Shown: piece after piece, positions 1-62,642 of the stretch
Layout of the letters: each line of letters begins with the position of its first letter
How positions within the stretch are numbered: position 1 is the stretch's first letter
Source: Hydrolagus affinis
Lineage: Eukaryota
Assembly: GCA_012026655.1 (NCBI GenBank)
Contig: JAAILG010000213.1
Coordinates: 62,001 to 124,642, forward strand
Reading direction: 5' to 3'
DNA: 62,642 nucleotides
Position numbers and translations under genes: made by a program
Notes under the pieces: generated by a model
Told to the model about the DNA's origin: nothing
What the model saw: the letters and a program-made list of their open reading frames with translations, nothing else
Databases searched by the model: none

Positions 1-705
1 GTGTGTTGAGCCCGGTGTAAGAGAGAACATGGGCTGCATGAGTTGGAGCAGTAAGCTTTGTGTTGTAAGGAATAACAAATGTCTGGCACTGAGTTTGAGG
101 AACTAATTCAACCACGAAACTCTGCTGACATTAGTAAAGCACTTCAGCATCTCTCTCATGATTGGTGACGTTATCTGGACAGTGAGATTGAATTATTGCC
201 TTGAACGCGATGCCAGACATCTTGTTGTTCTTTAACATACACCGTCTGGAGCTTATTTAAAAAAAAAATATTTGCTTATTTCTCTTTTCTTAACTTGTTA
301 TGCAGTAGGAGTGAGCAGGGAATGTCTTGACTCACTTCTTAAGTTCTATCTGTTATATTAGATTATATTTGGCTGATGGACAGATGAACGGGTAGCAACT
401 CTCTGAGTAAACAGGAGGTAAATCGGTCTTCTTTAATAAATGTGGGACAGGTCCCGAGGCTTCTGAATAAACATGAGAAGAACTGTTGCCTTTATGAATA
501 AACATGAAGGACAGATAATTGGCGTCTGGTCGCCAAGACCCAAAATTCCACCTAGACTTAGTCATTGAGACCCTTTTCTCTTAAACTTTTAAGATAGCTC
601 AGAATTGTGGAAACAACTTAAACTCAGTTGGCTGCAAAGTGAGCCAAGCAAACCTAATGAGGTGTAATCTGGAATGCTTTATGTCACGAGTTGCTAGTAG
701 CAACT

Positions 706-812
706 TAATAATAATAATCTTTGCATTGATATAGCACCTTCTCACATCGTTGACACGTCTAGAAGCGTTTCACAGGCTATACTGTAAAGAATTTTGTGGG
801 CGAAACGCGGTA
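706..812 (-). mobile_element. SINE 3' fragment (tRNA-headed family with L2-like tail)
   Basis: Reverse complement of the recurrent tail ...aaagcgctatatcaaatgcaaggattattatt seen in many copies across the window. Confidence 0.75.
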
Positions 813-1491
813 AACAGAGTGCGTCACTCATCACACTGGTGAATGGACTGTCAGCAGCAGAGTCCCGTTCTCCCCTCTCTCCCCCATAAACCCCCCCCCC
901 CCACCCCAACCACGCCATCAATGGTGGTTCATGTCGCGGGCTTCTTTTTCATGGCTTGGCAAGCTTGGCACATGTGAGTGAAGGTCTCCAGCCCTCTAGC
1001 CCGCGTGCCTCCCTGACATGCTCAGTAGAGGGGCTTCTGTGGAAACAGTTGATTCCTATTGTTGTGCGGTTTGATTCACAAAATAACCATTGATATTGTT
1101 CATCTCCTGCCTGGGTCTCTAAAGAGCGCAGAACTGATCGAACTGAACAAAGAAAACTTTGCAGATTTAGACGCATGTTGCTCAGTCCTATATATAGGAG
1201 TATCCTGCTGGACGGAATAATGCCAGCTGATGCCTGGAGAGTAAGCTGGATGCTACACGTCCAGCATTGTTGGACTGCTGCCTTCCATTTGCAATCCTAG
1301 AGGAAACTAGAGAAGGAAACAGCGACCCCGACAGACAGAGGGGAAGATTACAGGCAGCTCGTAGTAATGTTTGTATTTGATACAGCCACTTCGCCCTCTA
1401 GAACTCTCCAACGAGATCCCTCTACCACTTCCTCCCTTTATACTTCCTCAAGCTTTATACTTCCATTTTTAAATAAAACTTCTGAGCAACG

Positions 1492-2302
1492 TTAACCCTC
1501 TGGGTGCCCACCACTCCCCCACCTGCGTTCCTCGAGCCAGAAGGACGGCCAGAAAGGCCCTCAGAATAATATGCGATCAGCTCCATCAAAACACCTCAAA
1601 GTTCTTCATAGAGATTCGCAAGGGTAGCGATTGTGTTTTTGTAGCACAAAACAGAGCAGCAAATTGTCAATAATAATACAGTACTACTACTAATAATAAT
1701 CCTTGCATTTGGTATAGTGCCTTATCACGTCTTTGAGACATCTCAAAGCGCTTCACAGAATATACTGTAAAGTGACTGTGTGTTTCGTAGGTGAAATTGT
1801 GCAGGATTTGGTGTGTTTCACCTACAACACAAACACTGGTGGATGAAACATGATGAGATGGTTCAGTGTTGTAGCTGCTGCAAGAAAACCAGCATTAATT
1901 GGTATTGCTGTTCATATGGTTTCTCCAATGAGACTGTATTCCCTTTACTGTATATACAATATAATATGGATGTTGCCATTTCCTTCCCATCTCACCAACA
2001 GACAGTTGTATTTCATGGCCAGGAAATACAAATGTCCGTCTCGAACACACATGTCTGTTGTTACAGGCAGAAACAGAGCACTGTTTGAGAAAATAATACT
2101 CTGCGTTTTACTGGGATATAATAATCTAATAGAGCAAGATTGCAGTGGTTTCCATTCAGAAAATGCCTGGAAATGAAAAAAATCAGCACAAAATGTTCTT
2201 GTGGTTCTCAAACCTGATTCCAAAGTACTCTGAGAGCCTTAGTGGGCGTCTTTCTGGCTCGCAAAACGCAAGTGGGGGAAGGGTTGGCACCCAGAGGGTT
2301 AA
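1492..2302. mobile_element. Non-autonomous piggyBac-like DNA transposon with long terminal inverted repeats
   Basis: TTAA-CCCTCTGGGTGCC... at 1492 and ...GGCACCCAGAGGG-TTAA ending 2302; imperfect inverted repeats of about 80-95 bp; no transposase ORF; SINE nested inside. Confidence 0.75.
1690..1800 (-). mobile_element. SINE 3' fragment nested in the DNA transposon
   Basis: taataataatccttgcatttggtatagtgccttatcacgtctttgagacatctcaaagcgcttcacagaatatactgtaaagtg. Confidence 0.8.
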
Positions 2303-2314
2303 CGCTGCCTCCCA

Positions 2315-2750
2315 GGTTTTATTTCAAAAAGATCAGCTTGTGGAAGTATAGAGGGATCTCGTTCCAGTGGGCAAAGTGGCTGAATTCTTGCGCGCGCTGA
2401 TATTGGCGCAGAGAGCAGGAGACTTGAAACAGGCCAGACTTGGCAAAACAGAAAGGTTTGGCAGGAGAGCAGAACAACAGACGGTGATAGAGCTAGGGGT
2501 GTGGCAGGTTGTAGAGGCTTGTCTCGTGAGTAACGAGGATCTTAAAGTTGATCCGCCGAGGGACGGGGAGCCAGTGGAGCCTGACCGGGATGTGGTTAAT
2601 GAGCTCACTGAGCCTGGTGCGGATTGGAGTGATGGACTCACTCACCCTAAGCCGGCCAAGGAGGATGCCGACAGGCTCACTGAGGTTGGCGAGGATTGGG
2701 TTCGTGGGCTCGTTAAACCTGGTGCCGGACAGAAGAAGTTTTAGACGTGG
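2315..2750 (-). mobile_element. L2-clade LINE ORF2 C-terminal fragment
   Basis: Minus-strand translation contains LHWLPVPRRINFKILV, the characteristic L2 ORF2 C-terminal motif. Confidence 0.75.
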
Positions 2751-2865
2751 AGTAACCAACACTTGGAAAACAATAGGTGTGTCTTATTTGAATCAGGAAG
2801 GTCGAGAATGCTCCTGTGAATCAAAAATTGCCCCACAGATAAACTGTCACTTTTATGTTCCACAG

Positions 2866-2992
2866 AGTTATCAGCCGAGCACCAGGCCTCAAACTTGTGG
2901 TTGAAACACTGATGTCATCTCTCAAGCCGATTGGAAACATTGTGGTCATCTGCTGTGCGTTCTTCATCATCTTTGGGATCCTAGGAGTTCAG
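2866..2992 (+). CDS. CACNA1G: Cav3.1 T-type Ca channel exon (about e22; domain III S4-S5 linker and S5)
   Basis: cag|A GTT..CAG|gt; [42 protein letters not shown]; upstream exons lie outside the window. Confidence 0.95.
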
Positions 2993-3081
2993 GTTTGCCA
3001 ATGTGGAGAGACATCTCGCGAAAGCCAAGCGTCATTATCTCAGAAGTTAATGAAATAATAATCCTGTAATGATACTTGTTC

Positions 3082-3385
3082 AGTCAGCCTGGCTCAGTCC
3101 TAGCACTCGTGTCTCTGAGTCAGAATGTTGTGGGTTCAAGCTGCACATTAGCTCACGGTCTAGGCTAACACTTCAGGCTGGACTGCGACATTGTCGGAGG
3201 TGCCATCCCTCAGACAAAATCATAAGGCGAGGTCCCATCTGCCTGTTCATATGATTCTGTGGCATCGCTTGAAAAGAGAAGGGAGTTTCCCCTCTCCCAG
3301 TGTCCTGCCCTTATTAAAAAAAAATGAGTTACTCACATGAATTTATGGCTGTTTGTGGGAAATTGTTGTGCACACGTTTGCCTGC
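3082..3385 (+). mobile_element. DeuSINE-type SINE (tRNA head plus Deu domain)
   Basis: A-box tggctcagt, B-box gggttcaag, then tgtcggaggtgccatc...gaggtcccatctgcctg...ggagtt...tgtcctg, resembling the Deu domain as recalled. Confidence 0.7.
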
Positions 3386-3761
3386 AAATCACATTCACCT
3401 CAGTTTGAAATGAATCCCATGGATCAAGTTAAGATATCCACCCAACATGAAAGGTGTCAAATCACATGTCAGGATTATTATATTTTTATTTTTAAAAAGT
3501 GGTAGCTGGATGTCTGATAGACAGAAACCTACCTTTGTACCGAAAAACTGCTGAAAGTTCCATATAGACAGTTCCATTTGTCCAGTATGGAGTGCACATT
3601 CTCTTTCCCAGAGGGACACTTAGACTCACCGATAATTGGCCCCCAAAATACAAGGTCCCGCGATTAGGTTAGCTACCCCTGCTGTTAGACAGAGAAGTAT
3701 TTATCTTTATGAACATGCCTGGCTTTGGTAGGATTCTAAAGAACACACGTCTCTCTTCCAG

Positions 3762-3887
3762 CTCTTCAAAGGCAAGTTTTACTTCTGTGTTGGAGGGGAC
3801 ATCACGAATGTCACCAACAAATCAGACTGTCTTCAAGGCAGCCACAAGTGGACTCGACACAAGTATAACTTTGACAATCTGGGCCAG
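3762..3887 (+). CDS. CACNA1G: Cav3.1 exon (about e23; domain III S5-P loop)
   Basis: 126 bp, phase 0-0; [42 protein letters not shown]. Confidence 0.95.
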
Positions 3888-4364
3888 GTACGATGAGGCT
3901 TTGCGCGTCACTTACAAAGTTATTTCATTCTGCAAACTTCAACTGCGGCTCCCAGGTCTAATTCTTACTTGTAGCCACGCAAACAACAACAACAAAATCA
4001 ACTAAATTACATTTGTAGTGCCCCTTTCACTCGTTGGGAGGACGTCCCTAAGACAGTGGAACCAGCAGAGCAAGCTGGGCAGGTTCGGGAATGTGAAGGT
4101 CAATTACAGGACAGACACCACAAGGTTTATTGTTCTACAGGGTGTCATTAACAACTGGAACAGGTTACCAGAGGAAAGATAATTGTCTCCAGGATACCGG
4201 GATTAATTAAGAAATAGTTAGCACTATTTTTTTTGTTAATTAAGAAATAGTTCAATGCTCCAATGAGAAAGTGAGTGGATGTTCTAGAAGAACGAAATTA
4301 AACGAACTAAAGAACCTTCTGAATCTCTCTTGCCGGAGGAGGTTGTTTGGTCAAGACAAGAGGT

Positions 4365-4700
4365 CTCTTTCTGTTGAACTGGAGCAGACCCAGGAGCAAT
4401 ATGATAATGGAGTTTAAGATAGATAATGAAAGGGTTTTGAGAGGAGAAATAATGAGGAGCTATTTTCGCTCATGATTGATTCGAAGACAAGAGGGCACGG
4501 ATGTGTATATTATATTCATGAATGCATGAATATACAGTAACTAGGAAATGTGAAAGAAAGAAGTTAGTAATCTGCTTTCTGTTAGAGGATTGTTGGATTT
4601 GGCTGGATGGAGCGGCCGCTGGATTGGAATCAATTGAGGGCTTTTTAACAAAAGGAATTGGATAAATGTATTCAGGGACAGGGTATTGAGAAAGAGAAGC
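4365..4700 (+). mobile_element. Degraded CR1 LINE 3' fragment
   Basis: gagtttaagat..aatgaaagggttttga, acaagagggcac and aaggaattggataaat resemble the CR1 ORF2 3' end. Confidence 0.6.
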
Positions 4701-4917
4701 TTCATACACCAACAGAAGGGAGGGAGGGAGGCACAGGGAGTTGAAGGATTTCAAGAAAAGAAGAGAGGAGAACATTTATTTTTGTCGCTGCATTGAGATG
4801 TGCCCTTTCTAGAGAAAGCAAATAATTTCTCAGCACTTTCATCTCTCCGTTCAGTGAGCATGTGAGTAGGATATCATTAATGGAACGTTACAGTGTCTAA
4901 TGGCTTCATATTTTCAG

Positions 4918-5007
4918 GCCCTGATGTCCCTGTTTGTCCTCGCATCAAAGGATGGCTGGGTTGATATCATGTACGATGGCTTGGATGCAGTGGGAGTGGA
5001 TCAGCAA
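4918..5007 (+). CDS. CACNA1G: Cav3.1 exon (about e24; domain III pore helix and filter Asp)
   Basis: 90 bp; [30 protein letters not shown]; SKDGW carries the first D of the T-type EEDD filter. Confidence 0.96.
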
Positions 5008-5469
5008 GTAAGTTGGAATTGAATTGTCACTATCATTTCCAAGCGGAATGCAATCCTGCCAGAGTTTGGCCTTGTGCTATGAGGTCTCTGCACGTTCTTC
5101 CATCTTGCATCAACCCAGTGACCCTGAAGTCCACCCGGTCTTGGCCTGTGGGAACCATTTGGTCAAACAAATTTCCTGCAATCTGAAATGCTAAGATAAT
5201 TGTATACGTTGGGTCTGGTGTAAGAAATTCCCCCCCAAGGTAGCTTTGCTTTGCTCCACGCTGCGCCGTCCTCTGTCGCAAAAAATCGCTTTCGTTTCCG
5301 ATCGTTTACAATTTTGCAGTTTTGCAACACTGGCGTGAACCAGTGTTTGAATTCTCGAGGAATTCGAGAATGAGTGAATTCGAATCTGAACCTACCATGT
5401 TCGAACCCGTTTTGTTGGCTTTTGTAAAACGCAATGCCGTTGACTTGAACCCGCTCTTCCCTTCGGCAG

Positions 5470-5683
5470 CCAGTCATGAACTACAACCCCTGGATGCTCC
5501 TCTACTTCATCTCCTTCCTGCTGATCGTGGCCTTCTTCGTGCTCAACATGTTCGTGGGCGTGGTGGTCGAGAACTTCCACAAGTGCCGGAAGCACCAGGA
5601 GGTCGAGGAGGCCAAGCTCCGCGAGGAGAAACGGTTACGCCGCATGGAAAAAAAGAGACGGAGTAAGGAGAAGCAGCTGGCTG
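5470..5683 (+). CDS. CACNA1G: Cav3.1 exon 25 (IIIS6 and III-IV linker) with two alternative donors (ends 5662 or 5683)
   Basis: [39 protein letters not shown]...KKRR(SKEKQLA); donors A|gtaagg and G|gtcggt, both phase 1. Confidence 0.95.
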
Positions 5684-6518
5684 GTCGGTAGTCTTTCTGA
5701 ATCTCTCTGAGTTCTGCTTGGCCTTTGACACCACCTCCCAGTGCCTGATGAGTGGGATATCTCAGAGCATGACCGTAAAAGCCTCTGCATGACAGAATGA
5801 ACTGGTATTAAAGTTCTGCCCCCTCCCACCCCACCCCACTCACCCACCCATCCACCAATTCCTCTCGTGTGCGCTATCTTCCCTCCCACCATGTCAATAA
5901 AAATATTTCTGGGGGGAAATTTCACCTGGATCTAGCTTCACTTTATTTATGGAGCGAGTTAGAGCGTTCCCAACTTGGTAAGTTGTTGAAATCCATCTTA
6001 GCTTTTTTGCAGTCGGTTCAATAGTTCTTCAAAGAAACTGCTCAAAAGAAACTGGCTTCAAAAACGAAAGACTGTTTTAAGAATTTGCCAAATTCTGGAC
6101 GCTCTGAAGCGCCAAGTGAATAGAGTGAACCTAGGCCCTGGGTGGGATTTCCCGCCGCGCACAGTTGTCCTGTAGAAACCTCGCTTGCATGTTTGCCAAC
6201 ACTTCCATCGTAGAACAAGCTGTCTTCTAGTGAAAACATTTCCATGAATTGGAGAACACACCAAGTGCCGCACACAGTAGTGCAAGAATACTGCCTCTCC
6301 TTGTACAGCGGAGAGTTTATTGCTGCTACTCAGCCACAAAAGACTTTACCAATCGCAAGGGGCAATAATCTTGCACCATTGGCATGCAGGCACCTCCACT
6401 GTTTGTTTAGTAGACTCTTGCGTTACAGTGTGCAACACGACTGCTTTCAGATGATTCACTGAACACTAGGACACATTGGGGATGGGAATTTGTTCACCAC
6501 CTGTCCCTACAGCATGTT

Positions 6519-6645
6519 CTGTGTGTGTGTGTGTGTGTGAACGAGCACATGAGTATGTGTGGTGAGTATTAGTGTGAATGTGTGTGAGAGTGTATATATA
6601 CTGTATATAGTGTGTGTGTGAGTATGTGTTGGTCTGTGTGTGAGT
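6519..6645. repeat. (GT)n-rich compound microsatellite
   Basis: Direct reading. Confidence 0.85.
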
Positions 6646-8253
6646 GCGTTTGAGGACTTCAAATGAGAATAGGAACGATCTGTTACTGCAATGCCTCCGT
6701 TCTGCAGTTAACATGCCTCTTGTCGCTGGCGCTCACTGTCAAAACTCATCATGATTTATGTTGAACCTTGGACAAGGAAACAACTGTGGGGCAAAATGCT
6801 TTGATAGACTAACTCCTTTTCCCCCAGACTCCTGTTAACCACAGCACAGAGACAGCGAGTGGCAAGAATCTTGGTCCCGTTCAGTTCAGATATCATTCAG
6901 TTACAACTTCTGCACTGAGATATTCAGTGCATGATATTATAAAACATTAGTTAAAGTGGATTTAAGCAGTCGTGTTCAGGATTGTAACTCAAGGATGTAA
7001 TAAACCAAACAGTCCGTAAAGGCCAGAGTTTTAGATCCATCAAATATCCCTTGAGAAATACAGATAAAAGTCATGGTTTAGATGTAACAGCCTGGTTCCA
7101 CACAATAAACTTTATTTAGCCTGTCAGAATTTTGAGTTAGTCAGAAGCTGGCAAACTGATCGAACTCAGCAAACTGTGCTTTTCAGTAGTGATAATTCCT
7201 TCAGAATTAGGATTTTCACTCTTCTTCTCTTTTTAAACTTTGTGGCAGTTCCTACAAGGTACGTTTATATCAGAGCTTAAAATATATTAAAAGTTCTTAT
7301 AACATAGGACTATACTGGATCGGAAGAGACCACTAAGGGATCCTGTAAAAAGAAACAAGTGTTTATTTTCTTAAGTGTTTAGAGGCTTAAACCGTCATGT
7401 GGCAACATCATTATCAGAACGTTATTTAAATGTTGTTAGCAGTAGGTTAGAGATCTTTGGGTTGAAATTACGATTGGCGTTACATCTTGCACGTTTGACA
7501 AAGTGTGGTTACTATCAGCTAAACTCCCTGGTCTTCAACAGCACCAAAAATGTGATATGTAACACTGGCCTGTAATTTCAGCCCTCTTGTTTCTCTTGGC
7601 ATGCGTCCTCCTTCCTTTCATTCTCTCTCCCTTTCCGATGGATTTCCCGTGCGTATTATCTACTGTCTGCTTATCTTTATCCATCCCTCCTTCCATCTCT
7701 TCACACCTTCTGTTCCCTTTCCTTCCCTGCTGCATTCTCCCAGCCTCGACAAAATGCAACAGATTTCAGCCTCAGCGGCTTAAATAAAACTGGCAGCTAC
7801 AATAATGCACCTTAGATTACACAGAATCCACAGCACTGAAACAAGCCTTCAACCTAACTAGTCCACCCCAGTGCTTGTGCTTCACGTGAGCCTCTATTGC
7901 CTACTCCGTCAAGTATGTAGGAATTTCCTCTTAAGTGGATTGATGCTTTAGATAGCACCTCAGACAGCACAGGAGGAAGTCACTCAGACAATCAAGGACA
8001 CTCCACCACAGACCCACGTATTATAGCTTCCCCTACTTCATCCCTTAATATTGTTATTTCCCCAAGTATCTCTCCGGCTCTTTAAATCTCTCAACTGATT
8101 CCTTATCTGGGGACCGTACATTTTGCATTCTCATCTCTTTGAGACTGAAGAATCTCTTCCTCGTCTTGGCTCCTGATCTGTTTCATCTGAATTTTAATGT
8201 TACCCCCTTCTCATCACTAATGGATCTGGGAGGAGAATAGAAGCAGTTTGAAA

Positions 8254-8403
8254 NNNNNNNNNNNNNNNNNNNNNNNNNNNNNNNNNNNNNNNNNNNNNNN
8301 NNNNNNNNNNNNNNNNNNNNNNNNNNNNNNNNNNNNNNNNNNNNNNNNNNNNNNNNNNNNNNNNNNNNNNNNNNNNNNNNNNNNNNNNNNNNNNNNNNNN
8401 NNN
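8254..8403. other. Assembly gap (150 N)
   Basis: Run of N. Confidence 1.
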
Positions 8404-10321
8404 GTAACCAGGACATTAGTTAGTTTGCATTCAGCATTTTCGCATTCAATTGTGTAACTCACTCAAGAACACAGGATTGGTTTGGATGTTACAGTCCCTA
8501 TGGTCCTTTGGACCTCATGCTTCCAGAATGCCCATCCTACCCTGACCTGCTCCCACCACAGCTTCTTCAAATGCAAACAGGCCAAAACTTCCTCATTCTA
8601 CCAGTTCCATTGTATGATTCGCATCCCTTGCAAACTAAATGAAGCTCTCATAATCGTGCTTTCATTTTTTCATTCCAAAGATTCCCGCTTTTCAAAGGCA
8701 GACTCAGAAAGATCACTGTGATTTATCTCCATGTGTCTGTCACCTTGTTGATATTTCTCTGATTGTGTGAAATATGTGTTTGTGTTCGACTCTTCTTAGT
8801 TCTTTTTTAACTTATTTGTTGTGTGTTAAGACTCTGTGCTTTCCCTTGTCCGTGTGTCCTGTTCTGTTGTCCAAACTTAATCTCAGCCATAAATCCATGA
8901 GACAAACATTTGAAATACTGGAAGAATAAAAAAAATCTTCCAGCCTTCTTGCCAATTTACACAACCTTAAGTGTCCTCCTGCCCAGGGTAAATTTACTGT
9001 TGTATTACTTCAGAATATCAAGTCCAAATCACGATTTGACTCTGTCATGGCTGGGATTAGAGTTTGATTAACTCCGACATGTATGTTATGAAGATATGTG
9101 CGTTGCATTTTGCAAACCTGTTTGTCTTACTGTTTCCTGGTCGCAGGCCAGGTGCTCTCGTCTTTCATTACCTGTTAGGTTTGGTGTCAGTCAGTCCTAA
9201 TCCAGTCTAATCAAGTTTTGCAGATGTCGATGTGGTCTCAAAATTTGATCTCACTCATTGTTCTCTGTAATATCTCTCATCAGCTGTGCAAGCAACTGTG
9301 TATTTTGGAATGTGTGATAAAGGCACACAAATTATTGTCTGTATTTCCCAAGACCAAACCGTTTGTTGTTTTGTTTAAAAGGAATAGTTTGTAAGGAGCC
9401 ATGGACAATTTTATGCATGATGATAAACCAGGTAATGCTATCGTTAAACTGAGTTGAATCAGAGCCTCACACTGTCGATTCGTAACCTCACTTAAATTGT
9501 TTAATGATGGGGTGATACACAGAATAGCCACTGGGAGGTAACATTCTCCATTCATCCCATTCCCAGTGTCTAATTTCCACACGCAATCTGTTGTCATGTA
9601 TCTTTTCCATACATGAGGTGACGTGCGAGATTTTTTTTGAGGGGGAGTGGGGGTGGGAGAGAAGTTGTTAAGTTTTTTTAAAAAAAAAAGTAATTATTTT
9701 CTAGGTTTGAACTTTAGAAGAGTGACAAAGTTCACTCTCTTACAAGACCCCGGAAAATGTAATTTTGTCGGTGTTCATTATCGCATCAAATGACCAACCC
9801 ACCCCACTTTCTTTCTCTTCCCCGTATATATTTATTCGCCAGAAACATAAGAGAACAATTCAGTTTAAGGAGGCATTCCTTAGTTTTAGACTCGATTAAA
9901 GCTACTACTTGACAATATCGTCCGACTTCACCTAATTGCCGTGGGTGAGATGTCAGTGCAATAATGTCAGTCCATGCCTCCTTATTAAAGACTGTTGTGG
10001 AAGGTTTTATGACTTTACAAGCGCATGCAGCTGTATTCCATGAGTGAAGCTGGAAAGGAAGATTGCTAAAGGCAGTGTCCAGCTGCATGATCAGCATGTT
10101 GGATTTTGGAGTTGCTGCAGCTGATTGTGTAAGGTGATGAAGGTATTCCAAATAAAAAGATATAGATTTTTTTTAAATTTTAAAATGTGGGGCCTGAACC
10201 GACACACTATTGGAATGAAGGGACTGTTCAGCAAATCAGCACAGACTGTGCAGAAAGTTTTAAAACCAGTTTGTCTGACTTACTGGCCACTGACTGTATT
10301 CTTCCAACTTGGCGAAGAGTT

Positions 10322-10535
10322 TCAACAACGACAGTAAGATTTACGCAGCGCCTTTCGCGTCAGGAGGATGTCCCGAGGTGCTGGACTGTAAGGGAATTAG
10401 ACCGAGCAAGGGCTTGGGATCAGGAGGGTCGGAGGGCGGGGAGGAAAGGGGTACGAGGGTGGCCGGAGGTGCGGTTGAAGAGGAGGGTCATGAGACGTGC
10501 CTTGAAGGAGGTGAGGGTGGGAGTCGAGAGGCTGA
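10322..10535 (-). mobile_element. L2 LINE 3' end
   Basis: Reverse complement of L2 tail: ...ccttcaaggcacgtctc...cctcctgacgcgaaaggcgctgcgtaaat...gttgttg; similar to 23630-23885. Confidence 0.65.
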
Positions 10536-11449
10536 AGTGAACTCTTGGTTACTCAAGGAAAAGCAACGGTGGACAATGATGGCCTGCGCTTATCCGACCA
10601 AATAAATTAGTGCAAAGGAAGGGAAGCGATTTCCATAGGAGAAGAAGTCACCGAGGTTATATTTAACAAACAACAAAGCATCTGGACAATGGTAGCGAAG
10701 GCGGCAAGTCAAAGTGGAAGTCACTTGCTGGAGAATTGCATTTGTCGAATTAAGGTTTCGGCAGATTTTGGCGTTGGTTCTATTGAGCAGTCCCTTGCGG
10801 AGTTTGACGAGGTAAATTATTCCACGGTTACTTCAAGTTGTGAGCTTTGTTAACAGGCTGTGGTGAGCCTCTGTCCCATGGAGGGGTAATTATGTTAACT
10901 CGTGTTTGTCACATCAGAGATTCAGTGTCAAAAGAGCAGTTGTTTAAATCTCCGTGCATTACAGGGCGAGTGGGAGGAGGCTCTGATGTTAAAACGCAGA
11001 TCCCTTCTGACAAGATGAAATTGCTCATTAACAGGCAAAACCTGGGGGTGAAACCTGCTTCCAGATTAAAGTTGAACCGAGAGAATCTTTCCACCGTTCT
11101 GCGAGATCTTAAATTTTTGTCGCAAACCGGCCTCGGGAGGCTAAGACTAGGTGCGTGGAATTCCAAGACTTTTGCTTTAAAGAATTCAAGCCGCTTGCAT
11201 TCTTTAAAATCATAGGATTTGGGAATTCTACGAGAGCGAGTGGAAATATTCTTTGGACCCATACCTCGGAAGGTTTTCACATCTTGCTATTTGCACACGA
11301 TTACTTTTGACACTGAATAAATCCCGGAGGTGCTTTGGGAGGAACGCAAGTCAGATCTGACTGATGGAATAACGTCTGAAAAGAATCTTCATGATCCAGA
11401 GAGCTGATTATTTTTTTTGTTGTTGTTTCAATGTCTCGCTCCCGTTTAG

Positions 11450-11601
11450 AAGCTCAGTGTAAACCTTATTACTCTGACTACTCTCCCACCCGGCGGTTCA
11501 TTCACAATATGTGCACCAGCCATTACCTGGACCTGTTCATCACTGTGGTGATTGGGCTGAATGTAATCACCATGGCCTTGGAGCACTACAGACAACCTGA
11601 G
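11450..11601 (+). CDS. CACNA1G: Cav3.1 exon (about e27; end of III-IV linker and IVS1)
   Basis: 152 bp; (E/K)[50 protein letters not shown]|gtaagc. Confidence 0.95.
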
Positions 11602-12185
11602 GTAAGCACAATTTTGTCAAAAATAAAACAAAAAAGTTAAAATAAAACAAAAAACAGCAGAAAAGGCATTGGACACATTTCCAGATAGAAATTTTCAGCG
11701 CTGAAGGGCAGCAATGTGACTCTGCCCCACTACTAACGAGTGGCGCTAATGGATTGAGTGAACCCCTAATTAGGTCAATTCCACCCACGACTGTTTGTGG
11801 GACCCCGCCGGGCGCAATTTTGGCTGCCGCGTTTCGCCCACAAAATATACGGTCAATTCCCTCCAGCGGGACTCCCGACACACACACACACACACACACT
11901 GGGGTCACCAAGTCTTGGCCCTTGTCAACCGGCTCCTCGTACTCTCTGGGATTAGGGAAGCAGTGTTGTGTCCCTTAGGGGAGAGAAAGAACCGTTACAT
12001 CCCTAACTCTGCACGGAACTGCAACTCTCAGTTTTGTTTGGACACTTGGACACTTAGACACACTAGGGATGGGTCGGACACCAGCTAACTGATATAGAGC
12101 AGAGAACTGGTGCGTTGATGTCTGAAGCACGACTGTTGGCCACGGATGTAGCAGATTCAATCTCCATCTCTCTCACGTTCTCCAG

Positions 12186-12295
12186 GAACTCGACAAAGCT
12201 CTGAGGATCTGCAATTACATCTTCACGATTATCTTTGTCCTTGAGTCCGTGTTCAAACTGGTCGCTTTTGGATTTCGCCGGTTCTTCAAGGACAG
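12186..12295 (+). CDS. CACNA1G: Cav3.1 exon (about e28; IVS2)
   Basis: 110 bp; [37 protein letters not shown]. Confidence 0.95.
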
Positions 12296-12528
12296 GTAAA
12301 ATACTGCTGGATGTCTGGTAATTTAGTGTTAATGTAGTGCAGCACGTCGCAAGTTACATTTGTAAAGTACCTTTCATGTTGAGAGAATGTCTCTTTCTTT
12401 CATGTCACATCAAACTACTTCCAATATTCCATAAGACATTGTTCAAATTAACATCAGAATACCACTAATGTTAGACTACTGTTTCAGTAAGTGAATGTGA
12501 TGCCTGTTTTACTGCTCTCTCTCTCCAG

Positions 12529-12662
12529 ATGGAACCAGCTGGATCTTGCGATAGTGTTGCTCTCCATTATGGGTATTACCCTTGAAGAGATTGAGGTGAA
12601 TGCGTCTTTGCCAATCAACCCCACCATCATTAGAATAATGAGAGTCCTGAGAATCGCCAGAG
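12529..12662 (+). CDS. CACNA1G: Cav3.1 exon (about e29; IVS3-S4)
   Basis: 134 bp; [44 protein letters not shown] (S4 arginines). Confidence 0.96.
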
Positions 12663-12802
12663 GTCAGTAGAGGCATGTCTTACACCAGTACTGTGTAAAG
12701 CGGGACACTGTAAAGTCGTAACTTTACCTGTACAGCTATTCCCATTTTACTTTTACCGCATTCGTTGCTCTAATCTCTTTCCATTTTTGTCCCCAAACAA
12801 AG

Positions 12803-12873
12803 TCTTGAAACTGTTGAAAATGGCAGTGGGAATGCGATCACTGCTGAACACTGTAATTCAGGCTTTGCCACAG
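12803..12873 (+). CDS. CACNA1G: Cav3.1 exon (about e30; IVS4-S5 linker)
   Basis: 71 bp; aag acceptor; VLKLLKMAVGMRSLLNTVIQALPQ|gtaaga. Confidence 0.93.
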
Positions 12874-13301
12874 GTAAGAAACCTTCAGTTGGAGTCAAGC
12901 AAGTGTTTTGCGAGCCCCATGTATAACGCACAATGTATTATAATTTTAGCATCACAGCACAAAGCCTCTTCGCACGCTCCAAACAAAAAAATGACCTCCC
13001 AGTGATTCTGGTTTACATTCTCTGCTCATCCAAATTCACTTCAGCACTTCTACTGCTCACCTAGTGGGTAGTCTACAGGACATCGCCGACACAAATTACC
13101 TGCCCCGCTTGCCTCTGTGACAACATTCGCTTCAGTTAATCGCATTCTGTAAAGGGCTTTTTAAAGGGGGGGTGGGGTGGGGGGGGGAATTTCTGTTGCG
13201 TGAACGGCGCTGTAGACGTGCGAGTTGCTGGCAGGAGACGGGATGGTTGGGAGTAGCGTCCCGGTAACTGTGTTGCTCACACACGTCCATCCTTCCCGCA
13301 G

Positions 13302-13380
13302 GTTGGGAATCTCGGCCTCTTGTTCATGCTCCTGTTTTTCATATTTGCGGCTCTCGGGGTGGAGCTGTTTGGGGACCTGG
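13302..13380 (+). CDS. CACNA1G: Cav3.1 exon (about e31; IVS5)
   Basis: 79 bp; [26 protein letters not shown]. Confidence 0.95.
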
Positions 13381-13869
13381 GTAAGCCACGGACATGAAGT
13401 TCACATTTCACAAACCGCGCTTGGCGCCCGTTGAGATCTTTTGCTCTTCATTTTACCGAAGCTGCTGTCAGTTTATGAACTCCAGATTGCGGCAGGCCTC
13501 TGTGGCATCTAGCAACCACACAAAAGGAGAGAGGGTTGTCAAGTTCTGGGGCACTGGTTGATCGATCCTGACCGGGAACAGTTATACAGTCGGATAGTAC
13601 TTGTTTAGTTCAGATTTCACACTCCCAGGCAGAATTCACGCTTCTCGTCCTCCTGGGAATACATCCTGAATCACCCTCCCTTTCCCTTCGAAAACATCAC
13701 ACATTTTAATGAGGGTCAGCAAAGGTTTATTACCTGTCAGGCCAGAGGCGAGAAGCTCCTAATCACACAATGTAATGGCCATTTTCATCAGTGGGTTTGG
13801 TTTGGGTATTGACACTTGGCGATGGGTTTCAGGGGCTGACCACTGAAACATATTCTGAAGTCACTATCC

Positions 13870-14151
13870 ATTCAATTCCCGGCTGGTCAGGGTGAAACCT
13901 TGGGCAAGTTTCATTACTTCACACGCCCGATAATAATCCCTGAAAAAAAACAATAATAAATTGGTCATTTTCAATCCACGACTGTTTGTAGGGGACGCTG
14001 CTGTGCGCAATTGGCTGCCACGTTTCGCCTACAAATATACAGTCTATTCACTTTACAGTATATTCTGTGAGGCGCTTTGAGACGTCTAGAAGACGTGAAA
14101 AGCGCGATATCAAATGCAAGGATTATTATTATTACGATTATTATTATTATT
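13870..14151 (+). mobile_element. SINE, 5'-truncated, ending about 30 nt before an exon acceptor
   Basis: ttcaattccc...gaaaccttgggcaagtt...tgtttgtagggggacgctgctgtgcgcaattggctgcc...tgcaaggattattattatt. Confidence 0.85.
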
Positions 14152-14180
14152 CACCTTAATATTTTGCCTCAAATATTCAG

Positions 14181-14302
14181 AATGCAACACTTACCATCCC
14201 TGCGAAGGGCTGGGGAGACATGCCACCTTCAGGAACTTTGGGATGGCTTTCCTCACCCTCTTCCGGGTTTCAACAGGAGATAACTGGAACGGAATAATGA
14301 AG
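14181..14302 (+). CDS. CACNA1G: Cav3.1 exon (about e32; domain IV pore)
   Basis: 122 bp; [41 protein letters not shown]; TGDNW carries the last D of EEDD. Confidence 0.96.
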
Positions 14303-14829
14303 GTAATGAACTTGTTCCCCCCCCACCACCCCCTCCTCCCCACTGTTGGCAATGGTCCCAAACATTGGTGTCAGCCTGACTCAGGTGTTAGCATCTCTCA
14401 CCTCCCAAGTCAGAGAGTATACAGTAGGAGGCTCAAATCTCACCTTGCATCGAATGATACGTCACGGAAACAAACTCATCAGCATAACTCAGCCTGCGCT
14501 GGTGTTTACACTCCGCAGCAACCCCCAACCCTCTCACCATGTCTCTGTTCCCTCTCCCCTCATGTACGCCTCAAGCTTTTGCTTCTGCACGTTGCCTGGC
14601 ACAGACAACGTATAGAAGCAACGTTGTCGCTACGAAGAGACCGAAGCCGGTGGTTCGTGCTTCTGTCGCTGTGCAAACTGAGATCGGGAAACTCCAGCAC
14701 TGACCCTGGGTCTGAAATGGGACGCTACCGGGGTCTGTGTGTGAGAGAACCCAGTTTCTCACTCGGCGGCGAACAGTGCCTACTTGGACAGTGCTCGGGT
14801 TGAATGGCTTCCTTTTGTCTGATCGACAG

Positions 14830-15171
14830 GACACCCTGCGTGACTGTAACCAGGAAGGCACCTGCTACAACACAGTGGTGTCGCCAATCTACTTTGTCTC
14901 GTTTGTGCTGACAGCCCAGTTTGTGCTGGTGAACGTGGTGATCGCTGTGCTGATGAAGCACTTGGAGGAGAGCAACAAGGAGGCCAAAGAGGAGGCCGAG
15001 CTGGAGGCCGAGCTGGAGCTGGAGTTGAAAATGTTGAACGCCAACCCAGCCCCCGTGGAGGGTGTGGTGTGGGGAGGCAGCGACGGGGGAGATGTGGGGG
15101 AAAGCCCGGGGAGTCCAGACCAGTCACTCCATATCAAAGTGGATTCACCGTTTTTGTTTGAGCCACCGCTG
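14830..15171 (+). CDS. CACNA1G: Cav3.1 exon (about e33; IVS6 and proximal C-terminus)
   Basis: 342 bp; [65 protein letters not shown]...FEPPL|gtaagg. Confidence 0.93.
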
Positions 15172-15974
15172 GTAAGGAACCGACCCTCGGGCTGATTCTC
15201 TTGGAGCCTTTGAGGGTTTTATTGAAATATGCAGACGATTATGTTGTTTAACGATTGCCAGATCATGAGCAGGGCACAAATAAACAGTCGCAGAGAACGG
15301 ATCAACTCTTAATCTGAGACTCCTTTCAATTTATTCTGTGATTTATTAGAGGAATCTTTAACAAGACATGAATCGTACATTCTGTTAAGAATGGGATACA
15401 ACCGACTGCATAGTTGTGGGTGTCTTGGACTATTCATTGAGCAGAGCAAGCTTTTACTATGGTATCTATGAAGAGAAATCCCGTTATAAAGACAGAGTGA
15501 AAACGTGGCAACTTTTAGTGATCAGTGTACTTAACTCCTCAATATGTGGAGATTAGTTTGTATGACACATATTCTATAAATTGGGTTGTTCTCTTGGTGT
15601 GAAAGGCGCTAGGCAAATGTAATTTTGTTGTTGAATAGATCCTTTATATAATAAGCCACGTGATAACTAGAAATGGAACGCATTATTTGACCCCCAGAGT
15701 TTTGCTGGAACAATATATTATGTAAGAGCTTGATACATTAATGATGTCAAACTACTTAGCATTTTCCCAGAGGAAGAGAATACTTGGAAAAGATAGGAAT
15801 TAAATAAAGATGGACCTTAGCAAAAGGGTACACTCGTATAATCGTACTATAAACAATGGAACTTGTCACAAAGGTGTCCCTATTGTAAAAGCTTTCTCTT
15901 TTAAATCACTTTGAATTTGTTTCACTGCTGATTAATAGGATGATTAATATTGATATTATTAATACAAGACCAAG

Positions 15975-16385
15975 GCCGTCCTGATTGGCTCGCGCCAGGA
16001 CCTTCACACATCAGGCGTTGGCAGCATCAACCTCCACGGTTTGCGCGCACAACCTCACCAAGCCAGACATGGACCGAGGCCTCTTGTTCGATCCTCGATT
16101 GTCTTTCCTCCACCACATCCACGTCCAAGCCATGACCCGCTCTGCCTTCCCTCACCTCCGCAATATTGCCTGACTCCGCCACTACTTCACCCCTCAGGCC
16201 GCTGAAACCCTCCTTCACGCCTTCATCACATCCAGGCTCGACTACGCCAATGTTGGCCTTCCAAATCCCTCGCTCCATAGGCTGCAGATAATCCAGAACT
16301 CCGTAACGTGTCCTCTACCGCTCCAACCTTCGTGACCCCATCTCCCCCCAATCCTCGGCCGACTCCATTGGCCTTGTGATGCCTC
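15975..16385 (+). mobile_element. L2 LINE ORF2 fragment (inactive)
   Basis: LFDPRLSFLHHI..SAFPHLRNIA*LRHYFTPQAAETLLHAFITSRLDYAN, with an in-frame stop. Confidence 0.8.
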
Positions 16386-16615
16386 TTAACGCAGACAGTA
16401 ATTAATAATAGCAATGATGAAGTGCATATGAAGCAGATTTGTACTTGTTGTGATGTGATCCACCCTGAGCAATGTGTGTTCACTGTTTTTGAGTGTGGAT
16501 TCTGTTTATCGGTGTGTTCTTTTTTTTTCCCTTTTGTCTCCCACCCAAACCTTGGACCGTTGATGTTCCCAACTCCACACCCTCCTCCTTTCCCCCCTGC
16601 ACACCCTACGCACAG

Positions 16616-16756
16616 GAAAAGCAGTTTTTTGACAACGTGTCCCTGCTGATCCAAGGGTCACTGGAAGGAGAACTCACCATTATGGACAACCTCTCAGGCT
16701 CTGTTTGCTACAACTACGCCAGCCCTCAGCAAAACAAATGCTCCATTGAGAAACAG
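16616..16756 (+). CDS. CACNA1G: Cav3.1 cassette exon 34 homolog
   Basis: 141 bp, phase 0-0; [26 protein letters not shown]... resembles human [26 protein letters not shown]. Confidence 0.88.
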
Positions 16757-17630
16757 GTTAATAATTCTGGCTTCTCTGGCAAAGTCCTGTGTTCAGACCC
16801 AGAAGTCAAAAGGAACTCAAAAGACCAAGATCTATCGAGGGGACAGTTTTGGTGTCAGCGAGATAGTGTTGAGAATAAAAGCCAGTGATATTTCCCACAG
16901 TGAGGAATGGAATCAAATCATTATTATTATTATGATAGTCACAAGCGAGAGAACCTGTGTTTGATTCCCAGGCAGGATGAAACTTTAGGCAAGTTTCCTA
17001 ACTCCAGAATTTAGTAGGAGCCCGACTGTTAGTCGAATGGAGGATCGCTTTTCTGATGTAATAATCTCTTGAAGATAAATGTCCCAAGACGACTAATTTA
17101 TTACTATTCTCGGAGCTGATTCTCAGTGCAATTCAGTGGCACGTTTTGTCTTTTGGTTTCAAAGTTACGTGGTCAAACTTCCAGCTCACACCGGGCGTAG
17201 TTTTATTGGGTAAACGTGGCTGCAGGGTTTTTCAATAACCCCACCCACCCGTGGCTTCAGTGTAGAGTGAAACATTCACAGTTAGTTTAAAACCTCGTAC
17301 CCTGAGAAATTTCCCTTGCCTGTGCCGGGCGTGTGTTACAGTCCCTCATTTGATACCGCACCGATAACATCAAAACGTGGCAATAATTCACTGTAAACCC
17401 AACTTTCCAATCCCTAGGACTATCGCAAGACAGGACTGACCCTGGCCGCTGAGGCTTGGTCTGCCAGTTAGCCTGAGGTTTCTGGGCTGGAAACGGGACA
17501 CTTTGCCTTGCATGGTGTGTGATTGCATTTCTCCATCTAGATCCTCTTGCTGGAACTTTAGCGGCTTTCAGAATTGTACTCGTTGAATGCAACGGTTGCA
17601 ATATTTTGGTTTCATTCCACGTGGTGTCTG

Positions 17631-17799
17631 NNNNNNNNNNNNNNNNNNNNNNNNNNNNNNNNNNNNNNNNNNNNNNNNNNNNNNNNNNNNNNNNNNNNNN
17701 NNNNNNNNNNNNNNNNNNNNNNNNNNNNNNNNNNNNNNNNNNNNNNNNNNNNNNNNNNNNNNNNNNNNNNNNNNNNNNNNNNNNNNNNNNNNNNNNNNN
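17631..17799. other. Assembly gap (169 N)
   Basis: Run of N. Confidence 1.
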
Positions 17800-19826
17800 T
17801 TCCCTCTCTCTATTTCCTCCAATTTATTGTTCCTCTCTGGTGGAGCTCCACTACTTTTGTGATTTAAAGAAAATGCTTAATTTGTTACACTGGACAAACC
17901 CACCAATTGAGAAAGCTGATAGATCTTCAGTTGTTAATTTCTCCCTCAGTCTAACCTGTTTTACCCCCAAAAGTTTCCCTTCCTTGTCTCAGAGGACATT
18001 GCCATAAAGCATACCATCCTGAAAACTAAATGATAATTGTCCAGTACCAGCGTATGACAAGACAATGGGAACACAATACTAAACACATTACCTAATCCAC
18101 AATATATTCGCAATTGGACAGGGTGAAGGGGGTGTACAGTAATGTTACTAGGTCTCTGGAACAGCCCTGTAATAATAATACTTCAGCTTTGAGCTGCTGG
18201 TTACAGTGACATCGATCAGGATAAGAGGACTGTTGCTTTTATTCATATAAGACACTATTAAGTCTGTTTTGTTAGCTGATTTCCAATCCTCCTCTGCTGC
18301 AGATTCCCAAATCGTTGTGGTTCTAATTCCATCAGAAGGTCAGTACCTCAGAGTGACGCCATCAAACTGCTTTCCACTTAATGAAGTGCGGACCTTAGCA
18401 CTTTCCACCGCTCATTTGTGGGCCATCCGCTTGCAATGGGATTGATTGCTTCGGCAGGGCTGCTTTTCTCGGCGTCGGAGCAGACAGTTTTAATGCGTCA
18501 AAGGCAGAATTCTAATCATGCCATTATATCTCTGCACTCGCAACGCATAACCCTGACTTTTAGAATCTGTTTGGAAATAATGCCGTGAAGGTGGAGTAGG
18601 AATTCTTAGCCTAGCCGGCTATTAGAAGCTTCATAAAGTGACACAATCACCAACCCCTTCACCAAAATTGCCACATGCAGAAGATGTCTTGATTGGCAAG
18701 CTTATTAGCCGGACTTGTTATCGAGGAGCCCTAATGATTACACAAAGGCTGTCGTGCAGCACACACCCAAGACTGATTTGGTTTTCGTGTGAAAGAAAGC
18801 CGTTGGAAGGGTGAGATCAAATGGGCCAAAGGCGTTTGTCCATCCAAAGGTGTTATATCAATGCAAATTTTAGTTACATTTTCGTTTGGAAGCCGGTTTC
18901 TGGCTTTGCAAATTAAAACTGGATTTGAAACATTTCCAAAGTTCTGCACCCTCTTGATCTTAAGGCGGGGAAATGGAGCCTCAGGTGAGTGGTAACCTTG
19001 CACAGGAACTTTAAAGTTAATGGGAAAACTTTAGTTTAATTTGATCGATGAAGCTGGCTATACCTGACAAATAGACTCAATTACTTTCCATATATTTATA
19101 AATATCTCTATATATATGTACAGTGCATATGCATATGTATGCGTATGTAATATCTAGCGATGTTCCACTGACCATTTTTCTTGTCTCTCTTCATTCTACT
19201 GACTTGCCTTTCTTTTTGCATGCCGGATTGAAAATGGTGTGGTGTAGTTTGCTAGCAGCACGTTTGGTAAGGAGCACCATCTTAAGCCTAATTTTGTCTT
19301 TAAGTGTTCTGATGTGTAAGTGAGGCGTACGCTGTACGTGCATCGTGATCCAGCGACTACTGCACAACAGAATCCTTCGGCGGCCAATCATTACCCAGAG
19401 GGTAGAGAGAGAAAGATGGAAGGAGGGAGTGAAAGCAAGTTAGAGACAGCGAAGAGGGGGAAAGAGAGAAGGGGGCAAGGAACGAAGCAGTCAAATTATT
19501 ATTGTTCACTCTACTGGGATTTAGAATGACAGAATGATGGTGTTCATTAGAAATTGGAAGATTTAGGAAATCTTAGACAGTCAACTTCTATCTCCTCCAG
19601 CTTTCAAGGAACCTCTTTATCAGTAAGTCATTGGAATGGCTTAAAATGCAACATTTCATTGTGACTTTGATATATAGATGATTCTTTACCTGTTTAAAGG
19701 GTTAGTGGATGTGCCATTGAGTGAATGTGCTACACAGCTCTGAGAAGAGCTTTTCTTCACAGTGTCAGTCCATTCTGTGAATTCTTTCCTAAGTTTCTTA
19801 TGCCTGGTCGTCTCTCCCTTGTTTAG

Positions 19827-19961
19827 ATCCCTCTAGCTGAGATGGAGGCTGTTTCTCTGACATCTGATATTCAGTCTGAGAAATCCTGGTCGTTAGCATT
19901 GACGGATGACTCTTTTCCCGATGATACTAATGTATTCTTGCTAAATACACTGGAAAGCAAT
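19827..19961 (+). CDS. CACNA1G: Cav3.1 cassette exon 35 homolog
   Basis: 135 bp, phase 0-0; [45 protein letters not shown]; weak donor AAT|gtacat. Confidence 0.88.
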
Positions 19962-20442
19962 GTACATATTCCAAACCTGTATTTTGCTTATCACGGGGCT
20001 CGAAATACTCTACTGTGTGTTTTATGTAAAACGTAACATGCACTTGTCGTCTATGTAGAAGTTCAAGCTATGTGTTCCCTCCACGGCCAAAAATACCATG
20101 ACCACTGCCCACCAAAACCCTGACTGACCACTCCAGTTTGAAATGTTTGAGTTGATAGTCATTGAGGGCGTATAATTGTGGAAAAATCTTGAATCTGATT
20201 GCATCTAAAACCTAATCGAATTCTCAATTTGGAAAATGGTTTCGTTTTCGGGAAATTTTGCGGGAAAAAAAATGACTTTGATTTTGAGGCTGAATTTAGG
20301 AGGTTTTTGCACAATTTTGCCCCACCTTAAAGTTTAAGGCAAAATGGTTTCACCGGGGAAGACGAGGTGAAAGTTCAGGCTCAGTATTGTTCATGAAAGA
20401 GAAGGTTCTTTTCTCTTCTTCGTGAGCAATTTTAGATGCAAG

Positions 20443-20560
20443 TAATAATAATAATAACCCTTGCATTTGATATAGCAGCTTTTCACGTCTTCTAGACGTC
20501 TCAAAGCGCTTCCCAGAATATACTGTAAAGTGAATTGACTGTATATTTGTGGGCGAGACA
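20443..20560 (-). mobile_element. SINE 3' fragment
   Basis: Close reverse complement of 14022-14135. Confidence 0.85.
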
Positions 20561-22410
20561 CAGTAATACTATTTATAGTCATTGTACTCTACAATTAATG
20601 GTATCCATGGAAGAGACTAAAATCAAGAAAAGCTAAATTATAACGGAGTGTATGGATTTTCCTTGTTGGGGTGTGATTGACAGCTGATATCTCTGGTACA
20701 TTTTCCAGTGAAAGCACCGAAAAGCCATGGGGAAATCATCTATGGCTATAAAATTCCATCCATATAGCATTGAGCTGGTAATGAATTGAATTCTGAGAGG
20801 ACAAAGAGTATTTCTAGCCCTGATTTTTATATAACCATCTGCTCCTCTTTGGCGTCCAGCATTCAACGTTTCCAAACTGTTGTGTAGACTAGTGCTTTTG
20901 TTTTGTGGCCCAACAGATCCTTGGTTGCAACCAATCTCTATCTGGATCCATTCTATCTGTTAGGTGTAGCTGTGCTTCTTGTGGTCGTCGTTCCATTGTT
21001 GGTTGACCATGACCTTCTGTGGTAGAGTTGTGTAGAGATGCTGTTGTGCTTCGATGTATTCTGGTGACCAAGACAATGATTGCTATTCCCAACCATGCTT
21101 CATGCACTAGTGGAAGACATTGATGGCACATCTCGATGCTTTAGGTCTCGTGAATGAAGAAGATGTGTTAACAGGAGCAATGGTTCTCCAGCGCAAGCGA
21201 GATTCTTTTGTTTGTTAGTCTAATGAAACTGATATCTAGTGAGTATGTGCAGAGAATCCTATTTAGTCTTAATTATAATTTTTGCCCCCGGTCTCCCAGT
21301 TCACCTGTAACTTCTCTCTCTGTTAATTGAATACTATTCTATAACAAAAATCAGAGTCAGTTCTTTTCAACAGAAAAGATGGGGATTTCAATTCAATCTC
21401 AATTTGGAGACTGGTTTATTTTTGAGAATACCGGAAGAGTGGCTTCCAAATTAAGACTGAAAGAAGGAAATGTTTTCAGACTTCTGTGTTAACATAATTT
21501 TTAAAACAAAGTGGGTGATAAAGGCAAACGCACTGGGCCACAAGCACTGCACTTGGGGGCAAGTGGGTTGAAATTCTAGTAGATGGTAGACTCTTAGGAG
21601 ATTATAACGTGGAAATCCCATTAACAGCTGAAACTGCCAATGGTGAGACACGTAATGTCCACTGTATTTTCAGCTCAAAGAGGAGTTGTTCTCCTTGAAA
21701 CGTTTGAGTTTTTCATTAATTTTGATCATTTCCAGCCTCCCTGATAATACTCAATTATATTCAACATCCAACAACTGCGCTTTTCTTGTCGGTTGCAATA
21801 CCTAAGCTCTTCCCATTGTCCTTGCCTTTCAACAACAACAACAAAAGAATTACATTAATAGAGCGCCTTTTCTTGGGGAGGATGTCCCAACTAGTCAAAT
21901 GCCTAGTTATTTCAAAGTGGTTGCATTTTAATGAGAGAAAGGAGTCACTCTTATAAGAAGTCACATGCGTCCCTCAGGAAGGTGGATGCCCAACTAGATG
22001 TTCTTATGTAAGAAGTTGACTTGTTGCATGAAGCAATTGATTGATGGAATTGGCATTGTCATGGTTCATGTGTTTCACACTGAGTCCTCCCACCAACCTG
22101 CAACCCCCCCATCCCCCCCCCACCCCCTCTCCCCCCGCTCCACCCACCACCCTCGGTCTTACAACCAGTTCTGTGTGACACACTCTGTTTCATTAGCCGC
22201 AGTGAGACTATAATGTGATCCATTGGCTTAGAATGTGTGCAGAAAAATATATCCTGCTCAGATTCCTCAGTCCCTTTTACTGTTTTGTTTGTGTTGGTGC
22301 TACTGTAGCAGTGACCTGCCGCATGCTTGTCTTTTACATATCGGCAACAAAGCTTCCTTCGGCTCGCTGGTCTCGTCCCACTGACCCTCACTTTGTTTCG
22401 TGTCTTGCAG

Positions 22411-22594
22411 ACTGAGTACGTTCAGGAGAGCGAAGTTCAACGGGAAGCTCCGGAGAAGAACCTCCTGTCAGTGAGGAGACCTTTTGTTGGCAGGACCCAT
22501 TCGTTGCCCAATGACAGCTACATGTTCCAGCCTGTTGACCCAGCTCCCTCACCAGGTCTACAAGAGTTTCACAACAGCCACAGATACCAGTCAG
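22411..22594 (+). CDS. CACNA1G: Cav3.1 exon (about e36)
   Basis: 184 bp, phase 0-1; NLLSVRRPFVGRTHSLPNDSYMF. Confidence 0.9.
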
Positions 22595-23050
22595 GTATGT
22601 CCCTGACAAAGTTCTCTGGGACTCTACTTTGCGTGCGGGACGCTATGCAACTACGAGTTGTTGTTGTTGTTCTCTTCTCTTCGGGCAGAAAGGTTAATGG
22701 TGGATGTCAGTCTGTCCCAATTGGTAGCATTCTCATGTACATGTCACAAGATCACTAGTGTTCCACACCCACTTCTGAACCCCAAAACCCTCGCCCAAGG
22801 ACACTCGGACACTGAGTGAGGAGAGGATGTCCCAAAGATGAATGGCATTGGGGGTATTAGAGTGGGCATTTGAGATGATATTTGAAAAGGAAACCAGACA
22901 GACTTTGATGGTGATTTCCGGTCCTGTATGAACTGTACCCGGATGCAGGAGACAGATGAGAGGCTTTGCATCTCATGCGCGAAGATGGGAACTGTCCTCC
23001 TTGCCCTGAACTGTACTGACTGTTTGCTGTGAATTGTCTCCACTCCACAG

Positions 23051-23220
23051 GTTCCACCACATCGGTGCAGTCACAGCCAACAGACAGTGCTTCCAACCTC
23101 CAGGCTCCTGTACAGCTATTCCGTCCAGTCAGCCCTCAGAGCAGTCTTGATGCCGAAAACATTCCCAAAATTCCTCCCCCTGTGAGGTCTGCAAGTGTTC
23201 ACAGGATGCTCCGGAGGCAG
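23051..23220 (+). CDS. CACNA1G: Cav3.1 exon (about e37)
   Basis: 170 bp, phase 1-0; GSTTSVQSQPTD...IPKIPPPVRSASVHRMLRRQ|gtgggt. Confidence 0.88.
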
Positions 23221-23629
23221 GTGGGTGTCAGGAACAGCCTCTCCCACGCCCAGGAGAGGGCTGGGATTTGCCAGATCTCTTGAAGAGCCATTTTTTGTCA
23301 AATTAATTTATTCTCGGCTTCCATTTATACCCCATAGTCCAGAGTCGTTTATTAAGATAATGCTTTGCACAGTTTTTTTTACAGTATGGTACAGTATTGT
23401 ACTTTATTTTACTGTATCGCACAATGTATCGTATTGAGTTCTATTGCACCTCAAACTCCAACAGCCCCAAATTGGTTCAGATGAAGAAAGCTCTTTGGCC
23501 CATTTGATTTCATCCTTCCAGAACATCTATCCTACCATCTTTGATGGTGACGCGCTGTCCTGCATGAGGGACATCGTCCCGACGCTATACAAATGTAATA
23601 TTGTATTAACCCTCTGTGGTGTTAATACT

Positions 23630-23885
23630 CTACCCCCAACCTCTGGAACTCCATCCCGCAGTTCCTCTACCTCGCCCCCCCACCCCCTCCCTGGCCTCCT
23701 TCACGTCCCGCCTCAAGACCCTCCTCTTCGACAGCCCCATTGGCCACTCCAAATCCCTCCCTTTCCCTCCACCCTCCCCGTCCCCAGCTCGGGTCTGAAG
23801 CAATGACTGTCCAGCGCCTTGTGACGTCCTCCTGACGTGAGAGGCGCTGTTCAAGTGTAATTTTGTTATGATGTTGATGTTGTTG
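23630..23885 (+). mobile_element. L2 LINE 3' end
   Basis: ccccaacctctggaactcc...ctcaagaccctcctcttcgac...gacgtgagaggcgctgttcaagtgtaattttgtt tail. Confidence 0.7.
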
Positions 23886-23961
23886 TAATTCAGGTCCACG
23901 CTAACCTGTTTGGCCTGTTTTGTTCCTCTTACTCTCCCCGACCTTTAAACACCCAACTCAG

Positions 23962-24816
23962 GTGGCTGTGACCAATGAACCTCTGGAACCACTGTGTGTG
24001 GAGCCTAAGGAAAGCATGCACGTGAAGCCTGGTGAGCAGCCTCCGCCTTCCAACGTGTCTGTACCTCCCGTGACTGTTTTGCAACCCTCTGTGGTGTTGG
24101 TTCCTGCTACACCCAAAGCACCGAACAAACACAGCATCCACATCCAGCAGCACAGCCACAACCAATGCAACATCACTAACTCCGCGTCAGCCTCCCCGCA
24201 TCTCTCCAGGAACCCTTTCCAGGAGGTCCCCGACCCGGCCGACCAGGAAGTCTCTCAGATCAATAGCGGCAACAAGAGACCCTCTAGGTCGCCTCTGTCC
24301 CCTCCGCTGCCCATGAAAAGCTGCAGCAGCACAGGGAACCTCACAATGAAGGACATCAAGAGGTTCTACAGTGTGGACACCCAGGGATTTTTGGCCAAGC
24401 CGGTGTCGTGGTCAGATGACCCTCGGAGACATTCGATCGAAATCTGCTCATCTGTTGACGTCAGCCCGCCACGTCATTTTCCTTCCTCGTCTTGTGGCCT
24501 GATCACCCAGGGAGTGACAGAACTGGAAGGCTTACAAACGTCTCGCCAGAAGCAGAAAATGAGCCCACCTTGCATTTCTATAGACCCCCCAGATGAGCAC
24601 CTCAGAACAATACAAGGGTCGCACGGGCAAACTAACGCCGACGGCAGCATGTGTCTGAGAAGGCGGGCTCCGTCCTGTGACTCAGTCCCCCACAAAGACT
24701 CTGGGGAGCTTGTGGACCCACTGCTTCCTGAGGTCACCCCTGCCTCCCCTTCCCCAATCAGAGATTTACTGACTCTTCCCAGTTTTTCCTTGGATCAGCC
24801 TGAGGTGGACCACTGA
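23962..24816 (+). CDS. CACNA1G: Cav3.1 terminal coding exon (about e38)
   Basis: KDIKRFYSVD, RRHSIEI, KMSPPCISIDPP and CLRRRAPS match Cav3.1 C-terminal motifs; TGA ends at 24816. Confidence 0.88.
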   Translation: MAVTNEPLEPLCVEPKESMHVKPGEQPPPSNVSVPPVTVLQPSVVLVPATPKAPNKHSIHIQQHSHNQCNITNSASASPHLSRNPFQEVPDPADQEVSQINSGNKRPSRSPLSPPLPMKSCSSTGNLTMKDIKRFYSVDTQGFLAKPVSWSDDPRRHSIEICSSVDVSPPRHFPSSSCGLITQGVTELEGLQTSRQKQKMSPPCISIDPPDEHLRTIQGSHGQTNADGSMCLRRRAPSCDSVPHKDSGELVDPLLPEVTPASPSPIRDLLTLPSFSLDQPEVDH

Positions 24817-27071
24817 TGATATTTAATTTGCCAAAAAAAAAAAGTGTTTCTTCCTTTCCTAATGTTTAAAACAAACAAACATGTAAGAATCCTGGATTCT
24901 GACCAACGCTGGTGGATAAGCAGCCTTTGACCGTCCTCCCCTTCCACAAACAAAGCACCAACAATTGACAGACGAGTCCGAATCCACATTATAGATTTGA
25001 GGGAACGCAATTGGGTGGCTGACTAAGCCTTCAAACCTAGGTAGTCCATAACAGTGGAGAGTCACTTTTCGTTAAGTTAAATTGATATGTAATGGATATG
25101 GTTTCCTCAGTGAGATACCATAACCAGATACTGCAATTTGGTTTGTGGTGGAGGATGGGTAAATTGTATCTGTTTTTGTGGTGGGGGGGGGGGAGAAGAG
25201 TGTTCAATTGAAAGGCTCAGATAGCTGAAATTACCCTGGATATTTCCGGGGCAATTCATATAATTTTCTTTTTTGTCCCGAAAGCACAAAGCAAAAATCC
25301 AGCTATTAATATATTTAAAAAGAAAGAATAATATTTATAAATGAAATCAAATACAATATTTGCCTAATTTGTGTGGTTAACTGAGATGATTGATTGATCT
25401 CCTATTGAAAAAATGGCACTCCACTGTATTATTGACTTAGTTGGGCATTTCTCAAAAGTTACTGAAAAGTATTATTGCTAAGTTGTGATTTTAATACTGT
25501 ACCAGTCGTATGGGTTAGAATTCTGTTACAGGGTACTGTTGTTTCTGATGTTTACTTCCTAATCTGTTATCTTGTATTATTTATTTGATGACTTTGATTC
25601 TTATAATATCAGTTGACCTTGCATCACAATTACACTTGCAGCCATTAATTTGTGCCTAGGATTGGCGACTTTGTCCCATCCAGTTAGAAGCTATTTGAGA
25701 TGTTCACAGTGTAGGTGACATTCTGAAACTGTTTCCCCCGATTGCCCAGTTTTAAAATATATATTTTTTAACGATTCCAACCCTGGCTGAAAACGGTTTG
25801 ATCGATAACAGCGCGATTGAACGCGGTGCGTGTCCTTACATGTGCGTTTAGTCATGGAGTGACACGCGTCCCCAAGTGTCCCACGAGGCAGAAGAGGGAA
25901 GTGCAATGGCCAGAGACGAGGCCAGAGACTGTCACTGTCATCACTCACTGTAGTACCAAATTCCCACTCCCATTAGGTAAAGTTCCACCGAAATGGTCAC
26001 GAAATAAATTTGCTGCCATAGCACTTGTTCTGCAGAATGGAAAAATTATCCCAGATCAGAGTGGACATATCTGATGCGTTCCTTCGTCATTCTAGCGCGC
26101 GATGCAATAAAGAGGAGGATCCAATTATTTCATATCGTACTGTGATAGTAAGGCTCATTTGCTCCTTAAAAATTCCAATAACTTTTGATTTTAAAAAAAA
26201 TGATGTTGCTTAGAGTTCACTTCTCAGATGGAAGTGCTATTATCCCATTACCTCCAGGCAACTATAATCATTGCATCTAATTGGGAATCGAATCCTGAAT
26301 ATTTATTGTACCCAGTTTGAAGTTTCACTGCTTCCAGTCCAGTCAAAACTGTGACCTATAGTGATTAGAGTCTGACTTCACAAGTGAGTTCCAGAAAGAG
26401 AATTTACTTTAAAAATGTTTATCATATTAGAAAGTAATTTTTGCTCCGATGTATTTAAAAAAAAAAAAAAATCCAATAATTCTTTATAGCTTGTTGTAAA
26501 CAATCCACACTTGTATAGGCCCTGCCTGCCAACCTTTGCCAGTGTCCTGCAGAAACATTGATTTCATCAGTAATGGTCTGGTTAATGTTTCTTCTAGAAT
26601 CTAGATGGTAGGACAGCCAATCAAAGGTTTTCGCAGATGATCTGAACCCCTTCAGCACCCAGCAGAAGGGTGCTGTTGGGTGCTCACAAACCTCAGCACA
26701 GGTTTCAGCCAATCAGAATTACTAAGTCATCTTGTTTTATGTGGCAGATCAAATAGAAGATGAGGTTCCATTGGAAACACAATTTTGGTGGGAGTATTGA
26801 TGAGTCTTGATACGCAGATAGTTCTAACGACGCCCAATGTATGAGACAGTATTTCAGTCCTTATCTTTTGGGCTTACTAGCCAACTGTGAGCTTCCCAGT
26901 GCTATACGTGTGCAAGATCTTTGTAGACAAACATTCTATGTTGTACCCTTGTAGCTCAATCACATTGATTTGGTTAGTTGAAAGCACACCAGCACTTTAA
27001 CATTGCAGAATACTGTATGCAGATGGACTAAGTACAATGAGCATCACAGTGATCTCTACCATTGATAGTTA

Positions 27072-27118
27072 GTGTGTGCGTGTGTGTGTGTGTGTGCGTG
27101 TGTATGTATGTGAGTGTG
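27072..27118. repeat. (GT)n microsatellite
   Basis: Direct reading. Confidence 0.85.
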
Positions 27119-27789
27119 TAAGCATAATTGCCAGAATACTTTGGATTCTGTATCTACAAGAGTTGCACATTCTCTAGAAACCACTCTAGTTCAGATTCTA
27201 TCAGCTAAAATCGATGTTTTATTTAAATGTAAGTATTTTTAATATGGTCTCATATTGAATGCACTCGGCGCAAAAGAAATGATTCTGAAAATGTAAAAAG
27301 GTCTAAGGTTTAAGAGGAGTAGATGCTACTCCAACTTGTTTTCTTCCTATCATGCATCTTCCGTAGATGGACACATCACAGAGAAAGTACCAATCAAAAC
27401 AGGTACAGTGAAAGTGCAATGTTAATATTTATGTAGTGTATATTAGAGAGAAGTTGTATTTAATAGTTATTCAATTCTATTCTGTATTCAGGTATTTTTG
27501 ACCAAATAATGGGTCTGGGCAATATAGGGCAACACGGCTGGTGGCTACTCAATGGGAAACTGATTTGGGATGGCTACATCCTTTCAGTTATGGCAGGAAT
27601 TGTCTTGAATTCACAAGACGGTATACGTATAACTTTGCATGATGGCGTTATTCCATTTGGATGCATTGCTTGCTGGTTGTGAAGTGGTTCCTAAAAAATT
27701 GGCGACAAGGCAAAAACCTCGCCCACCAACCAACATGTGGTCTACATCACGGTTCTGCTTTTCATGCAAACGAGGAATATTTGAAGCGT

Positions 27790-27846
27790 TCTGAGACGCC
27801 GTCCGGCGTGGAGGGCGCTGTATAAATTGAAGTTGTTGTTGTTGTA
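27790..27846 (+). mobile_element. Retroposon 3' tail (near-identical copy at 29110-29166)
   Basis: ctgagacgccgtccggcgtggagggcgctgtataaattgaagttgttgttgttgta. Confidence 0.65.
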
Positions 27847-29109
27847 TTTATACTGCAGAGATCTTACAGGGGAGGTCAGAGAGTTGGGCGGGAGAGTTTA
27901 AAAGCATTCCTCCTCTTACTCCCCAACCACTCGCTCATTCAACATACGTAGGCAAAGGTTCTTCAGAGGGACACAGAAAAGGTCACGGATTTGCACACTT
28001 TCCATTCAAAGTACAGTACTGTACAGCACTTTTAATGCGTTTACCTACAAAGTAAACACTCACCTCACTTTGCAGCAATTCCTGTGAAGTGTGTAGAGGT
28101 TGAAAGTCACTACAACAGATGGTTCATTATTAGTGAAAGAAAAGATTAGTGAAAGAAAAGAGTGGGATTGGTTTTACTGTAGCTGCTGGTGCTGATTCAT
28201 GGAAACACAAAATAAAAATAATAAAAATAATAATAATCCTTGCATTTGATATAACGCCCATCAACTAGATGTCTCAAAGCCTACTTACAATACAAATGTA
28301 ATGATTTGGGCCTCCCCCACAAAAAATAAATCAATAGTCAGAATTTCAAAGGAGGAATGAAAAAATTATGCAAAAATGCCTCGTTGTTCTGCCAAACCTC
28401 TCCCCATTTGTGCCACGTTATTTCAGTGAACTAAAACTTGCTGATGGGGCAGTGAATGTGTTATTAATAATAATACAAAGAACATTTGCACTCCTTGACA
28501 CTTTTAAGAGGAAGGTTTCAATTTGTAATTTCCATTACATTTGGAGGGAGAGATTCTTTTGTCAAAAATGTTATATTTAGACGATAAATACGACCTTGTA
28601 CACACATATTAAACCCTTCCTTCAGTGTTCAGTGCATCTAATTTACTCCATTTGATGTGTTGAAGCTTGTGGCTCTACATCACAAAGTGTCTAATGCAAT
28701 CACTTTTAGGGACTCCCTCAAAGACCCAGTTAGTGGATTCACTGCCGAGTGTGAAAGTGAACAACGCAGACGAGCAAAGAGAGATCCGTGTTCCGTGAGT
28801 GTTTGGTTGTCGCAGTTGACTTCATCAATCCTACACTAGGGCCAAAAAACCATCAGCCATGGAGACCCCAACTGGTTCTAGGCTCAGCCAATCTTTAATG
28901 ACATTTCAGATTGTGTGTAAAAAAAAAATTGGGGTGGGGAGGAAGATATTAAATTCAGATTTAATTTTTTTTTGAATCCGGTTTACATTTAATTTCTTAA
29001 AGGTTAAGAAAATAGTCTTTAAGAGTCTAGGATCAAGTTGAATTTCTGCCGGATTGCCTGCTTGCTGCCTTGTGTTAGCCACGTAGATGGCTAACACAAA
29101 TCAATGCAC

Positions 29110-29166
29110 TCTGAGACACCGTCCGGCGTGGAGGGCGCTATATAAATCGAAGTTGTTGTTGTTGTA
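29110..29166 (+). mobile_element. Retroposon 3' tail, second copy
   Basis: ctgagacaccgtccggcgtggagggcgctatataaatcgaagttgttgttgttgta. Confidence 0.65.
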
Positions 29167-32051
29167 GATAGCGATCTGGATTAGGAAAAGCCAACCAGTA
29201 AACTCATTGTGAGGAGGAGTCGATGCCTTCGGGAGAACGGGAGAATTTCAAAAGCGGTCAAAAGAAGACACACATTAATTGGCGATTTGAATGTATTGAT
29301 GGATGGATCAATTGCTGATACCTGGGTTTACTTCTGAGACACAAAAAAAAACGATGGATGTCCTCCCTCTCTCAACGCTGGGAATCACTAAACGACCTGT
29401 ACATTGCCCTTTGCACGTTTAGTGGTACAGAGTACAGGAGTCAACAGAGTAGCTAGCTAGCTAGGGGCACCCCAACAAGAGAGTCAGTTTGCGTTTTCAG
29501 GAGAGAAAGTGGAGGGGAGAAAATTGACCAGTAAAAGATAATGTGCATCAAAGCCCCTGATTGTCTCCCTCTTTTGAGGAATGAATATCTCCCGAGTCTG
29601 TATTTGCCAAAGAATAGATTCGCAAACGTTCTAATGAAGTCCAGGTGTGAAACAAGAGTCGTCCGTGAACGCAGTCCTAGAGACCGTGAGTGGTTGGTTG
29701 GCTGATGAATGGGTGAATGAGTAAATGAGTGTGGTTTCACGTTAACCATTCTAGCGTTTTTTTTTCTCTCTCTCTCGCTCGTGAAACTTTCCCCTGAAAA
29801 TAGTAGTGCTGTCACAGAAAACAGGAACTAGCTCGGAGGAACTAGCTTTGTCCAAAAACGTGGTTCATTAATAAAACAATTCCCCTTCCTCCCCCACCGC
29901 TCCCCACCCCCAGCTAAAAAAATATATATATCTGCATGTGGTTTTTTTAATAGAAAAAACAGTTAAATTGTATTGGGGGAGGGGAGTGTGGGGAAGGGGG
30001 GAGGGAAGTGTGGGGGAGGGGGGAGGGGATGGGGGGGAGGATTAAGGCTGACGAGAACTTCAGAGGAATTGGATTCAGGAAAGAACTGATCTCAAATTTG
30101 TACATCTTTCTTTTCGAAAGAATTGTTGTACGACATTCGAAACCGCAAAAGAGACTATTTTTGCAAAAAAAAAGATTTTAAAAAAATTAAAAAGTCGCTT
30201 GTAGTACTCGGTACACTGTTTAAGGTCATTCGGATAGAATAATCAGTTCTCAGGCATTTATTTATGATCAGCATTGAAGAGTAACCAGTGATGTGATTTG
30301 TGTTTCAAAACTATATACTGCTATATATATATATAGAAAATAATATTTTACTACAATACTCATTCGGTGTAAAATGACTTTCTGTTGTTAGCCAGCAGGG
30401 ACATGTTAGCTTCAAAACCCCATCATTTTCACCCGTATTGTATCCATGACCCTTGTGGGATTTGCATCACACATTTACATTAGCACAGAAGAATCCTTGC
30501 GTTTGACTTTGACGTGGCGCCCTTCAACATTGGGATAACCTCTCAAAAGAGTTTCCCAGGAATGACTTGTGTGTGACTGTATTTTGTAGGCCAACGCAGC
30601 AGCAGCAGCGCCCACCCCCCCCCCAACAAACAGCCATGAAGTCAGTGAGTTTTCACTTGGGGATGAGGGGGGCGGGGGGGGAGGGGAGGTGGTGAACTTA
30701 AAAAGTCCTTTTTTATATAAACGTTGCCGGTGACAGTGAGGTCTAATTAAACTCTGATTTCTCAATGGGACTTAATAAAAAGGGATGCCATTATTCTAAT
30801 TCACGGGAGATTGGCTGGTACGGGATCTATATTTGGTCTGTGGAATATCATGAATAATGCTCAGCCAGTTACCAGGAAAGGGAACAAACACAATCTTTTT
30901 TTTTCCCTTATTAATAAATCCCACGCAAGGAGGTTTGAAAGCTGCCAGAAAGACTATTTAGAAAGACTCCCCCTCCCCCCACCCCACAAGGATGTGTTAG
31001 GTCATCGACTAGGAGGGACGTTAAAAGATCTTAGATTAAAAAGTTCTCACGGCACTATTTGGAGAGGAAAGTGGCTTTCTCCCAGTGTCAATCTCCCAGA
31101 GAGAGAGAGAGAGAGAGGAAAAAAACATGGTTGTTCACTTCACAGCTGGTTTGCATGAAGTTGCTGTGCAAATATTTGTGGTTACATTTGCCTAGAAACC
31201 CACACAGTCACTACCCGGAAAAGTCAGTGAAGCGTTAATATGCTTTAAGCTCTATCTAAATGAAGGATTATTAATATTATTAAATCTCAGTATTGTATTG
31301 GTTGGCTATTATTTGATTGCTGTAGTGGGGGGTCAGTCATTCTGTTTGTTGGGTTAGCAAATACTTCCATCAGCCTACGTTTTCAGGGTTGTTACTGAAA
31401 CACTGGTTAAAGTTTATTTTGTGATTGTCAAGGGTTTTCATCCAATTCTCTGTGGTTTATCTATCTGCACAGTACGGGGTACCTAGTCTGTCAATATATA
31501 TGTATACTGTATATACAATACCTCTTCAGTCAAGTATGTTTTAAGAAATTGAACAATGTATTCGATAGTATATATAATAGACACAGGTTGAATCCTGTCG
31601 ACGTTCAATATAATGTACAATTATTGAGGTTTAAAAACACACACAAAAAAAAGGGTACACTAGAAATTGTTGACTTTTTCACATGGTGAGTAACAGGGTA
31701 ATTTTCAGTGTTGCACTCCACTCCACCTGCCGGCTTATAAATAAGTGAGGGAGCTCTTGAAAATGTCTGAAAATGTCAGATTTCGCTCTGAAGTGAAAAC
31801 CAACGAGAGCTTCACTCTTTTTCTGCAGCCGTTTTTGAAAGAGACCAAGGAAACTCCGGGAAGCAGAGGATGTATTTCAAGTGGGAAGTGTTTCCTCGTA
31901 TTTAACTACAGCATTTTTGCTCCATATTCTTGTGCAAAACGTTGGTTCCTTTTAGATAAAATTGCGTCCCGATTTTCCCCCCTCAAATGTTTACGCAGTA
32001 GCCCCTACTTTTATGTAGATAAAAAAAATGAATTTTAAATTATGCTTTAAA

Positions 32052-32057
32052 AATAAA
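32052..32057 (+). promoter_or_regulatory. Candidate distal poly(A) signal of CACNA1G
   Basis: AATAAA followed by GU/U-rich sequence; other AATAAA sites exist upstream, so usage is uncertain. Confidence 0.3.
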
Positions 32058-34756
32058 TAGAGAACATTCTCAGCGTGTCGGTGACGTTATTATTTATTTT
32101 TGTCGTCTCGATAGGAAACAGAAACGGAGTGACACGGGTGAAAGTATTGTTTAGGAGTATAGGTCTTATAAATCTAAGACTTTTGCGGTGTGACTTCTCC
32201 TACAGGTGTGCTTTCCAGGTTTTGATCAAGGTCCTAGTTAACAACAATTAGGAAAAAAAACAGCAGTACAGGGTGAGGGGAGAGTAGCATTGTTAAGAAG
32301 TGCTTTGGATGCAACTGAGATACTGACACGTTAAAGATCCTATACCATGACTCAAAAAAAAATAAAGGTGAGTTTCTCGTGGTGTGGAAGCCAGCGATTC
32401 TCCAGATAAATTAGTCAATCATCTAGTAACCGTGTGTGTGTGTGTGTGTGTGTGTTTGTGGGTGGGACACACACACACGAACTCCTGTGCACATTTGACT
32501 ACAAATAGTCACTACACTAGACCGCAAAGCACTTTCAGACATTTCAACATGACATGTTCTGTATCAAATGTAAGGAGTGTTGTTATTGGAGAGAGTCACA
32601 TGAATAAAATGAAGTGTGATATTTTTCCTTTTGTTTAAACAGCAGTTACTGCACTGGGAAGCTGAACAGCTCCACCTTGTGTGGAAAGATGTGCTTCTCA
32701 AGATGCTCATTGGTTTTGTAGGATTACCAATCATTTTATTAACTGAATGTTTCGTCAATTCATTATACCGGTGACTGTGATTAGTCTATTAAACGTAATA
32801 ATCGTTTATTACGTTTAATAGACTAGAACAGGCATGGTTAAGTTTGTTGATTTCGTCCAAATTATAACAGGAATGAGAAAGGGATGTTTTTTCCCCAAAA
32901 TCCATTTTTTGGGGTTAAGATCTCTCGACAAAAAAATTGCATTTTTTAAAGCCTCATTTGTGAAACCAGAAGAAACGGGTATTTGAAAAGTAATAGCTTT
33001 AGATAAGGGCCAAATGAATATAAAACACATGTCCCCGTAAGACTCGGGGGTATAACCGAGTATAACCAATTAGAGAGACTGCATTTACATTAATTATTAT
33101 TATTTTCTTAAGTATCAATTTTCCCCGACTGTTTATTTTCTCTGTAATATCAGAATGCTCTCCCCGTTTCTGATATCCAGCCTGGAAGAGTTGAGACGGT
33201 CTTACAAACAATGCAACTTAATCCCAATCCTCTCGTCACACCAGCCTTTCTTACAAGAAATAGGTTTCAGCAGGTCGCAGATTTGGATGGTTCACATCGT
33301 TTTGTTCATCAATAATCAATTATTAGTAGGTAATTGTATCTTAATCTAGAACTGGAATCTGTCATTCATGTAGAATAGTTTTTTTAAAAAAAACAAATTA
33401 AGCAAAACTAACCTGGATTGTTTTTTTCCCTTGTGGTCAATTAGTAATTGTAGGAAGAAGTCAAAATAGTTTTCAATACGCTTTTGGATCCTCTCTAAGT
33501 AAATGGCCACAAGGGATGATTGCACATGTCAGCTGTGAAAAGGCGAGACAATCGACAAAACATTTTCTAAAAGGGATCCAGTCCAGAATGCAGATAAAGC
33601 CCCAATCTAAGAACCCATCCATATGTATTTTCTGTTTTAAAAAAAAACTTTCCACAAATAGATGGCAAAAACACACTGATGATTCACGGCAGAATGCCCA
33701 TCACCCTCATTTAAATTGGGGTTAGTTTATGCATATGTAACATACTGTACTGCAGGCAGAAGGATAACCGCAGACTTGTGGCAAATGCCCACGACTGCGC
33801 TCACTGAACCCTGACTACGTAGGGAATATATTCTCCCAGATATGAAACATGGGAGAAACTCAAGCCAATAGATACAAGGTCATTTTTTTTAAATTTGATC
33901 CGAAGTAAATCTGTAGTCTCACTTCAACTTGTACGAAAAAACATTGAGACGGAATCCTACAATGTGCTGGATTACCAGGACCTTTCCCAGCCTAGTAAAG
34001 CTAGTTACGCAATATGCTCATTATAATTCCAGGTGGAGGCTACATAGGTTGGATAAGGCACAACCGTTTGAAAAACCCATAAACTATACCGTAAGGGACA
34101 ATGTATTAAATATTCTAAAGTCAATCAACCGTGGGCCTGTCTCCGCTTCTGGAAACTAACTGTAAATCAAGGCTGGGGTTTGCGCTGATCCATGGTTTAT
34201 GTTAGCCACGGCTGAGGGTAGCAAACAAACACAATTTCTTGCTCGCAAATCAAGCTTAAATATGTACACATGATTTAAGGTCTTTTGATAGGTTTACACA
34301 AATAATTAAGCTTTTTAACCGATTCTACCACATTTCTAGCTTGAACCCGAACGAGTGGATCGGTAATCTTTCAAATTTTCTCGAAACAATTGCTTTCTTT
34401 CAAGGATTACTCAAATTTTGAGTAGCATTCAAGTGCCACTTTTGATGACTTCAAAGGGATTTGGGACATCATTAGGCACATTCTCACATTTTCAACACAT
34501 TGTACAATTCATTTGGAATTATTCTTCTCGGGAGAGAGGCTATAAAATTAACCATCGAAAGAACAGTGTTGGACTCCAGTGGTGAAGGGTATCTTCAAGT
34601 TAACCCATTTAGACGAACAAAAGTCTTTTCAATCAAGAAAATAAAGAACTTAAACCTTTCTACATTAAACTGCCACTGAGGCAGAAGTCGCCATTCCAAG
34701 GTTGAGTTCAAGGCAGTCTGTCAGTCTCACTGGAGCCTTCTCGCTCGAATGCTGCT

Positions 34757-34887
34757 TCATTCATTTGCCACCTGCAGCATCTCTTCCACATTCGACAGTT
34801 TTTCTCGGCCCTTTCCCAATTTTGCTCCTTTCACCAGCTCAGCCTCGTTAATCTTTTCCCATCCGGGGAATGAAACCAGGCGCACAC
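34757..34887 (-). CDS. FDXR: FDXR exon 12 (last coding exon)
   Basis: 131 bp; GVRLVSFPGWEKINEAELVKGAKLGKGREKLSNVEEMLQVANE*. Confidence 0.93.
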
Positions 34888-34911
34888 CTAAACAAGCAGC
34901 ATTCGAAAATA

Positions 34912-35070
34912 ATATTAACAATGACGACGACTTGCGTTCCTTATAGCGCCTTATCTTGTCTTCGAGGCCTCTAAAGCGCTTCACAGGAATATTGAATCGA
35001 CAGTATATTTTGTTGGCGAAGCGCAAACAATCCCACAAACAGTCGTGAGACAAGTGGTCAAATTATTATT
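34912..35070 (-). mobile_element. SINE fragment filling most of FDXR intron 11
   Basis: cttgcgttccttatagcgccttatc...aaagcgcttcacag...tcccacaaacagtcgtg. Confidence 0.7.
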
Positions 35071-35108
35071 CGTGGCCAAACTTTCACGAAGGAGAGTGGT
35101 GCACCCAC

Positions 35109-35282
35109 CTCTTTGCTGAAGCAAAGACTGCACGGCATTGAAACCTGCCTTTGGAACGGACAAATTCAGTGACCCCAACTTGACATCCTCCACCACAGAC
35201 TCCGCAGTTTCGAAACTGTCATTCATTGTGGTCAATATGACTCCGGTCGGTCCCCTCTTTACCCAGCCGCTGCAGTAAAGAC
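35109..35282 (-). CDS. FDXR: FDXR exon 11
   Basis: 174 bp; [33 protein letters not shown]... Confidence 0.95.
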
Positions 35283-35599
35283 CTAATTAGTTTGGGGAAG
35301 CAAATGGAAAATAATCTCGATTAATCTTCAGGTGAATGGAGCAAAGCGATGCAACATCCAACCCATTACTTTCAGGAATAGTCCAAGTGTATATCAGGTA
35401 AGAACACAACTTTCAGTTCCAAATAACTTAAGAACCACAGGAATGTAAGGGCATTCACTTCCGTCGTATCCGGGCTGTTTCTCGAAACAAAAATAAATGT
35501 ATTCATAATGAAGTTAGCCCAGTAATAAGGTAAGCTGACAAGAGCGGTTCTCACCAGAACATAGGGACAGAACAGCGAATCTTCTCTGCTTTACACATA

Positions 35600-35795
35600 G
35601 CTCTTGCTCAATCCCTCCACCTTGCCCCCTCCCTCCCCACCTTCAAGTCCCGCCTAAAGACTTTCCTTTTTAATTGTGCTTATGGTCACTTCCCCACTCC
35701 CTCCCCTCCCTTGGCTCGTATGCCTCCGCTACTGTGAAGCGCTCCCGGCCGCTGTCCTGTGTGAACGGTGGCTACACAAATGCAAGTTGTTGTAT
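35600..35795 (+). mobile_element. L2 LINE 3' end next to the FDXR exon 10 donor
   Basis: ccttcaagtcccgcctaaagactttcctttt...gtgaagcgc...aaatgcaagttgttgt. Confidence 0.65.
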
Positions 35796-35805
35796 AACGA
35801 CTCAC

Positions 35806-35974
35806 CCGGTGTGTTCAGGACTCGACCCAAGTGATTTGGGATAACTTTTTTCTTATTATCAAATGGAAAAGAGCTGATGGAATGACTTTTGTAGCCAATG
35901 CTGCTCAGTACCAAACCACACTCCACATCTTCAAACTCTTCTGTCTGAATGGCCTTAGGAGACTCTCTTGAACC
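35806..35974 (-). CDS. FDXR: FDXR exon 10
   Basis: 169 bp; GSRESPKAIQTEEFEDVECGLVLSSIGYKS...IPNHLGRVLNTP; acceptor is an unusual gag. Confidence 0.88.
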
Positions 35975-36399
35975 CTCAGTAAAGAGAAGAAATCTCCAGT
36001 AACCAAACCAAACAATACACACAGCTTGACAATTGAGTTTTGTGTCTGTGTGTATGTGTATATATATTTTATCACAGATGTTATCCCAGTTATTTATAGT
36101 CAAAGCAGTCAGGATCGAAATACATACAAAACAGACATATCTCTGGTTTACAAAGCCAACAGGTGTGACAACGTTACTTTTGACTTTAATTAACTCGGAA
36201 TTCCTCAACCATGTCCTCCACCTTGGCTGAAGTTCAGCCCACAAAGCAGCTGCTTTGCTTATCCCCCCCCAACAACTTACATTTATATCAAGTGCATTTC
36301 ATGTCAGGAGGACAAGTGTGGAGTCTTATCAGCGTGACGTGAAGTATATTACGAACCTTACAAGTATGATCGACTCAGAACCCCAAGTGTAACGCCTAC

Positions 36400-36599
36400 C
36401 TCCAGTTTATTTATCGACAGACGTATTCCAGCCACGCTTTTTCCATCACCGGTCGGCAAAACCTGCACGGGACTGCGTAAGAACCGAAGGCCCCATTCTC
36501 TGGTCGCTGCTTCCCGTCGTTCTGCTTCTTTTGGTGAAGGCTTTTCGAGGGCTGTTTTGATCATTAGCTCAGTCAACCTCTTTCTTGGCCTTGGCATGT
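36400..36599 (-). CDS. FDXR: FDXR exon 9
   Basis: 200 bp; DMPRPRKRLTELMIKTA...WGLRFLRSPVQVLP...INKLE. Confidence 0.95.
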
Positions 36600-37149
36600 C
36601 TGAAAGTAGTAAACTAGCAGTTTTGTTAGGCAGCAGGAGAGAGATCACGTTTGGTAATCCCATTTTACATTAGTCACTCATACAGCAATTAACAGTCAGA
36701 TCTGAACACAGAGAAGTTAATGTGCTAAAATTAGTTTTTTTTTAAAAAAAAGCACATTGACTAAATAGATCTGATTCACTATTGGCAATGGAGTTATTTA
36801 CCCTGTTTGAAAACTTTTCATCTTACAATGAAGGCCACTGCATTTACTGCAGTCACTCGAGTGCAATGACGCACAGAAAATGACGCATTAGATTCTCTGG
36901 ATTTCATGGCCGCCAGATGACCAGACTGATCTTGATTCTGCAACATTCATAAACCTGAGTCCTTTAACCTTCGGAGAAATTTAAAATATAGCTGTTGAGG
37001 AAATACACCGCTGTCGACGTTGTAAAAAATTTACAGTTTTGCGCATGAGTTTCTCCATCATAAATCAGAAGTTAGAAATTGTTGCAGCGATAATTCACTC
37101 GAGTATTCCTGTCCAAATTCTAATTTCTCACTTATTATTAATAACAATA

Positions 37150-37318
37150 AATAACAGCTTCAAAAGGGAATTGGACAGGTATTTAAAAAAGAAAAGTTTG
37201 CAGGGTAACGGGGTAAGAGCGGGGAAGTGGGACTAGTTGGTAGGTAGCTCTTTCAAAGAGCTGGCACAGGCACGATGGGCTGAATGGCTTCCTTCTGTGC
37301 TATAAAATTCTATAATTT
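37150..37318 (+). mobile_element. CR1 LINE 3' end
   Basis: ttcaaaagggaattggacaggtattt...gcacaggcacgatgggctgaatggcttccttctgtgctataaaattctat. Confidence 0.8.
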
Positions 37319-37459
37319 AAACTGTATCCTTTTATAGATCTATTCAGACCGTGCTTTAAATTTACATAAGCCTCTTCTAAAGTTAAATTGGATCTAACCT
37401 TTAATGTTTTGGCTTGTCATGTCGCATGTTGCAAAGTAGTAAAGGTATTGTAATCTCAC

Positions 37460-37544
37460 CTTTAACGATTTCCTTCAGACCCTCAAAATCACTAGGATTG
37501 AACAAAGGTCGAGTACCAGGCAAATTAACCATCTCACGCAGCTC
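37460..37544 (-). CDS. FDXR: FDXR exon 8
   Basis: 85 bp; ELREMVNLPGTRPLFNPSDFEGLKEIVK. Confidence 0.94.
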
Positions 37545-38080
37545 CTGAGTGAGGAATAATAGGAGCTATAAATCTTCAATATAAATTAAAATCAGCCATA
37601 ATATATAACAATCCTAGCATCTGATATACCTCTAGTTCACTCTAGCAGATTTACCCTTAAGCTATAGTGACTATTTTGTAGACGAACATGTATTTACCTG
37701 TGATAGAATTCATCATTTATGGCAAAGCAAAACGAGTGATCCTGAATATTTCTTAAGATTTATGATCTAAAGCCTGCATTTATTATTAATAAATCTTACT
37801 GGCAAAATCATTGGCAAACGCGCATAACGTCAAAGACCAGTGAGACACCGAAGTAGATAACAGAAGAGAGCGATTCAATTCTGCCACGCTGGGAATTATT
37901 TGTAATATTACAAGTACTAATTCTTATAATGCGAACTTTGTCTTAACCACAGCACACTTTAAAATCAAAGGAAAAGGAGAATCAATGAACTTTTAGTATA
38001 ATCGAGCATCATCTAGCACTTATAGTCCTGCAGGCAGTTTAGAGTCTCAGAGCGTTTACAATACCATGAGAATACAACAC

Positions 38081-38188
38081 CTTAATGGTAAAGGCTACTT
38101 GCAAGGCCCCTCTCCTTCCAACAATCAGGATCCTCTTCAGTTTACTAGCAGCGATTGCCTCCAGAGAATATGATGTAATATCGGTTTT
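38081..38188 (-). CDS. FDXR: FDXR exon 7
   Basis: 108 bp; KTDITSYSLEAIAASKLKRILIVGRRGALQVAFTIK. Confidence 0.94.
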
Positions 38189-38489
38189 CTATAAGAAAGA
38201 TGTACTCATGTTAGGTTACCTTCATTAGAATATTCTGAAGTTAGAATTTCCATACAAAATCGCTGTAGAAAATCCGACAGGAATGGAAGTTTTCATTTTT
38301 CTCCAATGGGGTCTTTCTACTTAAGAGTTAATGTTACAGTAACGCCATCCTGATAGTTGATTAGCTTTATCACTGTAATATGGGGGAAAGAGGATGATTT
38401 AATACTAGCGGAATTCAAAAATAACTGTTCCACCTAAGAGGCAGGTGAGCACAGATGATTCAAAATAAATTTATAGAGACAGGACGTAC

Positions 38490-38591
38490 CTTAAGCAAGT
38501 CAATAGGAGAAATGAGGATCCTGGCAATATCCAGGGCTACATTTCCTTGTCCCAAGATAACAGCTGTCTCACAACTCAGGTCCGGGTTCAG
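38490..38591 (-). CDS. FDXR: FDXR exon 6 (NADP-binding GxGxxA)
   Basis: 102 bp; [34 protein letters not shown]. Confidence 0.96.
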
Positions 38592-39185
38592 CTACAAAAG
38601 AGGTAACATTAGTAAAATATCTCAGGAACATAAGGAACCAAAGAATACTTCTGTTCCTCTGACTGATCCCATTTTCAAATACCATCTCTTCTTATCTCAT
38701 AACCCTCACCATGTCCCCCATCACCATCAAACGGATCTAAAAGATCTCCTTGAAACCATGCACATGAACCAACTCCTTTTAAACAAATACTCTACACTAA
38801 AGAGTTGGTGAGAAATTCCAACCTTTGGACTACAGGCATCTGAAAAGCAGCAATATATTTAATTATAATAATCGCTGAGTTTGATTTGGCGCCTTATCAC
38901 GTTGTTGAGACATATGAAAGCACTTCACATGATACACAATGATTTTATTTTGTGGGCAAAACGCAGAAGCCAATTCTGCACTGCAATTTGACAGCTTATT
39001 TCCAAAATGGATGTTTGAAGAACTCTACAATTATACTAAAGCTTGAACAACACACTCACAGATTTTGACAAAGTGATTTAACTGAGCCCTTGATTACTCC
39101 TTCATCTGCAGTCCTGAACAACATTTTACCTACATATCAATAATGGCGTATGGTTAAAAGAAAGTGAAGGTTTTAGATCACTTAC

Positions 39186-39299
39186 ATTTTGAATTTCAGG
39201 TACACCATTGTACCATTCTACAATCGATCGTGCAGAATAGACGCCGTGCAAGCTCTCCCCAGGAATTTCAAGCATCAGATTATCCTGTGCTCCATAGGC
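39186..39299 (-). CDS. FDXR: FDXR exon 5
   Basis: 114 bp; AYGAQDNLMLEIPGESLHGVYSARSIVEWYNGVPEIQN. Confidence 0.94.
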
Positions 39300-39628
39300 C
39301 TAAAATGAGAATTAAGAACAATTTCACATTTAATTGAGATTTTACTAAATTTCTCTCCCCACCCCTCCAGCACCCATCTTTTTCCATAAGTGTTGGAGAA
39401 ACGCTTAATTGCAGTTCATCACTGATTTGATTTTTCAGCAAAAAAATTAAATGGAATGGAAACCTTCTCTTGAGAATTATTTCACTTCATATTTTTCTTT
39501 GTTGGTCAAATATTGCAACTGCCAGGGTCAGTTTGGCAAATGTAACTTAAAAACAGACACGCTGAATATGTAGAAGCCGCCATACTTGAGAAAATGATGG
39601 TATTTTACTTGCTACCAATATTTCTTAC

Positions 39629-39751
39629 CAGTATCACTACATGGTATGCTTGTTTAAGCTCTTCCACACTAATATCCTTCCCAACAGTAATATTCCCATA
39701 AAACGAGCAGTGATAATTGTGCATTGTCTGGGTGAATGAGTTGATAACATT
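39629..39751 (-). CDS. FDXR: FDXR exon 4
   Basis: 123 bp; NVINSFTQTMHNYHCSFYGNITVGKDISVEELKQAYHVVIL. Confidence 0.95.
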
Positions 39752-40454
39752 CTGTGGGTGAAAAATGTGCATGTTATTCTTGGAAACCATTGTCAATAAG
39801 TCATTGCATTTTCAATACGATGTTATGAAACTACTTGGGACGTCCTCCCAACATGGCCGGTGCGATACAAATTTAATTTTGTTGATGAAACAGAGACTAG
39901 TAGTGTGTGTGATAGTTCTTTCCTCTACGTTTTAAAACAATCTTACAATAGATAATAATAATATTGCATTTGATGTAGCGCCTTATCACGTCTTTGACGT
40001 CTCAATGCGCTTCCACAGAATATACTGTAAAGTGAATTCACCATATATTTTGTGAAAAATAACTACTCAGTACTACTGAAAATAGCTTAGTTTACTCTGT
40101 GAAGCGCTTTGAGGCTTTGTTATATTGTAAATCAATTCCACTTTCTGCGCCATTCGTCCTTGTACTGAAGACTATTTCTATTTGCTTTTCATTGGAAATG
40201 TTATTTGTCAAGGCCACATTTCTCCAAAGTGATGCATAAAACCTTGTGGTTGACACTGACTAAGCGATTCATATATAAGCAATCATTTTCAGCATCAGAT
40301 TGGAGGTTGTTCAAGGCAAAAAACCTGTTCCAAGATAACAAGTTAGCCAGACTGCAGAGCAGAGAAATGTTAAATTAATTTAACAGAACAAACAAGCCTT
40401 ACAATAGATTGACATATTAAATGAATCTAACAGAACAGAAGGCCTTACAAGCCA

Positions 40455-40690
40455 GACACCTGGGTTCGATTCCTGGCAGGCCGAAACCTTGGGGGAAGTT
40501 TCCTAACTCCACACTCCCTTAAAAAAATTAATTGGTCATTTCAACCCACGACTGCTGTGCGCAATTGACTGCCATGTTTCGCCACAAATTTACAATCAAT
40601 TCACTTTAAAAGTATATTCTGTGAGGCATTTTGAAACGTCTAGAAGACATGAAAAGCGCTATATCAAATAGCTATATCATATTATTAATA
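40455..40690 (+). mobile_element. SINE (B-box to tail)
   Basis: gggttcgattcctggcaggccgaaaccttggg...aaagcgctatatcaaat; an inverted copy lies at about 39950-40035. Confidence 0.8.
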
Positions 40691-40893
40691 CCCTTTCACA
40701 GAAATGAAGTTCAAATACTCTATTACACTAAATTTTCTACACAGAGAATAAGCATGTTCTGTACCTTCTCAAAGATGTGATAAGGCGCTATATCAAATAT
40801 GAAAATGCAAGGATTATATTTGAAAACATTACATTCTCCATTCGTGTCTCAGAAAAGTTGTGTATCGTTGGCGGACCAATCGATTGTGCTAAC

Positions 40894-40989
40894 CTTCACT
40901 TCTGGATGGTCAGGGGCAACACCAAATCTTATGAGGCCAAAGGGGACGGGTAGCTTCTCATAGATATCAACTATGGCAGATTTCTGGAG
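40894..40989 (-). CDS. FDXR: FDXR exon 3
   Basis: 96 bp; [32 protein letters not shown]; a second in-frame cag acceptor lies 6 nt downstream. Confidence 0.94.
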
Positions 40990-41695
40990 CTGGAGCAGCA
41001 GAATAAACGCACGTTAGAAATGTATTTGAGGCATTCTGTCCAGAAAAATCACAAATTCCAAAATACGCTGCAGGTGGAAGGAGAAAATTAATATACATTA
41101 ATTTGGGGGAACTGCACAAATTACAAATAAGCAAATTGATTCAAGCCGATTATAAATGCATTCCAAATCAATTTCAATAAAATAAGTGCTACACACACTT
41201 CTTTCTTTTATAATTCTATCAAATGCAATTACAGGAAAGAGAGAAGCAAAAAGAAGCCTTATCAATGTGCGATATTAACGTTTGTTTAACCATGAGAATA
41301 GGATTCTCAGTGAGAAAATCTAAATGGATTTTAGCAAACTGCAGCATTTTCAACCCCAATGTAAAACTAGAAGTCATCAGTTATATGGTTCGTCACTCTA
41401 CCTGCAAGACTCACAATTTCATAGAATTACAAAGACGATTAATAATAATAATAAATTACTGCATGAATCAATCAGTGAATTTGGCCCTACTACTCCATTG
41501 CATATACTCCATCCTATACCTATTCCCTTCTCCCATTTCCATCTATTCTCTTCTTTCCCACCACGCGCGCACTTCTTCTGTACGTTCTGCACAATATTTG
41601 CGAAATCCCCCCAAAAAAATTCACGTTGTAAATAATCAGGTGTTCCGATTAGTCTTAAAAGAGTACATTTGTGTACCCGAGGGACATAACATTAC

Positions 41696-41793
41696 CTTGA
41701 GAACATGCTGTGCGGTGTAGAAACCAGCAGGACCGCTGCCGACGATGCACACCTGGAGCTTGGACTCTGCCAATGAGGAAAACTCTTGGACTC
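41696..41793 (-). CDS. FDXR: FDXR exon 2 (FAD-binding GxGxxG)
   Basis: 98 bp; [33 protein letters not shown]. Confidence 0.95.
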
Positions 41794-41958
41794 CTAAAAT
41801 GAGGGGATTACATTATTGGGACAAATGACAGGCAATTCGGGAACATGCCAATATGTATCTGGCCGATGACAACTGTTTTCCAGTCATTATTATTAATGTG
41901 GAGGAGGTAGGATTAACGTTTTAGAAGTTTATCGTCTGCCACATTTGCCCATCGTTCA

Positions 41959-42180
41959 GAGCTCCTGTGGCTCAGTGGTTAGAGCACTTGTCTTGCAAGC
42001 TTGGAAGACCAAGCTGGGGGAGACCCGTGTTCGAATCCAGGCAGGTCAGGGCGAAACCTTGGGCAAGTTTCCTTACTCCACACACACATGCGCGCGCCTA
42101 ATAATAATCCCTCCAAAAAACAACACAATAATATAAAATTGGTCATTTCAATCCAAAAGCAGGAGCCCACAGCAAAGCTT
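41959..42180 (+). mobile_element. SINE 5' part with intact Pol III A and B boxes
   Basis: TGGCTCAGTGG (41968-41978) and GTTCGAATCC (42029-42038), followed by the SINE body gaaaccttgggcaagtttcc. Confidence 0.8.
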
Positions 42181-42349
42181 TGCCGGCCCACAGCAAAGGT
42201 TAACAACCTGATCCTTCCACTGTAAACAACATTATTCTATGGTGGACTTCACCCATTTACGTTATCTTTCTAGACGGAGGCGCAGGCAGCTGTTGCACAA
42301 TTCATTTGCGGGGTCCCCTCAAGAAAGTATTTTCTTAAAATTCATATTA

Positions 42350-42549
42350 CAGTGAAAGCTCGTTTATCCGGCACCCGATCAACCGTAACTTCCGTATAAC
42401 CCGGCACCTCAAAAAAAAAAGGTCCGCATTCGATTAACCGGAATTTATCCGGAAAAATGCTTTTTTCTTTCGTTTTCGGCCGAATATCCGGCACGCACTT
42501 TAACCGGCACTGGCCAGGTCCCGAGGGTGCTGGATAAATAGTATTAATG
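42350..42549. mobile_element. Tc1/pogo (Tigger-like) MITE
   Basis: ta|cagtgaaagctcgtttatccggcaccc ... gggtgctggataaat imperfect TIRs; internal repeats of (t)ccggcac. Confidence 0.55.
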
Positions 42550-42730
42550 TTACTATTAATATTGCTTTTAGTATTACTATTAACGTTAGTATTAGTGTTA
42601 GTGTTACTATTAGTGTTAGTATTAATGTTAGTATTACTGTTAGTGTTAGTATTACTGTTAGTGATAGGGTTACTATTACTGTTAGTATTAATGTTATTGT
42701 TAGTACGACTGTTAGGGTTAGTATTACTGT
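42541..42730. repeat. Low-complexity tandem repeat (tagtgt/tagtat/tactgt units)
   Basis: Direct reading; directly adjacent to the FDXR exon 1 donor. Confidence 0.85.
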
Positions 42731-42735
42731 CTCAC

Positions 42736-42817
42736 CGGGAAGGTGCTGCCTGTGGAGGCCGACGCCCCTGAGGTAAACCCCGGCCAGGAGAGAGCGGACA
42801 GCCCGGGGGGTCCTCAT
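42736..42817 (-). CDS. FDXR: FDXR exon 1 (mitochondrial transit peptide)
   Basis: agcaccATG; MRTPRAVRSLLAGVYLRGVGLHRQHLP is Arg-rich with no acidic residues; G|gtgag donor; the 12 exons total 1482 nt = 493 aa plus stop. Confidence 0.85.
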
Positions 42818-43768
42818 GGTGCTGGCGGGAAGGGAGGGAAAGCTGCTATCCCGGTTATCCGATCGCTCCTCGCTCCTTCCCCAACCCACACACACACTGA
42901 CCCACCGACCGACCGGAGTGTTAGTGACAGGAGAGAGGGAGAGGAGGAGGAGGAGGAGGGAGGCCGTTTATCACACACGCATACACACAGAGCAAACACA
43001 CACACACACACACACCCGCCCAACTGGGCGGGAGAAGCGCCCGCCCAACCCGCCCAACTTTGCACAACATTACATTACACAACCCGCACAACACTGCCCC
43101 CTCCCGCCCAACCCGGCTCCCGAGTAGCGCCGGCGAAGGAGAGTGCGCGTGCGCCGTGGCTGCCTGGCGAGCCGAGGGGCGGGCTGTAGGGGTGGGCGCA
43201 CGTGATAGGCCAACAACAACAACAGCAGCGGCGCCAGCCCCCGGGGGCGGTTGGTGGAAGAGCCGTCACCATGGAGACAGGGGCCTGACTGACAAGGCGG
43301 CCCGACACCCTCTCACTCCTCCCTCTCACACACAACACACATACACGCACAAAACACTCCCTCCTTCCCTCCCTCAGGTAAAAAAAACTTTTTTATACCT
43401 TACAATTGTTTTTTGTAAATAATAATAATCGGTACATTAAAATAATGATATAATAGTAATAACGATAACAAACGGGTTAAGGGGTGGGGGGGGTTAGAAG
43501 CGGGAGGCGGCCGTCGAGAAAAATCAATCCTTTGTCCAATTCCTGTCAGCTCCGGCCTTCCTCTCTCCTCCCTCCCTCTCCCCCCCCTTTCCTCCATCCC
43601 GCCTCTCTCCTCCCCCCCTCCCCCTCCCATCTCCGCCCTCCCTCCCTCCCTCCTTTGTCTCCAGTCACCGCGAGGCCCGGTTTGCGGCCTACACAGCCTG
43701 GGATTGGAGTGTGAGCGACCGAAGGCGAGGGCGTGAGTCAGCGAGTCTGGAGAGCTGGCAGCTTTGGA
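42740..43768. promoter_or_regulatory. CpG island, probable bidirectional promoter for FDXR and the RAI1/TCF20-like gene
   Basis: High GC and CpG density; NRF1-like TGCGCGTGCGC at about 43144, GC box at about 43176, E-box CACGTG at 43199-43204. Confidence 0.7.
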
Positions 43769-43918
43769 NNNNNNNNNNNNNNNNNNNNNNNNNNNNNNNN
43801 NNNNNNNNNNNNNNNNNNNNNNNNNNNNNNNNNNNNNNNNNNNNNNNNNNNNNNNNNNNNNNNNNNNNNNNNNNNNNNNNNNNNNNNNNNNNNNNNNNNN
43901 NNNNNNNNNNNNNNNNNN
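43769..43918. other. Assembly gap (150 N)
   Basis: Run of N. Confidence 1.
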
Positions 43919-44069
43919 AGCCTGAACTGACCGGCACTTCTTCATTATTTGCAGGAAGACGGGTTTTGTTTTGTTGTGTTACATTGTGTTTCTACTGAGG
44001 AGAGGAGGACACTAGAGGCTTGAGGAGGGGGCGGGGGGGGGGAGAAACGATACAATCCCAACTGTTTAG

Positions 44070-44585
44070 GAGAGTGAGTGAGTGAGTGAGTGTGAATTGA
44101 GTGAGTGAAGAGCTCGTTTAACACATTTTTTTTAACTGCTGCCTGTCGGTGTTTGCAATGTTTATTTTTAAAAAAATAAGGTGTATTACTGTGTATACTG
44201 TACACTCACTTTACTACCACTCACTCACTTACTCTCACACGGACTCACTCACTATCAGACGCTCACTATTATACACGCACTCGCTCACTCACTATCATAT
44301 TCTCATCCACTATCATATTCATCCTCTCTCACTCACTCACTCTCTTAGACTCACCCACTCACTCACTCACTCACCATCGTAGGTACACTCATTCATTCAC
44401 TATTCTTCACTCACTGTCTTACACTCACTCACCATCAAACAACAACAACAACAACAAAATCACGCTTGTATAGCGCCTTTCACATCAGGAGGACGTCCCA
44501 AGGCGCTGACATTCACTCACCATCACTCACTCACTCACTATCTTTCACTCACTCACCATCATACATACATACACTCACTCCCTCT
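44070..44585. repeat. (CACT)n/(GAGT)n degenerate tetranucleotide repeat region
   Basis: Direct reading. Confidence 0.8.
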
Positions 44586-45331
44586 CATACTCCTGAAAAT
44601 CCACTAACTAACACTTCCGAATTGGCTTACTCATTAACTAACACATTTCTCCACCAAACACACTCATTCATGACCACATTCGCCCCATGTGGGTTTCACT
44701 CTTCTTTGCTATGTGACTTTTTAAAAAAAATTCAGTCTGTTGTATGAAGAGCTGTATTTTTAACACTACATCTTATGATTTTTTTCCCCCAAAATTGTCT
44801 CAGTGGTGTATTTTGATCTGTTTCCATAACTGTGAACGTTAAAGTACCGTCGTTCTTTGTTATACAATTCATTGTTTTTTTTTAAAAAACAGATTGCCGT
44901 TTGAATGATTCTTATCCGTTTATCTCTTTGGAATCTACAGCTAAAAGGTTCTTTGTTCCAGATCATGAGTTGAGCTATCAGAATGGGGAATGGCGTGTAC
45001 CCTATTGATAAAAGTAATGACACATATCTGGCGCAGTGTGTGGGTGCATTTTGCAGACGCTTCGTTCGGGATTTGGGATACATAAGCAGCCAAGTAATAT
45101 TTTTAAAAAACTGATTTTAGAAACTGAATTTTCTATAAAATAATTGTGACAAAATAGTGACCATTGTAAACTGAAGTCACTACCTCCCTCACAGCCAAAG
45201 TAGTAAAATAGTAGTACAAACGAAAATCGATGCATCAACAAGCCTTTGCTTTATAAACTATGTTTGCTAAATTTCTTGTGTTTATGGATAGGATACGGAA
45301 GTGACTTGAGAGCATTATCTCCACATCTTGT

Positions 45332-45633
45332 GGAGTCCTGCAGTTTAGTGATTAGAGCACTCGCTTTGCACGTGAGAGACTTGGGTTCAATTCCAGGCCA
45401 AGACAAAACCTTGGGCAGTTTACTTACTCCACACGCCTGATAATAATCCCTAAAAAAAAATGGTAATTTCAATCCATGACTGTTTGTGAGACACTGATGT
45501 GCGTAATTGGATACTATGTTTTTCCCACAAGTATATAGTCAGTTGCCCTTACAGTATATTCTGTGAAGTGCTTTTGAGACATCTAGAAGATGTGAAAAGT
45601 GCTATATCAAATGCAAGGATTATTACTATTATT
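45332..45633 (+). mobile_element. Full-length tRNA-derived SINE (about 300 bp)
   Basis: Degenerate A box, B box ggttcaattcc, body, and tail tgcaaggattattactattatt. Confidence 0.85.
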
Positions 45634-47279
45634 AAGTCGTGATATAGTTGAAAACTTTGCCCATTTTAAGAAGATTTGAAGTGCTTTAGTCTTTTTTTTA
45701 CAATCTAGACAAATTGCTCTTCTAGCCTTAATTAAGTTTTGGGTAAGTTTTGTTTATAATTTTTTTGGGATCAGCCAAGTTGATTTAAACTTTTGATCAC
45801 GTATTTGACACATGCAGCGATATATAATCATGCTCAATAATCCAAACCAAACTGAGATTCCTGCATCCCATCTAGACATGGAAATTGGAATGGAATGCAC
45901 ACATTCTACCTGGAGGGATACATCCTACTTATGTATTCCCAGTTTTAGGCACAGGCTGGGAAGTGCTAGAATCTAACCAGACAAACATGTATAACTTGCG
46001 ATTGAATGCACTGTCTGGCAAACTCTCCTGCTGCTTGACCAGCTAGGACAGTCCTACCTATTTGGCTTGCAGGGTTAAACAGGAGCTGAGTGTGAAGTAT
46101 CCCTGCCCCGATTTAGTGGTTCAGCAATGAGCCCAACTGTCTGGGCTGTCATCTGCAATGACCTGGAATATTGTGGACCCACCTGGCTGAGCAACAGAGA
46201 ACCGAGATTGGAACAAGAGTTGAATCAATGCCGACATTCTGTTGCCGAGCATGTAATATTGGAGACATTTTATATCCAAGATAATTCTACTTGCTTCATT
46301 TGCCCCAATGGGATTTTATTGATAATAAAGCTTTAAAAGCTGAAGGTCTAACTCCAGACATTTTTACTTTGCCTGTTGAACAAGTAAAATGCAAACTACT
46401 GTAGATCGAAATTCTGAACACATTCTTCTCTGCCCACAAGGCACCTCCCTTCCACCACACCAAGTTCCTTATCTAGAAATGCAGGTTCGCATCCTGCTCT
46501 CAGTGCTATGCTATACATGTGCTACATGTCTGGTCTAAGGTCACGTGTGGTGCCTTGCTTCATCCACTTAGAATGCAGCTCTTCAGTGCGCTATGGTAAT
46601 TAGTAGAAATGAATGAGTCTGTGCATGGATACACGGTCTTTGTGTCTTTATAAAGCTCCTCAATCAGGACAAAGGATAACACTACACCGGTCTGAATTTT
46701 TTTTCCCAGCTTTACTATTTTACTATTAATCTCTGTTATTTTATTGTGATACTTAAACTTTTAGTAAGAATAGTGCTGATTTTATGCCTTTTCATAGACA
46801 GTCTTTGTCTGCTGTTTTGGTTGAGTATGGGGGTGCAGTGTAAAGCGACAAAAGCTGTCAAGTACTCTTGAGTGTTAAAGATTTTATTAAGAATCTGCAG
46901 TTAAACTGGGGTTTTAAGGTATGGTTTGCTGTAAAATGCTTAATTTTATAGCAAAATATGCTTTCAGGTAAAGTATAAATTTGATCGCAGTGATTTGTTA
47001 TCATATTTTTCATGTCAAACAAAAATAATCACACTAGCAAGAGAGCATGAGAGAATAGCTTGTGTTTGAGTCTGATTTTCATTCCTAATGATACATAATG
47101 CAGTATGCATTTCTTGCAAATCAGTTGCTATATTCCAAATCTAATGGTTGCACAAAAGCTAAAGAAAAAGTTGTTTTAAATGAAAACTAAAATCCTGCAT
47201 TCAAGACTCATAAGCCTACTCAATCTTCCCTGCTGAAAATTCTATGCCTTATTTTATTCTTTCATTGTCTAATCTGATA

Positions 47280-47470
47280 GTAGACTGCAGTACACTGGGC
47301 AGCACTGCATTGTCAGCTGGGATGTTCATGGTATGAAATGTTAAACTGAGGCCTGTCTTGTCTGTTCAGGTAAATGCAAAAGATCCCGTGGGCACTATTC
47401 AAAAAAAGAAAGGAGTTTCTCCCAGTGACCTAACCAACACTCTTCCAGATAGAATTCGCCATTAACTTTA
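47280..47470 (+). mobile_element. DeuSINE Deu-domain fragment
   Basis: gcactgcattgtcag...ttaaactgaggcctgtc...aaagatcccgtgggcactattc...ggagtttctcccagtg. Confidence 0.65.
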
Positions 47471-47509
47471 TGTTTGCGGGACATTACGAGAAACAAATTA
47501 GTTATACCA

Positions 47510-47710
47510 TTAATAATAAATAATCCTTGCATTTGATATAGCGCTTTTCATGTCTGATAGACGTCTCAAAGAGCTTCACAGAATATACTGTAAAGTGAAT
47601 TGACTGTATATTTATGGGTGAAACATGGCAGCCAGTTGTAGTGTCCCACAAAGTCGAGGATTGAAATGACCAATCTATTTTTTTTTCTAGAGGGATTATT
47701 ATCAGATGTT
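47510..47710 (-). mobile_element. SINE 3' two-thirds, inverted relative to the 45332 copy
   Basis: Reverse complement of the same family; a further fragment lies at about 48067-48175. Confidence 0.85.
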
Positions 47711-48345
47711 AATTGTGTTCACCTACAAATACCATCTTTTACAGAAGCTTTGTGATGCTTTTAAAATGTTCTTGGTTTTACAGACATATCAAAGTGCCAT
47801 GATTATTACTTTATTATTCAATACTTTATTATTACATAGTCTGCGCTGAGTTCATATTCCACGTGAGCCGCCGCCCTTCCTGTACTCCTCTATCTCTTCT
47901 GTCTCGTGTATACACTCTTTTTGCTTACATAGACTGATGATTTTTACTTCAACTACAGCTTCCAGAATTGAGTTCCACATTCTCATTACACTCTGCGTGA
48001 AAGTTCTTCCTAAACTCCATTATTTCCCATAAAGATAAAAAGATGGGTATAGATAATATTAACACAATAATAATTACCTTTCATTTGATATAGTACCATA
48101 TCACATTGTGATGTCTCAAAGTGCTTCACAGAATATACTGTAAAGTGAATTAACTGTACATTTTGGTGGTGAAACTGAGTAATCGGTGTTTAGAAAATGT
48201 TATAACATGTTTTAATATAACATTATACATGCAAAATGTAATATTGGTGCTGACTCATTGCTGCACTAAGTACATATTTTAAAAAAGGCTTTAATGAAGG
48301 CTTTGCTTCTTTCTCCAGAACAGGTGAAGCAGCCAAATTCCTGTA

Positions 48346-51300
48346 ATGGAGTCAGGACAGGATCAAGCTGATGGGTTGCATAACCAAAAAGACAACTTGG
48401 TTCATTTTGACATCCCTGTGGATTATTCTGTTGATTGTGCAAGAAAACAAAGAGGAAGAATACAGGCAAATAAGTTATTCGAACTATCACCCACAGATAC
48501 TCAATATAACATGTGCACAAAAAACACACCTAGTGATTTAGAGACCAATTTGGCATTTTCTGTATCTCACACTGACCAGATGCACGGGGATGACGCGATC
48601 TCAAGTATCACCGTCAACTATGTCAACCAATCTCATCTATTTCCTTCCCAGAGGACAATGCGACATTCCTTGCACGAGCAACAACTGCCTTCACTCTTTA
48701 TTCCATCTGTTTATGTGCAAGCACAGCAGATGCTGCCAGCTCCATTTGAGCCCTCTGTACCTACTGATTTTGTTCATCCATCATATGAACACTCTGTGTT
48801 GGCACAATCTAGTGAACTGGAAACTATTAAGAGAGGCCTTGCAAATGAAATAGAATGTAGTACTATGAACCAGCACTTAATGACGGAGTTGGATTTCGAT
48901 TCACCATTAGCTGCTGCTACTGTCTATGGATCTGGATCGTGTAGTGGATCACTTGAACAGGCGTTTGACACAGCTGAGGAAATTTTACATGGGGAACCGA
49001 GTAACATGGAAGCCCAGGATTTGGTCTGTCAGTTTTCTGGAGCAATTAATCACACAGATGAGGGGGATAATATTGTCAGTCCTGCTGAAACAGTGGTTCA
49101 AAACCCTGGATTACTCGTAAGAAAACTAACTGGGTCTCTGGCCCCAGAGGGCAGACCGAACAACACAGAACAGCACGACAACAGAAACCTGCTGGGCAGG
49201 GTGGAACATTGTGAAACAAGAAATGGTACAAGTATGTTCACTGAAGTGAAGTGTTTAAGTAAGCAGCAAGCAGAGAGAAAACATCAGCCTGTACACGGCT
49301 TCGACTTGAGCAAGAGTTACAAAGATCAGGCGACCACGAGAGCAGAAAATGCAGTTGAGTTTTCTGAGGAATCAGTGCTCGTCGAGTCAGAGGAAAAACA
49401 AGACAAGGATACTCTTGATAAAACTTGGCCAGAAGATTCGGCAGAAGGGGAACAAAATATTTTATTAACTCGTCATGTAAATATAAATTCTTCAAATTTT
49501 ACCCAACAATCACATAGTTTAAGTATAGATGGTTACCAGAGGATGTGCCAAAATAGTGCTGGAACCAATATGTCATCAACATGTAGACTAGTACCAAATG
49601 TAGAGACGGCACACAATATGCTGAATAGTTCAACCAATGGTAGAATATTTTCAAACACTGCAGTTCTTCAAAATATGCAAAAAACTAACAGTTCATCACA
49701 GGTTACACAAACTGGAGAGCAATCACATGACCAAGAAGCAGCTTTAACATCTGACCTAATGTATAGAGAGATGCCTTGTTCAGGGAATGATGCCACAAGC
49801 GCTGAAAATAGCAATGCAGATCAGGTCAGGTACAATTCAATAGAAAGTCATATTTTTCCACATAATGCAGATCTTAAACCAAATATGAAAATAACTGAAC
49901 ATTCTCTGTGTAGTGAGAATAGCTGCTGGGAAGCAAATCAACAATGTTCTACTGTTGATGAAACCGATGCTCCTTCTGTAGTCAAGCCGAATGTGAATGA
50001 AATTTCTAATTCAATGCAAGTAAATAACAGTGTATGTGAAAGCAGTAGAAGTCCAGCTTCATTCAGCAAAGTAACTGTTCTCTCATTACAGAGCCCTGAG
50101 AATAACCTGCCTAGGGTACAGCCTTGTTCTCTCAAGTTGCATAAGCTGAATGTTATTGAAACTGATGGGAAGTGTGATGTGCGAGGATACGTCATTGATC
50201 TGAAGACGAATGATGTTACACCAATGTCATGCAGTATTTCAATGAGCCTTTCCTTAGCCAAGTCGAGAGAAAGTGCTGGCTGTGTAGGGGAAGGTGAGCT
50301 TGATGAGGTTTGTAATGAGAAGGGTGGCCAAAGCTCTAGTGGTGGTGATGAATGTGAAGAGTCGCCAGCCCCAGGAGGGTCTCATCGTCCCAGCAGGAGA
50401 AAGCAGACTCTGGTGACGAAATATGAGGATGAAGAAGTCATTTACATCTCTGATATTGAAGAGGATGATGTTAGTCGACCTATCTCCAAAACAGACACAA
50501 GTCAAAATCAAAGTACATCGTCAAATAATAAAAAACGGAGGGCAGCTTGTCAACAGCATTTAAATCAAAATTCTAAAGAGAAGAGGGACGGCAATCCTAA
50601 TCGAAAGGTTTTCGAAAGGAAGATTCTTCCAGCGAGACAGAGAAGAGGAATGAGATTGGAGCAGATCGTCCAAAATATTATTACACAGCCGAAGTCTAGA
50701 GTGTCCGGTAATGTTGGGGAACGACACAGAAAAAGCCGGAATACACCTCCTACTCCTACCAGGTTTCAGCCACCGAGGCGAAAATCCGGCTCTGCCGCTA
50801 AACAGAGGGCGAATGGCGATGCTGGGATTTCTCATAACTTGGTGGTTTCCCTCAAGGAAAACCTTGCTTTGGAATGTTCATTGCAAGGGCAGAACGAAGC
50901 ACATTTATGGCAAGCAGATTCAGCAGCTGCAGAAAAACAGAACAAAAACACATCTACCTCAACTCCAGGCTCTCGCCAAGAACATGCAACAAAACTAAGC
51001 ACTCCAAATTCCCCCGCCACATCCTCCTGCCCTGCTTCGTCTTCAAAACGATCAAACGAGAATTACCGAGAGGGGCCTGCTTCAAGAAAGCGTGGTGACT
51101 CTGATGCTAAGTGTTTAAATGGTAACGGAAGTAACTCCAGACAATGCTCCAGGAAGGCTGGTGCACTGTCACAGCAGAAAACCTCCCAACCAAGGAGAAG
51201 AGCTACCGGGAGAAAGAGACCATGCAAGTCAGCAAGTCGGAAGCGAAATAGGCAGCGGGGTCTACACTCGTCAATGTTTGCTCCTGATGAGCCTGAAATA

Positions 51301-52017
51301 CGGTTAAGAGCATTGACTCTGAAAACTGATGACAGACGGGATGGCCGATATGATAGTTTTTCACCTTATGTAAGACTAGAGGTTAAAGATTATGCAACAT
51401 GTACTGTAGTGAACTATCCTGAGGAGGATAACAACAACCTTAAGCAAAAGAAACATTCCCAACACCAATCTCATGGTTCAGTTCCCAAATCATCTTGCTT
51501 GTTACTGGGCCCAACTATTCATGACACTCACCAAAAAAGCTTTCTGATCTGCTGTCTGTGTGGCCATTCTGCAAATGCTAAGGAATTAGGTGATCTTTTT
51601 GGACCATTTTATCCTGTCGGGTATACCCTTCCAAATGTCCCAAACTCACGGACAAAGACAAAAATGAATATAGATCAAACAAATAGTAATACCTTTAGTT
51701 CTAGTTGTAGTTCCCCTCAGAATGCAGTACATACAACTTTGGGAGAAAATCAGGAATCTAGTACAAGGGAGGGAACAATAACTCGAGGACAGAAGCGAAA
51801 AAGTTGTGATAGTATTGAAGAGTCTGCAAAGGGTCCAGATATTAAGAAGCCTAACAATGAGCTCTCGTTGGAAGATTGGTACCAGCCGCCTTTGGTCCCA
51901 ATGGATACTAATGAACACTGGATGCATGAAGACTGTGTGACATGGTGTGCTGGTGTTTTTCTTGTGAGAGGAAAGTTGTATGGTTTGCTGGAAGCTGTCA
52001 ATCTTGCACAAGAGACG
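48346..52017 (+). CDS. RAI1/TCF20-family ePHD chromatin protein, giant first coding exon (1224 codons)
   Basis: Acceptors end at 48318 and 48323; in-frame TGA at 48325 upstream of the ATG; motifs GMRLEQIVQNI, EPEIRLR, FSPYVRLE, CTVVN, CCLCGHSANAKELGDLFGPFYP, EHWMHEDCVTWCAGVFLVRGKLYGLLEA; donor ACG|gtaagt. Confidence 0.92.
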
Positions 52018-53499
52018 GTAAGTGGGGTGGTGGAGGGAGAAATTGTTATATTATGCAACTGTAAATACTTTTTATTGCATATGTTGAGACTTGTATTATT
52101 CCTTGAACTTTGATTACTCATGATAGTAGTGATGCTAACGATACAAATGTCAAAACATTCAAAAGCTATCCTTGTGGAGAAAGCTACAAATAATGCATTG
52201 AATTATTTGCGTTACATTCAGCTTTGCATAATTCAATCAGCTGCTTTTCATCTAGTCCACATGAAGCCCTGCTAAATTTAGTCAATTTTACCTCATATAT
52301 TGTGTAATTAAATTTAAACGCAACGCAGTGAAAACAATACAATTGTCAAGGCATCGTACACCTTAGGAGGAACAAAGCTTCCTGAAGGAAAAAAATTACA
52401 AGTCTACTGAGGCTCCACTTGTACACTTGTCACTTTCATTTTCTATTCCGCCTTTCATGATTGAGGACTTCTCAAGGCACCTCACAATACTTACAGTAAA
52501 GTGTAGTGTCTGTGTATTTTGTAGGCAAACGTGGGTATATCTTTCCTATCTGCCCTCAGACAATGACATTTTGCTAAAGCTGGGATTCCATCCTAAAATA
52601 TCTCCCTGTCCCACACAGGCCATTAAGCAATGCCGTAGGAGGTTCACAACTAGAATTTGAGATGTCTCTTCATTTCAGTATTCCTAATAACCTCAGTTTA
52701 AAATAGTGGAGTCAGTAATTCAATGAAGTAGTGCAGTTACATTCTCATGTGCTCCTATTCTGTGGTGCAGTGTGTTGGTGCTTCAGTGAGAAAAATACCT
52801 AAAACATGGAACAGGCAGTTTCCTGTTTTCTTTGATAAACAAAGTAGAATTTATATTAACTCTGAAAGTGAAAGTTTATCATAAATTTTCCGAAATCAGG
52901 ATGCTCTTTGGAAGCAATGGAATTGTAAAACTGGAATAAAGTTCCTTGCCCCTATGTCCCTTAAATCTGCCAATGCCTTATGTTCTTGGTGCCTTAGTTC
53001 AAGTAAATATGGTAATTATCTTGTTATTTTGGAGTCTAGCCATTGCAGGGAAGTGCAGCTGGACTTTTGTAGTTTCTGATTGCCTGATCCCTAGCTTTTG
53101 AATCACACAGGGACAGGCAGCCTTGCTTGCTTCTTTTTAGTTGAATTTGTGTGGAACCATGTTGTCACAATCTATTGTTTGAAGTTGCTTTGAATAGATA
53201 CAGTCCCAGTAGAAATTCTGTTGTAGTCAGTAGAAGAGCTCAAACTATGATGTGATGAATGTCTGATCAGAGCAACAGATTTGCCAATCCCCGTGAGATT
53301 GTCATAATTAAGCTTGACTATTATTTCTATGTCATTTGAATTAAATTTGGGCAGATCATGGCTACCTCCATTTAATACAGAGCTCAATTTTTTTTTACTT
53401 TGTGAGCAGTTCTCAAGTTAACAGTAAATATCTGAGATATTATTCCACATTCTCTATCCCTTATTCCTTTTTTTCCCTGTGTTGTTCAACTCTGATCTG

Positions 53500-53965
53500 T
53501 CCAGCTTTCCCACACCTCCACAACATTACCTCCCTCCACCACTACCTCTCCACTTGGGCCCTAACACCCTTATCAATGCTTTCTTCATTCCCACGCTAGC
53601 CTACACCAACTCTGCTCATCTAACTTCCCAACTCTTCTCTCCACAAGCTGTAGACCAACCAAAACTGCAGCTTGTGGCCTCTCCCGCATTAGGCTCTAAT
53701 GCGTCCGCGTCCGCGCCCAGCTCCGCTGGCTCCCATCCTCAGAGGATTGAATTCAAGATCCTCATGCTCACTTTTAAATCCCTCCAAGGTCTTGCCCAAG
53801 CTTAAATCCCACCAACCCACATGTGCCTTCAGTTCTGCTGTATGCCTCCCACCTTGCCCACCCCACTATCAGTGTCGAGTTTTCATCTCCCCCACTCTCT
53901 GGAACTCCATTCCAGAGTTCCCCATCCCTCACCTCCTTCAATATCTGTCTCAAGACCTTCCTCAG
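53500..53965 (+). mobile_element. Degraded L2 LINE 3' fragment
   Basis: PNTLINAFFIPTLAYTNS and QRIEFKILMLTFKSLQGLA motifs. Confidence 0.7.
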
Positions 53966-54994
53966 ACTTACTAAATAGGTGGGTAACCTAGGAGTCAGGT
54001 TGGACTTACAGCTGTCTTCAGAATGTTAAGTTTTGCATCCTACAATATTTATTATTTAACAATCGTCTCAAACAGTTGAAATGTTAATAAGCTTGTGCAG
54101 TATGATTGTTAGCACACAGTAATAACTGAACAACTAACTAAAATAGTTTCTGCACTGAACATCACAATTGTGTGATGCTTTAACTGCTCCTTTCATTGAA
54201 CGGTAGCTTATTGTGGCAAGCCTGGAGCTAATTTAGACCACCCAGCTGCCTCCCATTAAGGCCACTCACCACCATGCCAATGTCTCAAAACAATTTATCT
54301 GATTTTAGTGTATCGTGATTGTGTATTTCCAGGCATATTTGTTGATTTAATATCCAACCAGTGATTATCTCGGTGGATGGGAGGGGTACCCAAGGTCTCC
54401 TTGTGGTTTAACTAGTTCCACGGTAACGTGCCTGATAATGGAATATTGACTGTAAAAGAATCCTGCAGCCGACTTGGCTGGTGGTCCTGAGCTAGATAAC
54501 TGTGCTGTTCCCAAATAACTGTATATAATAGATCGACCACCTAGCTCAATGGCAGGACTTGGAGAGGTTGACTATCTTGTTGGGTGGTCCTAGCTGGTCC
54601 CAGACAGTATTAGTATTGATGATGGCACCCCATGCAGTTTTCTCTGGTTAAACTCCAGCACTATCCAATGCATGCTCTGGAGTTCTCCTGACGTGAAAGG
54701 CGCTTTACAAATGTAATTTTGTTGTTGGGGTCCTTAGTTAGGCCTTGACTTTTGCTAACCATGCCTAATACAGTACTTTCCAGAATTGGGTAAGATGTGT
54801 GCATATTTCAATCTTAATTTGGAAGCTAACTTTTAACAACTGCACAAAACTGGCTTCCAGAATCTGATAGGGTTACAGATATTGCTGGGATTCTGTACTG
54901 TTTGAAAATGCAATAGTCTCGTAGGCCAAGCCAAGGTGTTGTTTCGTATCTTTAGCTTTTCATACCATTCTAATGCTGACCTTTTATTCAACAG

Positions 54995-55088
54995 ATTTGC
55001 TCCAAATGCCAGAAAACTGGTGCCACTTTAGGCTGCTATTTTAAAGGTTGCCCTCTTAAGTACCACTATGCCTGTGCTGTAGAAAGTA
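54995..55088 (+). CDS. RAI1/TCF20-like coding exon 2 (PHD finger)
   Basis: 94 bp, phase 0-1; [31 protein letters not shown]; A|gtgagt. Confidence 0.92.
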
Positions 55089-55901
55089 GTGAGTATCTTT
55101 CTGTTGTTCATCATTAAATGGTTTACGATAAGGAAGGTAAATGTTTGTTGTGCTGGAAATAATAAATCTTTTAATCTGTAATTAAAATCCCATTCTTTAA
55201 TCCCCAGTGGCTTCTTATTTGTATTTAGCAATATTTTAATGTCATTTTCATCTTCTTTTGTGCAGTTAATAAAATTCCAATTTGCAAATTCAATTGCGAA
55301 TGGGCAAAACAAATGGGAATTGTAAAGCAAATAAAAGTGAAGAATGGATCATATCTCATTTTAGCTTTGTCAGTAACAATATTTTATGCATCTTTAACAG
55401 ATCTTTAAGTAAATTTCCAAATTTTAGGGTTTCATTTGAAGTATTTGACGAATATTTAACATGACTAAATCAGTATTTGTTAATTTTTTTTATTGTGTTT
55501 TTATTTTGTTTGGTGAATTAATGTGACGGAAGTCAAATGATTCATGGCAAATTAATTTCAGTTACTGAAGAATATAAAGATAGTTAAAGTACACCCACAG
55601 AACCTGCAATGAAAGATTGTGGTTAACAGTTAATTGAATCTGTGCTGATGTATGATGTGCCAGGTGCTGTGATCCATTCTTAAACCATTGTTGTGTTTTT
55701 ATCTACTGAAAATTGACACTTGTTTGCTGTGAAGCAGTGAATTTTATCTTTCTACTAGTCTTGTTGTCTGTGGCCCATCAACCTGCATTTGGGCCTCTGC
55801 AGTTGCTGTCCTGAATGTTTGTTCTAATTGGATATAATAACAAAGGCCTCTATTTGTTTTTTCTCTATCCTGATTGGCTTCTATTTGTTTTTCTACTACA
55901 G

Positions 55902-55951
55902 AATGTTTGCTAAATGAAGATAATTTCTCAATGAAATGTGTAAAACACAAG
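55902..55951 (+). CDS. RAI1/TCF20-like coding exon 3 (end of PHD)
   Basis: 50 bp, phase 1-0; KCLLNEDNFSMKCVKHK|gtaaga. Confidence 0.92.
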
Positions 55952-56619
55952 GTAAGATGAAAGTGCAGTTCACTTTGCATTTCATTAATTTTTTGCTCTG
56001 TTAGTTAATTTGCGATTTCAAAGGGCCAGGATTCAAAGCTGTGTCCGCCTGCTCTTTATGGTTAAGCACAAGAGCACTGAGGGAGCTCAGACCACGTTTT
56101 AATCCTAAACTTGTAGATTCTAGTACTGTATTAATACAATGCCTAAATAAACTTAAAACATGTTTTGATAATATTGCAGTGTGTCTGCATAGGAACTACA
56201 TTCTTATTTGACTACCTCTGTGTCTTCAAACTATTTGTATATACAGTACAAGAGTCCTGTTATAACATCACATCCTCCCGACGTGAAATGTGCTTTATAA
56301 ATGTAATTTTGTTGTTGTTGTATAACATGGTAGTTTGGGACATAACATCCAAACCAGCCATATAATGAGATGTGATCACCAGTCAGTGTTTCTTTATTCA
56401 GATTTCAGGTGCAGTGAGATGTAAAGCTACAGTGATTGTGTCAATATATTGGGCGTTGTCATTTTGTTTTAATGTCCTGAATGTGATTGACATTTTCCTC
56501 CTTGTGTACCAGTCAAATTAGTTGATCCCTGGGGGCATCTGAGGTGTGACAATGTAAGATGGGATTTTAGAATTAAGAACCACATGGAAAATGATAAATT
56601 TTTCTTCCTTATGTCCCAG

Positions 56620-56667
56620 GACAAAGTTCTGAAAGGATCAGTTTCAGCAAAAGGAGAAAGTAGGTGA
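56620..56667 (+). CDS. RAI1/TCF20-like last coding exon
   Basis: cccag|DKVLKGSVSAKGESR*; resembles the TCF20 tail NKTAKGSLSTEQSERG as recalled. Confidence 0.75.
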   Translation, partial: DKVLKGSVSAKGESR

Positions 56668-56880
56668 CAGTGACGCTGCAGCCTAAATTTGCTTCAGCTG
56701 TAAGTATATCCAATGATTCAAATAATTGCCTAGTCGGTGATGGCATCTTATCACCTCTTCAAAATGTCTCAAAGCGCTTTCCTGTAAAGTTAAAATTGAT
56801 TGTATTTTGTGGGAAAAATGTACATTTTTGGCAACCAATGGTTTACCAGCTAACATTCTCCTAATATTTCTCTCCTACAG

Positions 56881-59800
56881 TTTGAGATGGATGTCCTATT
56901 TGAGGGAGAAATAAACTTGCATGTTGCTCTTGCAATGAAGCTAACGGAAGATACTGACAGAGAACACTGTGGTCTCCCATGCCCTTTATTGCAGCCGTTA
57001 TGCTAAATAGAAATTGGTTCACATTCATACTTCCAAGATGACTCTACTTCATTTAAGATTATTTTTCCGTTCCTGTTCTAGATTTTATCTGCATTGTCTG
57101 TCTGTGTGCTTTACTCCAGAATTCAGTAGAAATCCACTACGTTTACCAGAAGAAGCCACAACTGCAGGTTTGTTTCAAGAAGACGAGCCTGATGTTCATA
57201 GTCCGATCAGAGCACAAACTAGAATAGAAAGTGATCTAGATACCCAGTACATTAGTTCCTATATAGATATTGCTTCCATGTGTATTGGCAGGGTTGAAAT
57301 GACCAGTGGTCCTGCTTGAGATGTATTACGTACATTTAGAATATTTATACATCATGGTATCGTGCTCTAATGTACATCATGATCTAGAATGCCCTTGCCT
57401 GTAATGGAGAGTACTTGTAGCACCTGAATTTCTCTCATTACTTTGTAGACCTAATTATATGTGCAGCATTGACCTATACGAACAGTCTTTCTAACTTGCA
57501 CTTGTGACCAGTGTTCTGCTGTTGAGATGAGCTAGCGTGGCTTGGCAGTTCACATCATGGTAATGTTGATAATAATCTTTGCATTTGATATAGCGCCTTA
57601 TCACATCTTCAAGACGTCTCAAAGCGCTTCACCCAATATAATGTAATGTGAATTGACTGAATTTGTTGTGGGTTAAACGCACAGCAAGGTCCCATAAACA
57701 CTCGTGGACTGAGTGATGAAATAATTTTTTTTGAAAGAATTATTACTGAGTTAGGTTAATTATATATGATTCAGTCATTGTGCTGTGACCAATTGCAGTC
57801 GACACCTTTTGGAAAAATTTAATTTAAAAAGTATGTCAAACAGCTACTAAACAAAATACCTGCTCGCTGAGATCTTCTAATACACTTAGTCCTGAAAGTT
57901 CTTTTGGAAAGTTGTGCTGTTCAATGGGCAATCCCACAAAACTCTGTAATCCTTTTCATTATAAGCAGTGATTTCTTATACTCCCATTTCTACTTTTATT
58001 TCTGTACTTTTTGCATCATCTCTTATCAGATTGTTTATGAAGTTATCGTTTTTTTAAAATCCTTCTGACATTTCTGATTCAAAATGATTTTATTAATTGG
58101 ATTGAGCCATTCGTGTATACACTGGTACAAATGACTGGTTAGCAACAATGTTGGACAGCCATTTATTTAAGGATGGCTTTGACAACCATAATATGGACTA
58201 ATTTAAAACTCCCACTGTAACCCATGTTAAACTAACAAATTTAAACATATTGGTCACCTACCTTTTTAATAGACCAGTTTAGTTAAGCCCAGAAGTGCAA
58301 TTTTCTTTCCATGAATCTGATGTGAACTGTGTGAATTATGTTAAAGGCTGCTTTGGTGAGCAGATAATGTTGCATCTGTTCCTTTATCTTCACAATGTCC
58401 ACCCTCTGGGGTCTTGTATAAATTTACGCAATGTTATTTTGCTGTATTAAGCGCTCAGATAGTGCCCTGCATGAAGGGTGTTATATAAATGCAAGTTGTT
58501 GTTGTATATGTTTGGAATAACTATAGTAGGACCATCTAGCAGCAGTTGCACAATTTATTTTATATAGTTCTGTGAAAATAGCTAGTTACAAGGAGTATGA
58601 ATGAGCAAGCCTAAAGTGTTACCTCTTTGTTTTCCCTATCTTTTATTCTGTTTTATTGCCATATTCATTCTTTCCGGTGTTTCACTTTGTTTTCCCTTTC
58701 ATCTATTTTCCTCTCATGGCAATATCTTCCACTCTTTTAAGGCTTCACTTGCATTCCTCCTCATACTTGCATTGCATGCTGTAACAGTAGGGAAGTGTAC
58801 CGTTAGTACTAGCAAAACATCTTACCATTGAGAGCAGGGTCTTTCAAAGACCGATTCATGTGGAAAATGAATAGCTATTTATTAGAAGTAATTTGGAGCA
58901 TATGGCCCGACGGGAATAGAAATAGGTAAAATTGCAGAGGGGATGTTGTTTAACGTTGAGGTTTAATGCAGTTATCAGTAACTGCAACAGGTTTTGGATG
59001 TCAGTTGTGTAGGGCTGTAGCTTAGTGTGAGTCTCATTGGATTTTTTTTGGCCAGCCGGGTGACTCTACACAAGTAGAAACCCATCACCGTGCTTAAACG
59101 TATCCAAACCAAGTTGAAATTTCCATGCGTCCAACCTCCAAATGGAAATCCCAGATAGATGGTCAGAATGGAATGTGCACTCTCCCTGGATGGACACAGC
59201 CAGGCGTGACACACCGTGGAGCCAGTTCAGAGACCCCACTTACTGGATGTTTGAGGTAACCATAGTTTGAACCACTTTCTCTGAATGCTTACGGTGTTTA
59301 GCTATTACTTTGTATTCAGTTATCAAAATGGGAAGCAGGCTGAAAACAAACCTGCATGTATGGTAGATGCAAAAACAAATGAGTCTGTTTAATGGGGGGG
59401 AGAGGGGGTTAAAACAGCGTTTATAAATGTTTTTGAACAATTCACATTTTCTGTTTTCCTTCCATCACTTTGTCAATGTATCTGAATTGTTCTGAAGAAC
59501 GTTTACAAATGTTAGTATAGTTTTGTGTTGTAGTTAGCTAGGCATTTTAAGGCAGTTTGCATGTTATCAGCCAAACCACCATGTACGTCACTGCATTTTC
59601 CTCATGGCAGTCTCTCCTGTGCTGACCTTTGATTTTACAAATGTTTGGATTTTGCTGTGACCTCTGTGCAGAAATCGATCTGTTAGCAGCAAGATTCTTT
59701 CTTCATTTCCAGTGCTATCTGCATTAATGGCTTACTTACCTTGTCCCATTAGTTTTTTTTAAGTGTCAATGTGAATTGCTGTATCAGATCAGACAGACAC

Positions 59801-60490
59801 CATTCACACTATTCCCATTGCTATTGATACTGGAGTCTTTAGCAAAGCTTATAACAATTTCAGCTGTGCTTTAATGGGTTGTTTGTTTCATGCATTGATT
59901 CATAGCAGACAGGAAATGCACCTATTCTGGGCAGATTGAGGGAGGGGGAATAAGACCAATAAAGAACATATTAAAATGGATTTAAACGTTGTACAGCTGC
60001 TTTGTGAGCAGACTTGCAGTACATCCTCCTGCTTTATGTAATTAAAAATGCAGAACTGTTCCACTGCAGATTGTCGCAAGAAGCAAACAGTGATTGAAAG
60101 CTCAGCAGGCGGAAGCACTGATTAGCACCAGAGGTCTCTGGGAAACATTCGTTCATTACCTTTTGTTGACAGAACAGGAGCCTCTTCTATTGGTTTCCTG
60201 TAGAAAACCTTGCTGAAAGGTCAAGTTCACAGCTTGCGATTGAATGGCGTTTCACATTCTGTTTTGTCCCCTTTGTGCTGGCCACTGGTCTTCAACTGAA
60301 TGAACTGTGAGGATTGTTTTTTTAAACAAACAATTCTCATAAATTGGGCTGCAAGAATTTTATGCTTTTTTTTAAAAAAGAAAAACAGCCTTGATTCAAG
60401 TTGATAGTTTCATGTCATTTCTGTATATTTCTTTCCATGAATAAAAATGAGCAGGTTTTGGAAATAAATCTAACAATGTTTGTGTGAGAT
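56881..60490 (+). other. Probable non-coding terminal (3'UTR) exon of the RAI1/TCF20-like gene
   Basis: Donor gtaagt at 56700, strong acceptor ctaatatttctctcctacag ending 56880, AATAAA at 60440 and 60463. Confidence 0.45.
57568..57730 (-). mobile_element. SINE fragment
   Basis: aataatctttgcatttgatatagcgccttatcacatcttcaagacgtctcaaagcgcttcac. Confidence 0.8.
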
Positions 60491-60591
60491 GCAATTTTAT
60501 TCAAAGTCCATGTGGAACTATGTGCCCCTCCAGGAGGTGAATATTTTCTCAAATGTTTAATAGAAAAATACAGGAAAAGTGCATTATACTA

Positions 60592-60700
60592 AAAACATAA
60601 GAATTAGGAGCAGGAGTAGGCCAATCGGCCCCTCGAGCCTTCCCCGCCATTCAATAAGACCAAGGTTGGTCTTTTAATCTAACTCCACCTCATCCCCATA
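60592..60700 (-). mobile_element. CR1 LINE 3' end
   Basis: aaacataagaattaggagcaggagtaggccaatcggcccctcgagcct...ccgccattcaataaga. Confidence 0.75.
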
Positions 60701-62642
60701 TCTCTTAATGAATAGTGGTTTAGGCCGACCATATAGAATTTTACCCTATGTTTATTTTTAAATAAAAGTATGAATTGCAAAAAGGCTGGATGAGCAAACT
60801 AGAAAACCAAAAGGCAAACCTTCCTAAAAAATTTACTGGGATTTTCCACCTCAAAACAAATACAAAAACTGCAAATAGGATTAAATTAACAAAGATGGGA
60901 ACTGGTATTCTATCCTGCAGCACTGAACCCTATGTTTATTGATGCATAAACTCAAAATCTTGACAACTTGTTTTTCATGTGAATACATAACTTGATTCTC
61001 GAGGTGGGTTACATTTTCAAGCTGACAGGATTCTCTGTTTAAACAAATATTCAACGTTATTCAGGAAAATATCAATAGTTTGAAATGAGGGAAGGAAAGT
61101 TGGCATTGGAATATTTTATGAACACTTATACACATGAATACTCATACACATTTGGACATGGTGCAAAAATATTTTATTGCTAACATATGTAAAGTTAGGT
61201 GGTGTGGTATTTACTGTGTATTTACAACAGACAGCAGTTTCCTATGACTGGGAAGGGAGCAAATTCAGCACAATTAAATACAGTAAATACAGGGCCTGCC
61301 AAAGGCAGTAGCTACAAAAGCTACCCAACATACCTTTCTCTCTTCACGCTCGCTCTCTCGTATACCGTAGGATGATAATCCTTACTGTATATAAAGGAAA
61401 AATCGTACCAAGGGCTTTGGATTTCCGCACGGTTTTATTTTCTGAGAAACAGTATCCCTTTTGTCGACCAACAAGGCTGGAATATTAAACTATCAAAACA
61501 TCAGCATGCTCCTTCACATAATTCAGGCTCTTTATCATCAAGGTAGTGTAACGCACATTTACTCAAACATACCAGTAGTACCACATAAATCAGCTATCAT
61601 CACTTGCAGTACACATCTGCCTGCCAAGAACTGGTTTTGATGCATCAACCAATGCTCTAAACAAAAAGGTAAGCTTGGGTCAATATCACTTCACATGGTT
61701 ATTCATTTCATGTAATGTTAATTGTAATTACACACAATAAGCAAAATTACTCTTAACCCATTTCACCCAACCACCTGCCCATCATGTTCTGTTCTTAGTG
61801 ACTGTCCATTTTTTTAATGCTTGGTCTGTTAACCATTTTTTAAAAAACATGTTTAATACACATTTTTAGCAGAATACAATGTAATCACACAGTCTTACTG
61901 TTAAAAATATAGGTAAATGCAATCCATGTGTCTTGTTCAATCTATAGATTGTTAATGAAAGGATTAACAGTACAACATTTTTCATTTGGTTTTGTTTATA
62001 CTTTTGTCATAATTCTGAAGCCCCTATAAAATTCACAGTCCACAATTACTTACTACATTGTAGGTTACCAGCTAGCAGCAGTACAAACATTATGATGCAG
62101 TTCACAATATCAAAGGCAAAAAGCTCAAGACCAGAAAATAAAACACTGAACCTTAAAAAGGTTCCAAATTCTGAATTTTGCTCAAAGCCTGATTAACAGG
62201 GTGGTTTTTTTTTAAAAAAAGGTTCAAATAAAATTATTAGAAACCTATGACATTTTTATAGGATTTATTGGGAAGATGCTGTGTATTTATGTGTACCCAT
62301 GTATGTGTATATACATATATAATACATATTTTGATAAATATATATCATATATATATTAATGCATGAAGAGTTTTAACCTGCAGCCAAAATAGACCAAGAA
62401 AATGGGATACTGTCTCTTCACCTGTACCTACTGAAAATACTCCCAACATCCAGACCAAACTTTCAGGCCAATAACCAATAATACAAGCATCCCTTACTCT
62501 GTGGTTATATACAGGTAGTGTCGTCCGTACTTTTTTTTAAAAGGACTTCCAATCTGTTTGCACAGTAGCTTATACAGCAGTGTATATAAATCAGCTTTAC
62601 ACACTGTGAGAGGGCCAACAATTACCTCCCCCTCCAAGTCCA

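Follow-up and report, generated by a model that had tools for sequence, protein, structure and literature searches.

The DNA analysed here is a 62,642-nucleotide stretch of the Hydrolagus affinis genome (the window), which carries a third gene of the RAI1/TCF20 family together with an adrenodoxin reductase gene and part of a T-type calcium channel gene. An earlier note had described the family gene as an intact 4-exon coding sequence of about 1287 aa, and the rebuilt model agrees, with 4 exons encoding 1287 aa that start with MESGQDQ, zero internal stops under the standard code, and GT..AG borders at all three introns (3/3). The features lie along the window as follows.

1..24816, + strand: T-type calcium channel gene, 3' part; CACNA1G is the best reading from exon match scores
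34981..42817, - strand: FDXR (adrenodoxin reductase) neighbour, limits approximate (E 6.9e-21 to adrenodoxin reductase)
42001..44000, no strand: CpG-rich region (CpG observed/expected 0.70-1.04)
~48319-48324, + strand: splice acceptor of exon 1, ahead of the ATG at 48346 (RNA contigs of a relative begin at 48319/48324)
48346..52017, + strand: exon 1, giant coding exon, aa 1-1224 (open reading frame and splice rebuild; one-strand RNA cover from a relative)
48589..48642, + strand: clade-specific motif, aa 82-99, inside the acidic N-terminal half, absent from RAI1/TCF20
50611..50685, + strand: diverged family box, basic then LE..VQ.I, aa 756-780 (profile match)
51211..51258, + strand: basic stretch, aa 956-971, likely a nuclear localisation signal
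51274..51426, + strand: E-box region, aa 977-1027 (alignment across all three clades)
51478..51615, + strand: F-box with zinc ligands 1 and 2, C1069 and C1072 (alignment, model match)
51871..52017, + strand: start of the extended PHD (ePHD) core after a 121-aa loop, with W1192, H1194, C1197 and W1200 (alignment)
54995..55088, + strand: exon 2, 94 bp, PHD ligands 5-10 (linked to exon 1 by a contig of transcript type)
55902..55951, + strand: exon 3, 50 bp, ligands 11-12 (same size in H. affinis RAI1)
56620..56667, + strand: coding part of exon 4 and stop codon (matches the C-terminus of the Callorhinchus milii orthologue)
56668..60480, + strand: long 3' UTR of ~3.8 kb, probable end (one-strand RNA depth up to the 60073-60600 bin)

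The open frame of exon 1 begins at 48328 with an in-frame stop just 5' of the ATG, and poly(A) signals lie at 60440 and 60463 in the 3' UTR. The 1296-aa C. milii orthologue agrees with this model in where it starts and ends and in its exon content, at 89% identity over the whole protein. As the earlier note had also claimed, the exon architecture is that of the family, since the 94-bp and 50-bp exons are present in H. affinis RAI1 as well and the end of exon 1 falls at one and the same alignment position in the three H. affinis family loci. Pfam returned zero matches to exon 1 alone. The protein is ~650 aa shorter than RAI1, in line with the proposed difference of more than 600 aa. The MQSFRE start given for both RAI1 and TCF20 applies to many bony vertebrates, though not to H. 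affinis, in which RAI1 starts with MESFQD and TCF20 with MQSYSE.

The third gene is transcribed from the + strand in a close relative of H. affinis. Stranded reads of that relative cover exon 1 at a depth of 6-27 on one strand (+), with 0-0.2 in an intron bin, and a contig links exon 1 to exon 2; this RNA evidence comes from relatives of H. affinis, with the raw reads drawn from one sample. The protein is also under constraint, as seen in a rough pN/pS of 0.33 (from 35 listed differences) and in its identity to a shark protein, which reaches 91% in the last 87 aa and 62% overall.

Three loci and three clades

Searches of the H. affinis genome found exactly three family loci, with RAI1 (contig C17174) and TCF20 (contig C16150) each residing apart from the third gene. 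A fourth match (C2895, E 0.57) was set aside as chance; its translation reads as Bassoon/Piccolo-like, and we take it to be a giant exon of that kind. Trees recovered the third clade with support of 100/100 (52 rows) and 100/99 (43 rows, invertebrate-rooted). Each of the three clades follows the jawed-vertebrate phylogeny and holds both cartilaginous and bony members, the third including cartilaginous, ray-finned, and lobe-finned fishes. The single invertebrate homologue (amphioxus C3Z7L5, Drosophila CG5098), which shares the long-loop ePHD, is the outgroup to all three, and the vertebrate clade (96/92 in the 43-row tree) places the duplication after amphioxus and before the split of sharks and bony fishes. 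The order of duplication is moderately supported (RAI1+TCF20 85/84; RAI1 itself 85/75 to 93/81). AU tests rejected the grouping of the cartilaginous-fish third members with RAI1 (p 4.6e-5) or with TCF20 (p 1.3e-7). Thus, the claim of a distinct paralogue, orthologous to neither gene, is upheld by the clade, the loci, and the AU tests. The idea of a shortened and diverged RAI1 or TCF20 orthologue, which might be supposed from the exon sizes and C-terminal blocks in common and from the NCBI names ("transcription factor 20" or "retinoic acid-induced protein 1") that several members bear, is already refuted by the tree and by full-length RAI1 and TCF20 elsewhere in the genome, and the block identities also speak against it (53% to its own RAI1 and 48% to its own TCF20, versus 63-69% to the coelacanth, lungfish, and gar third members).

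The distinctness of the gene had also been argued from a mixture of RAI1-like and TCF20-like segments, an argument that fails: 53 conserved C-terminal columns are common to all three clades, while one is confined to the third clade and RAI1 and none to the third clade and TCF20. Such segments are therefore ancestral states, and a mosaic or gene-conversion origin is ruled out by the same counts.

Conserved tail and altered front half

All of the extended-PHD zinc ligands had been said to be present, and 12/12 were indeed located (C1069, C1072, H1194, C1197, C1226, C1229, C1238, C1243, H1248, C1251, C1268, H1271). The domain ends Cys4-His-Cys2-His, as in the RAI1/TCF20 (SPBP) family, and the 121-aa loop from C1072 to H1194 agrees with the family hallmark of >100 aa between ligands 2 and 3 (PMC3799622). 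Two tryptophans are likewise at their family positions, W1192 two residues before ligand 3 and W1200 three after ligand 4. PF13771 scored above its cut-off in the C. milii orthologue, and residues 97-305 of a predicted model match the PHF6 ePHD (Z 14.4, rmsd 1.9, 110 residues). A search for a solved RAI1 or TCF20 structure found none, the best sequence matches being the KMT2D and PHF6 ePHDs. Judged by sequence, the third gene also keeps the E-box nucleosome-binding region, the homologue of which binds the nucleosome and histones in RAI1 and TCF20 (PMC3799622). The third clade has 16 conserved C-terminal residues of its own, so its binding surface could be changed.

RAI1, the Smith-Magenis/Potocki-Lupski gene, resembles the third gene in its giant exon and 94/50-bp exons, E-box, F-box, long-loop 12-ligand ePHD, and lack of an AT-hook (53-55% identity over 179 block columns), but it has a clade and locus of its own, four N-terminal boxes, and a Q/Y-rich N-terminus, whereas the third protein is acidic and lacks the boxes. 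TCF20/SPBP has the same C-terminal modules (48-56% block identity), but it carries an AT-hook and N-terminal boxes, both missing in the third clade. An AT-hook profile scored <1 bit in 24/24 third-clade rows, versus 53-57 bits in 16/16 TCF20 rows, and at the position of the TCF20 AT-hook the H. affinis third gene has none. A profile search found the four RAI1/TCF20 boxes absent from the third clade, and the ancestral SL.ALSSQV-type box, which amphioxus, RAI1, and TCF20 retain, is lost. Gone as well is the Q/Y/G/S/P-rich, prion-like N-terminus of the family; the invertebrate homologues have both an RGRP AT-hook core (6/6) and a Q/S/P-rich N-terminus (5/5 measured), unlike the third gene. The N-terminal half had been called unrecognisable, but it does contain the clade motif at aa 82-99 and the diverged family box at aa 756-780; the latter scored 17.8 bits with a profile made exclusively from RAI1/TCF20 rows. 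An ESM Atlas search with the N-terminal motif gave zero usable matches. Judged from its sequence, the third gene keeps the chromatin-binding tail while the front half of the family is replaced by an acidic one.

Probable origin, distribution and probable loss

The third gene probably arose in the genome duplications of early vertebrates, a reading drawn from its date (after amphioxus and before sharks and bony fishes split) and from one neighbour, the T-type channel. The channel exon scores favour alpha-1G (168 bits, versus 113 for 1I and 109 for 1H), although the tail exon, one of the two exons tested, favours 1H (67 bits versus 51 for alpha-1G). The adjacency of the channel gene, with that of FDXR, fits a whole-genome-duplication origin. 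The CpG-rich region is likely a head-to-head promoter common to the third gene and FDXR. Because the contigs carrying H. affinis RAI1 and TCF20 are 16-17 kb, any T-type channels beside them are not visible, and a search for other T-type channel genes found one more locus only, which is partial. A suspected SREBF1 exon beside RAI1 had zero PDB or Pfam matches. Duplication of one gene or of a segment, before sharks and bony fishes parted, is a rather improbable source, since all three copies date to one narrow interval, the third gene adjoins one of three T-type channel paralogues, and, in an excerpt of PMC7263693, TCF20-like, RAI1-like, SREBF1-like, and T-type channel genes lie together at a lake trout locus; in its favour, the branching order is weak and a literature search found zero papers on a RAI1/TCF20/third-gene paralogon.

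Members of the third clade were found in chimaeras, sharks, rays, bichir, sturgeon, gar, teleosts (two copies), coelacanth, and lungfish, and all three paralogues are held by Pristis, Rhinoraja, Mustelus, Narcine, Scyliorhinus, Latimeria, and Protopterus. Tetrapod absence was assessed in protein collections clustered at 50% identity. Among the best 150 of 1523 matches of an exhaustive profile search, 84 fell in the third clade, 18 in RAI1, 29 in TCF20, and 19 outside. None of the 84 is a tetrapod protein, the 70 that are unnamed all nest among teleosts in the tree, and the lobe-finned branch consists of coelacanth and lungfish only, even though these same 150 matches included RAI1/TCF20 of axolotl, frog, lizard, and mammal as well as invertebrate homologues. 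Thus, the gene was likely lost on the tetrapod stem; it had been proposed as lost in mammals, but the loss appears to be tetrapod-wide. A word-index search adds little because it missed even the coelacanth member, and ESM Atlas taxa for the clade are given at phylum level only. Tetrapod copies that are unannotated, fragmented, or too diverged to appear among the best 150 of 1523 matches seem improbable, if slightly less so than a lone duplication: giant amphibian genomes are annotated unevenly, but the best 150 run down to invertebrate homologues at 146 bits, far below coelacanth (647) and lungfish (1024, itself in the profile).

Retention of the third paralogue spans >400 million years. The same pattern of retention and loss is reported for Pdx2, Kazald, and an extra Pax6, ohnologues kept by fishes and lost in tetrapod lines, and such duplicates form a familiar category, which limits the surprise. 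Unlike in those cases, the surviving sisters here are dosage-sensitive human neurodevelopmental genes. The published picture has two vertebrate genes arising from one duplication (PMC3799622, repeated in PMC6393995), and a third paralogue that persists in every major line of jawed fishes, including the nearest kin of tetrapods, alters that two-gene history. It was undescribed in the literature searched, in which coverage of subscription papers is thin.

Proposed role and naming of the third paralogue

RAI1 and TCF20 bind PHF14 via the ePHD (bioRxiv 2021.10.12.462922; PMC11728296), and the H. affinis genome has PHF14, one exon of which is 100% identical to its C. milii counterpart. By analogy, the third protein is plausibly an alternative subunit of the PHF14-HMG20A complex. 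It would be a mostly disordered nuclear co-regulator imported by its basic stretch, with an E-box that would attach to the nucleosome core in the manner of its RAI1/TCF20 counterpart and an F-box predicted to fold back across the 121-aa loop and complete the extended PHD. This domain would dock on the PHF14 PZP domain, by homology, making the protein a third, interchangeable subunit. Runs of a complex prediction for the C-terminal 312 aa of the C. milii third protein and the C. milii PHF14 PZP, made without alignments or controls, gave 0.00, 0.54, and 0.00, which we count neither for nor against binding. Given the lost AT-hook and prion-like N-terminus, and an acidic N-terminus with a motif of its own, the protein would draw in different partners and would probably be less prone to condense. 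Alternatively, it may have left the PHF14 complex to act as a solo nucleosome-tethered acidic co-activator or competitor. The loss of the SL.ALSSQV-type box, AT-hook, and prion-like N-terminus and the clade-specific conserved residues around the ePHD lend this some appeal, but the lost parts are N-terminal, while PHF14 contact has been mapped to the ePHD region at the C-terminus, the best-conserved part of the protein, and we regard such a departure as unlikely, though less so than hidden tetrapod copies.

We consider it quite probable overall that the locus holds an intact, transcribed third RAI1/TCF20 paralogue that was born by genome duplication, was lost on the tetrapod stem, and would act in the PHF14-HMG20A complex. 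As a natural variant, it would combine a chromatin-binding tail with the absence of a prion-like N-terminus, and in zebrafish models of Smith-Magenis and TCF20 syndromes the two extra paralogues could compensate. A bolder and doubtful extension is that fishes equip the PHF14-HMG20A chromatin complex with a third swappable subunit, which shares the ePHD dock of the other two but has an acidic, non-condensing N-terminus and acts as a buffer for, or a competitor of, RAI1 and TCF20, and that tetrapods, having lost it in the move from water to land, were left with two dosage-sensitive subunits. In that case, two as yet unstudied paralogues would be masking what zebrafish models of rai1/tcf20 disease show, and the third protein, as a natural deletion mutant, would separate chromatin docking from phase separation.

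The third clade also exposes a scrambled annotation of the family. Entries named si:dkey-94l16.4 or si:ch211-165g14.1, automatic names in fishes, sharks, and coelacanth, are third-gene orthologues; the C. milii entry of the si:dkey-94l16.4 type is 92% identical to H. affinis in the C-terminal region, and the coelacanth entry is also named si:dkey-94l16.4. These are uncharacterised predictions, and the literature searched held no papers naming them. In the databases, the clade is either left unnamed under "si:dkey-94l16.4" or mislabelled, with fish third-clade genes labelled TCF20 or RAI1 and shark RAI1 often labelled TCF20.

Gene model, expression and constraint

We rebuilt the window gene that belongs to the RAI1/TCF20 family (48346-56667, +; automatic name elsewhere, si:dkey-94l16.4), and the four-exon coding sequence reported in an earlier note was recovered with identical coordinates, a 1287-aa product and GT..AG boundaries at all introns.

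Exons of the rebuilt gene model
48346-52017, +, exon 1, coding
54995-55088, +, exon 2, 94 bp
55902-55951, +, exon 3, 50 bp
56620-56667, +, exon 4, coding

The open frame of exon 1 begins only 18 bases 5' of the ATG, and so there is no earlier in-frame start within this exon. The protein retains 12/12 extended PHD (ePHD) zinc ligands, as the same note had claimed, together with both diagnostic tryptophans and a loop of 121 aa that separates ligand 2 from ligand 3; the ligands, tryptophans and long loop are selection criteria in the accessible text of Darvekar et al. (PMC3799622). In stranded poly(A) reads from one sample of a related species (X21, X22), depth was 5.7-9.0 and 17-27 in exon 1 bins and 0-0.2 in an intron bin, with the exon 1 first mates on the minus strand (plus ≤0.4), which fits a plus-strand transcript of the gene. 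Read depth extends to ~60.5 kb, where two AATAAA signals are located, and the exon 1-exon 2 joint is present in one contig from another relative (X13), which we guess to be RNA. Among the 40 listed of 651 differences, 35 were coding (16 silent, 19 not), yielding a rough pN/pS of 0.33, while identity to the shark Heptranchias was 62% overall and 91% across the last 87 aa. Very abundant short interspersed repeat copies, which match many RNA reads, sit in the introns and 3' UTR (at about 44500 and at 45300-45640, 47500-48150, 54640-54730, 57570-57660 and 58470-58510).

A third clade beside RAI1 and TCF20

The top database match was Callorhinchus milii 'si:dkey-94l16.4' (92% over the C-terminal query, 89% overall), which identifies the source as a chimaera-type cartilaginous fish. 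The 120 listed of 122 matches also include proteins from sharks, rays, bichir, sturgeon, paddlefish, gar, bowfin, teleosts and lungfish, under names as varied as 'uncharacterized', 'transcription factor 20' and 'retinoic acid-induced protein 1'. Names in the databases are scrambled: RAI1 orthologues of sharks and rays carry the label 'transcription factor 20', and third-clade genes of fish go under TCF20 or RAI1 (P0056, P0139, P0162, P0164; P0017, P0022 and others). Searches of the Hydrolagus affinis genome with different blocks returned the window locus plus the separate RAI1 and TCF20 loci that the note had proposed looking for. Contig C17174 encodes at least 1942 aa with 94-bp and 50-bp exons as in the window gene and groups with RAI1; C16150 has a giant exon of 1492 aa with an AT-hook, its small exons lying beyond the contig end, and groups with TCF20. 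This TCF20 (L007:4718-9214) is short and evolves fast; its branch is long, and one motif of the nucleosome-binding region (E-box) is eroded. A fourth match (C2895, E 0.57) is unrelated to the family; its 2611-aa open frame (L009:579-8411, -) has long glutamine runs and presumably resembles the giant exon of Bassoon/Piccolo. All three genes also occur in each of a sawfish, two rays or skates, two sharks, coelacanth and African lungfish.

Using 179 alignable block columns (long loop excluded) from 52 chosen rows, the tree resolved three clades, namely the third clade (23 rows, 100/100), TCF20 (16 rows, 100/96) and RAI1 (13 rows, 93/81), each split into cartilaginous and bony fish. In a 43-row tree that used nine invertebrate rows as the outgroup, support for the third clade was 100/99, and RAI1+TCF20 was its sister with moderate support (85/84). 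AU tests, run only after the tree was known, rejected forcing the five cartilaginous-fish third-clade members with cartilaginous-fish RAI1 (p 4.6e-5) or TCF20 (p 1.3e-7), the groupings that the earlier note had set against its own proposal. The gene is thus, as proposed, a distinct paralogue and an orthologue of neither. The supposed mixture of RAI1-like and TCF20-like segments instead reflects ancestral sharing, as 53 conserved columns are common to all three clades, 1 is shared with RAI1 only and 0 with TCF20 only; 16 are third-clade-specific. We are nearly certain that the gene is genuine and intact, that relatives express it, and that it is a third paralogue. One 1815-aa record (P0242) falls outside the three clades, weakly sister to the third (82/73), and retains an SL.ALSSQV-type box and RGRP core; it may come from a jawless fish or represent a fourth duplicate.

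In its accessible parts, Darvekar et al. describe two vertebrate clusters, with coelacanth and zebrafish given TCF20 and RAI1 only (Table S3, PMC3799622), a picture repeated in the available text of PMC6393995. Our literature search for the third gene and its locus names, mostly of non-subscription papers and excluding large supplementary ohnologue tables that may list the gene, found no paper. Since automatic pipelines collect the clade under a single zebrafish clone name, it is already annotated but without a description in the literature searched.

Probable origin and loss

FDXR lies upstream, head-to-head with the third-clade gene over a CpG-rich stretch. The interval 42001-44000, between the presumed FDXR start (~42817, -) and the third-clade gene, includes a candidate splice donor near 43378 and is possibly a shared promoter. 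A T-type calcium channel gene is also upstream, best read as CACNA1G (168 bits vs 113 and 109), with a tail exon leaning to alpha-1H. We take human TCF20 and CACNA1I to be both at 22q13, and RAI1 and CACNA1H to share one chicken chromosome. Given the timing of the duplication and the T-type channel gene beside it in the window, the third-clade gene likely arose in the vertebrate genome duplications. TCF20-like, RAI1-like, SREBF1-like and T-type channel genes are neighbours in the accessible part of a lake trout QTL paper (PMC7263693). Tail-to-tail with RAI1 on C17174 is an open frame (L013:2822-3274, +) for which PDB and Pfam gave no match; it presumably resembles the last exon of SREBF1, in which case the contig would mirror the human RAI1-SREBF1 arrangement. 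Within the window, 60500-62642 at the end of its contig is AT-rich and lacks coding frames; it may hold the 3' UTR of a neighbour on the minus strand.

We searched 1.84 billion cluster representatives, without a word index, with a profile built from 13 slow-evolving third-clade proteins and obtained 1523 matches at E 0.001. Of the best 150, 17 were already known, 131 were placed by a FastTree tree and, for the 2 without blocks, the assignment came from BLAST (bichir, 89%; a cyprinid, 80%), for totals of 84 third clade, 18 RAI1, 29 TCF20 and 19 outside. The tree contained 71 new third-clade rows from these 150, 70 among teleosts and one the coelacanth gene; ten of the 70, picked for long branches, comprised nine teleosts and one without a name. 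A tetrapod member should outrank the axolotl, frog, lizard, tenrec and tree-shrew RAI1/TCF20 and the mollusc, echinoderm and amphioxus matches found among the same 150. Thus, the loss in mammals suggested earlier agrees with these protein clusters, in which no third-clade tetrapod row was identified among the best 150 of 1523, but it probably extends to all tetrapods, on their stem, although clustering at 50% identity could in principle conceal a member.

A rewired N-terminus and a possible place in the PHF14 complex

The third-clade gene adds to a known family a member whose N-terminus is rewired. Profiles of four N-terminal boxes built from RAI1/TCF20 rows found none in 24/24 third-clade rows (best 7.5 bits), whereas one box is present in amphioxus (29.9 bits) and was therefore lost in the third clade. 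The AT-hook profile scored 53-57 bits in 16/16 TCF20 rows vs <1 bit in every RAI1 and third-clade row; the RGRP core occurs in 6/6 invertebrates and, outside the hook context, in two third-clade rays. A mid-protein basic box is retained, though diverged, in 20/24 third-clade rows. A clade-specific N-terminal motif reached ≥50 bits in 18/24 (16 of these 18 built the profile), was weak in coelacanth and lungfish, and was not found by this profile in the second teleost copy, RAI1 or TCF20. Over the first 350 aa, Q+Y+G+S+P+N made up 35-41% in 10/10 third-clade proteins, vs 53-64% in 11 RAI1/TCF20 and 56-61% in five invertebrate proteins, and D+E 11-16% vs 4-7%.

For the C. milii C-terminus, AlphaFold2 gave a model with a mean pLDDT of 57, mostly 70-86 in the PHD and the segment carrying zinc ligands 1 and 2 (F-box) and <50 in the E-box and loop. 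Model residues 97-305 align with the PHF6 ePHD (Z 14.4, rmsd 1.9), which predicts that the F-box bridges the long loop to complete the domain. In mammals, the E-box region binds nucleosomes and histones (PMC3799622), and the available text of two further sources (bioRxiv 2021.10.12.462922; PMC11728296) describes binding of the PHF14 PZP domain by the RAI1 ePHD, RAI1 and TCF20 as possibly mutually exclusive subunits, and a prion-like TCF20 N-terminus. PHF14 was found in the Hydrolagus affinis genome. By analogy with these data, the mechanism we moderately favor as most likely is that the third-clade protein would be a third exchangeable subunit, its PHF14 dock unchanged, bringing a different effector end to the complex; that it has instead left the PHF14 complex seems less likely to us. 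The second teleost copy (si:ch211-165g14.1 type; P0058, P0060, P0075 and relatives) is about 700 aa and has lost the mid-protein box along with the clade-specific N-terminal motif, so that almost the C-terminal module alone is left, and the lungfish protein (P0019, P0026) has a much expanded middle, at 1931-1940 aa vs 700-1300 aa in other fish.
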